A stretch of DNA of 64,000 nucleotides from an uncultured Thermoproteaceae archaeon (GTDB lineage Archaea > Thermoproteota > Thermoprotei > Thermoproteales > Thermocladiaceae), in NCBI GenBank assembly GCA_964575955.1, contig CAZNTG010000006.1, positions 96,001 to 160,000 of the forward strand, given 5' to 3'. Positions 1 through 64,000 of this stretch are shown here, one piece after another. The position numbers were made by a program, and so were the translations under genes. The notes under the pieces were generated by a model. The model did no database searches. It saw nothing but the letters and a program-made list of their open reading frames with translations, and was not told the DNA's origin. Position 1 is the stretch's first letter. Every line of letters begins with the position of its first letter.

Positions 1-393
1 ATCAACATAGCATAATGTAACGATATTGTAGTTAGATATCTTTAATGCATATTCTAGTGCTTTTATAAATTTTTCAAAGTTTATTATTACACAATCTCCA
101 TTAACTATAAGTATTGGTTTTCTAATTATCGTGTTAATACACATACACATGTCAATACAGTAGTCAACTCCTGACATGACTATTATATCTACATACTCAT
201 ATTTTCTCAATAATTCTATTAATCTTCTATGTCTTACAGATGTTAATACTACAATACTCTTGAATATATTTTTAAGTGTTTCAATTAAATATTCTATTAT
301 TGTTTTATCTCCTATCTTTAGTAGATGTTTTTCAGGATTTCTTAATCTACTTCCTGATCCTCCAGCCATTATTACTACAATATTCAATCCCAC
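1..393 (-). CDS. NTP transferase, CobY-like (adenosylcobinamide-phosphate guanylyltransferase); 3' end runs off the window
   Basis: Not in the ORF track. Hand translation from GTG at 393 gives MGLNIVVIMAGGSGSRLRNPEKHLLKIGDKTIIEY...ILIVNGDC, with the MAGGxGxR..EK nucleotidyltransferase motif. The start overlaps the upstream stop codon. Confidence 0.7.
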   Translation of the reverse strand, partial: MGLNIVVIMAGGSGSRLRNPEKHLLKIGDKTIIEYLIETLKNIFKSIVVLTSVRHRRLIELLRKYEYVDIIVMSGVDYCIDMCMCINTIIRKPILIVNGDCVIINFEKFIKALEYALKISNYNIVTLCYVD

Positions 394-1592
394 TTTCTTC
401 TCAATTTTAGAAGATTTCTAGACATATCTTTAGGATATTTTGATAGTATTTTAGCAGCAGTACACATGTATAATGCTGTTTTTAAATCTTCTATAGAATT
501 TCTAGTTTTTACACTAGCCTCAGTTGTTAATATTAGATCAATCTCAAGTTCTACAGCGATTGCTGAGAGAAGAGCATAAACACCATGAGGATCAACATCC
601 ATCAACTCTACAACATTTCCAAAACCCATCAGGATCGGTCTATCTTTAAATAGTTCTCTAATATTTACATATCTACATATTGATTTTGATAAGTTGAATA
701 TTGGAGGCTTAAGTAGAGGATCAATTATAGGTATAGCACCTCTAGATTCTAAATACTTAGAACAATATTCAAAATATGAATGTAGATAATTAATATCATC
801 AGAATCTCTATCAGGAATTACGACAACACCAACATCTTTAATATTAAAATTCAACTTATCTAACATTCCTCTAGTAATACTTAAAATAAGGTCAACACCA
901 GCTCTAACTCCAGCTTCAATTTCCTGTATCGATAAGGAGTCAACACTTATACCAACATTATCAGGAATCTCTCTGGATAACTCTCTAACAACTTCATATA
1001 CTCTAGCTGGATTAGGACTACCAGCAACACATCCAACATCTATAATAGAGGCACCTTCATCAACATATTTTAAAGCAATTTCAACACATGTATTTAGATT
1101 TATTCTAGTTGCATCAACAATCTCAGCAATTATTAGAGGAGGTAAACCATTAACTCTAAATCTAGATCTTCTACCAAACTCAGCTCTATAATATCTAACT
1201 CTATATGAGTTCTCTATAACAAAACTCTCAATGTATTCCTGATACTTAGATATTTTCTCATATAAATTTTTAATATCTCTAGGTATATCATTACAGTACT
1301 TTAAATACATTAATAATGCTGGAATATCACTAACATGTTTTAGATATATTACAGGTACATTATCTACTTTTATACTAAATCCATATGGAACTATCACTAG
1401 GTCAAACCTATCTTTAGAAATTTCTTTTCTAACAATATCTTCAATATACTTATCTGATAGAAATGATATTAATCCACCAGTCATGTTTAGATATTTCAAC
1501 TCTACATCACTTGGAAATATCTCTGGAAAAATATTTCTCAATTTCTCAAGAACTTCAATTCCAAACCTACCTGTAACTACTAGAATCTTCAT
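384..1592 (-). CDS. Dihydropteroate synthase-related protein (methanopterin-biosynthesis-associated family)
   Basis: N-terminal KILVVTGR; pterin-binding barrel motifs IIAEIVDA, GASIIDVG, ISVDS, IIDPLL, GFGNVVELMDVD, LTTEASVKTR. Confidence 0.8.
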   Translation of the reverse strand: MKILVVTGRFGIEVLEKLRNIFPEIFPSDVELKYLNMTGGLISFLSDKYIEDIVRKEISKDRFDLVIVPYGFSIKVDNVPVIYLKHVSDIPALLMYLKYCNDIPRDIKNLYEKISKYQEYIESFVIENSYRVRYYRAEFGRRSRFRVNGLPPLIIAEIVDATRINLNTCVEIALKYVDEGASIIDVGCVAGSPNPARVYEVVRELSREIPDNVGISVDSLSIQEIEAGVRAGVDLILSITRGMLDKLNFNIKDVGVVVIPDRDSDDINYLHSYFEYCSKYLESRGAIPIIDPLLKPPIFNLSKSICRYVNIRELFKDRPILMGFGNVVELMDVDPHGVYALLSAIAVELEIDLILTTEASVKTRNSIEDLKTALYMCTAAKILSKYPKDMSRNLLKLRRKWD

Positions 1593-2521
1593 ATGAAGTA
1601 TGTTATAATTTTCTCAATCAATCTTCTTCCAAAAATCTTAACATTACCATAACCATAGACAGTAACTTGTGATACTGAAAACATCTCTATTGGAGCTTTA
1701 AGTAGAAATTCAGAGCCATAAGTTTTTACAAGTTCTATAAACGGTTTAGCATCTTCACTTGTTACACATCTGCTTAAAATATTTTCAACATCTTCTACAG
1801 TATCTTCATTTAGTAGTATTGATACAGTACCTGTATATCTAATTGAGTCATTACATGCAGCTATATTTGTAATATAGTCTTCTCTGACTGGTGGAATAAT
1901 ACAGGTCCCAATACCTGAATTTACTACGTCTAGATTTACATTATCTAAAATTCTCATTAATAAAACTTCAATAACTCTAGAACATATTTGCACCATCCCA
2001 GACATAGATTTTGATGATGTTAATATTATGTATATCTTATCATTCTGTATATTTGACATAATTTTATCTATAACATCTCTAGAAGGTTCTGATGGTGGTA
2101 TACACTCTACTATGTATATAGGCTTCCATTCAAAATCTTTAACATAACTTTCTAACTTCTCAAAGAATTTTCTAGGTTTTCTCAAAAGTACTTTTCCAGG
2201 TCCTGATATGTAGCATGTAGATTCACCACACTTTAAAGCCCATGTTGCTGATTGTGAACATAGACATGCTGTTACTGGATTGTCTGTAGTTATGTTGATC
2301 TGTAACATTGGTATGTTTTTCTCATGTATAATCTCTATATTAACTTCTGAGAGATTGTTCATAGATATTTCAGATATAATCTTACCAACTTCCAATCCTG
2401 TTTTTGTTACAATTCCTGTATCGATTATATATGCTCTATCTATCTTCTTTACATGTATTCTCAATCTATCTGACTCAGCTATAAGTTTTTCAACTAAATC
2501 TACTACATCTCCACATTTCAT
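1589..2521 (-). CDS. mch: Methenyltetrahydromethanopterin cyclohydrolase (divergent)
   Basis: IIDTG..GLEVG, TTDNPVTACLCSQ..W, SGPG, VQICSRVIE (catalytic R..E), NDSIRYTGTV, KPF; 310 aa. Confidence 0.8.
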   Translation of the reverse strand: MKCGDVVDLVEKLIAESDRLRIHVKKIDRAYIIDTGIVTKTGLEVGKIISEISMNNLSEVNIEIIHEKNIPMLQINITTDNPVTACLCSQSATWALKCGESTCYISGPGKVLLRKPRKFFEKLESYVKDFEWKPIYIVECIPPSEPSRDVIDKIMSNIQNDKIYIILTSSKSMSGMVQICSRVIEVLLMRILDNVNLDVVNSGIGTCIIPPVREDYITNIAACNDSIRYTGTVSILLNEDTVEDVENILSRCVTSEDAKPFIELVKTYGSEFLLKAPIEMFSVSQVTVYGYGNVKIFGRRLIEKIITYFI

Positions 2522-3372
2522 TCTATCGGTTCTAATAATTTTTCTAGAGGTTTTATAATGTGTATGTTATGTTCATAATTTATTATCAATCTTCCTCTAC
2601 TTTCCATCAATACATCACCTATGAATATTGCAAACCTACCTTCAATCTTCCTACCTTTAAACTTTATTCCGCTAACTATCGAGTCTATGTAGAAGCTTGG
2701 TAATATTTCTTCAACTTTGCCTAAAATTATTATTCTACCACCAGACATTCTAGCTCCAGGGTATATGCCTGCATTTCCCATTATCAGGATATTTCCACCC
2801 TTCATACCATATCCAGCGAAGTCGTTTACATTACCTTCAATTATTATATCACCACTCTTCATACCATGACCTATGAATGATTCTGCATTTCCATGTATAA
2901 TTATTGTTCCACCTCTCATACCATGACCATACATCATCCCTATCAACTTACCTCCAACAAATGAGCCAGCATTACCGTAGACCTCTATCTTTCCATTCTT
3001 CATTAGTGAGCCTAGATAGTGATCTGCATCTCCATAGATTACTAATTCACCACCACGCATTCTATATCCTGCTAATGGGCCAACACTACCTCTAACTTCG
3101 ATTTTTCCAATACTCATTCTATATCCAACATATCTTAATCTTCTAGTTCCATCTCCTTCAAATATTATATCAATACCTTCTTTATCTTCCTCGATCCAAT
3201 ATTCAATATCAAATAATTCTTCAACTCCTGATTTTCTATTTCCAATCCATATCTGCAATTCTCTCAATACTTCTTTAATATCTCTATTGATAAATTTGTC
3301 TGGAATTATTTGTCTTACTTCAACAGGAACTTTAGGATCTTCTTTAAATTTAAATTTTATTACAATCTTCAT
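2518..3372 (-). CDS. fwdC: Formylmethanofuran dehydrogenase subunit C
   Basis: N-terminal VPVEV..IIPD, WIGNR..ELFDI, followed by repeated GxxMxGGxIxIxGNA beta-helix motifs. Confidence 0.9.
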   Translation of the reverse strand: MKIVIKFKFKEDPKVPVEVRQIIPDKFINRDIKEVLRELQIWIGNRKSGVEELFDIEYWIEEDKEGIDIIFEGDGTRRLRYVGYRMSIGKIEVRGSVGPLAGYRMRGGELVIYGDADHYLGSLMKNGKIEVYGNAGSFVGGKLIGMMYGHGMRGGTIIIHGNAESFIGHGMKSGDIIIEGNVNDFAGYGMKGGNILIMGNAGIYPGARMSGGRIIILGKVEEILPSFYIDSIVSGIKFKGRKIEGRFAIFIGDVLMESRGRLIINYEHNIHIIKPLEKLLEPIE

Positions 3373-4559
3373 TTTTCAAAAAATGTTGATATTCTTCTAA
3401 TAGCTTCTTCAATTCTTTCAGGACTCTCTTTTGCGAAACACATCCTTACATGATATCTACCTGCTGAACCAAATGCAGAACCGGGAACTACTGCTACATG
3501 TACTTCTTCTAGTAGTCTATTTACAAATACTTCATCATCAATGTTTATCTTTTTCATATAGTTTGATAGATCTACAAACATGAATAATCCAGCTCTAGCT
3601 TTTACAGTCTTAGCTTCAGGTAGATATTTTAATATTGCTTGATACATTCTATCTCTTCTCTCTCTATATATTGGAATCACTTCCTGTAAATATTTAGATT
3701 TGTATTTTGTTACAAATAGTTTTGCTGCATATTGTGCTGGTGTTGGTGGATTTAGATTTACATACTGTATAACTCTTCCTAACTCTTTAACTATACTTTC
3801 ATGAGCAACTACATATCCAAGTCTCCACCCTGGAAGTGCAGCACCTTTAGACATTGTGTTTAGTGCAATTACATTTTCAAGATCTCTTCTAACTATGTAA
3901 TTATGCTCACCCTCGTAGTATAGTTCTCTATATGCTTCATCGTAGATTATGTAGAATTTATAATCTATAGCAAGATCTAGAATAGTCTTCACAAGTTCTT
4001 CACTAGCTACCCTACCTGTTGGATTATCAGGATTTACAAATATTAACATCTTAGTTTTTCTTGAAACTGCATTTTTAACATCTTCAATATCTGGTTCATA
4101 GTTATTATTAACAGATACAGGAATATCAACAACTTTAGCTCCAAAATACTCGGCTAATGGTCTATATAGCAGATATTCTGGATTAAATATTACAACTTCA
4201 TCACCTTCATCTATAAGTAGCATATATATTGCAAGTATTGCCTCACTAGAACCTGTTGTAAGTATTATATTTTCAATACCAATACTAGACTTACTATCTC
4301 TAGAGTAGTCCTCAGCTATTGCCTGTCTAACATCCTCAAGACCCATAGATGGTGTATATCTACTAAAGTTGAATGAGTCTCTCAACATCAAATCCTTCAA
4401 CTCCTCTAACAGCTCTCTACTTGGAGGAAGACCAGGTTGACCAATATGTAGTTCATACACATCTATACCAGTCTTCTTCAATTTAGCAACTTCAGATACT
4501 AGAAGTCTAATTTTAGAGCCAGGAAGTATATTCGCTTTTCGTGATAATGTTAATGGCAC
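3369..4559 (-). CDS. Class I/II PLP-dependent aminotransferase
   Basis: HIGQP, TTGSSEA, NPDNPTG, YDEAY, SKGAALPGWRLGY, VPGSAFG. Confidence 0.92.
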   Translation of the reverse strand: MPLTLSRKANILPGSKIRLLVSEVAKLKKTGIDVYELHIGQPGLPPSRELLEELKDLMLRDSFNFSRYTPSMGLEDVRQAIAEDYSRDSKSSIGIENIILTTGSSEAILAIYMLLIDEGDEVVIFNPEYLLYRPLAEYFGAKVVDIPVSVNNNYEPDIEDVKNAVSRKTKMLIFVNPDNPTGRVASEELVKTILDLAIDYKFYIIYDEAYRELYYEGEHNYIVRRDLENVIALNTMSKGAALPGWRLGYVVAHESIVKELGRVIQYVNLNPPTPAQYAAKLFVTKYKSKYLQEVIPIYRERRDRMYQAILKYLPEAKTVKARAGLFMFVDLSNYMKKINIDDEVFVNRLLEEVHVAVVPGSAFGSAGRYHVRMCFAKESPERIEEAIRRISTFFEK

Positions 4560-4616
4560 ATATCTACATTTCTTAAAGAATTCATAAATATTCTCACCTA
4601 CATCTTGAATTAGGTT

Positions 4617-5153
4617 ATGAAGGTAGAAATAGATAATTATACTATAATCATCAAACCATTACTCATATATGCAGATAAGCTAGATAGAGTATGTATTGAA
4701 AATATATTAAAAAATATTAGAACAAAATATACACACATATTCATAAATCCACATAGAGTATTAGATCATAGACAAGTAATCTATAGCATAGTTCAAAGTA
4801 TTAAGAATAGAAGTATAGGTATTGAAATTGCAAGAAAGATAGAGCTAGACATACTTGGATATATATGTTGTACAGATCAAATTAAGAATATAGTTGAAAA
4901 ATGTATAGAAGATTATAATGGAAAACTACTACTAATATCATACTGCATGAATTGCAATGAAGAGGATCTATTAAGAGAACAATACAATATTCTAGACAAC
5001 ATATCTAAACTATGTGACACATCTATAGTAGACTTAGCTATATGTTTCTCATGTTATAAAATTGTGAAATTATCTGAATATTGTAATGATGTTAGTGATG
5101 TTATGGATTTTATGGAGAAGATTGTTGAGATGTTGTTAAGAAGAGTTGAATAG
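4617..5153 (+). CDS. KEOPS complex subunit Cgi121-like
   Basis: ARKIELDILGYICCTDQIKNI matches the Cgi121 ArxxxxEilxy..gtxQI.xA pattern. Confidence 0.55.
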   Translation: MKVEIDNYTIIIKPLLIYADKLDRVCIENILKNIRTKYTHIFINPHRVLDHRQVIYSIVQSIKNRSIGIEIARKIELDILGYICCTDQIKNIVEKCIEDYNGKLLLISYCMNCNEEDLLREQYNILDNISKLCDTSIVDLAICFSCYKIVKLSEYCNDVSDVMDFMEKIVEMLLRRVE

Positions 5154-5156
5154 TTT

Positions 5157-5720
5157 TTATGATAGTGATATTTTAAGTAGTGAGAATATGTCATCTTCTT
5201 TAATTACTGAGATACCTGTCTTTGAAGGAAACATGTCTATTAGAAGTATCTTATCTGGATTATCTAACTTAACTTTACGTTTTATTTGACGTGCTATGTA
5301 ATCTATAATCTCCATTCTATGATATTGAACACCTCTCTTTCTAACTTCAATACGATATGTTTCATCTTCTCTAATTTTCTCATGTGCAAGTTCTACAGCT
5401 TTCTCTTTAATTTTTTCAAGATCTGTAATAACAACTTCCTGAATTGGGACAACTTTCAGTATAAATCTTGGAACATACTGTTGAGATATTACCAAATCTT
5501 TCAATCTCTTACAAAACTCTACAGGATCGTACTCAACTTTAGCAGTTATTAAACCATCAAAACCTGTAAACCAAGTATCTGAAAGCTCTACACCTAACAG
5601 ATCACATACATATCTCAATTCTTGAATACATAAACCTTCTCTTCTCCTTCCTGTAGAGATTACTAGATTAAACATTGCTGTAAAAGCAGTAGAAGGATTT
5701 ATATACTTAAACACGTGCAA
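5157..5720 (-). CDS. THUMP domain-containing RNA-binding protein
   Basis: FNLVIST..RRE, ILKVVPI, ETYRIEVRKRG, KVKLDNPDKILLI. Confidence 0.88.
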   Translation of the reverse strand: MHVFKYINPSTAFTAMFNLVISTGRRREGLCIQELRYVCDLLGVELSDTWFTGFDGLITAKVEYDPVEFCKRLKDLVISQQYVPRFILKVVPIQEVVITDLEKIKEKAVELAHEKIREDETYRIEVRKRGVQYHRMEIIDYIARQIKRKVKLDNPDKILLIDMFPSKTGISVIKEDDIFSLLKISLS

Positions 5721-5865
5721 GAAATACTAAAATAGTGAATATATCTCAAATATGTACGTTAGGTACAGTAGATTTAGCCTGTATAGTCCAGATGTATCTA
5801 GTAATCCGAAACTTTCACAAATATATTTGGTAATGCTTTAAATCCTAGCAAATTCTTTCGTAATA

Positions 5866-5970
5866 ATGCCTATCCTCTCAGAAGTATATCTAATGGAAGA
5901 GGAGATATGGGAAGAGGAAGAAGAGGAGGAGTGGGAAGAGTTTGAAGAAGAGTGGGAAGAAGAGTTCTAA
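5866..5970 (+). CDS. Putative highly acidic micro-protein (34 aa, or 25 aa from ATG 5893)
   Basis: Hand translation MPILSEVYLMEEEIWEEEEEEEWEEFEEEWEEEF*; TTTAAA TATA-like box at 5837-5842; mixed GAA/GAG codons. Confidence 0.55.
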   Translation: MPILSEVYLMEEEIWEEEEEEEWEEFEEEWEEEF

Positions 5971-6003
5971 ATAGGTGAATAATCTAATAAAAAGTCAATT
6001 TTT

Positions 6004-6867
6004 CTATTCATATAGAAATCTAACTATGACTACAGGATGGTGAGGAAAAATCTTCATAACTTGACACCACTTAACTAGTGTGTAATCTATAGCACCAACA
6101 TATCTAGCAGTCTCAAGAACAGTCCTTACAGGACTTTTCAAGTATTTAGAAATTCTCCTAGCTATATAAAATATTCTGTAAGGTATTAGAGATCTATGAC
6201 CTCTAAAATATGTAATTGTTGGGCATTTTATAAAAAGTTTATAACTTTTAAAACATTTAGCTAATACATATGTCAATACTCCAAGATTAATACATCCAGG
6301 AACGTGTACAGGTCTTGAGACAAGTACAATATTAAACTTCTTGATAATTATAGATAAATCACTATCAACAACACATATAGATAATAGTCTACATCTATGA
6401 TAAATCTCATCAATAATCTTCTTAATAATAGCGTAGCTGTCTCTAGATGGATAGGTTACGTAGAAGTATGGTAGTAGAGATGTATCAACACCACATGTAG
6501 ATACGGGTTTTAATATTGATAATAAGTTTTTACTAATTGAAGAACATAGATGTAGATGTCTTGCTAAGTCTATATCTCTAACATTACATAGAGATTCGTA
6601 GATATATTCTCTAAATAATCTTCTAAATAATCTACACCATACATATTTAAATATCTTCACATTTAATAGATCTATCTTAGATATCTTAATTAGAGATTCA
6701 TCATATATGAAACCTAGTGATGTTAATAGAGCTTTCTCAGATATGAATATTATCGTGTTTTTATGTTCAAATTTTTTAGCTATTCTTAATAACTTTTTAA
6801 CAATTCTATATCTATCTCTTGTAGGTATCCAATATCTACTTCTAATTCTAAATATCTTCACCTTCAT
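6004..6867 (-). CDS. F420-0:gamma-glutamyl ligase-like protein (divergent CofE-like family)
   Basis: YWIP, IFISEKAL, LKPVS.CGVDTSLLPY.YV.YP, VVDSD, H.PVVIVR; last gene of the cofD-cofG operon. Confidence 0.65.
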   Translation of the reverse strand: MKVKIFRIRSRYWIPTRDRYRIVKKLLRIAKKFEHKNTIIFISEKALLTSLGFIYDESLIKISKIDLLNVKIFKYVWCRLFRRLFREYIYESLCNVRDIDLARHLHLCSSISKNLLSILKPVSTCGVDTSLLPYFYVTYPSRDSYAIIKKIIDEIYHRCRLLSICVVDSDLSIIIKKFNIVLVSRPVHVPGCINLGVLTYVLAKCFKSYKLFIKCPTITYFRGHRSLIPYRIFYIARRISKYLKSPVRTVLETARYVGAIDYTLVKWCQVMKIFPHHPVVIVRFLYE

Positions 6868-8035
6868 ACTTACGATCTACAAGACCATCTTCATCAACTA
6901 TGTTTAGAACTCTCTCACGTATTATATCTGAAAGCCATACTTTAGCATTTTTAATATATTTAGGATATATTGGTAATCTCTCTCTTAACATATATCCAAA
7001 ACTCTCAGTAACTTTTCTAATTTCACATATCTTCGGCCATCTATAGTCAATATTTATGTAGTCTGGAGTTATTGGAGATATTCCACCCCAATCATTAATA
7101 CCTGCTAGTATTAGAAGTCCAAAGCTTTCTGGATATAGATTTGGTGGTGATTGTATTGATGTTAAGTTTCTTACATATATCCTATATATCGATATTATTT
7201 TCATTATTTCATATATTGTAGGTCTTCTACAACATGTACATAGTCTCTCTGAAATACTACCTGGAGTGTATGGTTGTATTATTATTTCTTGAATATTATC
7301 AAAGTTTTCAAGAAGTTTTTTAGTCACTATTAATGTTCTAGCTCTATCTATAGAATCTTCACAAATACCTACCAATATTCCTGTTGTAGTTGCAATTCTC
7401 AGTCTATAGCAGTTGTATATAAATCTAAGCCTAATATGTGGCATTTTTGTACTTGATTCATAATGTGGCATACCTCTTCTATTCAATCTATATGATATAC
7501 ATTCAAGCATGAGACCTACACTTGCGACATATGGTTTTAAAAGTTTCAATTCTTCAAAACTTAGATAACCTATATTCAAGTGTGGAATAGCAAATTCAGT
7601 ATTTTTCAAAACCTTATCTAGAAATGTTATTACATACTCAATATAGTTTTTAAATCCCCACATCTTCAATCTATCTCTAACTTTTTCATATCTATCAGGT
7701 CTCTCTCCTGTACATACTAGAATTTCTTTAATTTTAAACTTCTTCTCCCACTTCTTAACTTTATGTACAATATCTTCAATATTCATAATATATGCTTCAG
7801 AACTTTCAGGATCTCTTCTAAAGTTACAATAGTAGCACTTGTTTGAACATATGTTTGTTAATGGTATGAAGACTTTTCTAGAGTATGTTATTATTTTTCC
7901 AAAATATCTATCTCTAATTTCACATGCTTTAGATATTAGTTGTAGAATATCTATGTAGTTACTATCTTCGAAAAGTTTAGCTATTTCAGACAACCCCGTA
8001 ATCTTCATCTCTTCAGTGCCCGTAGTTTTCATCAT
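6848..8035 (-). CDS. cofG: FO synthase subunit 1 (radical SAM)
   Basis: ITYSRKVFIPLTNICSNKCYYCNF, PHLNIG, ASVGLMLE, TTTGILVG, IQSPPNL, AGINDWGGISPITPDYIN, LRERLPIYP. Confidence 0.93.
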   Translation of the reverse strand: MMKTTGTEEMKITGLSEIAKLFEDSNYIDILQLISKACEIRDRYFGKIITYSRKVFIPLTNICSNKCYYCNFRRDPESSEAYIMNIEDIVHKVKKWEKKFKIKEILVCTGERPDRYEKVRDRLKMWGFKNYIEYVITFLDKVLKNTEFAIPHLNIGYLSFEELKLLKPYVASVGLMLECISYRLNRRGMPHYESSTKMPHIRLRFIYNCYRLRIATTTGILVGICEDSIDRARTLIVTKKLLENFDNIQEIIIQPYTPGSISERLCTCCRRPTIYEIMKIISIYRIYVRNLTSIQSPPNLYPESFGLLILAGINDWGGISPITPDYINIDYRWPKICEIRKVTESFGYMLRERLPIYPKYIKNAKVWLSDIIRERVLNIVDEDGLVDRKYEGEDI

Positions 8036-8961
8036 ATTTCATTTAGTATCTTCTCTGCTAGTCTTATACAGTCTTTCTTATCTTTCATAACTATATTATC
8101 AATAATGACGTTAATCTTTCTTTCATATGCATACTCTATAACATCTTTATCAGAGAAATCACAGACTATGTGTGTTATATTAAATTTTGAGTATAGTTCT
8201 AAAATACCTTTTGAAGATCCTTCATATCCTATAGCTTCCATGAGCTTGTCTGTTACTCCACTTATAGGTCTGTTACCAATCATTGGTAACACACATATCT
8301 TAGGCTTATTCAACTTCCTGATAATGTCACCTATAGGATTTGTATAGAGTATTGGTAGTATACTTACAGGTGGGCTACTTGGACCTATTATAACTATGTC
8401 AGATTTTTCTAAAAACTTTATAGCTTTAATACATGCATATGCATTTTCAATACCTTCAAATCTTATTGATATTGGTTTTAGACTTTTACAATATTTAACT
8501 ACAAACTCTTGAATATTTAATTCTCCAATTTCTGTAAGTATCATTGTTCTAACTCTACAATCTGTCATTGGTGATATGTTTGTAGGTATTCCCAATCTTG
8601 TACATACGTAATCACATATATTTGAAAGTTTATAACCTTTCTTAAGTAGGTATGTCCTAAGTATGTGCATTGCTAGATCTCTATCACCAATATTAAACCA
8701 AGTATCTTCAAGACCAAGTATCTTTGCCTGATTTAGAAAGTTGAATGTGTCTTCACGTATACCCCACATCTTGTCTAAGTCAAGCATTCCTGATAGTGCA
8801 TATATTACTGTGTCTAAGTCTGGAGATATGTAGAGACCATTCCACTCAAAATCATCTCCAGTATTCACAATTATGTATACATTATTGATACCCAACACCT
8901 CTACTAATCCAAGTAGAAGCTTTACGCCTCCTGTACCTCCTGTTAATAATGTCACTTTCAT
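8032..8961 (-). CDS. cofD: 2-phospho-L-lactate transferase
   Basis: LTGGTGG.KL, VNTGDD...GLYISPDLDTV.Y.L, WGI..DTF, WFNIGDRDLA.H, IGPS. Confidence 0.93.
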   Translation of the reverse strand: MKVTLLTGGTGGVKLLLGLVEVLGINNVYIIVNTGDDFEWNGLYISPDLDTVIYALSGMLDLDKMWGIREDTFNFLNQAKILGLEDTWFNIGDRDLAMHILRTYLLKKGYKLSNICDYVCTRLGIPTNISPMTDCRVRTMILTEIGELNIQEFVVKYCKSLKPISIRFEGIENAYACIKAIKFLEKSDIVIIGPSSPPVSILPILYTNPIGDIIRKLNKPKICVLPMIGNRPISGVTDKLMEAIGYEGSSKGILELYSKFNITHIVCDFSDKDVIEYAYERKINVIIDNIVMKDKKDCIRLAEKILNEI

Positions 8962-9019
8962 ATCTTCTCAAAATAATGTTTGGAATATTGTTAAATATGT
9001 GAAAATAGTTGACTAGTGT

Positions 9020-9466
9020 ATGAGTAGTGAATACACAACACTATACGAGAGAGAAGTTGAGACAGAGATTCAGGTTAGTAAGAAGGTTAGTGATGAAGCA
9101 AGAATAAAGAGACTTGAAAGATGGCCTAGAGAAGCTGGACTTTCAATAACACTTGATGAGTCAGGTGGAAACTTTATGCAACTTATGAAGATAACAGCAT
9201 CTGAGTATGGTCTTGAGCTTGGCGATAAGAAGTGGGATTTTAAGAAGGAGAATGATAAGATACTTGCAGTACTAAGATGGCCATTAGTGAAGGAGGGGAA
9301 TGAGGTTGGTATAGGTGAGGCTATCTTTGAAATATTTTTAACACCAAAATCAGAGACTGATAATAATGTTGTATATGGTGTTAAGGTTAAGTATAGATTA
9401 TCAATACGTAATGATATACTTTCTGAAAAATCTACCGAGGGTATTGTCGACTTGTCAGGACTTTAA
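9020..9466 (+). CDS. Hypothetical protein
   Basis: Compact ORF with typical codon usage, divergent from cofD; no motif recognised. Confidence 0.7.
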   Translation: MSSEYTTLYEREVETEIQVSKKVSDEARIKRLERWPREAGLSITLDESGGNFMQLMKITASEYGLELGDKKWDFKKENDKILAVLRWPLVKEGNEVGIGEAIFEIFLTPKSETDNNVVYGVKVKYRLSIRNDILSEKSTEGIVDLSGL

Positions 9467-9537
9467 TACCCAAACTAATTTCTTTAAAAATCTTAACACT
9501 GTTTCGATTTTGGAACAAGTGTAACACTATTATATTA

Positions 9538-9924
9538 ATGTCCATAGATAGTAGTGGGATGTGCTCGCAGACTGAGGACAACACTGTGAAGAGGCTACTA
9601 CCACTACTAGAATCTCTACTACAGGAGCATGTACTATTCAATCCACTTAGACTATGCATAATGCTCATACTGCTAATACATAAGAATGGTATACCATTCA
9701 TAGAACTTCAAAGACTATTGAAAGTTAGTCCAAGTACATTAGAGACAAATCTTGAAAGATTGGAACAGGAAGGTTATTTAGTTAAGCGTAGAGTTCTCAG
9801 AGATCTACATGTACGTGTCATAATTATGCCTACAGAGAAAGGTGTTGAACATACTAAAAATACTCTAAAGCTTCTAAATGAGATTATACAAATTGTTAAG
9901 AATATTATACGAGAACTATCGTAA
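9538..9924 (+). CDS. Winged-helix transcriptional regulator (ArsR/MarR-like)
   Basis: NPLRLCIMLIL...FIELQRLLKVSPSTLETNLERLEQEGYL...TEKG. Confidence 0.8.
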   Translation: MSIDSSGMCSQTEDNTVKRLLPLLESLLQEHVLFNPLRLCIMLILLIHKNGIPFIELQRLLKVSPSTLETNLERLEQEGYLVKRRVLRDLHVRVIIMPTEKGVEHTKNTLKLLNEIIQIVKNIIRELS

Positions 9925-9932
9925 ACATATAT

Positions 9933-10778
9933 CTATACACTAGGTCTATTTTGAGAGATCTGTCTAATAACTATATCTCTAATCTTTGGATATATTTCAA
10001 CAGCTTTCTCAAGAATATACTTAATATCATCTCTACTAAATACTCCAATAGTCTTCTGAATAGATACTACTTTTCCTTGAGAAATTCCTAAAGTTATCTT
10101 AGAATCTAGAACATTCTCTTCTTCAAGTGTTGGATCAACTATTATATTATTTGATATTTTTGCAAATGTTATAGTTAGTGGTAGTAGATCGATATTAACT
10201 TTCATATCCTGCTTTTCCTCTCTAATAACTCTATACTGATCCTGTTCTATAACTACCTTAGGAAGTTTTGAACAGGATAGTGCAGATACAGCAGCTATGC
10301 AGGATGCGTCTACAAGATTACCATCATGATTTAGAACGTATATGTCTACCCATAGGATATATGCAAGCTTTCCTGTCTGTATACATAGTGATTTGAAATC
10401 TATAAATCCACTATGTCTTATAGTCCTATCAACTATTCTAGCAATTTCAATAGCATTTTCATCAGGAGGTCCTGGTTCAATTCCAGGTGCTGCTAGTGGT
10501 GGTGTTTCTAGGTTAACTATCAATGCTCCTTCGTCTGGTGTGTCTGGGTATGGTGTTCCAACACCAACTTTAACACCTGCAACAACTATGGTATTTCCGA
10601 GTCTTACTATTGAACTTCCATCAGCAGTTTTTATTGTGTTTACTTCAATACTTATATTTCTAAAGTCTAGATGTGTTCTACCATCACTTCTCTTACCTTC
10701 TTCAATTAGTCTACGTATAGATTCTCTACGTAGTTGTGGTAGTATTTCAGGTTGTTGTGTTATGCTAATACTGCTCAT
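9933..10778 (-). CDS. rrp42: Exosome complex component Rrp42
   Basis: GKRSDGR, ADGSSIVRLGNT.VVAGVK, PYPDTPDEG, EPGPPDENAIEIARIVDR, HDGNLVDA. Confidence 0.95.
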   Translation of the reverse strand: MSSISITQQPEILPQLRRESIRRLIEEGKRSDGRTHLDFRNISIEVNTIKTADGSSIVRLGNTIVVAGVKVGVGTPYPDTPDEGALIVNLETPPLAAPGIEPGPPDENAIEIARIVDRTIRHSGFIDFKSLCIQTGKLAYILWVDIYVLNHDGNLVDASCIAAVSALSCSKLPKVVIEQDQYRVIREEKQDMKVNIDLLPLTITFAKISNNIIVDPTLEEENVLDSKITLGISQGKVVSIQKTIGVFSRDDIKYILEKAVEIYPKIRDIVIRQISQNRPSV

Positions 10779-10810
10779 ACTTTACAACATGTATATAGGA
10801 TTAATATATG

Positions 10811-11572
10811 TCACGACATAGCTCTTATAGATTCTATATACTTACCCTTCAACACATCTCTCATCTGTCTATATATGTTTTCTGCTGCTCTATATGCCAT
10901 ATCTATGGCTTTTTCAATCTCTTCAATAGTCCATTGACCATCGGCTTGTAGTAATGTTAGTAGTCCTCTACGACACATAAATGCTATTGGCATATCACCA
11001 TCACCATAACCATCTTCAACTCTATTTAAGTCAACTATTATCAAATTCTCAATCTTTCCAACAGACACACCAACTACAAGATCTCTCATTGGTATTCCAG
11101 CATCTGCAAGTGCTAGTGATGCTGCAGTTATTGATGCAACTCTCGTTGAGCCATCAGCCTGTAGTACTTCTATAAATACGTCAATGCTTGTTCTTGGAAA
11201 TTGTTCTAATATAACTACAGGTTCTAGAGCTTCTCTAATTATCTTAGATATTTCAATCTCTCTACGTGTAGGTTCAGGTCTCTTTCTCTCGTCTGGAGTA
11301 CTGAATGGTGTCATGTGATATCTAACTCTCAATATTGCACGATCAGGCAATGCTAGATGTCTTGGATGTACTTCTCTTGGACCATACACTGCTGCAACTA
11401 CTACAGTATCACCATAAGCTACAAGTGCACTACCATCAGCATTACTTAGAACTCCAACTTCCATTCTAACATTTCTATGCTGTTCAGGACTTCTACCATC
11501 AATTCTCTTACCTTCACGTGCAAGTTCTCTAATAATTCTTCTCAACTCTTCACCATGCTGTATCTGTGACAT
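10811..11572 (-). CDS. rrp41: Exosome complex exonuclease Rrp41
   Basis: [44 protein letters not shown]. Confidence 0.96.
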
Positions 11573-11614
11573 AGATAATCAACCTGTGTAGAGTGTTTAA
11601 GCATTTAACTAGTA

Positions 11615-12256
11615 CTACCATATCAATGTGAGATGCATAGATAGTATTAACAATATTGCAGATATTGCAAATAGTCCAATCCAAGCTCCTGGATTAGTTC
11701 TAAAAACTTTCAAACCATCAAACATGGGTAATGGAAGTAGGTTAAATACGGCTAACATAGCATTTATCTGAGCTATCAATATCATAAGTCTTAAATATAT
11801 GCTAGGTATGAAGCTTAGCGCATATGATGCTGCTGCAATAACTATATTAGTTATTGGACCTGCAGATGCTATTAGAAACTCATCTTGAACAATCTCTCTA
11901 GGAGATTTGATAGTCATTGGACTTGGATATATGTATACAGCTCCAGGTGCTAGAAATATTATTGGTAGTATTATTCCAACATACTCTAACATTGCTACAG
12001 CTATCGCTGTTAATAGTGATATTGCAAGACCAAGTTTCCAAGCTCTGAAAAATGCTATATATCCAAGCTTTCTAGCAGTCATTCTATGTGCAAGTTCGTG
12101 AAATAGAAATCCTGATAAGACACCACCAATTATGTATGGTATGAGTATTATGCTTGGTGATGCTGGTAAGTATATTAATAAGAATGTTACGACTAGGACT
12201 GATATAGCTAGTGCAAAATCTTTCAATTCCTCCTTCGGTGAGTATACTACATACAT
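11615..12256 (-). CDS. Site-2 protease family (M50) membrane metalloprotease
   Basis: HELAH, AGPITN and FNLLPLPMFDG motifs, several TM segments. Confidence 0.9.
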   Translation of the reverse strand: MYVVYSPKEELKDFALAISVLVVTFLLIYLPASPSIILIPYIIGGVLSGFLFHELAHRMTARKLGYIAFFRAWKLGLAISLLTAIAVAMLEYVGIILPIIFLAPGAVYIYPSPMTIKSPREIVQDEFLIASAGPITNIVIAAASYALSFIPSIYLRLMILIAQINAMLAVFNLLPLPMFDGLKVFRTNPGAWIGLFAISAILLILSMHLTLIW

Positions 12257-12308
12257 AACTTTACTTCAACTCATCCTACATTAATAATAATTGTTACCCC
12301 AATCAACT

Positions 12309-12830
12309 CTATATCTTACTAGCAGGTAGATATCTCTCACGTGCTGAACATACATATTCCAATACTAGTAATGTCTCAGTTTTAACAACTTCAGGATGCG
12401 ATGGTAAGTACTTTATTAAGAAATCACTAAGCTGTTTCATATCTCTAGCCCAAACTTTCAAAATTATGTCATAAGATCCTGTAACTATATGTGCCTCCTC
12501 TACCCATGGTAGTTCAGGTTTCTCATCTGTATCTCTTAAAATTCTCTCTATCAGAACTTCCTGACTTGACCTACCTGATATTGGCGCTATTCTACGTGCA
12601 CTAATCATCACAAATGCCAGCACGTTATATCCAAGTCTTCTAATATCAACAATAGCTCTATAACCAGTAATTAGCTGTTCCCTCTCCAACTTCTCAATTC
12701 TACTCATTATAGTTGTACGTGGCTTATTTAAGATAGTTGCAAGTTTCGCAATTTTAACTCGAGCATCTTTTTGAAGATATTCAAGAAGCTTCTTATCAAG
12801 ATCGTCAAGTAGTACCATCATAATAGACAT
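12309..12830 (-). CDS. Lrp/AsnC family transcriptional regulator
   Basis: LDDLDKKLLEYLQKDAR helix-turn-helix, VTGSYD RAM domain. Confidence 0.92.
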   Translation of the reverse strand: MSIMMVLLDDLDKKLLEYLQKDARVKIAKLATILNKPRTTIMSRIEKLEREQLITGYRAIVDIRRLGYNVLAFVMISARRIAPISGRSSQEVLIERILRDTDEKPELPWVEEAHIVTGSYDIILKVWARDMKQLSDFLIKYLPSHPEVVKTETLLVLEYVCSARERYLPASKI

Positions 12831-12888
12831 ATCGAGAATCTTTTTTAAGACTCTGACCGTGAATTAGCCTAACCTAAACCTACCAATA

Positions 12889-12903
12889 TTGACATATTGT
12901 CAA
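12889..12903. promoter_or_regulatory. Palindromic operator TTGACA-TAT-TGTCAA
   Basis: Perfect 6-3-6 inverted repeat in the divergent intergenic region between the Lrp and radical SAM genes. Confidence 0.55.
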
Positions 12904-12960
12904 ATTTTTATGTAGAAATTTGAAACTATACTATAAATACCACTCACAGATATAAAACAT

Positions 12961-14124
12961 ATGGAGAGATTCATGCTTAGAGAATGGGAATTATTGAGAC
13001 CTGACGCATTTACAGTATGGGAGTATAGAGAGGTTAGAGAGAGATTAGCCTGGTATTATGCTGTTATGAGAGATGAAGCACCAGCAAAATTTCACATATG
13101 TGCAAGACTAGAAGTGCCGTATAAGAGAGATGAGATTGAAAGTATGAGTATTGAAGAGCTTTGGAAAATACATGATAAGTATAGTGAAGAGTTTGATAAG
13201 ATTTGGTATGAAGTAAGGCAAAACTATAATAAAGATGTGTATAGAAGATGGACACAGTCAGAACTTCCTGAGATAAGTCTTCTAGATATTAAGATAATTC
13301 TAGCATATAGAATATTGAGAGAGTGTATATACTGTGAGAGGAAGTGTAGAGTTAATAGATTTGAAAGACGTGGTGCATGTCTTGTAGATCATAGAGTTAG
13401 AGTATCCGACTACTTTCACCACCCTGGTGAAGAAGCACCACTAGTACCATCAGGAACAATATTCTTTACAGGATGTACATTTAGATGTGTATATTGTCAA
13501 AATTGGAGTATATCACAATACCCAGACAATGGTGATCTTGTAAATGCTAAACAGCTAGCAATAATACAGAAATGGCTTAGAGAGACAGGTGCTAGAAATA
13601 TAAATTGGGTTGGTGGTGATCCAACACCTGCAATTCACGTAATATTAGAATCTCTAAAATATTTAGCAATGTGGAGCATAAATGTACCACAACTATGGAA
13701 TAGTAACATGTACCTCACAGTTGAGGGTATGAAATTGATAGTTCACATAATAGATATATGGCTACCAGATATGAAGTATGGAAATGATAGATGTGCTGAA
13801 AAGTACTCGATAGTTAAGAGGTATTGGGAAGTTATAACTAGAAATATGAAGATGCTTGCAGATAGAGATGAAGATTGCATAATTAGACATCTAGTACTTC
13901 CAAACCATGTAGAATGCTGTACCAAGCCTGTACTTAAGTGGATTGCTGAGAATTATAGAAAAGCACTTGTAAACATAATGGATCAATATAGACCTGAATG
14001 GCAAGTAGCTAAACATCCAGATAGGTGGAGAGAAATTGCTAGAAGACCAAGTAGAAGAGAAATTGAAGAAGCCTATAAATATGCTACAGAGTTAGGAATA
14101 TGTTGGGAACCAGTAACTAGGTGA
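12961..14124 (+). CDS. Radical SAM protein, PflX-like family
   Basis: Auxiliary CIYCERKCRVNR..GAC; GEE.PLVPSGTIFFTGCTFRCVYCQNW; NINWVGGDPT; IRHLVLPNH..CCT; NIMDQYRP. Confidence 0.9.
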   Translation: MERFMLREWELLRPDAFTVWEYREVRERLAWYYAVMRDEAPAKFHICARLEVPYKRDEIESMSIEELWKIHDKYSEEFDKIWYEVRQNYNKDVYRRWTQSELPEISLLDIKIILAYRILRECIYCERKCRVNRFERRGACLVDHRVRVSDYFHHPGEEAPLVPSGTIFFTGCTFRCVYCQNWSISQYPDNGDLVNAKQLAIIQKWLRETGARNINWVGGDPTPAIHVILESLKYLAMWSINVPQLWNSNMYLTVEGMKLIVHIIDIWLPDMKYGNDRCAEKYSIVKRYWEVITRNMKMLADRDEDCIIRHLVLPNHVECCTKPVLKWIAENYRKALVNIMDQYRPEWQVAKHPDRWREIARRPSRREIEEAYKYATELGICWEPVTR

Positions 14125-14130
14125 AGATAC

Positions 14131-14547
14131 ATGCCAACCTGGCCATCATGGATAGTTAAACCACATGAATTACCATTAGAACCACTTGATAAGCCTAGTC
14201 CTGAAATTACTAGAGTATGTGCTGGTTGTAGAGATGATAGAGGTTTAGAATCTGAGATTGATATTCTAGATTTAACACATTCAAGATATTTAACAATAGT
14301 AGATATTGATAAAGATAGAAATATTGTAAATGTTGAATCTATAAAAAATGTATTTTCAACAATTCCAAGAAAGACAGCACTGATAGTTGCTTATTGGATA
14401 GTTGAGAGTGGTGTATCTATTGTTATAGCATCAGGATATTGTCATAATATGACATACTATCTCGATCAGTCAGGTGTTGTTAGACTTACTGCTACTGGTG
14501 GTGAAAGATTGATTGATGTTCTTAAGAAGTTTAATCTTATCTCCTAA
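14131..14547 (+). CDS. NifB/NifX-family metal-cluster-binding protein (divergent)
   Basis: RGLESEI..., LTIVDI, N, SGVSIVIASG fold pattern. Confidence 0.6.
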   Translation: MPTWPSWIVKPHELPLEPLDKPSPEITRVCAGCRDDRGLESEIDILDLTHSRYLTIVDIDKDRNIVNVESIKNVFSTIPRKTALIVAYWIVESGVSIVIASGYCHNMTYYLDQSGVVRLTATGGERLIDVLKKFNLIS

Positions 14548-14730
14548 CTTATCCTCACCTACAACCCTTATCAATTCTTCAAACTCTTCAGGAGTTAGTA
14601 CGTATACATAGTCAACATTTAGAAGCTTCTCATCTGTTGGCAGGTTAACTATCAGTTTAAGATACTTATACCTTCTTTCACCTCTCCTAACTACGTAGTA
14701 TGTCTTTGTTATCTTAACCTTGTAGACCAT
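14470..14730 (-). CDS. Small hypothetical protein
   Basis: Starts 2 nt after the argS stop in the same orientation; 3' end overlaps the convergent gene. Confidence 0.55.
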   Translation of the reverse strand: MVYKVKITKTYYVVRRGERRYKYLKLIVNLPTDEKLLNVDYVYVLTPEEFEELIRVVGEDKLGDKIKLLKNINQSFTTSSSKSNNT

Positions 14731-14732
14731 AT

Positions 14733-16661
14733 CTACATCCTCTCGAGTATTGGTATTCCTAGGATATTCATAATATTTTCAAGAACCTTCTTAACAGATA
14801 TTACTAATGCTATTCTAAATCCTCTATATGGCTCTTCAGCATGTATTACAGGATACTTCTCGTAGAATGAGTTGAATGTTAGTGCTATCTTATTCACATG
14901 TTCAACAATATAGTCTGGTCTTAAATCATTCGCTGCCTGTGTAATAATTTCAGGAACCTCACCTATATATTTCACAAGCTCAATCTCTTCAGGACCTAGA
15001 ACATCTGGCACAGTATATTTCAAAACATCTACAATACCTGCCTTTTCAAGTATTGATCTAGCTCTAACATATGTATACTGTATGAATGGGCCACTATTCT
15101 GCTTCAAGTTTAAAACCTTATCCCATGTAAATGTTATTGGTTTTGTTGGACTTACTGATAGTAGTGAATATCTTATAGCTCCAACAGCTACAGCTTCAGC
15201 AACTTTCTCAAGCTCACTCCTATCTAAAAATCTTCCAGATATCATACTCATAATTCTTCTCTTAGCCTCATCAATAAGCTCATCAAGAGTTACATATCTA
15301 CCTCTTCTACCACTCATCTTAACTCCCGGAATATTCACAAGCTCGTATGCGTAGTGTATCATTCTCTCAGCCCAATCAACATACCCCATAGCGTATAGCA
15401 TAGTTCTAATTTGTGCTTGTGGATGTTGTTGTTCTGCAGCTATTACACGTATCAGTTTTGTTGGATTGAATTTTTCAAAACACCATATAGCATATGTTAA
15501 GTCTCTAGTTATGTATAGTGTAGTACCATCACTTCTAGTTAACGTTACTTTAGGTAGATGTCTAGGTAGTTTAAGTTTTGACCATAGATCTAGATCTTGA
15601 GCATATTTATCAGCTCTAAATATTATAACATTACCAATCTTCTCTATATAATTTCCAGCTTTTGATATTAATTTTCTAATAACTTCATACACCTTTCCTG
15701 AATATACAGTTATATCACTCTCCCAATCCCATGAGTCAAAACTTATACCAAGTCTATTTAATGTCATTTTAAATCCATCAATAACTAGATTAACCATCTC
15801 ACGTACAATTCTTCTAACTTCATCAACACCTTCTTCATACATTCTTGAAATCTTCTTAACCTCTTCCTCAATATTTTTAATACTTCTCAATTTGTCTATC
15901 AACGTTAATACTAGTTCTCTATCTTTCTGTTCTAATTCTGCTATAACTGCTACTAGATCATCACGTTGAGCTACTACTTCTCTATACTTCTCAGGATCTC
16001 TATCCTTCAATTCTTCAAGCTCTCTAGTAAGCTTCTGAATTTCACCTACTGTACATGTAGTTGCATATACTATACCAATAACATGGTCAGGTTTTAATCC
16101 ACTTCTAACTCTCTCATATACTAGATCTCTAACTAGTGAAAATCCAAGTGTTGCATATGCAACTTGATCACCACAATCATCTAAGTAGAAGTGTGTTCTA
16201 ACTTCACAACCACAAAATCTTAACAATCTTGCAAGTGTATCACCTAGAACTGCATTTCTACCATGACCAACATGTAGTGGATGTAGTGGATTTGCACTTG
16301 TATGCTCAACAATGTACTTTCCTTCCATAGGCTTTTCAGGTTTTCCATAATTCTCACCATATCTCAATACTGTATCTATAACCATCTTAGCATATTTAGG
16401 AGGATCAATATCAAAATTTAGAAATCCATTAACATACTCAGGAGGTTTTAGATATCTAAATTCGAATTCTCTAGAAACATCTTCAACAACTTTAGGAAAG
16501 TCCGAATACTCTCTAGCAATACTGTGTAGGGGTACTGAGAGATATCCAAATTTTGGCTGTGCACGAACTATAGAAGTGTTTGATAGATCAACACTAAGCT
16601 TCCTACCTAACTCATCTAGAAACATCCTAACTTCTCTAATAAGCTCAGCGTATGGATTCAC
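14733..16661 (-). CDS. argS: Arginine--tRNA ligase
   Basis: VEHTSANPLHPLHVGHGRN, RSDGTTLY.TRD, KMSGRRG, NSGPFIQY. Confidence 0.97.
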   Translation of the reverse strand: MNPYAELIREVRMFLDELGRKLSVDLSNTSIVRAQPKFGYLSVPLHSIAREYSDFPKVVEDVSREFEFRYLKPPEYVNGFLNFDIDPPKYAKMVIDTVLRYGENYGKPEKPMEGKYIVEHTSANPLHPLHVGHGRNAVLGDTLARLLRFCGCEVRTHFYLDDCGDQVAYATLGFSLVRDLVYERVRSGLKPDHVIGIVYATTCTVGEIQKLTRELEELKDRDPEKYREVVAQRDDLVAVIAELEQKDRELVLTLIDKLRSIKNIEEEVKKISRMYEEGVDEVRRIVREMVNLVIDGFKMTLNRLGISFDSWDWESDITVYSGKVYEVIRKLISKAGNYIEKIGNVIIFRADKYAQDLDLWSKLKLPRHLPKVTLTRSDGTTLYITRDLTYAIWCFEKFNPTKLIRVIAAEQQHPQAQIRTMLYAMGYVDWAERMIHYAYELVNIPGVKMSGRRGRYVTLDELIDEAKRRIMSMISGRFLDRSELEKVAEAVAVGAIRYSLLSVSPTKPITFTWDKVLNLKQNSGPFIQYTYVRARSILEKAGIVDVLKYTVPDVLGPEEIELVKYIGEVPEIITQAANDLRPDYIVEHVNKIALTFNSFYEKYPVIHAEEPYRGFRIALVISVKKVLENIMNILGIPILERM

Positions 16662-16747
16662 AACACTGTATTTAGAGAGGTTGTTTAAAAGACTAGCTGT
16701 ATCTGAGAGAGCGGTTTATAATTCATCATATAGTGTAGTAGAGAGAT

Positions 16748-17269
16748 ATGACACGTAGGGTAGAGGTAGGACCACAACTTATAAGTTCAACATCTCCATA
16801 CTTCCACGATATAGTTAGTTGGGCATGGAGAAGAGCTAGAGAACTAGCCACAAGGATGGGTAGTAGTGTAGAAACTCTAAGGCCAGACCACCTATATGGT
16901 GAAGAAGCTCAAAACATAGGATACATGCTTAAGGTTGGTGAGATATATCCTGGAAATGTACTTCCTGAAAGAACATACCTAGTAATATATGGAATATTTA
17001 ATACAGATGAGACACTAGACTATGTACAGATTAGTGATGGTAGAAGAACATACGACTGGTATGTACTTCCAGTACTATACTTTACAGAGAGAATAGCTGT
17101 GTGGGGTGAAGGACCTATAGTACTAGATGCATATAGTACAAAACTTGTAGTTCACTCACTAGATCCTAATAGAGATAGAGTATATGCATGGCTTCTAGGA
17201 TTTGTAATTAAACCAAGACAACAACAGTCTCAAGAAGTATCAACAGAGAGGAGAAGAAGGAGGAGATAG
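16748..17269 (+). CDS. Hypothetical beta-rich protein with Arg-rich C-terminus
   Basis: Clean ORF with TTTATA box upstream; ends ERRRRRR. Confidence 0.7.
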   Translation: MTRRVEVGPQLISSTSPYFHDIVSWAWRRARELATRMGSSVETLRPDHLYGEEAQNIGYMLKVGEIYPGNVLPERTYLVIYGIFNTDETLDYVQISDGRRTYDWYVLPVLYFTERIAVWGEGPIVLDAYSTKLVVHSLDPNRDRVYAWLLGFVIKPRQQQSQEVSTERRRRRR

Positions 17270-17326
17270 ACATAGTAAAAATTCTTAGGGTAATAGTGTT
17301 AAATTCTCTACTCAACTTGTCTAAAT

Positions 17327-18577
17327 ATGTCTACAATTGTTGAAAAGATATTGTCAGAAAAGTGTGGTAGAACTGTAACACCTGGAGAGATTGTTGAAGC
17401 AAGTGTAGACTTAGTGATGTTTCATGATTTGACAGGTTTTCACGTACTTGAAGTTATGGAGAAGATTGGTAAAGTACAGGTATTTAATCCAGATAGGATA
17501 GTTGTAGTATTTGACCACTTTGTACCACCGCCAGATACTAGATCTGCAAATATTCAGAAGAAGTTGAGAGATTTTGTGAAGAGTATGAATATTAAAAACT
17601 TTCATGATGTTTGTGAAGGTATATGTCATGTTATACTAATTGAGAGAGGATATATAAGACCTGGAATGTTTGTAGTTGGTGCTGACAGCCACACCACAAC
17701 TGGTGGTGCTGTTGGTGCATTTTCAACAGGTATGGGTGCTAGTGATGTTGCAGCTGCAACACTTACAGGTAAGATTTGGACTATCGTTCCTGAGACTATA
17801 AAGGTAGTTATTGAAGGTGAACTTCAGAAAGGTGTTATGGCTAAAGACATAGTACTGAAGATAATTGGTGAACATGGTTCAGATGCTGCAAATTTCAAAG
17901 TTGTTGAATATCACGGTTCAACATTAAAGAAGTTAAATATTGATGAGAGAATGACACTATCAAACATGAGTGTTGAGATGGGTGCTGAGTGTGGTATTGT
18001 AGTTCCTGATGAGATAACTATAAACTACTTCTACGAACTTGGTATAAGAGATATAAAGCCAGTACTTCCTGATCCAAATGCTGAATATTGTGATGAGTGG
18101 CACGTAGATGTTAGTAAGCTAGAACCTCAAGTAGCAGTACCCCACAATATTGATAATGTTAAGCCTATTAGTGAGGTTGAGGGTATTGAAGTTGATGAAG
18201 TATTTATAGGATCTTGCACAAATGGTAGATTAACAGATCTTGAAATTGCTGCTAAGATAATGAAAGGTAGAAAGATTAAGGTTAGTAGATGTGTAGTAAT
18301 TGCTGCTAGTAGAAAAATATTCTTAGAGGCATTGAAGAGAGGTATTATACAGACATTAGTAGAGGCTGGATGTGTAGTAACATATGGAACATGTGGACCA
18401 TGTCTAGGTGGTCATTTTGGACTTATAGGTGATGGTGAAGTTGCAGTATCTACAGGAAGTAGAAACTTTAAAGGTAGAATGGGCAGTCCAAATGGCTATG
18501 TATATGTTGCAAGTCCTGCAGTTGCTGCAGCTACAGCAGTTGAAGGTAAATTAGCAGATCCTAGAAAGTATCTATAG
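17327..18577 (+). CDS. leuC: 3-isopropylmalate dehydratase / homoaconitase large subunit
   Basis: DHFVP, GICH, GADSHT, IGSCTNGR, CGPCLG, SRNFKGRMG, ASPAVAAATA; LeuC vs HacA specificity not resolvable here. Confidence 0.88.
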   Translation: MSTIVEKILSEKCGRTVTPGEIVEASVDLVMFHDLTGFHVLEVMEKIGKVQVFNPDRIVVVFDHFVPPPDTRSANIQKKLRDFVKSMNIKNFHDVCEGICHVILIERGYIRPGMFVVGADSHTTTGGAVGAFSTGMGASDVAAATLTGKIWTIVPETIKVVIEGELQKGVMAKDIVLKIIGEHGSDAANFKVVEYHGSTLKKLNIDERMTLSNMSVEMGAECGIVVPDEITINYFYELGIRDIKPVLPDPNAEYCDEWHVDVSKLEPQVAVPHNIDNVKPISEVEGIEVDEVFIGSCTNGRLTDLEIAAKIMKGRKIKVSRCVVIAASRKIFLEALKRGIIQTLVEAGCVVTYGTCGPCLGGHFGLIGDGEVAVSTGSRNFKGRMGSPNGYVYVASPAVAAATAVEGKLADPRKYL

Positions 18578-18581
18578 TAGA

Positions 18582-19640
18582 TTGATGATAATACTGATTA
18601 GGAAAATATTGAGAAGAATTGTAAAGATTATTAAGAAGAATAGAGTACTAATCTCAATACTAATATTTATAGTAGTTACAATAATTAATGGAGCACTATT
18701 CTACTATGCAGAACATGTAGTTGGTGGTAATAGAAATTTAACACTCTTCAAAGCACTATATTGGGCTATTGTTACTGCAACAACTGTGGGATATGGTGAT
18801 ATTGTTCCTAAGACATTTCTAGGACATGTAATAACTATAGAGACAATATTTGTAGGTATTGCAACATTTACAATCATGGTTTCACTAATAGCAGAAGCAT
18901 TTATAAGTAGGACGATCAGGGGAATGTTTGGTCTTGGAAAAGTGAGAAAGACAGACGTCCTAGTTATAGGGTATGGAGAGATTTGTAAAGAAGCTATTGA
19001 TGAGTTAAAGATGAATAGACCAGACTACAGGATTACATGGCTTGTAGAGAGAAGACCTAGAGAAATTCCTGAAGATGTTGAATATGTTGTTGGTAATCCA
19101 ACAGATCCAACAACACTTGAGAGAGCTGGTGCTAGAACTGCTAGATATGTGTTAATATGTATGAGTAGCGATTCAAAAATTATACATACAGTACTCTCAT
19201 TGAGGAAGATTAATAAGAAAGCTAGAATTGCAGCAATTGCATGGTCTAAGAGAGCTCAAGAACTTCTAAAAGAGGCTGGTGTTGCAATTGTAGTTCCATT
19301 GAGAATTATTGGTAGAATGCTTGCAAGTGCAGCATTTGAACCTGTAATACCAATATTTCTAGAACAGGCAACAACAATTAGAGGTGTTGCAGATCTTATA
19401 GAGGTTGATGTTGATGAGAAGTTTGAGGGTAAGAGTATTAGAGATCTAGTATCTAGATTAGAGTCTAGTGAAGGTAAGAGATTCATACCATTAATGCTAT
19501 GTCATAGTGATGGTAAGACAATACTTGCACCTAGTTGGGATCTAAAACTTGAACTTGGAGATAGACTACTACTATTGAAGATTAATGTCGAAACTACAGA
19601 TATTGCTAAGACTATAACTAGCGAACCTTCAACTTCTTAA
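18582..19640 (+). CDS. Potassium channel with RCK (TrkA-N/C) domains
   Basis: YWAIVTATTVGYGDIVP selectivity filter; VIGYG and GNPTD RCK motifs. Confidence 0.92.
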   Translation: MMIILIRKILRRIVKIIKKNRVLISILIFIVVTIINGALFYYAEHVVGGNRNLTLFKALYWAIVTATTVGYGDIVPKTFLGHVITIETIFVGIATFTIMVSLIAEAFISRTIRGMFGLGKVRKTDVLVIGYGEICKEAIDELKMNRPDYRITWLVERRPREIPEDVEYVVGNPTDPTTLERAGARTARYVLICMSSDSKIIHTVLSLRKINKKARIAAIAWSKRAQELLKEAGVAIVVPLRIIGRMLASAAFEPVIPIFLEQATTIRGVADLIEVDVDEKFEGKSIRDLVSRLESSEGKRFIPLMLCHSDGKTILAPSWDLKLELGDRLLLLKINVETTDIAKTITSEPSTS

Positions 19641-20352
19641 GTTCTTGAAGTATTGGTATCTCTCTCAACTTCTCAGGTGGAAGTTTCTCCCATATTATAC
19701 CTCTAGGTCTATCTTTCACTCTTCTAGTCTCTATAATTCTTGTAGGTGTTACTATGAGATCTACAGGTAGGTCAAATTCATCATATGGAATTTCAAAATC
19801 TGTCAATACTTGTAGATCATGTACTGTTGTTACTATGATTGTACTATAATCAACTTTACCACATTCTGAAAGTATTGCCCATTCAAGTTCTGCATAACCT
19901 TCACCTTTACCAAGTCTAATACCTCTAAGATCAACAGCTACTGAGCCAATAACTACTAAATCTACTTTTGGAAGATTCCAAGGTTTTACACTTATTCCCC
20001 ATCTATATGCTCCAGATATTGTTGATGCTTCTCTATATGCATATTTAGGTATTTTTGATGGATCTAGAAGTAGAAATCCATTCCTAATCCTAGGTGTTGG
20101 CATTATTAGGATCTTTCCCTGTTCAAGACATATCTCTCTAATTCTTCTTTGAGGACTGTCAGGGTTTACCTTAACAACTTTCGCATTTTTAAATATTTCA
20201 AGTTTTGCAAGATTTTCACATGCAATATCTGAACCTTCGAAGTTTGGAATTCTACCATATACAGGTCTTGGAAAAGTTGCAATATTCTTCTCCTCTAACA
20301 ATCTCCAAATTCTCCACCTAATCTCACTCTTTACCTTAGATATACTACTCAC
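19618..20352 (-). CDS. 5-formyltetrahydrofolate cyclo-ligase paralog (MTHFSD-like)
   Basis: [52 protein letters not shown]. Confidence 0.88.
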
Positions 20353-20357
20353 AGTAT

Positions 20358-21431
20358 GTGAGATACAACTTCAAAAATAATCTTAACTATATGCATAAGA
20401 TGTTTAAAGAAGAGCTTGGTAGAGATATTAGAAGAGCATTGATAATAGCTGCAGGTGGTGGAGGTGATTCTGTAGGTGCATTACATACATACATGCTATT
20501 GAAGAGAGAAAATGTCAGACCAATACTAGGTGCATTACCATGGGAAAGACTTAGCATAGATCCATGTCCAGGACCTGTACCATTACACATGTTTAAGAAT
20601 ATTGTAAAAAATATTGAAAATACTTTAGCAATTGTAAATTCTAAAACATTTGTTAAGAGATGTTATAAAGTATTTAAAATACAGCTATGTAATGTTTTAG
20701 AAGTTATTAATGATGTTGGAATTATATATAATGCATATAGACCTGTTAAAGATATTGCAAAGATAATATATGAATACTGTATTCAGGAAGGTATTGATCT
20801 AGTAGTTGGATCTGACTCAGGTGGTGATATTCTTGGTACAGGTTTTGAAGATACTCTACTGAGCCCACTTGCAGATTCATACACGATGTCTATACTTAAT
20901 GAACTTGATAGACTTGGAATATATGTAATTGTTGGAATATTTGGACCGGGGTGTGATGGTGAGTTAAGTAGGGAGGAAATTATGAGAAGATTTGCAAAAA
21001 TTGCTGAGAAAGGATATTATCTATTTCATGTAGGTATAACTCCAAGCATTGCTAGAGAAATGTTGAAAGTTCTTGAAAAAGCACATACTGAGGCAAGTAG
21101 ACTACCTGTAGAGGCATATTTTGGAAAATTTGGAGAATACTATATTAGGAGAGGTGAGAGAAAAGTTATTTTAGATATTACATGTTCAGGAACATACTAC
21201 ATGTATGCTAGAGGAATTCTTGAAATAACTAAACTACCTGAAATATTGAAAGATAGTTTAAACATTCTACATGCACGTGAAATATTGAATAAGTATGGAA
21301 TAGTTACAGAATTAGATATTGAGATTGAACTTATTAGAAGAGGATTAGCAACTAAGAAGATAACTGCAGAAGAATTTATGAAAATAGTGGAAGAGTTGAA
21401 AAGTAGGATTAGGAAAACGAGACTACTCTAA
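20358..21431 (+). CDS. DUF1152 family protein
   Basis: [39 protein letters not shown]. Confidence 0.8.
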
Positions 21432-21704
21432 CTCTTCTTCAACTCTTCTAGACTTAACATACGATACTACTAGTAAGATTATGAATATTATAAATGCTAT
21501 GAAGGCTAGAATACTCAATATTGATAAGATTGGACTCATATGTGAGATATTTCCAAATGCAATTATTGGAAATGGAAATATCCAAACAAAACCTGCAAAA
21601 TGTGTATGACCTCCATATGATAAATATGCAGCTAATGGTATACCAATAGCAATTATAAACATTCCAACAATAGTCAACACTAGACCAACAGTAAATAATC
21701 TCAT
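21423..21704 (-). CDS. Small membrane protein, DUF131-like
   Basis: Two TM segments around AGFVWIFPFPIIAFG. Confidence 0.6.
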   Translation of the reverse strand: MRLFTVGLVLTIVGMFIIAIGIPLAAYLSYGGHTHFAGFVWIFPFPIIAFGNISHMSPILSILSILAFIAFIIFIILLVVSYVKSRRVEEELE

Positions 21705-21740
21705 GAGATTTGGAGTAACACTACCAAAACTTATACCTAA

Positions 21741-22100
21741 CTAATGAGGAACTAAATGTACAGGTGCTGTAGGAAAGAATGCCCATATTAGAAATATTAT
21801 GAATATTATAAAGAAGAACACTAGAGAAAGTATAACAATAATCTCAAAAAGTCTAGAAGCTCTCTCAGATTTAATAACAATTGGAAAAGGACCAACAAGT
21901 ATAAGACCCTCAGACCTAACTCTCCTCTTCCTCTCCTTCTCCTCTCCCTTCTCTTCACTAATCTTCTCCTCAAACTCTCTCCTACTCTCAAGATACTCCT
22001 CAACTTTAGCAGAACTATGAAGAGCGTCAACCACCATAAGTATAAATCCTAGAAAAATTAAAGCAAGACCAATGATCAATACTAGAAATATAGACAACAT
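21741..22100 (-). CDS. DUF131 family membrane protein
   Basis: TM segment, charged linker, GLILVGPFPIV, TM segment. Confidence 0.7.
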   Translation of the reverse strand: MLSIFLVLIIGLALIFLGFILMVVDALHSSAKVEEYLESRREFEEKISEEKGEEKERKRRVRSEGLILVGPFPIVIKSERASRLFEIIVILSLVFFFIIFIIFLIWAFFPTAPVHLVPH

Positions 22101-22169
22101 ACATCTCGTAAAGAAATTATCAGAAATTTAAAAATATAGACATATGAAATAGAAATATCTTAAATAGAG

Positions 22170-22255
22170 CATGTAGAGAAAGATGAAGATAGGGAAGGAA
22201 AAGAGAAGAAATGGAAGAAAGAAATGATTTATTTAAGAGAGGAGAAAAAGAGGAT
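22170..22255 (-). terminator. Long pyrimidine-rich tract downstream of the S-layer gene (likely terminator region)
   Basis: Plus strand is almost entirely A/G, so the transcript would be U/C-rich just after the stop codon. Confidence 0.45.
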
Positions 22256-22286
22256 TTTTGTTAAATATTAGATTTCTTGACCTATC

Positions 22287-25200
22287 TTACCTTTGTGATG
22301 GTGGTCCTAGTACTGATACTAATCTCTTTCTTCTCCAGTGCTGGTACTCTATCAATCCAATCACTATTATGATTATCACAATGAAGATTATCACAATCCA
22401 TAGTGCTATCTGCTGCCATGATACATAGCCAACGCCTGGCCACCACCATCCAGTTACTGGGACCTTAACCTTTAGCTCGTATGTTGTTGGCTTTGATATT
22501 TCTATTGTGTAGGTCTTAGACTTTACATTTCCTGGTGCTGTTGCCATTGCTACACATGTTATTGGTGTTGTAGCTACATTCTTTGGTAGTGGTAGTATGA
22601 AGCTTAGCTTACCTTTACCATATCCTGTGTATATTACCTTACCTCCATATGTACAGTTTACACTTATGGATGCTATGTTTAGTGGACTGCCGCTTGCACT
22701 GACTGCTAATACCTTCACTTCAGCTCCTGGTATTGTTATTACTGGAGTTACTACTGATGATGGTGTCAGCTCGTAGGTCTCTTCATATCCTAGTGGTAGT
22801 CCATTCACACTTAGAACTTTCACAACTAGCTTTGTTGCACCTAGTGCTGCTACATGTACTGGACTTACTGTTACTGTTCCACTACTGCCTGTTGTTAATG
22901 TCCATGTTGCTGCCTTAACAGTGGTTAGTGACTTCATGTTTGGAACTATGTATGGTCCATATGTTGCATATGTTACTGCTGGTACATACTCTGTAACTTC
23001 TACCTTAGCTCCAGCTAGCGGTTCTGTCACTACTCCTGGAACTTGTAGTTGTACTGTTACTGGTATCTTTAGATATGCTGTACTGACCTTAACAGTTGTT
23101 ACAAATACTGGGTTTGTTGATCCTCTCTGTAGGCTTAGTGGATAGTTTAGTAGTACTGGTACTAGGTATGTCTTACCTCCTGATGTTATTGGTATGAATA
23201 CGTCTACTAGTAGGTTGCTTGCTGGTACTGAGCTTACACTACCTGCAAATGCTGTTCTTATATCTCTAATTACTGCTCCTCCAGTACTGTTTAGTATTGC
23301 TGATGCGTAGAAGTATTGTCCTCCAGTTGCTGCATCCTTTACAACTACTACAGCATTCTTCAGTGGTAATCCTGTCTTTGTCAATACTTGTAGTACTAGT
23401 GAGTATACCCATGTGTATACTAGGCTTACATTCTGCTGTGCATTACCTAGCTTCTGTACATCTTCCTGCTTAGCACTATCATATATTACTATTGGTACTG
23501 CATATGAGCTAAATGATGCTACTGGTGCATCTCCTCTTGGTCTACATACTGTGAATAGATATCTTACATAGCTGTCATACCAGAATATCATTACTCTAGC
23601 ACCATATGGTAGTACTGATAGTAGACTGCCGTTTGGTCCTATGAATGTTATTGCCATTGGATGACATAGGTCTCTCGATACGTTGTCAAATACTACCACT
23701 GTGGCATTTACTATTGGTTTACCATTCCATCCAAATACCTTGCTTAGGCCGTATATTGCTTCTGGTCCTAGGAATAGCTTACCTACAGGTACCCATCCAC
23801 CACTTACTGACATGACCTTAACCTTAACTCCTAGCTTGTTCACTCTAATTACTGCTGGTTCTCTATATACTGTAAATGCGTAGTATATGTCTGATCTTGT
23901 TGTCCAGTTAATAGCTATCTCATACTTCACTAGCTCGTCTGGTGTTACAACTATCTTCTTCATTGTTGGTGTGTAGAATGTGTAGCTTGGTGGCCAGTAC
24001 TTGTATGCTATCTTTGGCTCTGGTACATATTCTACAAACATCTTACTCTTGTATGTTAGGCATGGTACTGCATCAGCATTTACTAGGAATGTTGGTCCTA
24101 GTAGGTATGCTATTTCACCTGTCTTGTTAGTCTTGCTTGGTAGTACTAGTGGCTTTGTTGTTGACTTTACAACTATGTCAAATGTGTTGTTGTTGTAGAA
24201 TCTTATCAATGTTTCAGGTATTGAGTTTAGTGTTACTACACTTGGCATTACACCTACACTGAATAGTTTCTCATTCTTTGTTGCGTAGTTGTATATTAGT
24301 GTTGATGTTGCACCTGTTAATGGTCCTAGTGTTATTGCTTTACGCTCAACTACGTCAGCCTCACCTGTTAGTCCAACATATACCTTGCTTACGTTTACAT
24401 TCATTCTTGCAAAGTTTAATAGTGCGTATGTGCGTGGCTTAACTATTAGGTATGGTACTCCACTTACCTCAGACACATTAATGCCGAAGTACTCTCTTGA
24501 ACTGAATGGTCCACATGTCCAGTATCTACATACTACTACGCCACTGCTTGTTGGGAAGCATGTTATGTTACGTTCTACATATCTTGGAGTCTCGTTAATT
24601 ATGTATATTCTTGCTATATGAGCACCTCTCAATACGTTTGTTGTTATTGTCCACTCTGGTAGTGGTATTCTCACTACACCATTGTCAACATTTACTAGTA
24701 GTAGTAATGGACTTCCGAAGTAGTATCTCCATGCTGTGCCAGGTAGTAGCTTCTCTAGGTATAGTGATGTTGTCTCTACTGTTCCGTTTGGTAGTTGTAG
24801 TACACGTACTTCTGTCTCAGTAATGTTGAATGGTGTTCCACGCCATATTCCTGCAGTTATGTTCAATGTTCCGTATCCTGTACCGTTAACCCATATAATT
24901 ATCTTGACTCTCTTCTCAATATCGTAAATCTTACTATGATTTACAGGTACTAGCATTACTAATACTCTTGGTGTCTGTAGAATCTTCTCAACAGCCTTAG
25001 TGATGTTTACTGGTGATACTAGTACTACTCTCTTCAACTCACCTCCAGATGTGTATTCTGCTATCATTGATACTGTCAAGTTAGTTATCTCATATAGATC
25101 ACTTGCATTAACCATCAAGTATAGTGCTCCAATATCATACTTGAACACGTTTCTAATAATTAGCTTCTTCTTCTCAACCTTACTTAATGATAGTGATACT

Positions 25201-28200
25201 AGTGCACTAGTCTTCTTGTATATCATGTATGGTGCTTCTAACAACTCCGAGAGTGGTAATCCATATGGTATAGATCTTCTCAATGCCTTCGCTGATGCAA
25301 AGCTTGTTATGTTTAGTATAGTTGGCTTTCCATTAACGTAAACTACTAGATGTAGCATTCCGTAGTATAGTGTCATATTAATTCCTAGTGATCCGTTTGG
25401 TAGTAATTCTATTCCAGTATCTGGCATGTACTTTTCGTTTCCTGTTACTGCCATTAAGCTTGGTAGTATGTACGTTACATTTTCGTATGTCTCATTTTCG
25501 TACATTCCGATTATTGATGGAACTCCAACAATTGCATTTGTTGTGTTAAATCCGTTCACTATTGGTAACACGTTTACTAATGCCGTACCTGTATGTACTG
25601 TGAATGTCCTTGCTAGTGTATCTGCGAATAGTAGTCCTAGGAATACGTGTCTTAGTGTCTCATTGTCTCTCGTGTATAGCTTGAATGTTACTGGCTTTAC
25701 AGTGCTTACTATTACTATACTTCCAGGCTTTACTGTTACCTTCTTACCTGTCATTGTTGTTAGTGTTATTGGCTTAGTGACGTTTATTGTTGTGCCGTTT
25801 GGTAGTACTATGTAAGTCATGTTGTATGGTGGTATTGTTATTACATTGTCAAAGACCTTATAGCCTAGGTAGTATACCTGTGCTTCATATGTCTGTCCTG
25901 GTAGTATGACTCTCCACACGTTACCTGCTCCAAATATTGGTGATATGTAGAATAGTGCGTATGGTGTGCTTGATGATGCATTAGCTATTAATGCTGCTGC
26001 GACATAGTAGCTCATGTTTACCATGTAATCTTTTAACCATGCATCTTCTCCAGTCTCTTCATACTTCGTTAATGCAACCTCAGCATCATGTCTATAGCTC
26101 TTTGCAAGTTCTTCATACCTCTCCTTAGCCCAATTCATACCTATCATTCTGAAGTCTGCAAGTTTGACTAAGTTAGCCATACTTGATTTGCTATACACTG
26201 TACCGTTGATTACTAGAGTCAGGTTGTATAGTATTACTGGACATCTTAATGGTACTGAGCATGGATATACTGGTAGTGTGTTTAGTAGTACTAGCTTACC
26301 ACTGTCATTGTAGACTACGTATACTGGAACTTTTCTAATGTTTACTATTCTCAGTGCAATGTTCTTTCCAACTGTTGCCGGTACTGTTATCTTCGTAACA
26401 TTTGCCACTAGTCCAGCATCTAGTGATGCACGTGTACCTAATGTGTATACCCACTCTGTTGGTTTGTAGCCTAATATTAGTGATGCATATTCTGCATAGT
26501 TGTTGTGATATTCTGCTAAGGTTCTGTTTACATTTATATGTTCTATGAACCACTTCTTATCATCCTTTGGTATTATTGTTCTAACTACAACTATTACACT
26601 TCTATTAGCTGGTAGTGCACCGATATATGCTAAACCTTGATCATTTGTGATCGCTCTCCATAACTCTTCACCAGTCTTTGTACTGAATACCTGTATTACA
26701 AATCCTGGAAGTGGTACTCCACTGCTTGACTCAACCTTGAACCACTCATACACTATTGGGAATGCTATCTCTGTCCATGTTAATCCACGTAGTAGCTGTG
26801 TTATTGTTAACTTCACAGGCTTTCCTGTTGTTCTATTCACTGCATATAGTGTATATCCTGCATAGTTTAGTATGAATGTGTATGTTGCCTTTGTCTTCTC
26901 AACTGTTGGCCAACCTTCTTTGAATGTTACTGGTACTGGTATTAGTAGTTGCTGTACATAGCGTGCTGGTACTGTTGCAATTACCTCAGGTTTACCAGCG
27001 ACATATCTTACTACTGATACTGTTGCTGATACACCTGCAGGTAGTGCAGTTATTAATGGCTTACCGTATAGTGTTGTGAAGTATGTCATTACAGTTACGA
27101 ATGCTGATGCAACTAGTAGGTTAACTGCTGTTACCTTCTCTGCAGTTACTCCAGTTATCACAGGTACTGTTGATGTGTATGGGAATGCTTGACCTTCCCA
27201 ATATCCACCAACTGTGTAGAACTTGTTTGTTCTATTCCACATTGATGAGAAGTTTGGAATCTTACTCTTCTTATAGACATTCAACACCTTGTAACCACCT
27301 ACAGGCCATACCCATGCATTTACTGCTGTGACATTTGTACCTACTAATCTTGAGTATGATCCTACAGCAAACTCTCCAACACCTATAGTTATAGGTCCAT
27401 ACTTCACATAGACTGTGTAGTAGTAGTATGTCTCATTTGTTCTTGGACCGATAATGCGTACTGATGTTAGTGATGTAATGTTATACTCTACTGGTGCTGC
27501 AGTTACTAGGTATATTACAGGTGATAGCTGTAATGCACCTGCAATGTATGTTGGTCTTGCAGCTACTGCATCATCTAGATCACATGAGAATGTTACTGAT
27601 AGGTTTGCATATAGTGTTCCTGGTGCTGCAATGTACATTGACCTGTATATTAGTACTCTCATGTTTCTGTATAGTATTGGAGTTATTGATAGTTTAGGTG
27701 CTGCAGTTACGTTAATTCCAGGTACATATCTTCTAATTCTTATAACTACTGGTACTATGCTTGTCTTAAGTATTACATTACTGACTGGGAACTTTACTTC
27801 GGTCATTTTGAATATTGTCTTATTAACTAGCTTAGTTATGTCAAATCTAGCAACCATGTCATAGTGGTAGTATATCTCTACATAGAAGTGGTGAATCTCA
27901 AATGATGGACCTCTATATACGTACTTTGGTATGTATGACTCATTTATGTATATGTCGAAGTATCTTGTACCTACTAATGTTGCGTAGTTCTCAGGTCCTG
28001 TTGATATGAATATCCTCTTGCCTGTTGTAGTTACTTCATACCAGCGGTAGCTCAACATGTTGAATAGTTCTGTTGGTAGCTTTGTTCCAAGTAGTGATCT
28101 AAGCTTTGATGTGTCTAGTATGTATGTTGTTTTTGGAACATTTACAAATGCGTATGGTTGTAATCTATACTTTATGCCTACAGCTTTTGGATTATATGCG

Positions 28201-29570
28201 TAGCCGTATAGGCCAACTGCTAATACTGTGAAGTTCTTTAATGTTGTGAAGTTTGGTAATGCTATGACTCCAAAGTTTGTTAGTGAGTATGGCTTTGTAA
28301 TTACATCAAGAGTCTTCATGTATTCTCCAGTTAGCTTAGTCATGTAGTAGATCTCGATTCTGTAATATACAGAGCTGAATGGCTTCTGAACTTTAACAAC
28401 TAGAGCTCTAAAGTGCTTGAACTGTGGTGGTGGTAATATCTCTAAACCTTCGTATAGTGCAGTTGTGTAGTAGATTGGTCCAAATGTACACTTTCCAATC
28501 ATGTTTGTAACAGTCTCATTATACATCAACTCTGGATAGATTACCTGCTTTCCTGTTGGTAGGTACTGTGTTACTGTAATCTTGTAGTAGTTACAGTATG
28601 TCTTCGTGTCATTAACAACTATGAAGAATGCCTGTATGTATGGTAGCCAGAATGCCTTCTCAACCCAGAATGGGAACTCCTCAACACCAAGACCATAGTA
28701 GTTGTATGTGTATAGTAGCTTTCCTGTTGCTGATTCATATATATTAACTATCTGTGTTGCTGGCGATAGCTTATATGGTAGGTTTGGAGTTACGTTAAGT
28801 CTTAGATACTTTGTCTTTGGAATATATATGTATATGTCGTATTTTGCATTCTTTGCGACTATATATGGTGTTCCATTGATGTAGATGTTTGCAAGTATGT
28901 CATTTGTATCAAGCTTATCTAATATGTGGTAGTATGTTGTACTGTTGATTACTGGTAGACCCATCTTTCCAGTCTCAATTCTTGATAATATTCTGAGAAC
29001 TGATACTAGTGGCATTGGTATTGCCGTTGTGAAGTTTGCAGCTAACCACCATTTACCCCAAGCTTTTACTAGGATTATGATTTTCCAAAATGCTATTAAG
29101 TTAATTATAGATTGTGGTACCTTCACTACGAAGAGTACTCCACCAGTACTGTTTGCTTCTGCTGTTACTGTTATATTTATTGGTGTTGGATATATCTCAA
29201 AGTAGTGTGTTGTAGTTTCGTAGTATGGTGTTGATGCATTAACTATGATTAGCTTAAATTCTTTACCTGCTGTGAAGTAGTAAGGTGATGCATTGTATAG
29301 GAATAGTTTGTATATGTTCTTACCATATAGTGCCTCCCATACCTGTGTAGGTATGCCGTGTATTGGTGGTATTCCTACAGTAATCATTAGTGATGGTGTG
29401 CCTGTTACATTTATTCTTGCATCTGTCATGTTTAGACTTATGTTATATATTAGTAGTTTTTCTGGTGTTGCGTGGACTATTGTTGTTATTCCTACTAGTC
29501 CTAATATTGTTACTAGTACTGCTAGAGTTGTTATTATTGCGAGTCTGTTTAAGGTGTTACTTTTGGGCAT
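22287..29570 (-). CDS. Giant membrane-anchored surface glycoprotein, probable S-layer protein (2427 aa)
   Basis: Signal peptide (MPKSNTLNRLAIITTLAVLVTILG...VHA); T/V/Y/P-rich beta-type body with many N-x-S/T sequons; C-terminal TM followed by HWRRKR; strong codon bias. Confidence 0.8.
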   Translation of the reverse strand: MPKSNTLNRLAIITTLAVLVTILGLVGITTIVHATPEKLLIYNISLNMTDARINVTGTPSLMITVGIPPIHGIPTQVWEALYGKNIYKLFLYNASPYYFTAGKEFKLIIVNASTPYYETTTHYFEIYPTPINITVTAEANSTGGVLFVVKVPQSIINLIAFWKIIILVKAWGKWWLAANFTTAIPMPLVSVLRILSRIETGKMGLPVINSTTYYHILDKLDTNDILANIYINGTPYIVAKNAKYDIYIYIPKTKYLRLNVTPNLPYKLSPATQIVNIYESATGKLLYTYNYYGLGVEEFPFWVEKAFWLPYIQAFFIVVNDTKTYCNYYKITVTQYLPTGKQVIYPELMYNETVTNMIGKCTFGPIYYTTALYEGLEILPPPQFKHFRALVVKVQKPFSSVYYRIEIYYMTKLTGEYMKTLDVITKPYSLTNFGVIALPNFTTLKNFTVLAVGLYGYAYNPKAVGIKYRLQPYAFVNVPKTTYILDTSKLRSLLGTKLPTELFNMLSYRWYEVTTTGKRIFISTGPENYATLVGTRYFDIYINESYIPKYVYRGPSFEIHHFYVEIYYHYDMVARFDITKLVNKTIFKMTEVKFPVSNVILKTSIVPVVIRIRRYVPGINVTAAPKLSITPILYRNMRVLIYRSMYIAAPGTLYANLSVTFSCDLDDAVAARPTYIAGALQLSPVIYLVTAAPVEYNITSLTSVRIIGPRTNETYYYYTVYVKYGPITIGVGEFAVGSYSRLVGTNVTAVNAWVWPVGGYKVLNVYKKSKIPNFSSMWNRTNKFYTVGGYWEGQAFPYTSTVPVITGVTAEKVTAVNLLVASAFVTVMTYFTTLYGKPLITALPAGVSATVSVVRYVAGKPEVIATVPARYVQQLLIPVPVTFKEGWPTVEKTKATYTFILNYAGYTLYAVNRTTGKPVKLTITQLLRGLTWTEIAFPIVYEWFKVESSSGVPLPGFVIQVFSTKTGEELWRAITNDQGLAYIGALPANRSVIVVVRTIIPKDDKKWFIEHINVNRTLAEYHNNYAEYASLILGYKPTEWVYTLGTRASLDAGLVANVTKITVPATVGKNIALRIVNIRKVPVYVVYNDSGKLVLLNTLPVYPCSVPLRCPVILYNLTLVINGTVYSKSSMANLVKLADFRMIGMNWAKERYEELAKSYRHDAEVALTKYEETGEDAWLKDYMVNMSYYVAAALIANASSSTPYALFYISPIFGAGNVWRVILPGQTYEAQVYYLGYKVFDNVITIPPYNMTYIVLPNGTTINVTKPITLTTMTGKKVTVKPGSIVIVSTVKPVTFKLYTRDNETLRHVFLGLLFADTLARTFTVHTGTALVNVLPIVNGFNTTNAIVGVPSIIGMYENETYENVTYILPSLMAVTGNEKYMPDTGIELLPNGSLGINMTLYYGMLHLVVYVNGKPTILNITSFASAKALRRSIPYGLPLSELLEAPYMIYKKTSALVSLSLSKVEKKKLIIRNVFKYDIGALYLMVNASDLYEITNLTVSMIAEYTSGGELKRVVLVSPVNITKAVEKILQTPRVLVMLVPVNHSKIYDIEKRVKIIIWVNGTGYGTLNITAGIWRGTPFNITETEVRVLQLPNGTVETTSLYLEKLLPGTAWRYYFGSPLLLLVNVDNGVVRIPLPEWTITTNVLRGAHIARIYIINETPRYVERNITCFPTSSGVVVCRYWTCGPFSSREYFGINVSEVSGVPYLIVKPRTYALLNFARMNVNVSKVYVGLTGEADVVERKAITLGPLTGATSTLIYNYATKNEKLFSVGVMPSVVTLNSIPETLIRFYNNNTFDIVVKSTTKPLVLPSKTNKTGEIAYLLGPTFLVNADAVPCLTYKSKMFVEYVPEPKIAYKYWPPSYTFYTPTMKKIVVTPDELVKYEIAINWTTRSDIYYAFTVYREPAVIRVNKLGVKVKVMSVSGGWVPVGKLFLGPEAIYGLSKVFGWNGKPIVNATVVVFDNVSRDLCHPMAITFIGPNGSLLSVLPYGARVMIFWYDSYVRYLFTVCRPRGDAPVASFSSYAVPIVIYDSAKQEDVQKLGNAQQNVSLVYTWVYSLVLQVLTKTGLPLKNAVVVVKDAATGGQYFYASAILNSTGGAVIRDIRTAFAGSVSSVPASNLLVDVFIPITSGGKTYLVPVLLNYPLSLQRGSTNPVFVTTVKVSTAYLKIPVTVQLQVPGVVTEPLAGAKVEVTEYVPAVTYATYGPYIVPNMKSLTTVKAATWTLTTGSSGTVTVSPVHVAALGATKLVVKVLSVNGLPLGYEETYELTPSSVVTPVITIPGAEVKVLAVSASGSPLNIASISVNCTYGGKVIYTGYGKGKLSFILPLPKNVATTPITCVAMATAPGNVKSKTYTIEISKPTTYELKVKVPVTGWWWPGVGYVSWQQIALWIVIIFIVIIIIVIGLIEYQHWRRKRLVSVLGPPSQR

Positions 29571-29623
29571 ATGACTCGGTACTGTGTTTGCTTGAGTTTA
29601 TTTTTAAGGTATACGCGTGGTAC

Positions 29624-29659
29624 ATGGTGTACTGTATGGTGAACTGTATGGTGTACGTG
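29624..29659. repeat. Three imperfect 12-bp tandem repeats upstream of the S-layer promoter
   Basis: ATGGTGTACTGT ATGGTGAACTGT ATGGTGTACGTG. Confidence 0.75.
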
Positions 29660-29717
29660 TATGTATTGTACACATGAATTAATTTTTATATTTAGGTCTT
29701 CTTTGAGGAGAGTGCGT

Positions 29718-30254
29718 ATGAGGTGTCTCCTGTTAGTACTAGACACATCTTGGAGAGGAGAATATCCAAATATAGTACAGGCATTGAAAGAGACTGGTAA
29801 TGATGTTGATGTTGGTATAGTGTCTCCAGATGTTGATGTTAACTATAGGTATGAGCTTGTATATGAGAAGTATGATGTTCAAGAGCTTGTAGATAGCTAT
29901 GATGCATTTGGCATTGTTGGTGGTTATAGACTATACTACATTACGTGTGGTAAGAGGTTTCCATGTAGAAAGTTGGAGTCTCCTAAGATAAATATGCAGG
30001 TTGTTGATGAAGTTGTTAAGAGAGCATTTGAGCAGAATAAGCTTATTATTGCTCCAATTGCAGCACCTGCATATCTTGCAAAACTTGGAATTTTGAAAGG
30101 TAGGAAAGCAACAGTATACCCAACTACAGATCTAATAAAGATACTTGTTGAGAATGGTGTTGAATTTGTTAATGATGTTGTTGTTAGAGATGGAAATGTT
30201 ATAACTCTAAAGAAGATAGATGTTGAAGAACTTAAGAAGAAGCTTGTAAGCTAG
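29718..30254 (+). CDS. DJ-1/PfpI family protein (atypical nucleophile elbow)
   Basis: YDAFGIVGG, GILKGRKATVYP, VVRDGNVIT; GAGGAG RBS at 29705-29710 supports a start at 29718 rather than 29661. Confidence 0.8.
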   Translation: MRCLLLVLDTSWRGEYPNIVQALKETGNDVDVGIVSPDVDVNYRYELVYEKYDVQELVDSYDAFGIVGGYRLYYITCGKRFPCRKLESPKINMQVVDEVVKRAFEQNKLIIAPIAAPAYLAKLGILKGRKATVYPTTDLIKILVENGVEFVNDVVVRDGNVITLKKIDVEELKKKLVS

Positions 30255-30257
30255 TTT

Positions 30258-31337
30258 GTGAGTGACGTGTTTAAACGATTAGAAATATTTGAAGTACCTA
30301 GTAAAGTATTTTTCGGACCTGGAGCTCTCAGCAGGGTTAGTCAGATAGTTCAGAATTGTTCTTGTGAGAAGATCCTACTATTAACAGGTAGGTGTAATAG
30401 TAGGAAGTATGCTGAAACTGTTCTTGAAAGTCTAGATAAGAGTTGTCAAGTTGAGATTGTTGAAAATGGAGATATTGTAGATGTTTTAAATCTATATGAG
30501 AAGTATAGAAATCAGGATATTGACATAATTATCGGTGTTGGAGGTGGTAAGGTTATTGATGTTGCTAAAGCATTGGCATATCTATTAGATACAGACGTTA
30601 TTTCTGTACCGACAACAGCTAGTCATGATGGAATATCTTCACCATATGTAGCATATCTACTACAACTTGATTTAAGAGAGAAGTTGGGAATATCTAAGGT
30701 GTATAAAGTTCCTAAAGCAATTGTTGCAGACACCGTGGCTATACTATCAGCACCTAGAAGATATCTTGTAGCTGGTATTGGTGAGATTCTCGGTAAGATT
30801 ATAGCTGTTAAAGATTGGGAACTTGCATATAGGATAAAGGGTGAAGAGTTTAGTGAATTTGCAGCTAGACTCTCAATATCTAGCTATGAGATAGTTGTTA
30901 ACAATATTGAAAAATTGAAAGTTCATAATGAGAACTCTGTAAGACTTGTAGTTAAAGCATTGATAGGATGTGGAGTTGCTATGGCAATAGCAGGATCATC
31001 AAGACCATGCAGTGGTTCAGAACACATGTTCTGTCATGCACTAGACCTACTAGCAAGACAACTAGGATTTAAACCACCACTACATGGTGAAGTTGTTGCC
31101 ATCGGAACATTAATGATGGCATATCTACATGGATTAAGGTGGAGAAAGTTGAAGAAGATAATGAAGATTGTTGGACTTCCACTAGACGTTAGAGAGATAG
31201 GACTTGATAGAGATATAATTATTGAAGCACTACTACTAGCACATAAGATAAGACCTGACAGATATACAATATTGGGATCAGATGGCTTAACAAGAACAGC
31301 TGCAGAACAGCTTGTAGATACTATCGGGATAGTCTAG
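30258..31337 (+). CDS. egsA: sn-glycerol-1-phosphate dehydrogenase
   Basis: GVGGGKVIDVAK, VPTTASHDGISSP, AGSSRPCSGSEH, HGE.V, RPDRYTILG. Confidence 0.95.
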   Translation: MSDVFKRLEIFEVPSKVFFGPGALSRVSQIVQNCSCEKILLLTGRCNSRKYAETVLESLDKSCQVEIVENGDIVDVLNLYEKYRNQDIDIIIGVGGGKVIDVAKALAYLLDTDVISVPTTASHDGISSPYVAYLLQLDLREKLGISKVYKVPKAIVADTVAILSAPRRYLVAGIGEILGKIIAVKDWELAYRIKGEEFSEFAARLSISSYEIVVNNIEKLKVHNENSVRLVVKALIGCGVAMAIAGSSRPCSGSEHMFCHALDLLARQLGFKPPLHGEVVAIGTLMMAYLHGLRWRKLKKIMKIVGLPLDVREIGLDRDIIIEALLLAHKIRPDRYTILGSDGLTRTAAEQLVDTIGIV

Positions 31338-31932
31338 ATTCTAGAACTACTCTGAGTATTGAGTTTGCTATAAGTTTAGCAATTCTAATAGGTTCAGGTC
31401 TCTTACCCTCATGTATAAATCTTGAAACTATACTTCTAATAAGTCTTGAAGATTCTTGAATACCTACAACTCTCACATATATATGATATCCATCTCTAAC
31501 ATAGATCTTCAATGGATTTGGAAGATTCCTAAACATACTCAACTTCTTCTCAGCAACTTCCTTAGGAAAGAGTTTACGTATTGCAGATTCAACATCACCT
31601 TCAATATCTTCAAATGTTATTGATATTATTGGAAGTTTAACCTCTTCATAAATCCTCTTGAGATCTACAATATTATACCAAGAGATTATACATCCATCAA
31701 TCATTAAGAAATGTATATCATTTCTACCTAATCTTCTAAACATTCTAATTATAGATTCTGTAGCATCATCACCACCGACAGTACAGGTATCGACTACAAC
31801 ACCATCAACAATACCATCACTCCTACATACAACACCACACAATATAGATTTTGGATATTGAAGTACAAAACTTTCAGCAATTCCAAGTGCTCTAATAGCC
31901 TTCTTACCAAGTATAGACTCTATCTTAGACAC
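31321..31932 (-). CDS. DUF99 family endonuclease V-like protein
   Basis: RALGIAESF, TVGGDDAT, GCIISWYNIVD, PEPIRIAKLIA. Confidence 0.85.
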   Translation of the reverse strand: MSKIESILGKKAIRALGIAESFVLQYPKSILCGVVCRSDGIVDGVVVDTCTVGGDDATESIIRMFRRLGRNDIHFLMIDGCIISWYNIVDLKRIYEEVKLPIISITFEDIEGDVESAIRKLFPKEVAEKKLSMFRNLPNPLKIYVRDGYHIYVRVVGIQESSRLIRSIVSRFIHEGKRPEPIRIAKLIANSILRVVLESRLSR

Positions 31933-31985
31933 TTATCTAGAGATGTAGCTTAATCCTTTAATCCTACCTACACAATCTACATAAC

Positions 31986-32180
31986 ATGGCTAGAGTTGAT
32001 GCTAAATACCTTGAGAAGGTTATAAAGTCAATGCAGAAGATGTTGAAAGATTTAGAACATGGAAAATATCATAAGTATGGTTTTAAGAATATGGAAGAAG
32101 CTGAAGCATTTGCAGAATATATTAGATCGAAAATTGAGCAATATTACAAGATATTGGAGAGGTTAGGAAGATCTAGATAA
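31986..32180 (+). CDS. Small hypothetical helical protein
   Basis: ORF with TTTAAT box upstream and typical codon usage. Confidence 0.6.
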   Translation: MARVDAKYLEKVIKSMQKMLKDLEHGKYHKYGFKNMEEAEAFAEYIRSKIEQYYKILERLGRSR

Positions 32181-32583
32181 ATACCTTATCTCTCTCAGGT
32201 CCTGGATAGGGACCTTCCTTTATCTCTAACACTTTAGAATCTTTAACATACTCAACCTCATGTGGACAACGCATAATTATACACATACCTTTCTCAAGAT
32301 TTACACACTTCACAAGATTACCATCATTATCGTATAGACACACCTTAATAACACCGTCAAGTACTAGTAAAATCTCAACACCAATACCTAAGATGCGTTC
32401 TCTATAGTGTAGATGTGGCTTAACGTAGTATCCTTTCTCTCTTGAGAGTATACATGTCTGTATACCCCATGGGTCAGGTGTTAATATTAGAGTTTCACCT
32501 TCTCTTATACTTCTAGATACCTTTTTTAGATTAAATATTATAGCTATAAGTTGACCATTTTTGTCAAATACCTTCTCTATCAT
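32173..32583 (-). CDS. Cupin-fold protein (WbuC-like) of the glycan cluster
   Basis: KPHLH, E.LLV..G, H, LEIKEGPY.G..DK. Confidence 0.75.
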   Translation of the reverse strand: MIEKVFDKNGQLIAIIFNLKKVSRSIREGETLILTPDPWGIQTCILSREKGYYVKPHLHYRERILGIGVEILLVLDGVIKVCLYDNDGNLVKCVNLEKGMCIIMRCPHEVEYVKDSKVLEIKEGPYPGPERDKVFI

Positions 32584-32585
32584 TA

Positions 32586-33692
32586 TTACAATTCTCTAAT
32601 AACTTTCCTAATTATCTCAGCTACATATCTCACATCATCTTCACTTATTTTAGGTCCTGATGGTAGATTAAGACCTTTTTGAGATAGCATTACACTATTA
32701 ACTATTCTACATTTTAGAATAGCTCTATCTCTATATGCTGGTTGTATATGTATTGGATTGAAGAATTTTCTAGTCTCTATACCATGCTCTTCAAGTTTTT
32801 TAACTAGTCTATCTCTAACCTCTTGAGATTTTAATACAATACTATATAGCCAGTAGACACATCTAGCCCATGGCTTTTCAGGATGTAGCTGTTCAATATG
32901 TTCAATATTTGAAAGTTCTTCTTCATATATTTTTGCAATTCTCCTTTTCCATTCTATCAATTTATCAATCTTCTTCATCTGAGATATTCCAAGTGCTGCT
33001 TGTAGACCTGTCATTCTATAGTTTAGACCTGGAACTACGTGCCAATATCTTGGCTTCATACCATGATCACGGTAAAGTCTAACTTTTTCTGCTATTTCAT
33101 CATCATTAGTAACAACCATACCACCCTCACCAGTAGTAATAATCTTATTTGCAAAGAAGCTAAAACATGCTATATGACCTATAGTACCTACCTTCCTACC
33201 TCTATATTCTGCGCCATGAGCTTCTGCACAATCTTCAATTATGTATAGTCCATACTTCTCAGCTATCTCAACTATAGGATCCATATCTGCAGGATGTCCA
33301 TATAGGTGTACTACTATTATTGCCTTAGTACGTTCTGTTATGCATTTTTCAACTATATTAGGATCGATACACCAGTAGTCGTATGTTACATCTACTAGAA
33401 CTGGACGTGCACCAACGTGAATAATTACGTTTATGGGAGATGCAAATGTTAAATCTGGAACTATTACTTCATCTCCTGGACCGATACCAAGTGCAAGTAG
33501 TGAGAGGTGTAGTGCTGCTGTTCCGCTTGAACATGCTATAGCATGTTTAACACCAAGCCAAGAAGAAAAAACACGCTCAAACTCAGATACTGCTGGACTT
33601 ATACCACTTATATATCCTGTCTTAAGTACATCCATTATTGAGAATATATCATCAACATCTATTACAGGACATGCAACTGGTATCTTAATCAT
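32586..33692 (-). CDS. DegT/DnrJ sugar aminotransferase (GDP-perosamine synthase-like)
   Basis: SSGTAALHL, VHLYGHP, IEDCAEAHG, SFFANKIITTGEGG, RYWH...G.NYRMT.LQAALG, VYWLYSI. Confidence 0.92.
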   Translation of the reverse strand: MIKIPVACPVIDVDDIFSIMDVLKTGYISGISPAVSEFERVFSSWLGVKHAIACSSGTAALHLSLLALGIGPGDEVIVPDLTFASPINVIIHVGARPVLVDVTYDYWCIDPNIVEKCITERTKAIIVVHLYGHPADMDPIVEIAEKYGLYIIEDCAEAHGAEYRGRKVGTIGHIACFSFFANKIITTGEGGMVVTNDDEIAEKVRLYRDHGMKPRYWHVVPGLNYRMTGLQAALGISQMKKIDKLIEWKRRIAKIYEEELSNIEHIEQLHPEKPWARCVYWLYSIVLKSQEVRDRLVKKLEEHGIETRKFFNPIHIQPAYRDRAILKCRIVNSVMLSQKGLNLPSGPKISEDDVRYVAEIIRKVIREL

Positions 33693-34687
33693 GTTAGTCA
33701 GATTTTCTTAAAGAAATTCATTATTACCTCACACACATACATAACTTCCTCATCTTTCATATGTGGGTATATGGGTATGTTAATTATCTCTCTATAAGCT
33801 TGTTCACTTCTCTCTAAACTATAATCAACATATTTTTTAAATATTGGCTGTATGTGAAGTGGAGGGAAGTATATTCTAGTCTCAACTCCATGATCTTCTA
33901 AGAATTTGATTAATCTATCTCTGATATCAGGTCTAACTCTTATGTAGTATGTCATGTATACATGTCTACAATGTGGTAATTCTACAGGTGTTTTAACATG
34001 ATCTATCTTTGATAGATATTCATCATACATCTTCGCAATTCTTCTTCTCAACTCTATAATCTTATCAATCTTCTTCATCTGTACAAGTCCAATAGCTGCC
34101 TGCATCTCAGTCATGTGGTAGTTATTTCCAAGCATGACATAGTTAAATCTACCCTTCTGACCATAGTTACATACAATTCTAACTTTTTCTGCTATTTCAT
34201 CATCATTAGTAACAACCATACCACCCTCACCAGTAGTAATAATCTTGTTAGGTGAAAATGCGAATATTGCAACATGACCGAAAGTTCCAACCTTCCTACC
34301 TCTATAGAGTGCTCCCTGTGCTTCAGCACAATCCTCAATAAGGTATATTCCATGCCTCTCAGCAATATCTAAAAGCTCATCAAGCTCAGCTGGATGACCA
34401 CCATAGTGTATTGGTATTATTGCTCTAGTTCTACTAGTAATCTTCCTCCTAACATCACTAGGATCAAGATTTAGAGTATCTAACTCAATATCTGCAAATA
34501 CAGGCTTTGCACCACAGAGAACAACAGCAACTGCAGGAGGACCACAACTAAATGATGGAACTATTACTTCATCTCCTGGACCAACACCTAAAGCTAGTAG
34601 AACAGCATGAAGTGCTGCTGTTCCGCTTGAACATGCTATAGCATGTTTAACACCAAGCCAAGAAGAAAAAACACGCTCAAACTCAGA
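33078..34687. repeat. Exact DNA patches shared by the two DegT paralogs at a constant 1100-bp offset
   Basis: 33078-33146=34178-34246 (69 bp), 33456-33482=34556-34582 (27 bp), 33511-33587=34611-34687 (77 bp). Confidence 0.9.
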
Positions 34688-34789
34688 AACATTCTTACCA
34701 TACCTCAACATCTTACTTCTAACAGTCTCATAGACAGCTCTAGCCTCTTCCTCATCAATCCAAGGATCTGAAAATGGTATTTTCATCAT
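33698..34789 (-). CDS. DegT/DnrJ sugar aminotransferase (second paralog)
   Basis: SSGTAALH, IEDCAEAQG, NKIITTGEGG, GNNYHMTEMQAAIG. Confidence 0.92.
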   Translation of the reverse strand: MMKIPFSDPWIDEEEARAVYETVRSKMLRYGKNVSEFERVFSSWLGVKHAIACSSGTAALHAVLLALGVGPGDEVIVPSFSCGPPAVAVVLCGAKPVFADIELDTLNLDPSDVRRKITSRTRAIIPIHYGGHPAELDELLDIAERHGIYLIEDCAEAQGALYRGRKVGTFGHVAIFAFSPNKIITTGEGGMVVTNDDEIAEKVRIVCNYGQKGRFNYVMLGNNYHMTEMQAAIGLVQMKKIDKIIELRRRIAKMYDEYLSKIDHVKTPVELPHCRHVYMTYYIRVRPDIRDRLIKFLEDHGVETRIYFPPLHIQPIFKKYVDYSLERSEQAYREIINIPIYPHMKDEEVMYVCEVIMNFFKKI

Positions 34790-34839
34790 AATTTTAAAAT
34801 ATGTTAAACTATTTAAATGATTCTACCTAGAGATTAAGT

Positions 34840-35724
34840 ATGAAAGTAGTGGTAATAGGTTCAGAAGGTTTTATAGGTAAAAATTTATGTAAACATCTAT
34901 ACAATAAAGATCTCAAAGTAATAGGAGTAGATATTATAGATAAAACTTTAGAAATATATGAAGATTATATAAAGGCAGATATTAGAGTTGATATAGATAA
35001 GCTAGTTAAAATATTTGAAGAACATAGACCTGAAATAACAATTTGCCTATCACATGATAAAGATACAATACGTGGAAATATATCAATTGTAGAGAACATA
35101 TTAAACATATGTAGTAAATATGGTACATATTTAATATATTTCAGTAGTGCAGCAGTCTATGGATATATTGCACCAAACGCAAAACCAGGATTAGAAAATC
35201 CAATAACATTATATGGAATTCAGAAATTAATAACTGAAAATACTATAAAACTACTATCAAAAATATTAAGTTATGATAGATGGATAATTGTAAGACCGTG
35301 GGATGTTCTTGGAGAGAGATGTAGAAATAATGCAATATGTATGTTAATTGATAGACTTTTGAAGAATAAGAAGATTGATCTATATTTTGAAGGTCTTCAA
35401 ATAACAGATTGGATACATGTAAATGATCTATGTAGAATAATATCAAATCTATGTATAGACATGTATGAGAGTAAGATAGATATTCCAAACATACTTAACA
35501 TAGCATCAGGAGATCCTAAGACTTTTAGAGAGATTTTTAATATTGTGAAAAATATACTTGATAGTGATGAATATGTTATAAATTACATATCTTTTGAAGA
35601 AAGTTTTAAGAGAGGTGCTAGATACTTAATGACATATCCTGATAGAGAAACATTGAGATATGTAGAGAAGATAGGTATAACATACAATATTAATCAAGCA
35701 ATTAGAGAAATCTTAGCAAGATGA
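34840..35724 (+). CDS. NAD-dependent epimerase/dehydratase (extended SDR)
   Basis: GSEGFIG, SSAAVYG, YGIQK, DWIHVND, NIASG. Confidence 0.88.
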   Translation: MKVVVIGSEGFIGKNLCKHLYNKDLKVIGVDIIDKTLEIYEDYIKADIRVDIDKLVKIFEEHRPEITICLSHDKDTIRGNISIVENILNICSKYGTYLIYFSSAAVYGYIAPNAKPGLENPITLYGIQKLITENTIKLLSKILSYDRWIIVRPWDVLGERCRNNAICMLIDRLLKNKKIDLYFEGLQITDWIHVNDLCRIISNLCIDMYESKIDIPNILNIASGDPKTFREIFNIVKNILDSDEYVINYISFEESFKRGARYLMTYPDRETLRYVEKIGITYNINQAIREILAR

Positions 35725-36788
35725 ATATTGGTGAAGATATAGTTTGGATTGATATTCCACATCCAAAATATGCATGGGAATTTAGAAAGCTCTTAGAGTT
35801 ATTAGAGAAGAAGAATTTTAAGACATTAATCACTGCTAGAGATGGTTTAGGAATTTTAGAGATATGTAAATTATTGAAATATAGTAATATAACTGTTGTT
35901 GGTAAGTATGGAAAAAGTATAGAAGAGAAGCTTATATACGATATTGAGAGAATGAGAGAATTTTACAATATTTTAAGAAGATTAAATAGTAAAGTTATAG
36001 CATGCATTGGTGTAGATTCAGCAAGCTTAAGAGTTGCATATGGATTAAAGATACGTACTGTATGTGTAAATGATACTCCAAAAAATGTTAAGTTATGTAG
36101 ATTAACAATATCAATATCAGACTACTTAATAACACCTAGATGTTGTGTTGAAAATTTTAAGAAATTATACAATTTGAAATTTACAAAAGTCATAGATTAT
36201 GATGGTATTGAAGAAAGGTCATATATAACACCTGAATTAGTAGACATAAAACTACACTATGCTAAGAGAAGAGATAGAATTAACATAGTGTTGAGAGATG
36301 TAGAATACTTATCGTCATATGCTATCTCCTCAAAAGTAGATATTGTTAAAATTATTGAGATTATTAAGAGAAGTTTCGATAATGTAAGTATACTACTACT
36401 TGCAAGATATGAAGAAGATTATGGAAAGTATATTGATATTAAAAGGAAGTTTGATAGAGAGGTAGATATTATTGTTCCTAGAAGAAGTCTACTCTTACCA
36501 ATATATTTAACATGTGTAGATTTAGTGATAGGTTCTGGAGGTACTATATGTAGAGAATCTACACTTCTCGGTATTCCAACAATATCATTCTACTTTTGGG
36601 ATGAACAGATGAGATATTTAAACAAACTTGGATTTCCAAATATGTACTCTAGACCTTCTCAACTATTAGAAAATATTTCAAAAATAGTTAAAGATTTAGA
36701 TAGATATTGTGTAGATACTAGAAGTATGTTGACTAGAATGGAAAGTCCTTTAGAGTATATTGTTGAGATTATTTGTAAACTTCTATAA
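35721..36788 (+). CDS. DUF354 family GT-B glycosyltransferase-like protein
   Basis: VWIDI.HP, ITARD, VGKYG, RVAYGL, NDTP, YDGIEE, GSGGT..RE..LLGIPTIS. Confidence 0.82.
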   Translation: MNIGEDIVWIDIPHPKYAWEFRKLLELLEKKNFKTLITARDGLGILEICKLLKYSNITVVGKYGKSIEEKLIYDIERMREFYNILRRLNSKVIACIGVDSASLRVAYGLKIRTVCVNDTPKNVKLCRLTISISDYLITPRCCVENFKKLYNLKFTKVIDYDGIEERSYITPELVDIKLHYAKRRDRINIVLRDVEYLSSYAISSKVDIVKIIEIIKRSFDNVSILLLARYEEDYGKYIDIKRKFDREVDIIVPRRSLLLPIYLTCVDLVIGSGGTICRESTLLGIPTISFYFWDEQMRYLNKLGFPNMYSRPSQLLENISKIVKDLDRYCVDTRSMLTRMESPLEYIVEIICKLL

Positions 36789-36792
36789 TCAT

Positions 36793-37620
36793 CTAACGTC
36801 TATGTAGTATATTTCCTATTAAGGTGAAGAGCCATCTTAGAAAGTAGTATATGGGTAGTAGTATGGTTATCGTTCTACCAAGTCTTGAGCTTATAATCAT
36901 GTATATTACTCCTCTAGGTATTGATGCAAATGTTCTAACTAGTAGTGACTTTATAGAGAAATGTTGTGCTCCCGAACTTGATGGATCTAAATGTTTAATC
37001 AGGTTTTCACGAATAGTACCTCTATACCTGTGATATATCTCTACATCATCTCTTATAACAATTCTATAATTTTCACATTTTAATCTCTTATTAAGATCAT
37101 GATCTTCACCACCTCTCAGAGTATTATTAAATCTTATTCTTGAAATTATATCTCTTCTATATACTGTACCTCCACATGGAGGATCACTAAAGACTTTACT
37201 ATGAGCATATACTAGAGATTCTTCAAGTAGAGCACCCCACTTATCTACTATAGATATTATTTTAGGACCTACAGCAGCAATCTTAGTATTGTTGAACGAT
37301 TTTAAGATTTTTTTAAAATAATCTCTAGTTAATACTATATCACTATCAACCATGCAGATGTAGTCTCTTGATGATATATCGAGACATATATTTCTAAGAT
37401 ATCCTAGAGGTCCATCTTTAACTATGATTGTGAGTTTAGAATATTTTTTCAATATTTTCAATATCTTTCTATGTATATCGTCTATATCAAGTTTAGCTGT
37501 TATTAGTATTATAGAGTTTATGAATTCTCTATTAAGTAGTAGAGATCCTAAAGTTTCAGGAAGTATTTCAGATATGCTTCTTGTAACAATACACACATCT
37601 ACACATTTACTTGATGACAC
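36793..37620 (-). CDS. Family 2 glycosyltransferase
   Basis: RN, VDSD (DxD), YRR, GGEDHD. Confidence 0.85.
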   Translation of the reverse strand: MSSSKCVDVCIVTRSISEILPETLGSLLLNREFINSIILITAKLDIDDIHRKILKILKKYSKLTIIVKDGPLGYLRNICLDISSRDYICMVDSDIVLTRDYFKKILKSFNNTKIAAVGPKIISIVDKWGALLEESLVYAHSKVFSDPPCGGTVYRRDIISRIRFNNTLRGGEDHDLNKRLKCENYRIVIRDDVEIYHRYRGTIRENLIKHLDPSSSGAQHFSIKSLLVRTFASIPRGVIYMIISSRLGRTITILLPIYYFLRWLFTLIGNILHRR

Positions 37621-37678
37621 CTATACTAGCTTCTTTAGAAGATATTAATCTTCTAGTGCATATTGAAGAAATATTTAA

Positions 37679-38434
37679 ATGATGCCAAAACTGTTGAACG
37701 TTGTGATCGAGAATCTGAAGGTAGATCAGTATAAAGTTGACATAGCTATAAAGTTATTGAAGTGGACCTGTAGATTTTCAAGACCTGCAGTATGTTTTTC
37801 AGGTGGTAAGGATAGTCTTGTAGTTCTTGATCTTATAGCTAAAATTCCTGAGCTTAGAGAGAAGATATTGATATTGAGTGATGATCCAATAATGCCTGAG
37901 GAGTATTATGATTATTGTGAAAGAATTTTAGAGAAGTATAATTTTAAGAATGTACATTGGCTTAGAGACTATATTAGACCTGAGGATTGGAATTATAGAA
38001 TTGAAAAGACTAAAGATGTAGTACTCTGTTGCTACCATTTGAAAATATTACCAGTTCAGAGATTCATACTTGAAAATAAGATAGAAGCTCTAATTGTAGC
38101 AATTAGAGGAGATGAACATCAAGAGAGACAAAAGGAAAAGTATGTCAGTATTAGAAAGACACCACACTACAAGATATTTAGAGTACACCCAATACTATCA
38201 TGGAAGCTATCTGACGTGTGGGCTTACATAACTGAGAATAATTTAGAGATTAACCCACTATATCTTAAAGGATATACAAGCCTTCAATGTATGCCATGTT
38301 TAAAGAGACTACCTGTAGAATTTAGAGATGTTAAAGAACTTATAGAATATTCTCTAAAACATGGAGATAGACAAGTTAGATTAGAAGAGAAGGAGGTGAA
38401 AATGCATATATTGAGGAAATTAGGCTACTTCTAA
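37679..38434 (+). CDS. PAPS-reductase/CysD-family PP-loop adenylyltransferase-like protein
   Basis: FSGGKDSLV, CCYHLK, AIRGDE, RVHPILSW, NPLY.KGYTSLQCMPC, C-terminal LRKLGYF. Confidence 0.85.
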   Translation: MMPKLLNVVIENLKVDQYKVDIAIKLLKWTCRFSRPAVCFSGGKDSLVVLDLIAKIPELREKILILSDDPIMPEEYYDYCERILEKYNFKNVHWLRDYIRPEDWNYRIEKTKDVVLCCYHLKILPVQRFILENKIEALIVAIRGDEHQERQKEKYVSIRKTPHYKIFRVHPILSWKLSDVWAYITENNLEINPLYLKGYTSLQCMPCLKRLPVEFRDVKELIEYSLKHGDRQVRLEEKEVKMHILRKLGYF

Positions 38435-39313
38435 GTGAGAAAAGTATTTGTAATAGGTCTAGACTGTCTCGACTATTATATAGTAGAAAATTTAAATTGT
38501 AAAGAATTTCTACAAAAAGTACATAAAAAACTTGAAACTATAATAAATCCAGAAGTTGGTGAACCAAGCACAGAAGAGATATGGATTAGCATTATAACTG
38601 GAGTACCACCTGAAGTTCATAAAGTTAGAGCTGGTCAAGCAAAAAGATGGAAAAGTAAAACATTGCAAAAATTTAGAGAAGTTTTGATAAAGATTGAGAA
38701 GAAGAATAGAAGTGTAGAGAGGCTAATATCAAAATTAAGACCAGGTAAATTCTTTGAAAAACTTGGATTTGAGAAAACAGGAATTGTAGATAACCTACCT
38801 GTTAAAACAATATTTGACATAGTTAAACCATCAATAGCCTACTCAATACCTGTCTATAATGAAGATCTAAACAAGTATTGGGAATTGATTGGTTGGAGAA
38901 GTAGAGATTACGCACTTAAGCATAGAGAGATAATAGCTAAAAGAGCAAGAGAATACTTCTTAAAAGAGGTTGAGGAAACTTTAAAATTAATAAAGAATGA
39001 CTGGATATTATTTTTCGTACATTATCAATATATAGACGATATATCTCACATGTATTATGACGAGCCAGAGATTATAGAACAGACATATTATGAAGTTGAG
39101 GAGATTATTAAAAATATTAAGAATAACCTACCAAAGGATACTGTAGTATTAATAGTGTCAGATCATGGAATTAATGATATTGGACTTCATGCACCATACT
39201 CATTCTTCTCTATCAATGTTAAGATAGATGAAAAGTACTTACCAAAATCTGTACTTGATTTAAAAGATTTCATAATAAATTTAATATATGAGAAGATACC
39301 TATAGAAGATTAG
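38435..39313 (+). CDS. Alkaline phosphatase superfamily (phosphodiesterase/sulfatase-like) protein
   Basis: VIGLDCLD, PSTEEIWISIITG, DDISH, VSDHG, H. Confidence 0.82.
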   Translation: MRKVFVIGLDCLDYYIVENLNCKEFLQKVHKKLETIINPEVGEPSTEEIWISIITGVPPEVHKVRAGQAKRWKSKTLQKFREVLIKIEKKNRSVERLISKLRPGKFFEKLGFEKTGIVDNLPVKTIFDIVKPSIAYSIPVYNEDLNKYWELIGWRSRDYALKHREIIAKRAREYFLKEVEETLKLIKNDWILFFVHYQYIDDISHMYYDEPEIIEQTYYEVEEIIKNIKNNLPKDTVVLIVSDHGINDIGLHAPYSFFSINVKIDEKYLPKSVLDLKDFIINLIYEKIPIED

Positions 39314-40481
39314 ATACAATATCTATAATACGTCTATAAAGTTCATCTTCACTAAACTTGTAGAGTCCTGATATTAGAGAATTTCTCATAGAAATGTACT
39401 GAGATTCACTAACTTCAAGAAGTTTTGACAATTTTTCAACAGCTTCTTCTATGTTTGTGTATAGGTATTCTTTTTTGTAGTTTACTATTTCAAATGCTCC
39501 TCCACCAGCATAGAGAAGTGGTAAACAACCAGAAGCAATACCCTCCAAACAAGCAATAGAAAGAGGCTCTTGAAGATACCAAGGTTCTCTAAATCCCATT
39601 GTATGTAGAAATACTTTAGACCTTGATAATAGTTTTAGAAGATCTCTCAATGGTATATTTGGGTAAAGTTTAACATTTTTCAAATTGAATCTATCAACCA
39701 GCTTTTTAACATAATTAAAATACCATAGATTATTCTCTGTAACTATTCCACATATTCTAAATTCTTGATCAATACCATAGTATTCTTTGGCTAATTTTGC
39801 AATTAGTACTTGAATATGTTGTTTCTTCTCTCGATTAAAATTAGCTAAAGAAATTACACCATCTCTCTCAGTATTGTTAGAAATTTTTAGAAATGTTGAT
39901 AGATCTACAGGTGGGTATATCACACCATCAACAGGAACTTTGAGACATTTTTCCATTATAAGTTTACACCACTCGGAATCGGTGAATACTAGTATATTAT
40001 CGCTATTCTCTTCTTTAATCTTCTTCAATCTATCTACACTATCTAAAACAAGTTTTAGATAAGGTGCGTAGTATATCTTCTTAACAATTCTAGATCTACT
40101 ATATGCTAAATGTGTAAGATAGTGATAGGGTTTGTAGAGTATTATTACATATTTTTTATATCTACATAGTGGATTGTATATGAAGTCTCCTGACATGTTG
40201 AATATTATGTCAAATTTTCTAAATATTGTTGACATGTTTAGAAGTAGCGAGTTATATATTAGTAGTAGAGGTTTTTTACGTGGAATATTTAGACTTATAA
40301 ATCTTGTTCTTCTAAGTTTTTTACCAAATCTTTCATATATTTTTACAGGATCTATCTTATGTATTGAGAATATTGAGACTTCAAAGCCAATATCTTCTAA
40401 TATTTTTGCTATAGTTATTGAAAATCTAGCACCACCACCATAACCGACAAATTTATGTAATATTGCAGCTTTCTTAGACAT
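39300..40481 (-). CDS. Family 4 glycosyltransferase (Alg11-like)
   Basis: GGG, IYPPVD, EKKQ, FLHTM, EPLSIACLEGIASG. Confidence 0.88.
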   Translation of the reverse strand: MSKKAAILHKFVGYGGGARFSITIAKILEDIGFEVSIFSIHKIDPVKIYERFGKKLRRTRFISLNIPRKKPLLLIYNSLLLNMSTIFRKFDIIFNMSGDFIYNPLCRYKKYVIILYKPYHYLTHLAYSRSRIVKKIYYAPYLKLVLDSVDRLKKIKEENSDNILVFTDSEWCKLIMEKCLKVPVDGVIYPPVDLSTFLKISNNTERDGVISLANFNREKKQHIQVLIAKLAKEYYGIDQEFRICGIVTENNLWYFNYVKKLVDRFNLKNVKLYPNIPLRDLLKLLSRSKVFLHTMGFREPWYLQEPLSIACLEGIASGCLPLLYAGGGAFEIVNYKKEYLYTNIEEAVEKLSKLLEVSESQYISMRNSLISGLYKFSEDELYRRIIDIVSNLL

Positions 40482-41911
40482 GTATCTTATACTTTGATTA
40501 CTTTTGTAATTATCTTAGCCTCTTCAGGGTATTGTGGTGCATCCCATGGAAACTTTTCACCGCTTAACCACATTTGCCATCTCTTTATATCTTCCTGTAC
40601 CATTATCTTTACAAGTTCTTTAAATCTTGTTTTAGGTTCCCAACCAAATTTCTGTTTTGCTTTACTATAATCTCCAGCTATTTCAAGTACATCGAGTGGT
40701 CTAAATAGTGATTTATCTATTACTACATACTTCTGCCATTTATCTGGATCAACGTCATATCCCATCTCTTGAGCTACTCTTAATGCTTCTATAAGAAACT
40801 CTTTAACACTATGTAATTCTCCTGTTGCTAATACATAGTCATCAGGTTCTTTTTGCTGCATCATTTGCCAGATACCATAGACGTACTCTGGTGCGTATCC
40901 CCAATCACGTTTAGCTTCTATATTTCCAAGTTTTATAGGTTCTCTATATATTCCAAGCACGTACTTAGCAACCCAATTACTTATCTTCCTTGTAACAAAT
41001 TCTAAACCTCTTAATGGTGATTCATGATTAAATAGGATACCATTAACTACATATAGACCATAAGCTTCTCTATATGCACAGCCAAGCCAATAGCATGCAA
41101 GTTTTGAAACTGCGTAAGGACTTACAGGTTTGAATGGGTCATTCTCATTTAAAGCTCTCTTAAACTTTTCAATTATTTCTCTACCTGCCTTACCATACAT
41201 CTCAGATGTACATGCAATATATACCTTACAGTCTGGTAATATCTGTCTAACAGCTTCAAGTATGTACAATGTACCCAACGTATTTATTTCAAATGTTGTA
41301 ACAGGATTTTCAAAACTTGCACCTACAAAACTCATAGCTCCAAGATGATAAATCTCATCAGGTTGAATCTCCTTTATTGTTAAGAATATTGACGTGGCAT
41401 CAGTAAGTTCACAAGGTACTAGATTAACTTTATCGAAAATTCCCAAATACTGTAATCTCCAAAAGTTTGGTGATGATACACGTCTAAAGGTACCATAAAC
41501 TTCATAACCTTTCTCAAGTAATAACTTAGCAAGATATGCACCATCTTGACCTGTAATTCCTGTTATTAATGCACGTTTAGTCATACTCAAATCGCTTTAA
41601 ACTAAATTTATAAAGATTCTCACTATTGACATTATCAGGTATTATGGTGGTAGTAGCTTATCTAAATTCTTCTTAAAAGTCTCTTCACTAAAGTTAGCGT
41701 GTATGTAACTTCTCAACTCTCTAGATCTTCTAACATGTTCATCAATATCCATACTTAACAACTTCGCAATCTTATGTGCAGCTTCTTCTATGTTTGTGTA
41801 TAGGTATTCTTTTTTGTAGTTTACTATTTCAAATGCTCCTCCACCAGCATAGAGAAGTGGTAAACAACCAGAAGCAATACCCTCCAAACAAGCAATAGAA
41901 AGAGGCTCTTG
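39440..41911. repeat. 133-bp exact direct repeat shared by the two GT4 genes, flanking gmd
   Basis: 39440-39572 is identical to 41779-41911. Confidence 0.9.
40487..41590 (-). CDS. gmd: GDP-mannose 4,6-dehydratase
   Basis: ALITGITGQDGAYLA, PDEIYHLGA.SFV, SPYAVSK, NGILFNHESPLRG.EFVTRKI, RDWG. Confidence 0.97.
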   Translation of the reverse strand: MSMTKRALITGITGQDGAYLAKLLLEKGYEVYGTFRRVSSPNFWRLQYLGIFDKVNLVPCELTDATSIFLTIKEIQPDEIYHLGAMSFVGASFENPVTTFEINTLGTLYILEAVRQILPDCKVYIACTSEMYGKAGREIIEKFKRALNENDPFKPVSPYAVSKLACYWLGCAYREAYGLYVVNGILFNHESPLRGLEFVTRKISNWVAKYVLGIYREPIKLGNIEAKRDWGYAPEYVYGIWQMMQQKEPDDYVLATGELHSVKEFLIEALRVAQEMGYDVDPDKWQKYVVIDKSLFRPLDVLEIAGDYSKAKQKFGWEPKTRFKELVKIMVQEDIKRWQMWLSGEKFPWDAPQYPEEAKIITKVIKV

Positions 41912-42826
41912 TGCTAGTTCTGGCTCTCCATAACCCATACTGTGTAGGAATACTCTAGCTTTAGATAAGTACTCAAGCACTTGATGAAAAGGTAGATTTG
42001 GTTTTAACAAGACAACATCTTCAAGATTATACTCCTTTACAAGTCTTTTACAATAATTGAAGTAGGGTTCCTGAGCTTTAGATAAACCACCAATAATGAC
42101 AAATTTACAATCTTTACCATACTCCTCAACGTACTTCTTAGCTATCAATATTTGAATATCCTGCTTCTTATCAGGAGAATATCTACCTAGTGAAACAACA
42201 ATATTCTCTCTAGATGTATTTTCTGCAACTTTACTAAATTCAGAAAAGTTTACAGGTGGGTATATGTATCCTGACAATTTTATATTATACCTCTTCTCAA
42301 TAAGTTCTTTCATCCATCTAGCATCAGTATAAACTTCAATTAAACCCTTATCAATATATTCTACAAGTTTCTTAAAAGACCATCTAGCAATTTTACGATA
42401 AGGTAGATAGTACATCTTCCAAATCTTAGAAGTTCTATACTTTACATCAACTTCCTCCATATCCCAATATGGTACATATATGATCAAGACGTACTTATCA
42501 TACTTCAAACCTGGACATGGAAGCCAAGTTCCAGATGCATTAAATACATAATTAAACTTTTTAAATGATGGTAATAGTTGTACTAGAAGTTTTTGATAGA
42601 GACTAAATGAGTCAAAAAATATTAATGAACTATGAAAATAAACCTTAGAAAAATCAATATTCTTATCAGGATATTTCTCTCTTAAAAATTGTTCAGATAT
42701 CTTCCTCATAGTAAATAAATGAACTTCAAAACCTCTATGTGTAAAATGTTCAACAGCTGTAACTGTAAGCTTTTCACCACCACCATATATATTTGCAAAT
42801 CTATGAATAACAGCTATACTCTTCAC
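41642..42826 (-). CDS. Family 4 glycosyltransferase (Alg11-like)
   Basis: GGGEK, IYPPV, GRYSPDKKQ, EPLSIACLEGIASG. Confidence 0.88.
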   Translation of the reverse strand: MKSIAVIHRFANIYGGGEKLTVTAVEHFTHRGFEVHLFTMRKISEQFLREKYPDKNIDFSKVYFHSSLIFFDSFSLYQKLLVQLLPSFKKFNYVFNASGTWLPCPGLKYDKYVLIIYVPYWDMEEVDVKYRTSKIWKMYYLPYRKIARWSFKKLVEYIDKGLIEVYTDARWMKELIEKRYNIKLSGYIYPPVNFSEFSKVAENTSRENIVVSLGRYSPDKKQDIQILIAKKYVEEYGKDCKFVIIGGLSKAQEPYFNYCKRLVKEYNLEDVVLLKPNLPFHQVLEYLSKARVFLHSMGYGEPELAQEPLSIACLEGIASGCLPLLYAGGGAFEIVNYKKEYLYTNIEEAAHKIAKLLSMDIDEHVRRSRELRSYIHANFSEETFKKNLDKLLPP

Positions 42827-42859
42827 AAAGAAAGGTCTAGCTAGTACGAATATTAAAAT

Positions 42860-44284
42860 TTAGCTTAACAACTTTAAGAGTCTAAATATTGGAAAACTGT
42901 GAGATAGAGTATTCAAAATCTGGTTAAATGTAACATCAATACTGCAGCTACTATCAACAACTTTAAAATTAAATAACTTTGAAAACTTTAATAGATATAT
43001 TCTATACCTCATATAGAACTCTATAGGATATACATGAACATCACTTCTACGATTATACGATACTCTAGGATCAACATCAAGTAATATCACAATATCAGGT
43101 TTTATAAAAAACCTACTATAAATCTTGTAAATATGTACTAAACTTAGACCTCTAATAAATAGACCGATGAGAGATTCATATACATACCTATCAACTATGA
43201 CAAAATCATACATTATAGATGTGAAGTATACATAAAATGAGAATATTAATCTATACAATATCGTAGAGACTACTCTCAATAATAGTCTAAAACTAACATT
43301 ACTATACTTACCTGAGGATGGTGAACATGATTCAACTCTACTTACTAATCCAACACTCGATCTAGATATTCTTAAGAATCTTCTAAAATATTCTTTAAAT
43401 CTAATTAATGGATTATGCTCTTCTAAGTGTACATATGTAACTTTAAATCCAAACTTTCTCAACTTCTTTAATAACATCTTTGATTGTGTAGTCTTTCCAC
43501 TTGCATCAATACCTTCAAATACCACTATAAGACCTCTCAAATTTTTAACACTATTTAATATTGATAGGAGTGTTGCTTTAATGACTCTTCTAAAGTATAT
43601 GTATTTAGTTGATTTAGAACTTTTAGAGGGTAGTATGTTGTTTATTAAAAATCTCAATAAAATACCTACAGGTAGTATAACTTCCCTACTTTTAAATAAT
43701 CCTTTAGGTATTTTTCCTCTTAATATACCTGTATAGTATTTTACTAAATATTCTAGTTTGTACTTTTGTGAAAGTCTACTTATCTCAGACTTATCTACAC
43801 AATTTTCTCTAAGTATTTTATATATTATTACTAGTTCATCAATATTTAATCTCATGTGTATTAGTGAGTGTATGAATAGTAAGAATATTTGCATTGTTGG
43901 ATTTAGAATATATATTCTATACCTATTCTCGATTGGTATTATATTTTTCTCAATATCTTCTATATCTAAAATTTTTAATCCTAACCAAGATATTGATAGA
44001 TATATATCAATTTCAAGTTCGCCATCCTGTATAGATATTCTATCAATATTATTATATCTTATTTTAATATTTTCAATTTTCTTCAATTCATCTAGTAGTT
44101 TTGTAATATCTCTACAGTTTAGTAGTAGTATATCTACATCTCTGCCCTCTATGCGTGGTTTTAATATGATTATCTTATCGCAATGTTTGGATAGTATTTC
44201 TAGTATATTTCTTCTATTTAGTAAACTTTCTAATTCGTTGTTGTAGAGTTTTAGATATTCTTCACTTATTGTTATATTTTTCAT
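42860..44284 (-). CDS. Fusion of a nucleotidyltransferase-like domain and a thymidylate-kinase-like P-loop domain
   Basis: N-terminal GRDVDILL and EIDIY; C-terminal IVVFEGIDASGKTT, DRY, KPDIVILLDV. Confidence 0.75.
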   Translation of the reverse strand: MKNITISEEYLKLYNNELESLLNRRNILEILSKHCDKIIILKPRIEGRDVDILLLNCRDITKLLDELKKIENIKIRYNNIDRISIQDGELEIDIYLSISWLGLKILDIEDIEKNIIPIENRYRIYILNPTMQIFLLFIHSLIHMRLNIDELVIIYKILRENCVDKSEISRLSQKYKLEYLVKYYTGILRGKIPKGLFKSREVILPVGILLRFLINNILPSKSSKSTKYIYFRRVIKATLLSILNSVKNLRGLIVVFEGIDASGKTTQSKMLLKKLRKFGFKVTYVHLEEHNPLIRFKEYFRRFLRISRSSVGLVSRVESCSPSSGKYSNVSFRLLLRVVSTILYRLIFSFYVYFTSIMYDFVIVDRYVYESLIGLFIRGLSLVHIYKIYSRFFIKPDIVILLDVDPRVSYNRRSDVHVYPIEFYMRYRIYLLKFSKLFNFKVVDSSCSIDVTFNQILNTLSHSFPIFRLLKLLS

Positions 44285-44285
44285 C

Positions 44286-46766
44286 TTATTCTCCTGTTAA
44301 TCTTTTAGTTATTCCAACCATGTATAGTGGTATTGTCATTCTGTTTCCATAGTAGTAGTGTAGTAGTATTTTCATTATTTCTCTTAATGCTAGCATTATT
44401 GTTACTTTTCTAACACCACATACATTTGCAGCTTCTTTCCATGGTCTTGCTTGTAGTATTTTTGCAATTATCATCTTCTCATATTCGAATGGTAGTTTAG
44501 GTTTTCTACTACTATCTAGGTAGTAGTATTTTCTAGCTACTTCAAATATTGCATCTACAGCATTTTCATATGTCATTGGTCCATATGCATATGCTACAAG
44601 TCTGTTTAGTTGTGCATTTGTTATTTTTGGTAGACATTCTTCCTCATCTTCACATAGTGGTATTCCCCAGTCTGTTAGTAGTAGTACAGCTACTTCAGGT
44701 TCTAGATCGTGGTATGGTCCATGTAGTGAGTTTATTAGTCTAATTCTAAATTCTCTATTTGCATAGTCTATTGCTTTTCTAGCTTCTTGACTTATCGGTT
44801 TTACAAGTAGTACACTATATTCACCACTTACAGGATTTCTCTCAGGACTCATATGTACAGGTTTATACTCATTCTTAATCCAGAAGCGTAGTAGTCTTTC
44901 ATGAACTCCAAATCCAACACCAACCCAATCAATACCTTTCTCCATAGCTTCTTTTTCAATCATCTTCAACATGTATGATCCTAAACCTCTATCCTGTAGT
45001 TCTGGATGTGTTGCTATTCTAACAATTCTCCAACCTCTAAGTTTTGCAAAATCTGTAAGTTTCCAATATTTTACAAGTCTATCAGGAATTATGTTTCCTG
45101 GAAGTTTTAATCCTTTAGTCATTATGTCTATAATCTCATCACTAATACCACCCTCTTCTGCAAGTTCTACAGCAACTACAATCTTACCATTTGGAAGTGC
45201 TAGAGCTCTAATGAAGTGGTGAGGTGCGTCAAGCATCATGCCTAGGTCATCTGGCTCATTTCTATAGTGTGCCTGTACGTATATTCCGAAGAATTGTCTA
45301 AGCTTATTCTCATCTTCTAAAGCCATCTTCTCTAAGTCAGGTATTATGTAGACTAGATCTTTCTTCTCTACATACTTCAAATCTTCAGACTCTATCTTTG
45401 CAGGTTCTGCATCTAGTAGAAATGTGTCAAATAGCCACTTCTCTATAGGATCATTATCTGCATATCTTATAGGTTCATGCATCTCATATTCAAATACTTT
45501 AGTATCTTTCCTCTCTCTCAAATATTTTAGGAATCTTATACTAAATCCTCTACCTGCACCTTCATAACCATGTATTGTTGATGCATATATAACTCTACTA
45601 AATCTTGCATGAATACCATATAGTACTGGTAGTGGAACCATTGCAGCTTCATCAACAACAACAAGATCAAGACCATCTTCTGAAAGTAGTGAGTATGGTC
45701 TATAGTAGTCTATGAATATTTGAGAGCCAACTCTAATAGTTCTAATAATTCCAAGATTATCACGCTCGACAATTGGGTCATATCTCAACTCTTTCAAACC
45801 TTTCAAAACAAACTCCATTAAAGTTTGTATATTTGTTAAATTCATAGCTGTAACACCAACACGAACAATACCTTTAACACGTCTAAGTTTATGACAAAAT
45901 GCTGCAACTGCAAGACCAATAACTGCTGACTTACCTCTACCTCTATCAGCAATTATGACAATGTTAGTCTTCTCACCTTTCTTAGGTCTTTCAAGAATAT
46001 TTTCAAGAATTTTCAAAGCATTTACCTGATCTTGAGTTAGTGCAAGTTTGTATATACAGGTTGGAAATCTTCTCTTATCAGGAAGCTTAATCTCAGGTCT
46101 AGACCATGGTTTAACATTTTCTAAAATCTTAGGTTCTTTAATATATCTATCATTATCGACATCTATAATACATATACCATCATGTTCTAGTAATTTTTTC
46201 CAAAATCTCTTCTTCAATAGATGTCTAACATCTTGAGGACCATATTGAGGAACTAGAAGTTGTTCTTGAAATTTTGTTAAAAACTTAGTCCAAACTTCTA
46301 GAGGTCTGATAAATATTACATATATACCACCACCACGAACAACACCACCAAGTCTACCAACATCATTTGGTTTTAAATTATCTATAATATCTAGGATAGC
46401 GAAATCGTATGTAGATCCTAGTAATTTATCAGTATCTTTATATGGTCTATATTCTATTGAAAATTCTTGTTGTACTGTTATTACTTTCCTTCTAAAATTT
46501 TCAAATCTCTTACAACTACCTGAAGAGTCATGTTGATACATGAATAGTCCTGTTGGTTTTTCTTGTCTAATTTTCTTCCAAATATTTGAAAACTCTCTCA
46601 ATATATTTATACAATAATCAACAATCTTATCATCAGATGTTCCACATAATGCTATCAGTCTACGATGATTAAGTACTAGTCCCTGTTCTATAAATTTCTT
46701 CAAGTTTTCAAATAATGTCATCATATCTGTAGTTAATATATGCTTAAAGTCTAGCTTATAAATCAT
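44286..46766 (-). CDS. tmcA: tRNA/RNA cytidine acetyltransferase (TmcA/Nat10)
   Basis: HRRL, ADRGRGKSA, DEAA, STIHGYEGAGRGF, EPIRY..DP.E, AHYRNEPDDL, RIVRIATHP..Q.RGLGS. Confidence 0.95.
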   Translation of the reverse strand: MIYKLDFKHILTTDMMTLFENLKKFIEQGLVLNHRRLIALCGTSDDKIVDYCINILREFSNIWKKIRQEKPTGLFMYQHDSSGSCKRFENFRRKVITVQQEFSIEYRPYKDTDKLLGSTYDFAILDIIDNLKPNDVGRLGGVVRGGGIYVIFIRPLEVWTKFLTKFQEQLLVPQYGPQDVRHLLKKRFWKKLLEHDGICIIDVDNDRYIKEPKILENVKPWSRPEIKLPDKRRFPTCIYKLALTQDQVNALKILENILERPKKGEKTNIVIIADRGRGKSAVIGLAVAAFCHKLRRVKGIVRVGVTAMNLTNIQTLMEFVLKGLKELRYDPIVERDNLGIIRTIRVGSQIFIDYYRPYSLLSEDGLDLVVVDEAAMVPLPVLYGIHARFSRVIYASTIHGYEGAGRGFSIRFLKYLRERKDTKVFEYEMHEPIRYADNDPIEKWLFDTFLLDAEPAKIESEDLKYVEKKDLVYIIPDLEKMALEDENKLRQFFGIYVQAHYRNEPDDLGMMLDAPHHFIRALALPNGKIVVAVELAEEGGISDEIIDIMTKGLKLPGNIIPDRLVKYWKLTDFAKLRGWRIVRIATHPELQDRGLGSYMLKMIEKEAMEKGIDWVGVGFGVHERLLRFWIKNEYKPVHMSPERNPVSGEYSVLLVKPISQEARKAIDYANREFRIRLINSLHGPYHDLEPEVAVLLLTDWGIPLCEDEEECLPKITNAQLNRLVAYAYGPMTYENAVDAIFEVARKYYYLDSSRKPKLPFEYEKMIIAKILQARPWKEAANVCGVRKVTIMLALREIMKILLHYYYGNRMTIPLYMVGITKRLTGE

Positions 46767-46874
46767 GACATAGAGATACTGAATGATGATTATGTACTTT
46801 GAAGTACTTATCTAATGACTAGCGTATATATGTTCTTAAGTAAATGTTTAATAGGTCTAGTTAGACAGGTATGA

Positions 46875-47267
46875 GTGTCTGTTCGAATAACAACACTTCT
46901 ACAACATGTGAAGAAGATTGAGGGTAAGTACATAAATGTAGATGTGTATAGTTTAAAATCTGATGGTAGGAAGTTCATAGTTGGATTAATAACATGTCCA
47001 TATACTGGTAAGAAATTTGAATTTAAAGTTGAACCACATCTAGATCAGGCAGTTCCTGGAGTTGTACAACACGATGGAGGATTTCTAGAACATGCTAGAA
47101 AGGTTGAACAGTATAGAGAATGGTTTTATGAAAATATTGAACCATATTCAAGAAATAGTTTTCATAAGAGGAAATATTTTGTATGTAGAAAATGTGGCTA
47201 TAAAACTACCAGATACATAGACATACTTCTACACCTAGTTCAAATACATAAGTTTCTAATAGTGTAG
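46875..47267 (+). CDS. Hypothetical protein with a C-terminal C2H2 zinc finger
   Basis: CRKCG...LLHLVQIH. Confidence 0.7.
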   Translation: MSVRITTLLQHVKKIEGKYINVDVYSLKSDGRKFIVGLITCPYTGKKFEFKVEPHLDQAVPGVVQHDGGFLEHARKVEQYREWFYENIEPYSRNSFHKRKYFVCRKCGYKTTRYIDILLHLVQIHKFLIV

Positions 47268-47274
47268 TATCGTA

Positions 47275-47850
47275 ATGAGAAGAATATTTCTAATAACAGG
47301 AAGACCAGGTGTTGGAAAGACAACTCTTGTAAAGAGAATTGCAGAAGCACTATACGATAAGTATAGCATTGCAGGATTTATAACACAGGAAGTTAGAGAG
47401 GCAGGAGTTAGAGTAGGATTCAAAATAATGACAATAGAAAAAGTACTTGGTAAGAATGGTGAAGAAGATTGGCTAGCACATGTATCAATGTTTCGTGGAA
47501 ATCCAAAAATAGGTAAATATAATGTAAATATAGAAGCAATAGATTACATAGGTATAAAAACATTAGAGAAAGCTCTCAAAGAAAATATAGAACTAGTAAT
47601 AATAGATGAGATAGGCCCAATGGAATTACTATCAAAAAAATTCTTACCAACAGTAGAGAAAGTATTAAATAGCGACAAGATAGTATTAGCAACAATACAT
47701 ATAAAATGTAGAGAGGATGAAAAATTAAGAAGAATAGTACAAAGACAAGACACACTACTAGTAGAACTAACAATACAGAATAGAAATAGTATGTATCAAA
47801 CAGTAAAACATGAAATAGAACAAGCATTAAGAATTAGAAGAAAACAATGA
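47275..47850 (+). CDS. THEP1-family NTPase
   Basis: ITGRPGVGKTT, GFITQEVRE.G.RVGF, GKY.V, IIDEIGPMEL. Confidence 0.92.
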   Translation: MRRIFLITGRPGVGKTTLVKRIAEALYDKYSIAGFITQEVREAGVRVGFKIMTIEKVLGKNGEEDWLAHVSMFRGNPKIGKYNVNIEAIDYIGIKTLEKALKENIELVIIDEIGPMELLSKKFLPTVEKVLNSDKIVLATIHIKCREDEKLRRIVQRQDTLLVELTIQNRNSMYQTVKHEIEQALRIRRKQ

Positions 47851-47895
47851 TGAACCTCACGGTAACAGAAACATGAAGAAACTCCTCTAAACTGA
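47847..47895 (+). ncRNA. C/D-box sRNA (2'-O-methylation guide)
   Basis: C ATGATGA, guide ACCTCACGGTAA, D' CAGA, C' ATGAAGA, guide AACTCCTCTAAA, D CTGA. The first guide is complementary to the conserved 23S sequence UACCGUGAGG (recalled, not aligned). Confidence 0.85.
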
Positions 47896-48017
47896 GAAAA
47901 GTAAATCAATATAGTAGAACTTGACACACATCCATACACCATCCTGAGTAGATACACATCTCTCTATCTCATACATCACTCTTCCCATCTACATAATCAA
48001 CCTCTTGTTTAGGTTAA

Positions 48018-48067
48018 TCAGCTCCACCGGAATTCTTCATCTATCTGTGCAGCGAAGAGTTCATCAT
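48018..48067 (-). ncRNA. C/D-box sRNA
   Basis: Minus strand: ATGATGA, ACTCTTCGCTGCA, CAGA, ATGAAGA, ATTCCGGTGGAG, CTGA. Confidence 0.85.
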
Positions 48068-48142
48068 CTGTATACGTGTAGTATATGTATACGTTAAAAG
48101 AGTGATATTGCATTTTAGTTTCTCTTCCCTTCTTATCACTAT

Positions 48143-48730
48143 ATGCGTGAATATTTATCTAAGTTGTGGTCTCACATTTTTGATGTTTATTTAACATCTA
48201 TGAGGTGTGGTGTATATCCTATAAGTTTCTCATTTGCTAGATTTCTAACGCTTTTATCAGGTTGTCTATGTACTAGATCTAGTGTTAGAGTTTTAGAGAT
48301 TGGTTCTGGTTTCGGTTTTTCTACATCTTGGTTTGCTATATCTTTTAGATTTTGTAAATTTCCAAGTTTTGTAATTTCTATCGATATCAATTTTAATAAT
48401 GTGAAAGTTGCTTTAAAGAATATTAATGTTGATAATCTTGTAGTATTTGTAGATTTTATTGTATGTGATGGTAGATTATTACCATTTAGAGTATGTCCTT
48501 ATTTTGATATTGTCTTCATAGATGCTGATAAGGAGTATTATGTAGATTATTTAAATGAGTGTGATAAATATTTGAAGATTGGTGGTCTAGTTATTGCTCA
48601 TAATGTCTTTCTTCCTGAACCTCATAAACTTTCTAACTTTTTAAAAGAGATTTTAGAATCTAGTAAATGGTTTTCCATTTTAGTTCCTGTAGATCCTGCA
48701 GGTACTAGTATCAGTTTGAAAGTTATGTAA
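48143..48730 (+). CDS. O-methyltransferase (YrrM/Methyltransf_3 family)
   Basis: VLEIGSGFGFS, FDIVFIDADK..Y, GGLVIAHN. Confidence 0.85.
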   Translation: MREYLSKLWSHIFDVYLTSMRCGVYPISFSFARFLTLLSGCLCTRSSVRVLEIGSGFGFSTSWFAISFRFCKFPSFVISIDINFNNVKVALKNINVDNLVVFVDFIVCDGRLLPFRVCPYFDIVFIDADKEYYVDYLNECDKYLKIGGLVIAHNVFLPEPHKLSNFLKEILESSKWFSILVPVDPAGTSISLKVM

Positions 48731-48739
48731 ATTATACTA

Positions 48740-49213
48740 ATGATAAAACAACTTATAAGTCAGGTCATCTTTGCTAGTTTCATGCGTGTACTTACCTGTA
48801 TCAAACTTTCATTTTCATCAGCGCATACATTAACTAAAGATCTTGGAACTCAAGCATGTTCAACTATCCATGGACATAACTATACTGTTGAACTATGTTT
48901 TACATCTGAAAATCCACTTCCATGGGTCTACGATTTCAAGAGATTGAAAGTTATTGCAAAGAAGGTTATTGATCAACTTGATCATAAACTTCTACTTCCT
49001 GAAAAGATATGTAGAAGTAGTAACGTATCTATCCCAGGTACTGACCCATCAATAATATGTCTACCTGTTGAAGAAGTTACAGCTGAAGAATTAGCACTCT
49101 ACATTGCTAAGGAAGTTACAAATGTAATAAATAATGAACAGATAAAAATATCTCTTGTAAAAGTTAGACTTTATGAATCAGATACAAGCTATGTTGAGGT
49201 TGAACTACTATGA
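48740..49213 (+). CDS. queD: 6-carboxy-5,6,7,8-tetrahydropterin synthase (PTPS family)
   Basis: FSSAH, CSTIHGHNY, DF..LK, LDH, TAEELA, LYES; true start probably near 48782. Confidence 0.82.
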   Translation: MIKQLISQVIFASFMRVLTCIKLSFSSAHTLTKDLGTQACSTIHGHNYTVELCFTSENPLPWVYDFKRLKVIAKKVIDQLDHKLLLPEKICRSSNVSIPGTDPSIICLPVEEVTAEELALYIAKEVTNVINNEQIKISLVKVRLYESDTSYVEVELL

Positions 49214-49377
49214 TGAGACCTCTAGCTAGAATTTTCAAATTTATAAGTATAAAAGTTGAGAAAGGTAAAGATATTCCATATAGTGGTAAGAAGTTTGTAC
49301 TAATACTAATACTACTATTCTTAGTATTGTTAATAATTATGACTTTAATACTACTAGTAAGAGCAGGATATATCTAG
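49210..49377 (+). CDS. Small single-TM membrane protein (55 aa)
   Basis: Hand translation MMRPLARIFKFISIKVEKGKDIPYSGKKFVLILILLFLVLLIIMTLILLVRAGYI*; ATGA overlap with the queD stop. Confidence 0.55.
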   Translation: MMRPLARIFKFISIKVEKGKDIPYSGKKFVLILILLFLVLLIIMTLILLVRAGYI

Positions 49378-49387
49378 ACATGTTGTA

Positions 49388-50698
49388 CTATCTTAAGAAT
49401 TTTCTTATAAACTCATTAATCTTTTCTGAAATTTCTCTAGCTCTACATTTCCACTTTTCAAAATCTCTATCACGATCATATACTAACTTTCCATTTACTA
49501 TAACATACTTAACATCTCTACCTGTTGCTGAGTATACTATGTTTGATATTAAATTATCTTCTCTCAATGGTTGTAGTGATATACTTTCAGCATCTAGAAG
49601 TACTAGATCTGCTAGATATCCAACCTCTACATTACCACCTCTCAATCTGAGTAGTCTATAGCCGTTCAATGTTGCTGCTCTAAGTACGTGTATAGCCTTT
49701 ATTCTAGTATCCCAATAATTATTTCTTTGAAGTAGTACTGCACATTTCATCTCTCTAAACATGTCAAGACAGTTATTACTTGCTGCTCCATCAGTGCCGA
49801 TTGTAACGTTTACCTTATCCATACACATCTCGTAGAATGGGAAGAATCCTGCTGTTGCAAGTTTCATATTTGATACAGGACAGTGAGTTACTGTGCAACC
49901 TGCATCACGTATAAGCTCGATTTCTCTACTAGTAACCCATCCTAGGTGAACCATGTGTAGTCTACTATCAAGAACGCCAATATCATGAAGTACTTCAACA
50001 GGAAACTTTCCATACTTCTGTTTACATTCATAAACTTCTTTTCTAGTCTCTGAGACATGTATATGAACATTTAGATTATACTCTTTAGCAAGTTCATAAG
50101 CCTTCTTAATACTTTCTAAAGAGCATGTATATATACTATGGACATTTACTATAGGTATTATAAGCTCATCATTACGATATTTCGATATAAAATTCTCCAT
50201 CTCTCTAAGACATCTATCAGTACTATATAGAACCTCTATTAGTGGTGGTCCAAGTGCTGCTCTAATACCATACTTCTTAGCAACTTCAGCTGTTACATGT
50301 GGGTAGAAGTACATATCTACAAATGCTGTAGTTCCTGAACTTAACATCTCTATAATTGCAAGTTCACTACCAAGCTCAATTAGTTCCTCATTGAGATGTT
50401 TTTCAACTTCCCAAACTCTAGAAAGCCATTCATATAGTTCATAGTCATCACAATATCCTCTAAGCATGACCATTGGAGAGTGTGTATGTGCATTTACAAT
50501 ACCAGGAATTACAATACAGTTAGAACAATCTAACACTTCATCAAAACTACCTTTAACATCTCTACCGATATTTACAATCTTTCCATTCTCTATAACTATA
50601 TCAACATCCTTTAAAATAATTGGATCTCCATTAACCTCATCCCACTTAAGAACCATCTTACACCTCTTCAATAGCATGATTATAGATCTAGAATCCAA
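49388..50698 (-). CDS. Amidohydrolase, MTA/SAH/5'-deoxyadenosine deaminase family
   Basis: PGIVNAHTH, SGTT.FVDMY, HS.YTC, HIHVSET, HCPVSNMKLA.G, GTDGAASNN.LDMF. Confidence 0.88.
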   Translation of the reverse strand: MDSRSIIMLLKRCKMVLKWDEVNGDPIILKDVDIVIENGKIVNIGRDVKGSFDEVLDCSNCIVIPGIVNAHTHSPMVMLRGYCDDYELYEWLSRVWEVEKHLNEELIELGSELAIIEMLSSGTTAFVDMYFYPHVTAEVAKKYGIRAALGPPLIEVLYSTDRCLREMENFISKYRNDELIIPIVNVHSIYTCSLESIKKAYELAKEYNLNVHIHVSETRKEVYECKQKYGKFPVEVLHDIGVLDSRLHMVHLGWVTSREIELIRDAGCTVTHCPVSNMKLATAGFFPFYEMCMDKVNVTIGTDGAASNNCLDMFREMKCAVLLQRNNYWDTRIKAIHVLRAATLNGYRLLRLRGGNVEVGYLADLVLLDAESISLQPLREDNLISNIVYSATGRDVKYVIVNGKLVYDRDRDFEKWKCRAREISEKINEFIRKFLR

Positions 50699-51348
50699 AT
50701 GTATATAATGTCTACTATCGTGAAAAACTTAACATTACCAATACACTTCAACAATCTTGTAATATAGTTGGGATTAGGCAATTTCACAATCTCTTTCCAA
50801 ACATTTATATATGCATTAACTATAAATGGACATATTAGGAATGATATTAATGTAACAATAATCGATAGATGTACTAGTAGTATTATTCTTCTGAAAGTTG
50901 TTCTAGATTTCCAAAAGTCTACAATAATAACTCTAGAATCTTTATGAGTAACTCTACATATCTCATGTATGAAGTTTATAATATTTAAATGTCTTAATGT
51001 GTATGATGTTAATATAGTGTCAATACATCTATCCTTTATAGCTAACATCTCTCCAGAACAGCATATTATATCTATATTGTTCAAATTTCTATACTTATTA
51101 AGACAAATCTTCAATGCTGTATATGATATATCTACACATATTACATTAAGAGCTTTAGTATATATGTATGGTATATTTCTTCCAGTACCTGTTCCAATAT
51201 CCAAAATTCTGAAATTTCTATCTTTAACAAATCTTGCATATAGACTTCTAATATAGCTGTCTAATCCTAACGTCATTACTACAGCCATTCTATCATACAT
51301 TCCAAGTCTATACACAAGCTCATTAAGTATTGCAAGTCTACTTTTCAT
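50680..51348 (-). CDS. Class I SAM-dependent methyltransferase (UbiE-like)
   Basis: YDRM..VMTLGLD, ILDIGTGTG, VDIS. Confidence 0.78.
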   Translation of the reverse strand: MKSRLAILNELVYRLGMYDRMAVVMTLGLDSYIRSLYARFVKDRNFRILDIGTGTGRNIPYIYTKALNVICVDISYTALKICLNKYRNLNNIDIICCSGEMLAIKDRCIDTILTSYTLRHLNIINFIHEICRVTHKDSRVIIVDFWKSRTTFRRIILLVHLSIIVTLISFLICPFIVNAYINVWKEIVKLPNPNYITRLLKCIGNVKFFTIVDIIYIWILDL

Positions 51349-51383
51349 AGTACTTTAATAGTTAAATATTGTAACTGTAGTAG

Positions 51384-52058
51384 ATGTTGAAAGTTGTTGG
51401 TCTTGGTCCAGGATCAGAGGAATATTTAACTATTAAAGCTATTAGAGAGCTTGAAAATGCTGAAGTAATACTTACACCAGGCAGATTTTTAAACATAGTT
51501 TATAAGTATGCTAAAAACGCTGAAATATTTAAACTAGATCCTAAGAAGATAGATGAACAAATATTAGAACTATATAGAGAATATCAAAATTGTAGAATTG
51601 TAATAGTATCATCAGGAGATCCACTCTTCTCAGGAATTGGTAAGAATGTTATAAAGCTTGGAATACCTTGTGAAATAATTCCAGGAATATCATCTATACA
51701 GATTGCATGTGCTAAAGTTAAGACATCTTGGGATAATATGGCATTTTTAACACTACATGAAGAATTTCATAGAAACTGCTATGATAGTTTTATAGAGAAT
51801 GTGAAGTATTTAAAAGCTAAGTTTAGTATATTAACATCACCAAACTATAATCCAGGTAAGATATTGAGAGATATTTCTAAACATTTAAAAGATTATACAT
51901 ACTATGTTTGTGAAAATTTAACATTAAGTAATGAGAGAGTTATCTTTTTAGAAGATTTGTCTGATATTACTAATGATTTTCATTGGAATAGTGTTATAGT
52001 GTCAATTCCTAAGAAGTTGAGTGTTGTAGATCTACTATATAGACCTCTACTATGCTAG
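51384..52058 (+). CDS. cbiE: Precorrin-6Y/cobalt-precorrin-7 C5-methyltransferase
   Basis: VVGLGPG..YLT, SSGDPLFSGIG, IPGISSIQIACAK, TLH, VCENLT..NE. Confidence 0.88.
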   Translation: MLKVVGLGPGSEEYLTIKAIRELENAEVILTPGRFLNIVYKYAKNAEIFKLDPKKIDEQILELYREYQNCRIVIVSSGDPLFSGIGKNVIKLGIPCEIIPGISSIQIACAKVKTSWDNMAFLTLHEEFHRNCYDSFIENVKYLKAKFSILTSPNYNPGKILRDISKHLKDYTYYVCENLTLSNERVIFLEDLSDITNDFHWNSVIVSIPKKLSVVDLLYRPLLC

Positions 52059-52093
52059 TTCTATCTACATTAGTAGTAATGTATATTTGTTAA

Positions 52094-52972
52094 TTGCCTT
52101 ATCAAGCATCTATGAGTAAGATAACTGTGTCAGATTTTGTAAAAATGAAAGGTCGTGAGAAGATTGTGATGGTAGCATTATATGATTATATCTCTGCAAA
52201 AATAGCTGATGAAGTTGGTGTTCACGGTGTACTTATTGGTGATTCAGTGATTATGAATGTCTATGGTTTTAAATCTACACACTACGCAACTATTAGAGAT
52301 ATTGTTAGACATGTTCAAGCTGTATCAAATGCAAATCCTAGATATCTAATTGTTGGTGATATGCCATTTATGACTTATGAAACATCTAAGAAAGATGCTT
52401 TGAAAAATGCGTCAAAAATCATACGTGCAGGTGCTGATGCTGTTAAAGTTGAAGGTGGTCAAGAGATTGCTGATAAAGTTGAAGCACTTGTTAAAGCAGG
52501 TATACCAGTTATGGGACATATAGGATTAACACCACAGAGATATCTAACACTCGGAGGATATAGATTGATGGGTAAGACTGTAGATATTGCAGAGAAAATT
52601 ATTGAAGATGCATATGCATTACAGGATGCTGGAGCATTTAGCATAGTTATAGAATTTACAGTATCTGAAGTTGCTGCTGAGATAACTAGAAGCTTGAAAA
52701 TACCGACAATATGTATAGGTTCAGGACCTGAATGTGATGGTCAAATACTTGTAATAAACGATATATTAGGCATAAGTGAGATACAGCCATTCTTCGCGAA
52801 GAAGTATGCAAATCTTAGAGACATTATAAGAGAAGCATTAAAAAACTATGTTGAAGATGTTAAAAATGGTAGATTTCCAAGTGAAGAACATTTTAGAAGA
52901 ATGAAGAGAGAAGAATATGAACAACTTAAACAGAGAATTGAAGAAAGAAGGAAAAAGAATATGCATAGTTGA
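52094..52972 (+). CDS. panB: 3-methyl-2-oxobutanoate hydroxymethyltransferase
   Basis: LIGDS, VGDMPF.TY, AVKVEGG, GHIGLTPQ, IGSG..CDGQILV. Confidence 0.95.
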   Translation: MPYQASMSKITVSDFVKMKGREKIVMVALYDYISAKIADEVGVHGVLIGDSVIMNVYGFKSTHYATIRDIVRHVQAVSNANPRYLIVGDMPFMTYETSKKDALKNASKIIRAGADAVKVEGGQEIADKVEALVKAGIPVMGHIGLTPQRYLTLGGYRLMGKTVDIAEKIIEDAYALQDAGAFSIVIEFTVSEVAAEITRSLKIPTICIGSGPECDGQILVINDILGISEIQPFFAKKYANLRDIIREALKNYVEDVKNGRFPSEEHFRRMKREEYEQLKQRIEERRKKNMHS

Positions 52973-53432
52973 TGTTGATGGAACACTCATAGATGCATCT
53001 AGAAGATTTAGAGTAGCTACTAAGAGAGGTAGAGTAGATTGGAAAGTAGCTCTAGATATTAGAAATATAGAAATTCTAGATAAACCAATGCCTAAACATA
53101 TCATAGATAAGATTAAGAATATTTGTAGAGATATCTGTAATGAAATTATAATATTGACAGGTAGACCTGAAAATCTTAAAGATATAACTATTAGACAGAT
53201 TAAGAATATAGACTTTAAATATGATAAACTAATCATGAGGAATGTTGGCGATTATTCAAATGAGGTTGATTTTAAAATTCGTAAAATATTAGAAATATCT
53301 AAATTTGGAAACATATGTGCCATATTTGACGATAATTTAGAATTTTTAAAACATGTTAAAAATCTTCTACATAATGTAAAAATCTTCTATGTTACTTATG
53401 ATGATGTTTATGAACTTGTAGAACTATTCTAG
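52917..53432 (+). CDS. HAD-family phosphatase (PNK 3'-phosphatase-like)
   Basis: VDVDGTL, LTGRPE, LIMR, FK, FDD. Confidence 0.78.
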   Translation: MNNLNRELKKEGKRICIVDVDGTLIDASRRFRVATKRGRVDWKVALDIRNIEILDKPMPKHIIDKIKNICRDICNEIIILTGRPENLKDITIRQIKNIDFKYDKLIMRNVGDYSNEVDFKIRKILEISKFGNICAIFDDNLEFLKHVKNLLHNVKIFYVTYDDVYELVELF

Positions 53433-53438
53433 ATTAAG

Positions 53439-54398
53439 ATGATTAGAAAAGTACGTGTTGAAGCACCTGCATCAACAGCAAATCTAGGTCCTGGATTTGA
53501 CGTGTTTGGTCTTGCACTAGACTTAGCATATGACTGTGTTGAAGTTGAGGTTGTTGATGATAAGTCTAGAGAGATTGTTGATTTTAAAGTTGATGGTGAG
53601 TATGCTGATCAAGTTCCTAGAGATTCTAAGAATGTTGTTTATAGACTTGCATTGAAGATATTAGAAATTTTTAATAGAGATTTAAGTATTAAGATTAGAC
53701 TTGTAAAGAATGTTAAACCTAGAAGTGGTCTTGGTAGTAGTGGTGCTAGTTCTGCTGCAATAACTTTAGCTATGTTAACAATATTGAACGTCAATATAGA
53801 TCCTGTAAAAGCTGTTGAGATAGCTTCGATAGGGGAAGAATTTGTAACAGGATCTAGACATGCTGATAATGTTGCACCATCAATGTTAGGCGGTTTCATA
53901 GTTATAAGGAGATATGATCCACTAGATCTTATTAGGATTGAGCCACCTAAAAATCTAGGTATTGTAGTTACAATACCTGAAGTTGAAGTTCCTGAAGATA
54001 AGACTAGATATGCAAGATCAGTTTTACCACAGTCAGTATCCTTGAGAGAAGTTATACATAATGTTGGACATGCATCATTTATAGCACTTGGATTCGCACT
54101 TGGAAACATAGGTCTAATAGCTAGAGGTATGAATGATATAATTGTAGAACCAAGAAGAATGAGCTTAATACCTGGAGGAGATATTGCTAGAAGGAGAGCA
54201 CTAGAGGCAGGAGCATTAGCAACAGCTATAAGTGGTGCAGGTCCAAGCTTAATAGCAATATTTAATCTAGATGAAGGTATTGAGAAAGGTCATGAAATTG
54301 GTAAAGCAATGATTGAAGGATTTAGAGAAGCTGGAGTAGATGCTAAATATATAGTAACTAGACCTAGTACAGGTCCAAAAACAGTCATAGAGAGTTAA
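53439..54398 (+). CDS. thrB: Homoserine kinase
   Basis: PASTANLGPGFDVFGLAL, SGLGSSGAS, HADNVAP, ISGAGPS. Confidence 0.95.
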   Translation: MIRKVRVEAPASTANLGPGFDVFGLALDLAYDCVEVEVVDDKSREIVDFKVDGEYADQVPRDSKNVVYRLALKILEIFNRDLSIKIRLVKNVKPRSGLGSSGASSAAITLAMLTILNVNIDPVKAVEIASIGEEFVTGSRHADNVAPSMLGGFIVIRRYDPLDLIRIEPPKNLGIVVTIPEVEVPEDKTRYARSVLPQSVSLREVIHNVGHASFIALGFALGNIGLIARGMNDIIVEPRRMSLIPGGDIARRRALEAGALATAISGAGPSLIAIFNLDEGIEKGHEIGKAMIEGFREAGVDAKYIVTRPSTGPKTVIES

Positions 54399-54750
54399 CA
54401 CTATTCTCACCCATACAGGGAGATTCAACATATTCAGATAATTCACCTCTCAAAATTTTCTCAATAACACATGAAAGATATTCACAATCTGTAGAATATA
54501 TCTTAATACCTCTACTACGAAACACCTCAACAGCCTTAAAACCTATAGATTTAACAACTACACAATCAATATCAAGTTGTGAAAAATATTCACCAGGTCT
54601 TAAACCTCTAAATTTTGGATTTTCAACAATTTCAACACTATAATCACCATCTTTAAGAGTAACTATAGCGTAGTATAGTGCTTTACCAAAATGTTGAGAG
54701 ATTTTAGAATTAAGACCTTGATTAGACTCGAGAGGGATTAGAAATTTCAC
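54385..54750 (-). CDS. NifB/NifX-family metal-cluster-binding protein
   Basis: GLNSKISQHFGKA.YY, ENP, IG.KA..F...GIKIY. Confidence 0.85.
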   Translation of the reverse strand: MKFLIPLESNQGLNSKISQHFGKALYYAIVTLKDGDYSVEIVENPKFRGLRPGEYFSQLDIDCVVVKSIGFKAVEVFRSRGIKIYSTDCEYLSCVIEKILRGELSEYVESPCMGENSVNSL

Positions 54751-54783
54751 AATTTAAATGTGTCTTTAAGAATTTTAAGAAAA

Positions 54784-55404
54784 TTACTTCTGTTCTTTAC
54801 CTGCAACTATAGGTTTAACCTCTCCTCTCTTTTCAGTCTCTTCTTTTCTCTCTTCAGCAAGACCCAACTCTCTTAAGAGCTTCTCTCTTAATCTTGGAAT
54901 TTCAAATACTTTCTCTATAAACATTCGAATTTCATTCATTGTTAATGGAATAACCTTTCTCTGTCTACCACCTGTATCACTATACATATCAACTACAAGT
55001 TCTACACCTGCAACATTATTCATAACAAAGTTTAGAGTGTCCTCATAGAGTTTCTGTAGTTCAGGTGGTAGAACCTTCTCTTCAACTTTCCTTCTTTCTC
55101 TCTCTAATTGTTCAATAACTTTAGCAAGACATTTTCTAACTTCTTCAACTGGTATACCCTCTTTAAACCATACTAATACTCTTCTTCTATCTTCTGGATC
55201 TTCTTCTTTCTTTAAAATTCCTGCGTTAACTAATTCACTAACTACAGTAACTATATATGAATATCCTTTACCACTCTTTTCTGCAAGTTCTTTCATAGTT
55301 AATGCTCTACCCTCTTGTAATAGTGTAGCTAGTACTATACGCTTTAATTTTGCGAATTTGCCACTTATAGCATTATTTAATTTCTCACATACTTCAGAAC
55401 CCAT
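54784..55404 (-). CDS. MarR-like winged-helix DNA-binding protein with C-terminal extension
   Basis: LTMKELAEKSG...VSELVNAGIL...DPEDRRRVLV. Confidence 0.8.
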   Translation of the reverse strand: MGSEVCEKLNNAISGKFAKLKRIVLATLLQEGRALTMKELAEKSGKGYSYIVTVVSELVNAGILKKEEDPEDRRRVLVWFKEGIPVEEVRKCLAKVIEQLERERRKVEEKVLPPELQKLYEDTLNFVMNNVAGVELVVDMYSDTGGRQRKVIPLTMNEIRMFIEKVFEIPRLREKLLRELGLAEERKEETEKRGEVKPIVAGKEQK

Positions 55405-55490
55405 CGTTCTAATTATACACTTCTCATTTATAAGTCTTTTTACTAAGATAACTAATTTGATAACATATAAGTTCTCTCTAGAACTATACC

Positions 55491-58232
55491 TTATACAGCC
55501 TTACAAAGTACATCTCTAACAATTGTACGAATGTTATTCAAATCAATATTTGAAGAAGTAATAGCTTGTCCAAAAGTTCTACTACCACCACCTCTACAAG
55601 AAATTTTACTACACATATCACGTACAATATCACGTACAGTGATCTTCTCTCCTAATCTCTCATTCTCAAACATGTATATTAGAGACCTATCTTTAAATCT
55701 CTTAAGAACTATGAGGAGAATTTCATTACTACTTGTTAAATCTCTAGCAATACTTTGAATAGTTTCATCAGATATCTCTTCAGGAACTTCAATAAGTATA
55801 GTCTTGATATTGTTAATATTCTCAACTATAGAGTTTCTCAATATGTTTTCAATAAACTTCTTTTCTAAAATCTTGACACGTCTCTGTACATTTTCATAAT
55901 CTTCTAATAACTTTCTAATTTTAGTATGTAGCTCTGTCTCTGTACATTTTAATAATGTTGATAGAGTCTTCACACAACCTTCAATTTCTCTAACATAGTC
56001 TAGCACATGTCTACCTGTTGTAAATATTATCCTTATGACACCTTCCTGCAATCTTTCAACCTTAACTATCTTCAACATGCCGATTTCTGATGTATTTCTT
56101 ACATGTGTTCCACCACATGCCTGAACGTCAAATACATCACCATTCTTATCAACTATCTTAACAATTCTAAGTATTGGTGACGGTATTATACCTCCTTGAT
56201 AAATTCTAACACTATACTTAACTTCTGCATCTGTTCTTACAAGATTCTCTGTAATTACTTCAAAGCCTTCTTCAATAACTCTATTACACATATCTTCAAT
56301 AGTTCTAATTTCATCAATTGTTGGAACTTTGTAATGTGTGATATCTAGTCTACTAAATGGTATATCTTTTTGAACACCTGTCTGCCATATGTGAGAACCA
56401 AGAACTCTTCTACATACTTGTAGTAGTATGTGAGTTCCTGTATGCATCTTCATCAATGAATAACGTCTATCCCAATCAACTATGCCATGAACTTTCAATC
56501 CATCTATAACATCACCATCACATCTACATTCATGAATAATCACATTACCAATCTTAAACACATGATCAACACTACACTTAACACCATTCTCTACATAGAG
56601 AAAGCCTCTATCAGAAGGTTGACCACCACCTTCAGGGTAGAATGCTGTTTCTCTTAAAATTATGAAATCTCTATCATTAATCTTAACATGTCTTACTATA
56701 ACACTATCAAACTCTCTAGTATATGGATCTTCGTAGTATAGTTCTCTTGTCTTCTCAATACCTTCAACATCTATACTAAATTTCTCCTCTCCCTTAGTAA
56801 CTTCTTCCTTTTCCTGTCTCTTTCTTTCTACAAGTTTTGTATAGAAGTTTGACGGTATTTCAATCTCTATTCCTCTATCCTTTAATAGATCTATGACAAG
56901 TTCTGGTGGAATACCATATGCATCATATAGTTTAAATAGTTCATCTTCACTAATCTTCTTACCCTTCTTAATACTCTTCTCAATCTGTACCTTAGCTGTA
57001 TTTATAGATTCTTTAAACTTTCTATACTCTATACCTGCTATATCTATAATAACTTTTCTAATATCTTCAACTTCAGGATATATATTAACTAGCCAATCTA
57101 CACATGTGTTAAATATTTCTTCAATATCTACATCTATCTTCAAAGTTTCTAAGTATCTTAAAATTCTTCTAATTAACAATCTAGCTAGATAGCCAATACC
57201 TGAATTTGATGGAAGTACTCCATCATATATCATCCATGCTAGTGATCTAACATGGTCAGCTATTGTATATACTGTCTCTTGACTAATCATGAAGTTTTTT
57301 AAATATTTAGAATCTAGACCTAGCCTTTCAGAAATTTTTTCATATATATCTATCTTAGATATTTCTTCACTACTTAATTGTGATAATGTTATGCATATTT
57401 GTGATAATGTTTTATAATCTGGCTTTTCTATATTTAGTAGTTTTCTAAGTTTTTCTAATAATTCCCTAAATGTTGCTTCATACACATTTGGTAGACCTGT
57501 TGCTAGCCAGTATATTCTCTCTAATCCATACCCTGTATCTACAATCTTCATATTCATCTCTTCAAATGTTCCATCTTGTCTTGTTCTGTAATGCATGAAT
57601 ACTAGTGTTGCAACTTCTAGACCTCTTACAAGTACTTCAAAGCATTCTCCAGCATTTCCACCCCCCATCCATGTAGACTCTTTATACATGATCTCCTCCT
57701 CTGGTATTCCAAGTTCTTTTGTGAAGAATTCATGTGCTAGTTGTACTGTCTCTTCAATCCAGTATACTTTCTTATCAGGATAGTTGAATGCGTGGTGTGC
57801 CATCATTTCAAATCCTGTTAAGTGTCTACCACTTCTACCTACAATGTCTATATCTGTAAATCTTATACATGGTTGTGATATTACTAGTGGATTTGCTGGT
57901 GGTGGTACTAGTCCTGAAGTTACCCATGGTTGAAATACGTATATTGAAGCACCTACAAGATATACATCATCTCTCCATCTAGCAGCAACAACAGGATACT
58001 TGGGTATCCTAACATGTCCTCTATCTTCAAAGAATTTTAGATATATCTCTCTAGTATGTATGAGACTTTCAAGATCTCTCTTAACAGGACTATTACCTAT
58101 AAATCTGTAAGGTTCACATGGTGAATCACCACAAGTATCTCTCTCAACTAGAGACCAAAAGTATGAACCACATATCTTACATCTATATCTTCTATATCCT
58201 CTCTCAATGAGGTATCTACACTCAATAGACAT
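55491..58232 (-). CDS. alaS: Alanine--tRNA ligase (archaeal type)
   Basis: N-terminal Zn ribbon, RWRDD..LVGASI, GRHLT.FEMMAHH, DTGYGLER, HTGTH..QACGGTH, GGGS. Confidence 0.97.
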   Translation of the reverse strand: MSIECRYLIERGYRRYRCKICGSYFWSLVERDTCGDSPCEPYRFIGNSPVKRDLESLIHTREIYLKFFEDRGHVRIPKYPVVAARWRDDVYLVGASIYVFQPWVTSGLVPPPANPLVISQPCIRFTDIDIVGRSGRHLTGFEMMAHHAFNYPDKKVYWIEETVQLAHEFFTKELGIPEEEIMYKESTWMGGGNAGECFEVLVRGLEVATLVFMHYRTRQDGTFEEMNMKIVDTGYGLERIYWLATGLPNVYEATFRELLEKLRKLLNIEKPDYKTLSQICITLSQLSSEEISKIDIYEKISERLGLDSKYLKNFMISQETVYTIADHVRSLAWMIYDGVLPSNSGIGYLARLLIRRILRYLETLKIDVDIEEIFNTCVDWLVNIYPEVEDIRKVIIDIAGIEYRKFKESINTAKVQIEKSIKKGKKISEDELFKLYDAYGIPPELVIDLLKDRGIEIEIPSNFYTKLVERKRQEKEEVTKGEEKFSIDVEGIEKTRELYYEDPYTREFDSVIVRHVKINDRDFIILRETAFYPEGGGQPSDRGFLYVENGVKCSVDHVFKIGNVIIHECRCDGDVIDGLKVHGIVDWDRRYSLMKMHTGTHILLQVCRRVLGSHIWQTGVQKDIPFSRLDITHYKVPTIDEIRTIEDMCNRVIEEGFEVITENLVRTDAEVKYSVRIYQGGIIPSPILRIVKIVDKNGDVFDVQACGGTHVRNTSEIGMLKIVKVERLQEGVIRIIFTTGRHVLDYVREIEGCVKTLSTLLKCTETELHTKIRKLLEDYENVQRRVKILEKKFIENILRNSIVENINNIKTILIEVPEEISDETIQSIARDLTSSNEILLIVLKRFKDRSLIYMFENERLGEKITVRDIVRDMCSKISCRGGGSRTFGQAITSSNIDLNNIRTIVRDVLCKAV

Positions 58233-58282
58233 GTATCTCGATAAGCTATATCAAGGTGGTTATTTACAATATTTTTCTCAAA

Positions 58283-58331
58283 ATGATGATGGAGTATTAT
58301 TCTGAAACATGATGAAGGTGCGAGTTGCTGA
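58283..58331 (+). ncRNA. C/D-box sRNA
   Basis: ATGATGA, TGGAGTATTATT, CTGA, ATGATGA, AGGTGCGAGTTG, CTGA; all four boxes are perfect consensus with 12-nt guides. Confidence 0.88.
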
Positions 58332-58368
58332 GTAGTATTAAATAAAAAGTTTCACAAAAGTTTCATAC

Positions 58369-59385
58369 ATGCCTAAGATTGCTGTTATTGAAGGTGATGG
58401 TATTGGTCCTGAAGTTGTTAGATCAGCATTGAAAGTTCTTGGTAAAGCATGTTCAAAATATGGTATAGATAATATAGATGTTATCAAAGTTCCAGCTGGT
58501 GACTCTGCATTAAGAACATTTGGATCACCACTACCTGAAGATTCTTGGAAAATAATTACACAGTGTGACGCTATCTTGAAAGGTCCTGTAGGTGAGACTG
58601 CTGGTGATGTTGTTGTTAAGATTAGACGTGGACTTGACCTATATGCAAATATTAGACCTGCAAGATGTCTTCCAGGGGTTGAATGTTTGAGACCTCAGAT
58701 AGATCTTGTAGTTGTTCGTGAAAATACTGAAGATGTATATGTACGTGCAGAATATATTCATAATGATGTAGCAGTAGCATTAAGAGTGATATCTGCAAAA
58801 GCAAGTGAGAGAATTGCCAGGATAGCATTTAAAATAGCTAGACAGAGAAGAAGGAAGGTAACTATAGTACATAAGGCAAATGTCATGACAATAACAGATG
58901 GACTATTTAGAAGAAAAGTCATCGAAGTACATGATAGAGAATTTCCAGATATAGAACTCGACGAGATGTATATAGATGCTGCAGTTATGGATATAGTTAG
59001 AAGACCTGAAAGATTTGACGTCATAGTAACAACAAACCTATTTGGAGATATCTTAACAGACTTAGCAGCATACGTTTCAGGTAGTATTGGATTAGCAGCT
59101 AGTGCAAATATTGGAGATGAGAAAGCAATGTTTGAACCTGTACATGGTGCAGCATTTGATATTGCTGGTAAAGGTATTGCAAATCCAATAGCAATGATAC
59201 TATGTACATCATGGATGTTGAGATGGTTAGGAGAGAAGTTTAATGATGATAGATATGTAAAAGCTGGAAATGATATTGAAAATGCTGTTATGATAGTATT
59301 AAAAGAAGGTAGAAAACTCACACCAGATCTTGGTGGAAATGCAACAACAGAAGAAATTACAGAAGAGATATGTAGTAAAATTTAA
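58369..59385 (+). CDS. leuB: Isopropylmalate/homoisocitrate dehydrogenase family
   Basis: EGDGIGPEV, LYANIRP, VRENTED.Y, VHKANV, NLFGDILTD, FEPVHGAAFDIAGKGIANP, TPDLGG. Confidence 0.82.
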   Translation: MPKIAVIEGDGIGPEVVRSALKVLGKACSKYGIDNIDVIKVPAGDSALRTFGSPLPEDSWKIITQCDAILKGPVGETAGDVVVKIRRGLDLYANIRPARCLPGVECLRPQIDLVVVRENTEDVYVRAEYIHNDVAVALRVISAKASERIARIAFKIARQRRRKVTIVHKANVMTITDGLFRRKVIEVHDREFPDIELDEMYIDAAVMDIVRRPERFDVIVTTNLFGDILTDLAAYVSGSIGLAASANIGDEKAMFEPVHGAAFDIAGKGIANPIAMILCTSWMLRWLGEKFNDDRYVKAGNDIENAVMIVLKEGRKLTPDLGGNATTEEITEEICSKI

Positions 59386-59672
59386 CATTTAACAAGACTT
59401 AAAATCTTATTAACAATAGTATCAACATCATTAGTATCAATATCATCTCTTAAAAATCTAAATACAGTACTATCAATAATAATAACTATTTGAGGTAATC
59501 TAATTGTTAGATCTTGAATATTTAGAAATTTTAAATACTCCAAATATACACTATGCAAAATCTCGACATTCGAAATATCTAAATCTCTAAGCTTTTCATA
59601 AATTTTCAAACATTTATCATATAGTAGCTCCCAAGTTGGGCAAAATATCAATATTCTATAACTATGACACAT
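59382..59672 (-). CDS. Hypothetical protein
   Basis: Fills the gap between leuB and rpl12. Confidence 0.5.
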   Translation of the reverse strand: MCHSYRILIFCPTWELLYDKCLKIYEKLRDLDISNVEILHSVYLEYLKFLNIQDLTIRLPQIVIIIDSTVFRFLRDDIDTNDVDTIVNKILSLVKC

Positions 59673-59737
59673 CGAGATAGTCTAAAATCAAAAACCTTTA
59701 AATACTGGTCAACTCAATCACTACACTTAGAGTAGGT

Positions 59738-60082
59738 ATGGAGTACATATATGCAGCACTTCTACTACACTATGGAAAACAGCCAATAACTGAGGATAAC
59801 ATAGTTAAGGTACTACAAGCAGCAGGAATAACACCAGACGAGATAAAGGTAAAAGCACTAGTAGCAGCATTAAAAGAAGTAAATATTGAAGAAGCAATAA
59901 AGACAGCAGCAACAATACCAGTAGCAGCACCAGCAGCCGCACCAACAGCAGCACCAACCCCAACACCAACGGCAGAAGCAAAACCTGCAGAAGAAAAGAA
60001 AGAGGAGAAGAAAGAAGAAGAAAAGAAGGAAGGACCAAGCGAAGAGGAAATCGCATCAGGACTTGCAAGCCTATTCGGATAA
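59738..60082 (+). CDS. rpl12: 50S ribosomal protein P1/L12
   Basis: [11 protein letters not shown], Ala/Pro hinge, acidic tail, GLASLFG. Confidence 0.97.
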
Positions 60083-60109
60083 TAGCACTATCATAATAAC
60101 AACATTAAA

Positions 60110-60157
60110 ATGATGAAGGGCATACTGACAGAAAAATGAAGAGCCCTCAAGAACTGA
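60110..60157 (+). ncRNA. C/D-box sRNA
   Basis: ATGATGA, AGGGCATACTGA, CAGA, ATGAAGA, GCCCTCAAGAA, CTGA. The first guide is complementary to archaeal 16S UCAGUAUGCCC (recalled, not aligned). Confidence 0.85.
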
Positions 60158-60175
60158 GAGTAAAAATAGGCATAT

Positions 60176-61169
60176 TCAAATATTCATAATACCTGTTATC
60201 CTTTCTTCTAATTTTTTAAGAAAATTCTCTAATACTTCCTTCCTACCTCCTAAGATTTCAGGTGTTATAAATATGGTACTTTCCTGATTTCTTGCAAATT
60301 TTCTTATTATATCTATAAACATGTCAAGTATATCATCGGTAGGTATTTTATGTCTTTGCCAGTGAATATGTACGTCATGTAGTATTAATTTCTTCTCTAA
60401 TAACATTTCATATTTCTCGAAAATTTCTTCAGGTCTTTTAGAACTAGCATGCACTTCTTGCCATGGATCGATCGTTATACCAGCCTCAATATCTAATCCC
60501 TCTCTTTCAATCTCTCTCACTAGCGTGAAGATAGCATCCTCTAGATCTTCAATAAATGTAATAATTTGAGGTTTTTTCAATATGCTAGACCCTCTATTTT
60601 CAACAGTTACACGTATGTTTATAGTAGTATTAAGTTTTGTATATACATTTTTTAGAAATCTAGCCATACCCTTAGCCATATCTACTATATATCTTTTAGA
60701 ATTTGATAGAGTAAATCTATTTTCTAATCGTCCTACATATATAAAACCTGGGTGAAATTCTAACTCTATCTAACTCAACTTTAATAGAACTACTAATTCG
60801 TTTAACACATCTAACAATTGCATCAGCATATATATCTATAAGCTCATTCCAATTCCAAATCATGCACTGATACTCAGTGTGAAACAGTATGGCAATTCCA
60901 TCACGTACATTTGCTTCACTGCAAAACTTCCTAACTTCCTCTGACCTGTCAAACACTAAATTATCCAATCGTTCCTTAATACTCTCAAGATCACAAATAA
61001 CAACATTACTAGATCTAACCTGACACATGTCGTAAAATGCAAAAGGAAGAAATAAAGCTCTAAAACACCTAGCCCAACCCAGATAAATACGCCTAATATC
61101 ACGCCAACTTGCATGCGGAAAGAGAGGCACTGCTAAAGCAAGACGAGAAACCACAAGAATAAACTGCAA
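60176..61169 (-). pseudogene. Frameshifted xylose-isomerase-like / AP-endonuclease-2 TIM barrel gene
   Basis: ORFs 60717-61169 and 60176-60679 join across a frameshift near 60760-60775. The downstream frame extends upstream as IELEFHPG, then VEN, TIDP, HIH, PE family motifs. Confidence 0.6.
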
Positions 61170-61210
61170 AATCTCCTTAATTACATTACAACCCCAAGCT
61201 GAGATGTGTT

Positions 61211-61289
61211 TGGTGCGGCCGCCGGGATTTGAACCCGGGTTCAGCGGCTCGGAAGGCCGCCATCCTAGACCAGGCTAGACTACGGCCGC
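61211..61289 (-). tRNA. tRNA-Gly(TCC), CCA encoded, no intron
   Basis: GCGGCCGTAGTCTAGCCTGGTCTAGGATGGCGGCCTTCCGAGCCGCTGAACCCGGGTTCAAATCCCGGCGGCCGCACCA folds as a cloverleaf. Confidence 0.96.
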
Positions 61290-61351
61290 CTTCATGCTAG
61301 TTATGTGTATAGATTTTTAAGAGTTTCTCTATTTCTTCTTATCGTATCTTC

Positions 61352-62722
61352 ATGTTACGTAATTTGAAGGCTGTATCTATAGTTTTAGAGAGAGGTAGAT
61401 GTAGTTGGGGTCGTTGTTATTTCTGTGGTTGGGGTAGGAGATTTGTAAATTCTAGTGTTGAAGAGTTGAAAGTTAGATTCTTAAAGTTTGTAGATAATGT
61501 TAATACTTCTGAATTTCCTGTTTTGAAAATATTTTGTTCAGGTAGTTTTTTAGATACAGATCAATTTCCTAGAGACTTTGTCTATTGGTGTATTGAGAAT
61601 GCAGAAAGGAGAGGTTTTAAGCATGTTGTAATTGAGTCAAGACCTGAATATGTAAGTGAGGAAATTTTAGAAGCCTTTACAAGTTATAGAGTGAAAATTC
61701 ACATAGCTATCGGTCTCGAATTAGCAGACGATAATATACTACTAAACTACTATAATAAAGGTTTTAAAGTTGAAAATTATATTAAAGCTGTTGAAAATAT
61801 TCATAAATATGGACATTACGTTAGAACTTACATACTCGTTAATGGTCATCCAATCCTCTACAACAATCCCATATATCACAAGCAGGTTTTTGAGAAAACT
61901 ATGAAACTTGTAGAAGAATATTCTGACAGTATTGTTATTATTAACGCATATCCTCACTCACTATCAAAATTATTTAAAGATTGGATAATTATGAGATGGA
62001 GACCTCTAAGTTATGAAGAATTTTTAAATATTGTAGATACATGGATTTACAGTGATAAAGTTGAGATAGATTTTAATAACTTTAATTTTATCCCAAGGTT
62101 TCCAAAAGATATGAAATTATTCATAAGGGGTGTAGGTTGTGATATATTAAAACATCCATATTTTGAGGTTTGGCAAGACTATATTCAAAGATTCTACATA
62201 CCACCTTCAGGGAAAGAGTATCTACTCTTCATACCGTGTACTTATAGAAAGCCATATTCGAAATCTAAGACACATAGAATATTACTAAGAGAGTTGTCTA
62301 AATATGAATGGTTTAAGAAAATTCATGTTGTTGTTGTTAGTACTCCAGGTGTGATACCATACGAATATCATACATATTATCCCTTTACACATTATGATTG
62401 GCCTGAATGGGAAGAGACTGAGGATGTTAAGAGGTGTTATATTGATATTACATATGATAGAGTTAAAAAGTTTCTCATGAGAGTTAGAAACTTCTATAAA
62501 CTATTCTTCACATATTTCCATTATGAATCTGAGACTCTTCAAGCGATACTTAAAGCATTTAGAGATTTAGGAATTGAGGATAGGCTAATAAATGTCCTAG
62601 ACCTGGATACCTACAGTAAGATTAAGAGTGAGATTGGTAAAGATAGGATTGGTAGTTCAATTATAAGACATCCATTAGCTATTAAGAAGTTGATAGATGT
62701 TCTAAGTAGGTATGTGACTTAG
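61352..62722 (+). CDS. Fusion of archaeosine radical SAM enzyme RaSEA and the ArcS catalytic (DUF5591-like) domain
   Basis: N-terminal GRCSWGRCYFCG, KIFCSGSFLD, ESRPEYV, AIGLE; C-terminal PCTYRKPYSKSKTH, an exact match to the ArcS motif PCx3KPYx2Sx2H, then STPGVIPYE..YP..HYD. Confidence 0.82.
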   Translation: MLRNLKAVSIVLERGRCSWGRCYFCGWGRRFVNSSVEELKVRFLKFVDNVNTSEFPVLKIFCSGSFLDTDQFPRDFVYWCIENAERRGFKHVVIESRPEYVSEEILEAFTSYRVKIHIAIGLELADDNILLNYYNKGFKVENYIKAVENIHKYGHYVRTYILVNGHPILYNNPIYHKQVFEKTMKLVEEYSDSIVIINAYPHSLSKLFKDWIIMRWRPLSYEEFLNIVDTWIYSDKVEIDFNNFNFIPRFPKDMKLFIRGVGCDILKHPYFEVWQDYIQRFYIPPSGKEYLLFIPCTYRKPYSKSKTHRILLRELSKYEWFKKIHVVVVSTPGVIPYEYHTYYPFTHYDWPEWEETEDVKRCYIDITYDRVKKFLMRVRNFYKLFFTYFHYESETLQAILKAFRDLGIEDRLINVLDLDTYSKIKSEIGKDRIGSSIIRHPLAIKKLIDVLSRYVT

Positions 62723-63087
62723 ATACTCATCTTCTCAATCCTATCTAATAATAAATCCTTCAACTTCTTAATTAAGTTAAAAGCCCTATTGTAAGGTGTA
62801 ACACCTTTCTCAAGATCTCTAATAATATCATCAATATCTGTAAGATATTCTAAAGTAATGTCATATTTAGCAAGTATATTACGAATTCTCTTAAGATCTA
62901 GAAGAGTCATATCATAATTTTGATAGAGATCATGTCTATAACATACATAGCTCAATATCGTTATAACATCTATAATATCAGAGACAAACTGCTTAAGCAA
63001 TATAATATCCTCACTCATCAAATAGCAACAATCAACAGGAACTAAAAACATCTCTCCAATAAAGATAGAAAGATTGAAATAAGACAA
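62719..63087 (-). CDS. Hypothetical protein
   Basis: ORF convergent with the fusion gene; start probably near 63051. Confidence 0.5.
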   Translation of the reverse strand: MSYFNLSIFIGEMFLVPVDCCYLMSEDIILLKQFVSDIIDVITILSYVCYRHDLYQNYDMTLLDLKRIRNILAKYDITLEYLTDIDDIIRDLEKGVTPYNRAFNLIKKLKDLLLDRIEKMSI

Positions 63088-63127
63088 ACTTTAAATACAC
63101 TACAAAACTTTAACTAAAACGAATATA

Positions 63128-63206
63128 GCGGCCGTAGTCTAGCCTGGTCTAGGATGGCGGCCTGCCGAGCCGCTGAACCCGGGTTCAAATCCCGGCGGCC
63201 GCACCA
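63128..63206 (+). tRNA. tRNA-Gly(GCC), CCA encoded, no intron
   Basis: Same body as the 61211-61289 tRNA, with anticodon loop CT-GCC-GA. Confidence 0.96.
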
Positions 63207-63246
63207 AAGAAATCCCTTAAAAGCTGTTTAACTTTGAAATCATCAT

Positions 63247-64000
63247 ATGAGCACTCTTAAGGTATTCGCATTAGTAGGAAGCCCAAGGCGAGGTAATACT
63301 TGGAGGCTTGTAGAGTTATTTTGTACAATTCTTACAAGGTTTGCAGGTAGTTTAGACTATATTATCAAGAGAGTCGATGATTTTCATATTGATTTTTGTG
63401 ATGGATGTCAAAGATGCATTATTGAAGCCTCGAAATGTCATATAGAGGATGATCTTGATTTAGTGAAAGGCTATATTGAGAAATCTGACCTCTTTATCTT
63501 GGCATCGCCAGTATATTTACATAACGTCTCTGCACAGCTTAAGAAGTTTCTGGATAGAACAGCTTCTTGGTGTCATAGACCACCATTCCTTGGGAAGTAT
63601 AGTGTTGTAGTTGCTACGACAGCTGGTTCGGGTCTGCTTGAAGTTTTGAAATTCCTAAGAGGTATAGTGACATCATGGGGAATGATATGCTTAGCAGAGA
63701 TTGGAGCAATAATGCCTACTGACGAGTTTTTAGACAAGGAGAAAGTTGAGACCATGTTAGAAAATGTAGCAATACGTATAATCAGGATAGTTAGACGTGA
63801 AGCTAAGCCAAGAATTACTGCCGAAGACATAGTAAACTTTAAACATTGGAAGTTCAAAATATTGGAAGCCTCCCAATATCTACCTCACGACTATGAATAT
63901 TGGCGTACTAATAAACTACTGGATAGAGAATACTACTATGTAGAGGATATAGTGGAGATACCTCATGAAGAGATAGAAAAAGCTAAGAGAATAGAAAGTC
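63247..64000 (+). CDS. Flavodoxin-like iron-sulfur flavoprotein / NADPH-dependent FMN reductase; runs off the window
   Basis: Not in the ORF track. MSTLKVFALVGSPRRGNT...CDGCQRC.....C..EDD...SD..ILASPVY...VSAQLKKFLDR...GKY. Confidence 0.85.
   Translation, partial: MSTLKVFALVGSPRRGNTWRLVELFCTILTRFAGSLDYIIKRVDDFHIDFCDGCQRCIIEASKCHIEDDLDLVKGYIEKSDLFILASPVYLHNVSAQLKKFLDRTASWCHRPPFLGKYSVVVATTAGSGLLEVLKFLRGIVTSWGMICLAEIGAIMPTDEFLDKEKVETMLENVAIRIIRIVRREAKPRITAEDIVNFKHWKFKILEASQYLPHDYEYWRTNKLLDREYYYVEDIVEIPHEEIEKAKRIES

What the first reader, a model, noticed from the sequence alone, without database searches (positions are those of the whole stretch)
1..4559. Methanofuran/tetrahydromethanopterin C1 operon in an apparent crenarchaeon
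Seen: five co-oriented genes with overlapping stop/start junctions (ATGA-type at 3369-3372, 2518-2521 and 1589-1592): aminotransferase, fwdC, mch, DHPS-like, cobY-like. Known: FwdC and Mch belong to the methanogen-type H4MPT methyl branch, which is uncommon in Crenarchaeota. Inference: this organism has or had an H4MPT-linked C1 pathway, with F420 genes next door. Mch is strongly diverged but keeps the R-x-x-E catalytic pair, and fwdC is separated from fwdA/B/D.
Basis: partly seen in the sequence, partly recalled or inferred. Interest (0 to 1): 0.7.

Follow-up and report, generated by a model that had tools for sequence, protein, structure and literature searches.

The report
Wood-Ljungdahl C1 operon, fast-evolving Mch
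This is a real five-gene operon carrying two enzymes of the archaeal (methanopterin-type) carbon-fixing pathway plus cofactor-making genes, in a non-methanogenic archaeon whose genome holds the whole pathway, so the genes are working parts and not leftovers.

Summary
Window 1-4559 (minus strand) carries aminotransferase, fwdC, mch, a DHPS-like gene and a MobA/CobY-like NTP-transferase. Three junctions are ATGA overlaps and one is a 10-nt overlap.

The "relic" worry is refuted. The same 1.52-Mb genome (94.7% complete) encodes fwdA, a fused fwdD-B, two ftr, mtd, mer, cdhA/C/D/E and RACo. It also encodes MfnB, an MfnF-like protein, two RFAP synthases, MptN-like, CofG/H/D and CobS. No McrA or MtrH was found. 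This is a complete archaeal H4MPT Wood-Ljungdahl pathway in a non-methanogen.

Among 98 genomes of its anonymised class, Mch occurs in 18 and CdhC in 11; both occur in all six scored genomes of the genus. The 4-hydroxybutyryl-CoA-dehydratase-like family shows the opposite pattern within the order.

Mch is a vertically inherited orthologue that evolves faster than FwdC only in this genus. It keeps the Arg-x-x-Glu pair and 20 of 27 conserved columns.

The operon layout is derived: kin have fwdDB-fwdA-fwdC-mch. The aminotransferase is a family-wide housekeeping gene.

Side result: the unannotated ORF beside cofG has a CofE fold.

Verdict: a new member of a known kind, of moderate interest. The organism could not be named.

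The parts
3369..4559 (-). Class I/II PLP aminotransferase (396 aa, GTG start). It is the first gene of the operon and is probably a housekeeping Asp/Ala-type transaminase.
   Evidence: PF00155 scores 212 bits and no NCBIfam equivalog cut-off is reached. Orthologues of 50-59% identity occur in every genus of the family, including Mch-less genera. It lies upstream of fwdC in G000 and G004 but not in G006.
2518..3372 (-). fwdC, formylmethanofuran dehydrogenase subunit C (284 aa, GXGXG beta-helix).
   Evidence: TIGR03122 scores 220.9 bits against a cut-off of 130.65, and PF01493 scores 57.5 bits. The fwdC-mch adjacency is conserved in 14 class genomes for which both genes lay in the fetched loci.
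1589..2521 (-). mch, methenyl-H4MPT cyclohydrolase (310 aa), a fast-evolving form specific to this genus.
   Evidence: PF02289 scores 182 bits; TIGR03120 scores 173.6 bits, below its cut-off of 228.8. The match to A. fulgidus Mch 4gvq has E 3.3e-32, with R/E of SRVIEV aligned to GRIVET; the E186Q entry 4gvr reads GRIVQT. G000 keeps 20 of 27 conserved columns.
384..1592 (-). Dihydropteroate-synthase-like protein (402 aa), a short form of TIGR00284. It is the predicted pterin-RFAP condensing enzyme of H4MPT biosynthesis.
   Evidence: TIGR00284 scores 163.4 bits (cut-off 256.65) over model positions 1-394 of 497. Pterin_bind scores 41.7 bits. It is the only DHPS-like ORF in the genome by tblastn and phmmer. 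In G091 the homologue lies next to RFAP synthase.
1..393 (-). 5' part (131 of 184 codons) of a MobA/CobY-fold NTP-transferase. The rest lies upstream of the window (G000:C6:95839-96000).
   Evidence: PF12804 scores 40.2 bits, CobY NF045495 52 bits (cut-off 250) and TIGR00454 48 bits. A homologue sits at the same position in G004 (TIGR00454, 60 bits).
4560..4616 (.). 57-bp A+T-rich spacer between the operon and the divergent Cgi121-like gene (4617-5153). It is the presumed promoter region, with ATATTTAT about 25 nt upstream of the GTG start.
   Evidence: Sequence read. The promoter role is inferred and was not tested.
6004..6867 (-). Unannotated 287-aa ORF overlapping cofG by 20 nt: a strongly diverged protein with a CofE (F420:gamma-glutamyl ligase) fold.
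   Evidence: No Pfam or NCBIfam hit, even at E 10. The AlphaFold model has pLDDT 80.3 and pTM 0.81. Foldseek's top 5 matches are all A. fulgidus CofE (E 6e-4 to 6e-3) and the next match has E 0.5. VIA-align gives Z 11.1-11.6 with 186-189 residues aligned, and the next row has Z 3.6.
6848..8035 (-). cofG (FO synthase subunit).
   Evidence: NF004884 scores 325.1 bits against a cut-off of 209.
8032..8961 (-). cofD (2-phospho-L-lactate transferase).
   Evidence: TIGR01819 scores 271.7 bits against a cut-off of 257.45.

Best explanation
The five genes form one translationally coupled operon. It supplies two parts of a complete archaeal H4MPT/methanofuran Wood-Ljungdahl pathway. FwdC is the scaffold subunit of formyl-MFR dehydrogenase. 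Mch interconverts N5-formyl-H4MPT and N5,N10-methenyl-H4MPT. Two further genes are predicted cofactor-biosynthesis enzymes. The DHPS-like protein would join the pterin to RFAP in H4MPT synthesis. The NTP-transferase would most likely activate a cofactor precursor with GTP, as CobY does for the cobamide of CdhDE, or as CofC does for F420. A housekeeping aminotransferase rides along. The rest of the pathway is scattered over other contigs: fwdA, fused fwdD-B, ftr, mtd, mer and CODH/ACS. The organism lacks Mcr and Mtr, so methyl-H4MPT feeds acetyl-CoA synthase and not methanogenesis. I favour the reductive direction (CO2/CO to acetyl-CoA). The kin that carry this pathway lack the key-enzyme family of the dicarboxylate/4-hydroxybutyrate cycle, and the genome has CooS, [NiFe] hydrogenases and an FrhB-like protein beside cdhA. 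What is shown: the gene content, the operon structure, retention of the catalytic residues, and the phyletic patterns. What is inferred: enzymatic activity, direction of flux, and the roles of the DHPS-like and NTP-transferase genes.
For: Operon structure. Own genome: FwdA 707.5 bits against a cut-off of 392.75. FwdB 447 bits against 327.8, inside a 638-aa ORF that carries an N-terminal FwdD-type domain and a 4Fe-4S insert. Ftr 378.6 bits against 297, immediately upstream of the window, plus a second ftr-like gene. Mtd 362 bits. Mer 370.6 bits against 348.7. CdhC 205 bits, CdhD 355 against 252.9, CdhE 521 against 306, CdhA 607.7 as best hit, and RACo. Cofactor genes: MfnB 118.5 bits and TIGR03123/MfnF-like 301.6 against 244.1; RFAP synthase twice; MptN-like 225.6 bits; CofH 450.9 against 426; CobS 123 bits. 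McrA and MtrH were not found. Mch is intact in G000 and in 5 of its 6 genus relatives and keeps R182/E185 and 20-23 of 27 conserved columns. Phyletic pattern: CdhC is in 11 of 98 class genomes and always in genera that also have Mch. PF11794 (4HBD-like) is in 0 of 7 g1, 0 of 1 g3 and 0 of 2 g7 genomes, against 12 of 14 f2 and 6 of 7 g5 genomes. Electron input: two CooS, a CooF-CooS-group-4-hydrogenase cluster and other [NiFe] hydrogenases.
Against: There are no expression data; no RNA run was listed. Mch scores below NCBI's equivalog cut-off (173.6 against 228.8), and the DHPS-like and NTP-transferase genes score far below theirs, so their functions rest on distant homology and context. No CdhB (epsilon) was recognised. 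PF11794 is not specific to 4-hydroxybutyryl-CoA dehydratase, and kin are not independent samples. The genome also has DsrA/B-like genes, as its family does (274 bits, below the cut-off). The pathway could therefore run oxidatively, as in Archaeoglobus. The genome is 94.7% complete, so the absences of McrA, MtrH and CofC are 'not found'.
Confidence: 0.8

Rival explanations
1. The pathway is the same but runs in the oxidative direction. Acetyl-CoA would be oxidised to CO2 through methyl-H4MPT, Mch and Fwd, coupled to sulfite or sulfur respiration, as in heterotrophic Archaeoglobus fulgidus.
For: G000 has a divergent pair of DsrA/DsrB-like genes at C6:257355-259853 (274 and 111 bits). The arrangement matches that in the other genera of its family. 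No Mcr or Mtr was found. An FrhB/FpoF-like protein lies beside cdhA.
Against: The DsrA score is below the equivalog cut-off of 392.85. The WL-bearing kin lack the 4HBD-like family, which leaves no other recognised CO2-fixation route. CooS and hydrogenase modules fit lithotrophy. Both directions may be used, as in Archaeoglobus.
Confidence: 0.3
2. Relic genes: fwdC and mch are decaying leftovers of a lost pathway.
For: Mch is strongly diverged (TIGR03120 score below its cut-off). fwdC is detached from fwdA/B/D. One genome of a sister genus (G091) carries split mch and split DHPS-like genes.
Against: Every other step is encoded, and most score above curated cut-offs. Mch is an uninterrupted ORF in 6 of 7 genus genomes, and the seventh genome is 69% complete. 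The catalytic pair and 20-23 of 27 conserved columns are kept. The coupling overlaps are intact.
Confidence: 0.04
3. Foreign origin: the cluster reached this genome by recent horizontal transfer, or sits on a mis-binned contig.
For: The pathway is patchy in the class, with Mch in 18 of 98 genomes. In the wide 125-row tree, the link between the g1+g3 clade and the other class sequences is unresolved.
Against: The contig is 621 kb and carries argS, alaS, exosome and ribosomal genes. Its G+C content (0.329) matches the other contigs. In the 16-row tree g1 is monophyletic (100/100). Its sister is g3 of the same family, followed by g7 of the same order and then the other families, which mirrors kinship. 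The g1+g3 clade is starred at 96 in the wide tree.
Confidence: 0.05
4. The operon serves only biosynthetic C1 supply or formaldehyde handling through an H4MPT-like carrier, and not an acetyl-CoA pathway.
For: Pterin-dependent genes such as ketopantoate hydroxymethyltransferase and a 5-formyl-THF cyclo-ligase family protein lie in the window. TIGR00284-type DHPS-like genes also occur in Mch-less lineages and in the Sulfolobus control.
Against: Fwd, Mtd, Mer and a full CODH/ACS with its corrinoid activator are present and co-distributed. That is more than C1 supply needs.
Confidence: 0.08

Closest known systems
Non-methanogenic archaeal H4MPT Wood-Ljungdahl pathway of Archaeoglobus fulgidus (Mch structures 4gvq/4gvr/4gvs)
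   Same: The enzyme set is the same (Fwd, Ftr, Mch, Mtd, Mer, CODH/ACS) without Mcr or Mtr, and Dsr-like genes are present. Mch aligns over residues 7-291 with the R183/E186 pair conserved. That these residues are catalytic is my recollection of the structural paper, which I could not retrieve. It is supported here by the E-to-Q difference between 4gvq and 4gvr.
   Different: Mch is only about 28-30% identical. The host belongs to a different, anonymised class, one whose cultured-looking kin lack the pathway. The gene order also differs.
fwdDB-fwdA-fwdC-mch clusters, with ftr and mptN beside them, in other genera of the same class (g7, g18, g20, g22, g27, g31)
   Same: fwdC sits immediately upstream of mch. 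MptN-like and ftr genes lie within a few kb. A homologue of the CofE-fold ORF lies in the g7 cluster.
   Different: In this genus fwdDB and fwdA have left the cluster for other contigs. An aminotransferase precedes fwdC, and the DHPS-like and NTP-transferase genes follow mch. Mch scores 155-193 bits here, against 306-439 bits in those genera.
Wood-Ljungdahl pathways reported in other TACK/Thermoproteota lineages: marine Korarchaeota (PMC10469681) and Culexarchaeia (PMC9723716). For both papers I saw the search listing and abstract only.
   Same: Archaeal WL genes in non-euryarchaeal, largely uncultured thermophile lineages.
   Different: Those are other classes. In passages of PMC9802188 and PMC12794621, the Thermoproteales-type lineages are described as using the dicarboxylate/4-hydroxybutyrate cycle.
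TIGR00284 dihydropteroate-synthase-like proteins (about 500 aa) of methanogens and Sulfolobus
   Same: Homology runs over model positions 1-394 and includes the pterin-binding barrel.
   Different: The protein lacks the C-terminal part of the model, about 100 residues. Its score is below the cut-off. Full-length forms in this class occur in families f4 and f5, which have no Mch.

Membership tests
Methenyl-H4MPT cyclohydrolase (Mch; PF02289 / TIGR03120) | Pfam MCH domain over the gathering score across the whole protein | tested here: met
   182 bits against 25, residues 7-298 on model positions 7-300 of 311.
Methenyl-H4MPT cyclohydrolase (Mch; PF02289 / TIGR03120) | NCBIfam equivalog cut-off | tested here: not met
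   173.6 bits against 228.8. It is the only core WL enzyme of this genome whose best equivalog-type model falls short, apart from CdhA.
Methenyl-H4MPT cyclohydrolase (Mch; PF02289 / TIGR03120) | Arg-x-x-Glu pair (A. fulgidus R183/E186) and conserved core columns | tested here: met
   R182/E185 are kept in all 6 genus sequences. G000 keeps 20 of the 27 columns that are at least 85% conserved in 111 other Mch sequences.
Methenyl-H4MPT cyclohydrolase (Mch; PF02289 / TIGR03120) | Cyclohydrolase activity on methenyl-H4MPT | not testable with these tools
   Needs an enzyme assay.
Formylmethanofuran dehydrogenase subunit C (TIGR03122) | Equivalog cut-off and GXGXG beta-helix domain | tested here: met
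   220.9 bits against 130.65, and PF01493 57.5 bits against 32.5.
Formylmethanofuran dehydrogenase subunit C (TIGR03122) | Partner subunits A, B and D encoded in the same genome | tested here: met
   FwdA lies at C3:49957-51681 and the fused FwdD-B at C15:2092-4008. They are not adjacent to fwdC.
Archaeal H4MPT Wood-Ljungdahl pathway | All methyl-branch steps plus CODH/ACS | tested here: met
   Fwd A/B-D/C, Ftr, Mch, Mtd, Mer and CdhA/C/D/E are present. CdhB was not recognised.
Methanogen / methane metabolism | McrA and MtrH | tested here: not met
   No match to PF02249 or PF02007 in the 94.7%-complete genome. Both families ring in the two methanogen controls.
TIGR00284 DHPS-like protein | Model cut-off and full-length architecture | tested here: not met
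   163.4 bits against 256.65, with model positions 395-497 missing. Pterin_bind itself is over its cut-off, at 41.7 bits against 25.5.
CobY (adenosylcobinamide-phosphate guanylyltransferase, NF045495) | Equivalog cut-off | tested here: not met
   52 bits against 250. Only the general MobA-like fold family PF12804 is met, at 40.2 bits against 27.
MfnC (methanofuran-pathway aminotransferase), considered for the first gene | Distribution tied to methanofuran/H4MPT-bearing genomes | tested here: not met
   Orthologues of 50-59% identity occur in the Mch-less genera g2, g4 and g5, while the Mch-bearing g7 has only a distant hit at E 1e-46. No MfnC model or reference sequence was available for a direct comparison.
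CofE (F420:gamma-glutamyl ligase), for ORF 6004-6867 | Sequence model PF01996 | tested here: not met
   No Pfam hit even at E 10, and a profile of 8 homologues finds no CofE chain in the PDB by sequence.
CofE (F420:gamma-glutamyl ligase), for ORF 6004-6867 | CofE fold | tested here: met
   Foldseek ranks 1-5 are CofE chains (E 6e-4 to 6e-3, TM 0.45-0.57). VIA-align gives Z 11.1-11.6, rmsd 3.4-3.5 and 186-189 residues aligned, and the next row has Z 3.6. A shared fold does not prove the activity.

The most novel reading that the evidence does not exclude
This genus, its sister genus g3 and family f3 would be surviving Wood-Ljungdahl lineages inside an order whose well-sequenced members use the dicarboxylate/4-hydroxybutyrate cycle instead. 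The order is probably Thermoproteales-like. The Mch tree mirrors kinship, and the two pathways are mutually exclusive among the 41 relatives searched. Together these would mean that the ancestor of the order fixed carbon by the H4MPT Wood-Ljungdahl route, and that the 4-hydroxybutyrate cycle replaced it later. In this genus the remaining pathway has been rebuilt. The fwd operon is broken up, Mch is accelerated, CofE is diverged beyond sequence recognition, and no canonical CofC is present, so the NTP-transferase in this operon may stand in for it.
Probability: 0.4. Interest if true: 0.6.

Novelty: new member of a known kind. Interest (0 to 1): 0.4.

Why it matters
It places a complete, apparently functional archaeal Wood-Ljungdahl pathway in a lineage whose close, well-sequenced relatives lack it and carry the 4-hydroxybutyrate-cycle marker instead. 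This bears on which carbon-fixation route is ancestral in that part of the archaeal tree.

It also offers natural material for enzyme study: a genus-wide, gene-specific acceleration of Mch with the active site preserved.

Finally, it flags two F420 annotation gaps. One is a CofE recognisable only by fold. The other is a missing CofC. Both would make automated pathway calls in such genomes wrongly score F420 biosynthesis as incomplete.

Tried and rejected
1. Naming the organism failed. All genome handles are anonymous. It is an inference.

2. Expression: no RNA holder was listed.

3. The MfnC role for the aminotransferase was rejected on its phyletic pattern.

4. The MobA role for the NTP-transferase is unlikely, because a better MobA candidate exists at C11:2090-2713 (98 bits, best hit MobA). 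CobY-like and CofC-like roles could not be separated. CobS is present in 6 of 7 genus genomes. Canonical CofC was not found in 0 of 7 g1, 0 of 1 g3 and 0 of 2 g7 genomes.

5. A changed pterin carrier as the cause of Mch acceleration was considered and is weak. Ftr, Mtd and Mer bind the same carrier and score above their cut-offs.

6. None returned a paper describing this pathway in Thermoproteales or Thermocladiaceae. 'MJ0107' and 'MptD/MptE' returned nothing. The de Crecy-Lagard 2012 paper is not held, and the A. fulgidus Mch mechanism paper was not found. The supplements of PMC11362583 (its Dataset 8 lists WL-bearing MAGs) were not opened and may already list this lineage.

7. Earlier findings of this scan: three look-ups, nothing returned.

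Full report
OBSERVATION. Window 1-4559 holds five minus-strand ORFs: aminotransferase 3369-4559, fwdC 2518-3372, mch 1589-2521, a DHPS-like gene 384-1592, and an NTP-transferase that runs off the window at base 1. The full NTP-transferase is 184 aa (L010:2394-2948). The minus-strand letters at 3369-3372, 2518-2521 and 1589-1592 are ATGA. The last junction is a 10-nt overlap. Genome-wide, 103 of 968 co-oriented adjacent ORF pairs from my crude caller overlap by 4 nt, so four overlaps in a row mark a coupled operon.

Family scans gave these scores:
- FwdC TIGR03122: 220.9 bits, cut-off 130.65.
- MCH PF02289: 182 bits. TIGR03120: 173.6 bits, below its cut-off of 228.8.
- Pterin_bind: 41.7 bits. 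TIGR00284: 163.4 bits, below 256.65, matching model positions 1-394 of 497.
- NTP_transf_3: 40.2 bits. CobY NF045495: 52 bits against 250.
- Aminotran_1_2: 212 bits.

cofG (6848-8035) and cofD (8032-8961) both exceed their equivalog cut-offs.

THE REST OF THE PATHWAY. The window is G000:C6:96001-160000 of a 1.52-Mb, 15-contig genome. The genome is 94.7% complete with 0.5% contamination, and its G+C content is about 0.33 on all contigs.

Directly upstream of the window, and convergent with the operon, lie an MptN-like ATP-grasp ligase (225.6 bits) and ftr (378.6 bits against 297). Elsewhere in the genome:
- fwdA: 707.5 bits against 392.75, on C3.
- A 638-aa fused FwdD-FwdB with a 4Fe-4S dicluster insert: 447 bits against 327.8. 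It lies next to mtd (362 bits) and a CooS on C15.
- mer: 370.6 bits against 348.7.
- A C9 cluster of an FrhB/FpoF-like gene, cdhA, cdhC, cdhD and cdhE, with a divergent RACo gene.
- A second, diverged ftr-like gene.

Cofactor genes are also present: MfnB beside a TIGR03123/MfnF-like gene, two RFAP synthases, CofH, CobS and a MobA candidate.

McrA and MtrH were not found, while both families ring in the methanogen controls. The genes in the window are therefore parts of a complete, non-methanogenic H4MPT Wood-Ljungdahl pathway.

DISTRIBUTION. Among 41 relatives, Mch is found in 9: G000, 5 of its 6 genus relatives (the exception is 69% complete), g3 and both g7 genomes. Among the 98 class genomes at least 80% complete, Mch is in 18 (9 of 36 genera) and CdhC is in 11 (5 of 36 genera). 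All six scored g1 genomes have both genes.

The HpaB_N family, which includes 4-hydroxybutyryl-CoA dehydratase, shows the reverse pattern among the 41 relatives. It is in 0 of 7 g1, 0 of 1 g3 and 0 of 2 g7 genomes, against 12 of 14 f2 and 6 of 7 g5 genomes. The family is not specific to that enzyme and kin are not independent samples, so this is suggestive only.

Passages I read in PMC9802188 and PMC12794621 describe the DC/4HB cycle as the route of Thermoproteales-type archaea. My searches found no paper reporting WL in such lineages. I did not open the supplements of PMC11362583, which may list it. All handles are anonymous, so the taxon name remains an inference.

MCH. The closest solved structure is A. 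fulgidus Mch (4gvq, E 3.3e-32). The query's SRVIEV aligns with GRIVET, and the E186Q entry reads GRIVQT.

Against 1.84 billion representative proteins there are 454 hits at E 1e-3 or better, 166 at 1e-10 and only 8 at 1e-30.

I built a 16-row tree. G060 (fragments), G068 (cut by a contig end) and G091 (split gene) were left out. In it g1 is monophyletic (100/100). Its sister is g3, followed by g7 and then the other families, which matches kinship. End branches in g1 are 0.24-1.28 changes per column.

In a 125-row tree with unlabelled representatives, g1+g3 is a starred clade (96). The other class sequences form a second clade (92). The link between the two clades is unresolved. Vertical descent is therefore well supported within the family and merely compatible at class level.

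Pairwise identities were taken over 14 genomes; G002 and G008 were omitted because fwdC was not in their loci. The acceleration is gene-specific. Within g1, Mch is 33-48% identical against 54-72% for FwdC. Between g1 and the other genera, Mch is 25-35% against 38-48% for FwdC. Among the other genera the two genes are about equal, for example 57% against 59%.

Of the 27 columns at least 85% conserved in 111 other Mch sequences, G000 keeps 20 and its genus-mates keep 21-23. These include D34, Q90, W94, S106-G-P108, R182, E185 and D225. This fits a working enzyme under changed or relaxed constraint outside the active site. I cannot say which of the two applies.

OPERON HISTORY AND THE OTHER GENES. 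In g7, g18, g20, g22, g27 and g31 the layout is fwdDB (about 568 aa), fwdA (about 570 aa), fwdC and mch, with mptN and ftr beside them. The g1 layout is derived. fwdDB and fwdA have left the cluster. An aminotransferase precedes fwdC in G000 and G004 but not in G006. The DHPS-like and NTP-transferase genes follow mch.

The aminotransferase has orthologues of 50-59% identity in every genus of the family, including Mch-less ones. The Mch-bearing g7 has only a distant hit. It is therefore a housekeeping enzyme and not a dedicated MfnC.

The DHPS-like gene is the only such ORF in the genome. In G091 its homologue sits beside RFAP synthase, which fits the pterin-RFAP condensation step. However, TIGR00284 hits occur in 18 of 98 class genomes, including the Mch-less families f4 (6 of 7) and f5 (3 of 3). 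They are missing from the other Mch-bearing genera. The gene is therefore a pterin-pathway gene in general and not an Mch companion.

The NTP-transferase could be CobY-like, since CobS is present. It could instead replace CofC, which was not found in g1, g3 or g7. This question stays open.

SIDE RESULT. ORF 6004-6867 overlaps cofG by 20 nt and matches no Pfam or NCBIfam model. An alignment of 8 homologues found no CofE chain in the PDB by sequence. Its AlphaFold model (pLDDT 80.3, pTM 0.81) matches only A. fulgidus CofE. Foldseek gives E 6e-4 to 6e-3 and then nothing below 0.5. VIA-align gives Z 11.1-11.6 and then 3.6. Homologues lie in the ftr/fwd clusters of G026 and G091.

DIRECTION OF FLUX. 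Two CooS genes, a CooF-CooS-group-4-hydrogenase cluster, further [NiFe] hydrogenases and the lack of the 4HBD-like family favour reductive use. DsrA/B-like genes shared with the whole family leave Archaeoglobus-like oxidation open.

VERDICT. The relic alternative is refuted. The system is a new member of a known kind, with a modest evolutionary twist.

Noticed in passing
window 6004-6867 (-): An unannotated 287-aa ORF, translationally coupled to cofG and cofD, has a CofE fold (Z 11.6) but no detectable sequence-model match. Homologues sit in the ftr/fwd clusters of G026 and G091. It is probably an unrecognised, diverged CofE family.
   Followed up: yes
G000:C15:2092-4008 (L015:580-2496): FwdD and FwdB are fused in one 638-aa ORF, with a 4Fe-4S dicluster domain inserted at residues 341-395. 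The g7 homologue is a 568-aa FwdD-B fusion for which I did not check the insert. mtd and a CooS-type CODH flank the gene.
   Followed up: partly
whole genome and relatives: Canonical CofC (PF01983) was not found in any of the 7 genus genomes, nor in g3 or g7, although CofD, CofG and CofH are present. Only two small MobA-fold NTP-transferases are available to cover the MobA, CobY and CofC roles.
   Followed up: partly
G091:C12 (L049): One genome of a sister genus that otherwise lacks the pathway carries a contig with ftr, fwdC, mptN, RFAP synthase and the CofE-fold ORF. On that contig mch is split into two ORFs, and the DHPS-like gene is split as well. This may be decay in progress, sequencing error or mis-binning (81% complete, 3% contamination).
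   Followed up: no
window 22287-29570 (-): A giant 2427-aa ORF has no Pfam or NCBIfam hit. It has an N-terminal signal-like segment, a C-terminal membrane anchor, a Thr/Val/Tyr-rich composition and 64 N-x-S/T sequons. It is probably a large surface or S-layer-type glycoprotein.
   Followed up: partly
G000:C7:18013-22426 (L055): A CooF-CooS-(NuoC/D-fused hydrogenase large subunit)-ferredoxin-NuoB cluster. It resembles a CO-oxidising, H2-evolving module.
   Followed up: no
G000 contig ends: C6:1-1184, C6:620392-621285, C1:863-1108, C5:18279-19250: [NiFe] hydrogenase large-subunit fragments sit at four contig ends. This suggests that two near-identical hydrogenase operons broke the assembly.
   Followed up: no
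window 19618-20352 (-), 48740-49213 (+), 52094-52972 (+): Further pterin/C1-linked genes lie in the window: a 5-formyltetrahydrofolate cyclo-ligase family protein (105 bits), a PTPS/QueD-family protein and ketopantoate hydroxymethyltransferase.
   Followed up: no
G000:C7:100618-101619 (L011): A second, diverged ftr paralogue: NF002554 219.7 bits (cut-off 297) and 32% identity to the main Ftr.
   Followed up: no
G000:C6:257355-259853 (L073): A divergently oriented DsrA-like/DsrB-like pair (274 and 111 bits against the DsrA model, below its cut-off). The same arrangement occurs in the other genera of the family.
   Followed up: no

What the first reader, a model, noticed from the sequence alone, without database searches (positions are those of the whole stretch)
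61352..62722. Single-polypeptide RaSEA-ArcS archaeosine synthase placed between two tRNA genes
Seen: the N-terminal ~250 aa carry RaSEA-type radical SAM motifs (C-x4-C-x2-C, KIFxSGSFLD, ESRPE, AIGLE). The C-terminal ~200 aa carry the exact ArcS catalytic motif PCx3KPYx2Sx2H, with no recognisable TGT-like or PUA domain. Known: in Euryarchaeota, ArcS (lysine transfer to preQ0-tRNA) and RaSEA (radical cleavage to archaeosine at G15) are separate proteins that form a complex, and many crenarchaea use QueF-like or GAT-QueC enzymes instead. Inference: this is a minimal fused two-step archaeosine synthase. A queD (preQ0 pathway) lies at 48740, and both flanking tRNAs have G15.
Basis: partly seen in the sequence, partly recalled or inferred. 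Interest (0 to 1): 0.78.

Follow-up and report, generated by a model that had tools for sequence, protein, structure and literature searches.

The report
Fused minimal archaeosine synthase gene
One 456-residue archaeal protein joins the catalytic cores of the two enzymes (ArcS and RaSEA) that normally work as a complex to finish the tRNA base archaeosine. The fused form is real and widespread in uncultured archaea, but it has never been tested at the bench.

Summary
Window 61352-62722(+) is one uninterrupted 456-aa ORF. Residues 1-246 form a short RaSEA-like radical-SAM domain (C17-x4-C22-x2-C25). Residues 249-456 form a complete ArcS C1/DUF5591 domain with the exact PC-x3-KPY-x2-S-x2-H motif. 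There is no TGT-like, C2 or PUA domain.

The AlphaFold model is very confident (pLDDT 95.7, pTM 0.90). Its halves match queuine lyase 6p78 (Z 20.0) and the ArcS fragment 2q07 (Z 15.2).

The genome (94.7% complete) holds FolE, QueD, QueE, QueC and arcTGT. I found no canonical ArcS or RaSEA, no QueF-like protein and no GAT-QueC, so the fusion is the only archaeosine-synthase candidate.

Relatives of the same order carry QueF-like or extended QueC instead. One genus has the two halves as overlapping adjacent genes.

The same architecture occurs in 103 of 117 homologue clusters, and relatives were found in 178 species genomes (TACK, Asgard, DPANN, Ignicoccus pacificus). They are annotated only as "DUF5591", "radical SAM" or "hypothetical".

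Both halves score below NCBI's equivalog cut-offs, activity is inferred, and three congeners also carry an extended QueC. The flanking tRNAs and their G15 carry no weight. This scan noted the same fusion earlier in two other genomes. Verdict: a new variant of a known kind.

The parts
61352..62722 (+). Whole ORF, 456 aa: a single-chain fusion of a RaSEA-like domain and an ArcS C1 domain
   Evidence: AF2 mean pLDDT 95.7, pTM 0.90. A contig of run X1 spans it with no gap.
61352..62089 (+). Residues 1-246: short radical-SAM domain, RaSEA-like
   Evidence: TIGR01210 at 114.5 bits over residues 6-194. The A1 profile matches queuine lyase 6p78 at E 3.4e-15. Fold match to 6p78: Z 20.0, rmsd 3.1 A, 216 residues aligned, model range 1-246.
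61400..61426 (+). Residues 17-25, C-x4-C-x2-C: predicted ligands of the radical-SAM [4Fe-4S] cluster
   Evidence: sequence. Present in 54/55 aligned homologues. Queuine lyase has the same spacing in the printed alignments.
62096..62719 (+). Residues 249-456: complete ArcS C1 (DUF5591) domain, with no TGT-like, C2 or PUA domain
   Evidence: Pfam DUF5591 at 59.8 bits. hhalign against 30 canonical ArcS sequences: probability 99.8%, E 1.9e-29, columns 249-451 against 266-448 of 615. Fold match to 2q07 (AF0587): Z 15.2, rmsd 2.1 A, 137 residues aligned, model range 272-456.
62234..62275 (+). Residues 295-308, PCTYRKPYSKSKTH: the ArcS C1 signature PC-x3-KPY-x2-S-x2-H
   Evidence: sequence. Conservation counts. 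The motif definition is quoted in PMC10516641 (passage seen).
61211..61289 (-). tRNA-Gly(UCC). Context only: one arm of an 87-nt inverted repeat with the other tRNA-Gly gene
63128..63206 (+). tRNA-Gly(GCC). Context only: the other arm of the inverted repeat
48740..49213 (+). QueD candidate (PTPS family), a preQ0-pathway gene in the same window

Best explanation
The gene encodes a single-chain, minimal archaeosine synthase.

Inferred pathway. FolE, QueD, QueE and QueC make preQ0, and arcTGT (TgtA) swaps it for G15 of tRNA. The C-terminal C1 domain of this protein then adds the epsilon-amino group of lysine to the nitrile of preQ0, giving preQ0-Lys15. The N-terminal radical-SAM domain binds a [4Fe-4S] cluster on C17/C22/C25 and cleaves SAM to a 5'-deoxyadenosyl radical. 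That radical breaks the lysine C-N bond and leaves the formamidine group of archaeosine (G+).

Why a fusion makes sense. In Thermococcus kodakarensis, ArcS is active only when complexed with RaSEA. Fusing the two builds that obligatory contact into one polypeptide. The enzyme has no PUA or TGT-like tRNA-binding module, which fits the report that ArcS needs only the preQ0 nucleoside 5'-phosphate.

Shown here: the domain composition, the conservation of the motifs, the fold, the gene content of this genome and its relatives, and the recurrent fusion or adjacency of the two halves.

Inferred: the substrate, the lysine route, the radical cleavage step, and that this organism makes G+ at all.
For: **Both halves identified**
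- By sequence, by profile and by fold (Z 20.0 to queuine lyase 6p78 and Z 15.2 to the ArcS fragment 2q07).
- pTM 0.90 indicates a fixed arrangement of the two domains.

**Catalytic motifs conserved**
- They are close to invariant in 55 homologues of 37-70% identity.

**Own genome (94.69% complete)**
- arcTGT scores above the equivalog cut-off (TIGR00432, 513.7 bits against 350).
- QueC is a stand-alone 248-aa ORF. A QueE candidate lies next to it. There is a single PTPS/QueD gene and a FolE gene.
- The only other DUF5591 hit lies inside the arcTGT ORF. The only other TIGR01210 hit is a weak partial one in a 511-aa ORF.
- No QueF was found, and no QueC with an N-terminal extension.

**41 genomes of the same order**
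- The fused gene is full length in 4 of 6 congeners and in two pieces in a fifth.
- Genus g7 has the halves as adjacent genes in 2 of 2 genomes. In G028 (the only one examined), the C1-only gene (227 aa) overlaps the short radical-SAM gene (252 aa) by 20 nt.
- QueF-like frames occur in g4 (4/4), g5 (6/7), g6 (9/9) and g8 (5/5), and in none of g1, g2, g3 or g7 above the cut-off.
- QueC frames of about 500 aa occur in g2, g4, g5 and g8.
- The canonical Thermoproteota ArcS model is over its cut-off in 0 of 41.

**Independent fusions**
- A reverse-order fusion (DUF5591 then radical SAM) exists in P0142, 680 aa.

**Genomic association with arcTGT**
- An arcTGT-like gene lies within 4 kb in 13 of 80 loci.

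**Literature (PMC11298593: abstract, sections 7 and 12, and passages)**
- Free ArcS is inactive; only the ArcS-RaSEA complex transfers lysine.
- The minimal substrate is the preQ0 nucleoside, and a 5'-phosphate accelerates the reaction.
Against: - Neither half reaches NCBI's equivalog cut-offs (114.5 against 212.15; 57.9 against 600; 57.3 against 440).
- The radical-SAM half lacks the counterpart of RaSEA profile positions 206-313.
- Its nearest solved fold is queuine lyase, a different enzyme of 7-deazaguanine metabolism, and generic radical-SAM cores score only 2-3 Z units lower.
- The inverse distribution is not strict. Congeners G006 (438 aa, QueC 157 bits plus a sub-threshold GATase_6 hit of 22.0 bits against a cut-off of 27), G001 (482 aa) and G003 (446-aa frame, not inspected) carry an N-terminally extended QueC as well as the fusion.
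- Ignicoccus pacificus has a second, stand-alone DUF5591 protein.
- M. jannaschii ArcS (as cited in PMC11298593) and phage ArcS2 (PMC10516641, Table 3 passage) are reported to give G+ without a RaSEA, so the lysine route is not the only chemistry open to a C1 domain.
- There are no expression data and no biochemical data, and I found no measurement of G+ in any organism that carries the fusion.
- The genome is 5% incomplete.
Confidence: 0.72

Rival explanations
1. The C1 domain makes G+ by direct amidation of preQ0-tRNA with ammonium or glutamine. The attached radical-SAM domain would then be a structural partner, or would do a different job such as repair, salvage or a further modification.
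For: PMC11298593 (passage) cites work in which M. jannaschii ArcS uses NH4+, Asn or Gln. PMC10516641 (passage with Table 3) reports that the C1-only ArcS2 of Vibrio phage nt-1 yields dG+ in E. coli, which has no RaSEA. The radical-SAM half lacks a third of the RaSEA profile.
Against: The three cluster cysteines and the SAM-binding-type motifs are kept in 54-55 of 55 homologues. The two halves are fused in both orders and are adjacent when split, which argues for coupled chemistry. The phage yields were low: 4-7 dG+ against 926-1607 dPreQ0 per million nucleotides.
Confidence: 0.12
2. The enzyme acts on something other than preQ0 at tRNA position 15 (DNA, a free preQ0 nucleotide or another RNA), or it makes a different 7-deazaguanine derivative. 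In that case G+ would be absent in this lineage or made in some other way.
For: There is no PUA or other recognisable tRNA-binding domain. The nearest solved fold of the N-terminal half is queuine lyase, which acts on a free nucleotide. Three congeners also carry an extended QueC. C1-only proteins act on DNA in viruses.
Against: The genome's single TGT-family gene is an equivalog-level tRNA-G15 transglycosylase, and no DpdA-like second copy was found. An arcTGT gene is the only recurrent neighbour of the fusion (13 of 80 loci). The own genome has no alternative archaeosine synthase.
Confidence: 0.1
3. The single ORF is an artefact: two neighbouring genes joined by an assembly or sequencing error.
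For: The source is a metagenome-type assembly in 15 contigs. In one related genus the halves are separate genes.
Against: A second assembly of run X1 gives the same frame over 61260-63156, and a piece from another study crosses the junction. In one search, 103 of 117 homologue clusters carry both Pfam domains. In one search, 77 of 80 loci match from residue 15 or earlier to residue 408 or later. The split genes are in the opposite order (C1 first), so a read-through could not produce this arrangement. The AF2 model packs both domains with pTM 0.90.
Confidence: 0.01

Closest known systems
ArcS-RaSEA archaeosine synthase complex of Euryarchaeota (T. kodakarensis; alpha = lysine transferase, beta = radical-SAM preQ0-Lys lyase). 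Source: PMC11298593. The original 2019 Nat Chem Biol paper is not held, so I cite it from recall.
   Same: It has the same two catalytic modules: an ArcS C1 core with PC-x3-KPY-x2-S-x2-H, and a TIGR01210-type radical-SAM core with C-x4-C-x2-C. The pathway context is the same (preQ0 genes plus arcTGT). The two modules are physically coupled.
   Different: It is one chain of 456 aa rather than two proteins, whose NCBIfam profiles are 575 (ArcS) and 313 (RaSEA) positions long. ArcS's TGT-like N-domain, C2 and PUA domains are absent. The RaSEA part stops at profile position 205 of 313. Both halves score far below the equivalog cut-offs. In a FastTree of C1 domains the fused and stand-alone short forms sit apart from the canonical long ArcS clade (the basal split is weakly supported).
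Stand-alone C1 proteins / ArcS2 of phages, archaeal viruses and 'some archaea' (PMC10516641, passages)
   Same: The C-terminal half is a C1-only ArcS core carrying the signature motif.
   Different: Here it is covalently joined to a radical-SAM domain, and the genome holds arcTGT but no DpdA-type DNA transglycosylase.
Split pair in related archaea: a C1-only gene plus a short (about 245 aa) radical-SAM gene, as in G026 and G028. The short radical-SAM family has 95 clusters, in MAGs labelled Nitrososphaerales, Crenarchaeota, Helarchaeota and Hodarchaeota.
   Same: It has the same two minimal modules with the same motifs. Identity to the window protein is 37% (C1) and 33% (radical SAM).
   Different: They are two overlapping genes in the order C1 then radical SAM. 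The window protein has the order radical SAM then C1.
Queuine lyase QueL (PDB 6p78)
   Same: It is the best fold match of the N-terminal half (Z 20.0, 216 of 230 residues aligned). It has the same C-x4-C-x2-C spacing and the same short size, and it also handles a 7-deazaguanine substrate.
   Different: Identity is only 17%. QueL is a stand-alone bacterial salvage enzyme. For the window protein, the best-scoring NCBIfam family is RaSEA.
QueF-like and GAT-QueC archaeosine synthases of Crenarchaeota (PMC5485725, passages)
   Same: They are predicted to do the same job. They fill the same slot in sister genera of the same order.
   Different: They are unrelated folds using different chemistry (a thioimide with ammonium; glutamine amidotransfer).

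Membership tests
RaSEA (NCBIfam TIGR01210, archaeosine synthase beta subunit) | Radical-SAM cysteine triad binding a [4Fe-4S] cluster | tested here: met
   C17-x4-C22-x2-C25, kept in 54/55 homologues. Pfam Radical_SAM at 34.5 bits, above the 29.5 cut-off.
RaSEA (NCBIfam TIGR01210, archaeosine synthase beta subunit) | Score at or above the curated equivalog cut-off, with the full-length profile covered | tested here: not met
   114.5 bits against 212.15. Only profile positions 14-205 of 313 are matched.
RaSEA (NCBIfam TIGR01210, archaeosine synthase beta subunit) | Radical-SAM partial-barrel fold | tested here: met
   Model residues 1-246 match 6p78 (Z 20.0), viperin (18.2) and BioB (17.5). No RaSEA structure appeared among the PDB hits.
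RaSEA (NCBIfam TIGR01210, archaeosine synthase beta subunit) | Physical association with ArcS | tested here: met
   It shares a polypeptide with an ArcS C1 domain and the model has pTM 0.90. The genes are adjacent and overlapping in G028, and a reverse-order fusion exists in P0142.
RaSEA (NCBIfam TIGR01210, archaeosine synthase beta subunit) | SAM-dependent conversion of preQ0-Lys-tRNA to G+-tRNA | not testable with these tools
   This needs anaerobic biochemistry.
ArcS (NCBIfam NF040592 / NF053620, archaeosine synthase alpha subunit) | C1 domain with the motif PC-x3-KPY-x2-S-x2-H | tested here: met
   Residues 295-308. hhalign to 30 canonical ArcS sequences over the whole C1 domain: probability 99.8%, E 1.9e-29. 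Fold match to 2q07: Z 15.2.
ArcS (NCBIfam NF040592 / NF053620, archaeosine synthase alpha subunit) | N-terminal TGT-like domain | tested here: not met
   No PF01702 hit at E<=1. The N-terminal half is a radical-SAM domain instead.
ArcS (NCBIfam NF040592 / NF053620, archaeosine synthase alpha subunit) | C2 and PUA domains | tested here: not met
   No PUA hit at E<=1. The protein ends where C1 ends, at ArcS alignment column 448 of 615.
ArcS (NCBIfam NF040592 / NF053620, archaeosine synthase alpha subunit) | Score at or above the curated equivalog cut-off | tested here: not met
   57.3 bits against 440, and 57.9 against 600.
ArcS (NCBIfam NF040592 / NF053620, archaeosine synthase alpha subunit) | Lysine transfer to preQ0-tRNA | not testable with these tools
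   This needs a biochemical assay.
Pfam DUF5591 (PF17884) | Score above the gathering threshold | tested here: met
   59.8 bits against 26.
Viral/phage ArcS2 with DpdA (DNA dG+ system) | A C1-only protein partnered with a DpdA-type DNA transglycosylase | tested here: not met
   The genome has one TGT-family hit, and it is TgtA at equivalog level.
Queuine lyase QueL | Sequence and fold likeness to 6p78; a stand-alone enzyme of queuosine salvage | tested here: inconclusive
   Fold Z 20.0, phmmer E 6.4e-6, profile E 3.4e-15. However, identity is 17%, the best NCBIfam family is RaSEA, and the domain is fused to an ArcS core. I scanned no QueL family model.

The most novel reading that the evidence does not exclude
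The minimal module (ArcS C1 core plus short RaSEA-like radical-SAM core, whether fused in either order or split) may be the main archaeosine synthase outside the Euryarchaeota, that is in DPANN, Asgard, Korarchaeia-type, Methanomethylicia/Culexarchaeia and part of the Thermoproteota. It may also be the older form. It would work with no tRNA-binding domain of its own, perhaps by taking preQ0-tRNA directly from arcTGT. The long canonical ArcS would then be a later elaboration on an arcTGT-like scaffold.
Probability: 0.25. Interest if true: 0.75.

Novelty: new variant of a known kind. Interest (0 to 1): 0.6.

Why it matters
Archaeosine at position 15 is a hallmark of archaeal tRNA, yet its last step is known only for Euryarchaeota (ArcS plus RaSEA) and for two crenarchaeal substitutes (QueF-like, GAT-QueC).

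This fused protein and its split form offer a testable candidate for that step in many other lineages. The named carriers include DPANN, Asgard and several Thermoproteota groups, plus the cultured Ignicoccus pacificus.

If active, it would show that the TGT-like, C2 and PUA domains of ArcS and the C-terminal third of RaSEA are dispensable.

It would also give a compact 55-kDa single chain for structural work on the lysine-transfer and radical-cleavage steps. [quoted passage not shown]

A practical consequence is better annotation. These genes are now labelled 'DUF5591 domain-containing', 'radical SAM' or 'hypothetical'.

Tried and rejected
**Expression.** No RNA holder was listed for the stretch, so nothing can be said about expression.

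**Structure tools.** Structure prediction was not ready and was accepted. The Foldseek 'pdb' library was busy, so only the VIA-align wide search was run.

**Longer fused forms.** A search among proteins of 799-2280 aa found none. That is weak evidence.

**Conserved neighbours.** Apart from the arcTGT-like gene (13 of 80 loci), no neighbour family recurs in more than 13 of 80 loci, and those that do are unrelated housekeeping genes (M24 peptidase, Toprim, RrnaAD, DUF655).

**tRNA adjacency.** Only 2 of 4 congener loci have a tRNA-Gly next to the gene, and the two split-gene loci have none. I reject it as functional evidence.

**Literature on the fusion.** Seven searches found no held paper that describes a RaSEA-ArcS or radical-SAM-DUF5591 fusion. 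Only three works in the held library mention RaSEA at all, and the passages I read do not mention a fusion.
- The key primary papers are not held: Yokogawa 2019, Phillips 2010 and Phillips 2012. They and their supplements may already note this architecture.

**G+ in Ignicoccus.** The search listed 7 papers. I read passages of only two of them (PMC8204110 and PMC7668247), and neither reports G+ in Ignicoccus. PMC7337903 contains none of my terms.

**Not run.** Complex prediction was not run, because a pass would not have changed my odds for a covalent fusion.

**Earlier notes.** The scan's notebook has no notes for this genome.
Full report
**1. What is there**

Window 61352-62722(+) is one ATG-started ORF of 456 codons. 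Pfam places a Radical_SAM domain at residues 17-164 (34.5 bits, cut-off 29.5). It places a DUF5591 domain, the ArcS core, at residues 274-357 (59.8 bits, cut-off 26). No TGT or PUA hit appears even at E<=1.

[quoted passage not shown] The two ArcS models follow on residues 250/272-357, at 57.9 and 57.3 bits. All three are far below the curated equivalog cut-offs of 212, 600 and 440.

- C17-x4-C22-x2-C25
- KIFCSGSFLD (59-68)
- ESRPE (95-99)
- AIGLE (119-123)
- PCTYRKPYSKSKTH (295-308), an exact instance of the C1 signature PC-x3-KPY-x2-S-x2-H quoted in PMC10516641 (passage seen)

**2. It is one real gene**

Run X1 is possibly the source sample, so it is not independent. A contig of that run, assembled separately, covers 61260-63156 with one substitution (G>A at 61793, E148K by my translation) and no gap. 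Low-depth pieces from a second study (X2) include one across the domain junction at 62004-62230, also without a gap.

Homologues give a stronger argument. Of 117 clusters of 250-798 aa found (35-71% identity), 103 carry both Pfam domains in the precomputed annotation.

A scan of one genome per prokaryotic species found 178 stretches encoding a relative. Of the best 80, 77 match from residue 15 or earlier to residue 408 or later. The other three (L036, L037, L087) are cut by contig ends.

**3. Domain limits and fold**

*C-terminal half.* I aligned 55 of the 117 homologues, chosen to span the identity range (A1). I compared this profile with an alignment of 30 canonical long ArcS sequences taken (A2). 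hhalign gives 99.8% probability and E 1.9e-29 over A1 columns 249-451 against ArcS columns 266-448 of 615. The C-terminal half is therefore the whole C1 domain and ends where C1 ends, before C2 and PUA.

*N-terminal half.* The A1 profile matches queuine lyase 6p78 over almost its whole length (E 3.4e-15, profile 3-210 against chain 35-233 of 251). The cysteine spacing is the same. It also matches the radical-SAM part of Elp3.

*Model.* AlphaFold2 on A1 gives mean pLDDT 95.7 and pTM 0.90, with 429 of 456 residues at 90 or above. The only dips are at residues 241-250 (82) and 431-440 (79). This indicates two domains in a defined mutual arrangement joined by a short linker.

*Fold search.* Against 48,161 PDB representatives:
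- The N-domain's top match is 6p78 (Z 20.0, rmsd 3.1 A, 216 aligned). Generic radical-SAM cores follow at Z 18-14.
- The C-domain matches 2q07, AF0587 of A. fulgidus (Z 15.2, rmsd 2.1 A, 137 aligned, model 272-456). 2q07 is deposited as an uncharacterized protein. Its sequence carries the C1 motif (alignment printed).

*Conservation in A1.* C17, C22 and C25 occur in 54/55. S63, G64, D68, E95, G121 and E123 occur in 55/55. C296, K300, P301, Y302 and S305 occur in 55/55, and P295 in 53/55. H308 occurs in 45/55, with Trp in the other ten; source names for those ten were recorded for only five (Culexarchaeum, Methanomethylicia, Asgardarchaeia).

**4. The genome around it**

The assembly has 1.52 Mb in 15 contigs and is 94.69% complete with 0.53% contamination.

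| Gene or family | Finding in the own genome |
|---|---|
| TGT family | One hit: a 548-aa ORF on C13, TIGR00432 TgtA at 513.7 bits (cut-off 350) |
| DUF5591 | The only hit besides this ORF is a weak C1-like match (35.1 bits) inside that arcTGT ORF |
| TIGR01210 | The only other hit is a partial 34.6-bit match in a 511-aa ORF. I take it for Elp3 from its size and sequence but did not scan it |
| QueC | A stand-alone 248-aa ORF. Two further weak hits cover only the first 60-70 profile positions |
| QueE | A candidate lies next to QueC. Its best families are all QueE types, below cut-offs |
| QueD / PTPS | The genome's single PTPS gene is the window's 48740 ORF |
| FolE | Lies about 7 kb from arcTGT |
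| QueF | No match |
| GCHY-1 | No match |

The precursor pathway and the transglycosylase are therefore present. The fusion is the only candidate I could find for the last step.

**5. Relatives**

I searched 41 genomes of the same order, including the own genome.

*Fused form.*
- It is full length in 4 of 6 congeners (57-61% identity) and in two pieces on two contigs in a fifth.
- It was not found in the sixth, G004, which is 88% complete.
- The other genera of the same family and of family f2 give only weak hits. These are E 4e-6 to 7e-4 in g5, in frames mostly of 542-573 aa, the size of the own arcTGT ORF. I did not check these frames individually.

*Split form.* Genus g7 has the two halves as separate adjacent genes in 2 of 2 genomes. 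In G028 (the only one examined) a 227-aa C1-only gene with the intact motif overlaps by 20 nt a 252-aa radical-SAM gene with C-x4-C-x2-C. The order is C1 first.

*Other synthase candidates.*

| Genus | Fused or split module | QueF-like over cut-off, 110-141-aa frames | QueC frames |
|---|---|---|---|
| g1 (own genus) | Fused | 0 of 7 | Short, 206-272 aa; longer second frames in G001, G003, G006 |
| g2 | None | 0 of 6 | About 490-540 aa |
| g3 | None | 0 of 1 | Two pieces in one 959-aa frame |
| g4 | None | 4 of 4 | About 490-540 aa |
| g5 | None | 6 of 7 | Mostly 506-520 aa (404 and 426 in two), plus a short 230-243-aa frame |
| g6 | None | 9 of 9 | Short, 271-355 aa |
| g7 | Split, 2 of 2 | 0 of 2 | No QueC at E<=1e-10 |
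| g8 | None | 5 of 5 | About 490-540 aa |

The Thermoproteota ArcS model NF053620 is over its cut-off in 0 of 41. Nearly every lineage therefore has some candidate, and the C1/radical-SAM module occupies the slot in g1 and g7.

*The pattern is not clean.* Three congeners also carry an extended QueC:
- G006: 438 aa, QueC 157 bits plus a sub-threshold GATase_6 hit
- G001: 482 aa, QueC 116 bits, no GAT hit
- G003: a 446-aa frame that I did not inspect

The own genome shows no such gene.

**6. Wider distribution and architectures**

Named carriers include:
- MAGs labelled Thermoproteota, Thermoproteales or Thermoproteaceae (the nearest, at 57-61% identity)
- Thermodiscus, Thermofilaceae and a 'Kor1' Thermoproteota MAG
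- Culexmicrobium, Methanomethylicia and Asgardarchaeum
- Many DPANN groups: Micr-, Aenigmat-, Alti-, Iain-, Woese-, Nanohalo- and Nanoarchaeota
- One cultured species, Ignicoccus pacificus DSM 13166 (L092, 39% identity)

A FastTree of 72 fused proteins plus the window's splits them into two sets (99* each). One is a TACK/Asgard-type set of 23 that contains the window protein. The other is a DPANN-type set of 50 that also holds the Ignicoccus and Desulfurococcales sequences. This tree used a quick method and has no root.

A full-library HMMER search with residues 250-456 found 526 proteins at E<=1e-3. Among the best 150, my Pfam scan of 19 picked examples shows:
- radical SAM then DUF5591 (424, 488 and 635 aa; other lengths of the 402-488 range were not scanned)
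- the reverse order, DUF5591 then radical SAM (P0142, 680 aa; its RaSEA match covers 15-298 of 313)
- stand-alone C1 (188-290 aa)
- canonical ArcS with PUA
- an AdoMet-decarboxylase-DUF5591 fusion (P0253)

The short stand-alone radical-SAM partner is itself a family of 95 clusters of 156-268 aa (most 228-268). Its source labels include Nitrososphaerales, Crenarchaeota, Helarchaeota and Hodarchaeota. Most are named 'hypothetical protein'.

In a FastTree of 154 C1 domains, the canonical long ArcS sequences form one clade (98*). The fused forms group with short stand-alone forms (support 85). The basal split is weak (69), so I draw no conclusion about which form is older.

The only neighbour with a link to the pathway is an arcTGT-like gene within 4 kb in 13 of 80 loci. 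It lies directly downstream on the same strand in two of them. Related genomes are not independent, so I give no statistic.

**7. How it most likely works**

PMC11298593 (abstract, sections 7 and 12, and passages) reports four points:
- T. kodakarensis ArcS transfers lysine to preQ0-15.
- RaSEA then converts preQ0-Lys to G+.
- Free ArcS is inactive; only the ArcS-RaSEA complex transfers lysine.
- The minimal substrate is the preQ0 nucleoside, a 5'-phosphate is needed for efficiency, and the free base is not used.

These fit a protein that keeps only the C1 core and holds it permanently against the radical-SAM core. The C-terminal half is basic (pI 9.26, against 7.05 for the N-terminal half), which would suit RNA binding.

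I therefore commit to the two-step lysine route on preQ0-tRNA, at 0.72. The nature of the lysine-derived by-product and the site of hydrogen abstraction are recalled from the 2019 paper, which I could not read.

**8. Rivals**

- *Direct amidation by C1 alone (0.12).* The precedents are the cited M. jannaschii in vitro work and phage ArcS2 in E. coli. The strict conservation of the cluster ligands and the repeated fusion argue against it.
- *Another substrate or product (0.10).* The absence of any RNA-binding module, the queuine-lyase likeness and the extended QueC in congeners keep this open. The single TgtA-type transglycosylase and the arcTGT neighbourhood argue against it.
- *Assembly artefact (0.01).* See section 2.

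**9. Comparison with what is known, and novelty**

The protein works like the ArcS-RaSEA complex but is not a member of either equivalog family as NCBI defines them. It lacks ArcS's TGT-like, C2 and PUA domains and the last third of RaSEA. I file it as a new variant of a known kind.

In the held literature I found no description of this architecture. The three primary papers most likely to mention it are not held, and supplements are closed, so prior description cannot be excluded.

Public databases name these proteins 'DUF5591 domain-containing', 'radical SAM' or 'hypothetical'. One JGI record reads 'archaeosine synthase alpha-subunit'.

This scan had already noted the same fusion in two other genomes (e1-1122584 and e1-2557050). 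My tests on this window agree with those notes.

**10. Verdict**

- The function is well founded but untested.
- Interest is 0.6. The find is useful and testable: a compact single-chain model, and a candidate for the missing step in many lineages. It extends known chemistry rather than revealing a new kind of system.

Noticed in passing
window 61203-61289 and 63128-63214: The two tRNA-Gly genes form an 87-nt inverted repeat that is 97% complementary. By my reading, the tRNA sequences differ only at anticodon base 34 (UCC against GCC). The 1.8-kb segment between them holds the fusion gene and a small ORF, and it could invert by recombination. The Logan contig of run X1 ends inside both tRNAs, so short-word assembly cannot fix its orientation. 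In two congener loci a tRNA-Gly(GCC), not UCC, lies on the upstream side of the gene.
   Followed up: partly
window 62722-63018 (-): A small convergent ORF lies directly downstream of the fusion gene (99 aa from the second Met of the 122-aa frame). It is kept at 75-78% identity next to the fusion gene in two congeners, which is more conserved than the fusion gene itself at 60%. It has no Pfam or NCBIfam family.
   Followed up: partly
window 22290-29570 (-): A 2427-aa ORF has no Pfam family at E<=1e-5. Its only hit is a sub-threshold CarboxypepD_reg match (19 bits). It may be a giant surface protein.
   Followed up: no
L102 292-1095 and L103 652-1515 (Ignicoccus pacificus CP006868): Besides the fused gene and arcTGT, I. 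pacificus has a 267-aa stand-alone DUF5591 protein whose motif ends in Tyr instead of His. It also has a 287-aa TGT/DpdA-like ORF (TgtA 44.3 bits, DpdA 21.1 bits). No canonical RaSEA was found. This may be a second 7-deazaguanine system, such as a DNA-directed one.
   Followed up: partly
P0253 and P0142 (library proteins): DUF5591 also occurs fused behind an S-adenosylmethionine decarboxylase domain (P0253, 369 aa). It also occurs in front of a near-full-length RaSEA-type domain (P0142, 680 aa).
   Followed up: partly
L020 3171-4593 (G028): The split form is a C1-only gene overlapping a radical-SAM gene of about 250 aa. The short radical-SAM partner has 95 clusters, in MAGs labelled Nitrososphaerales, Crenarchaeota, Helarchaeota and Hodarchaeota. 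Almost all are annotated 'hypothetical'. Genus g7, which carries the split pair, showed no QueC at E<=1e-10, which suggests preQ0 salvage.
   Followed up: partly
window 387-8961: A cluster of C1-carrier and F420-related genes lies here: a pterin-binding protein, methenyl-H4MPT cyclohydrolase (MCH, 1592-2521), CofG (6851-8035) and CofD (8035-8961). This is notable in a small Thermoproteota-type genome.
   Followed up: no
G008:C3:46533-48524: In one relative (genus g3) the QueC match falls in two pieces inside a single 959-aa open frame. This is an unusual architecture, and I did not inspect it.
   Followed up: no
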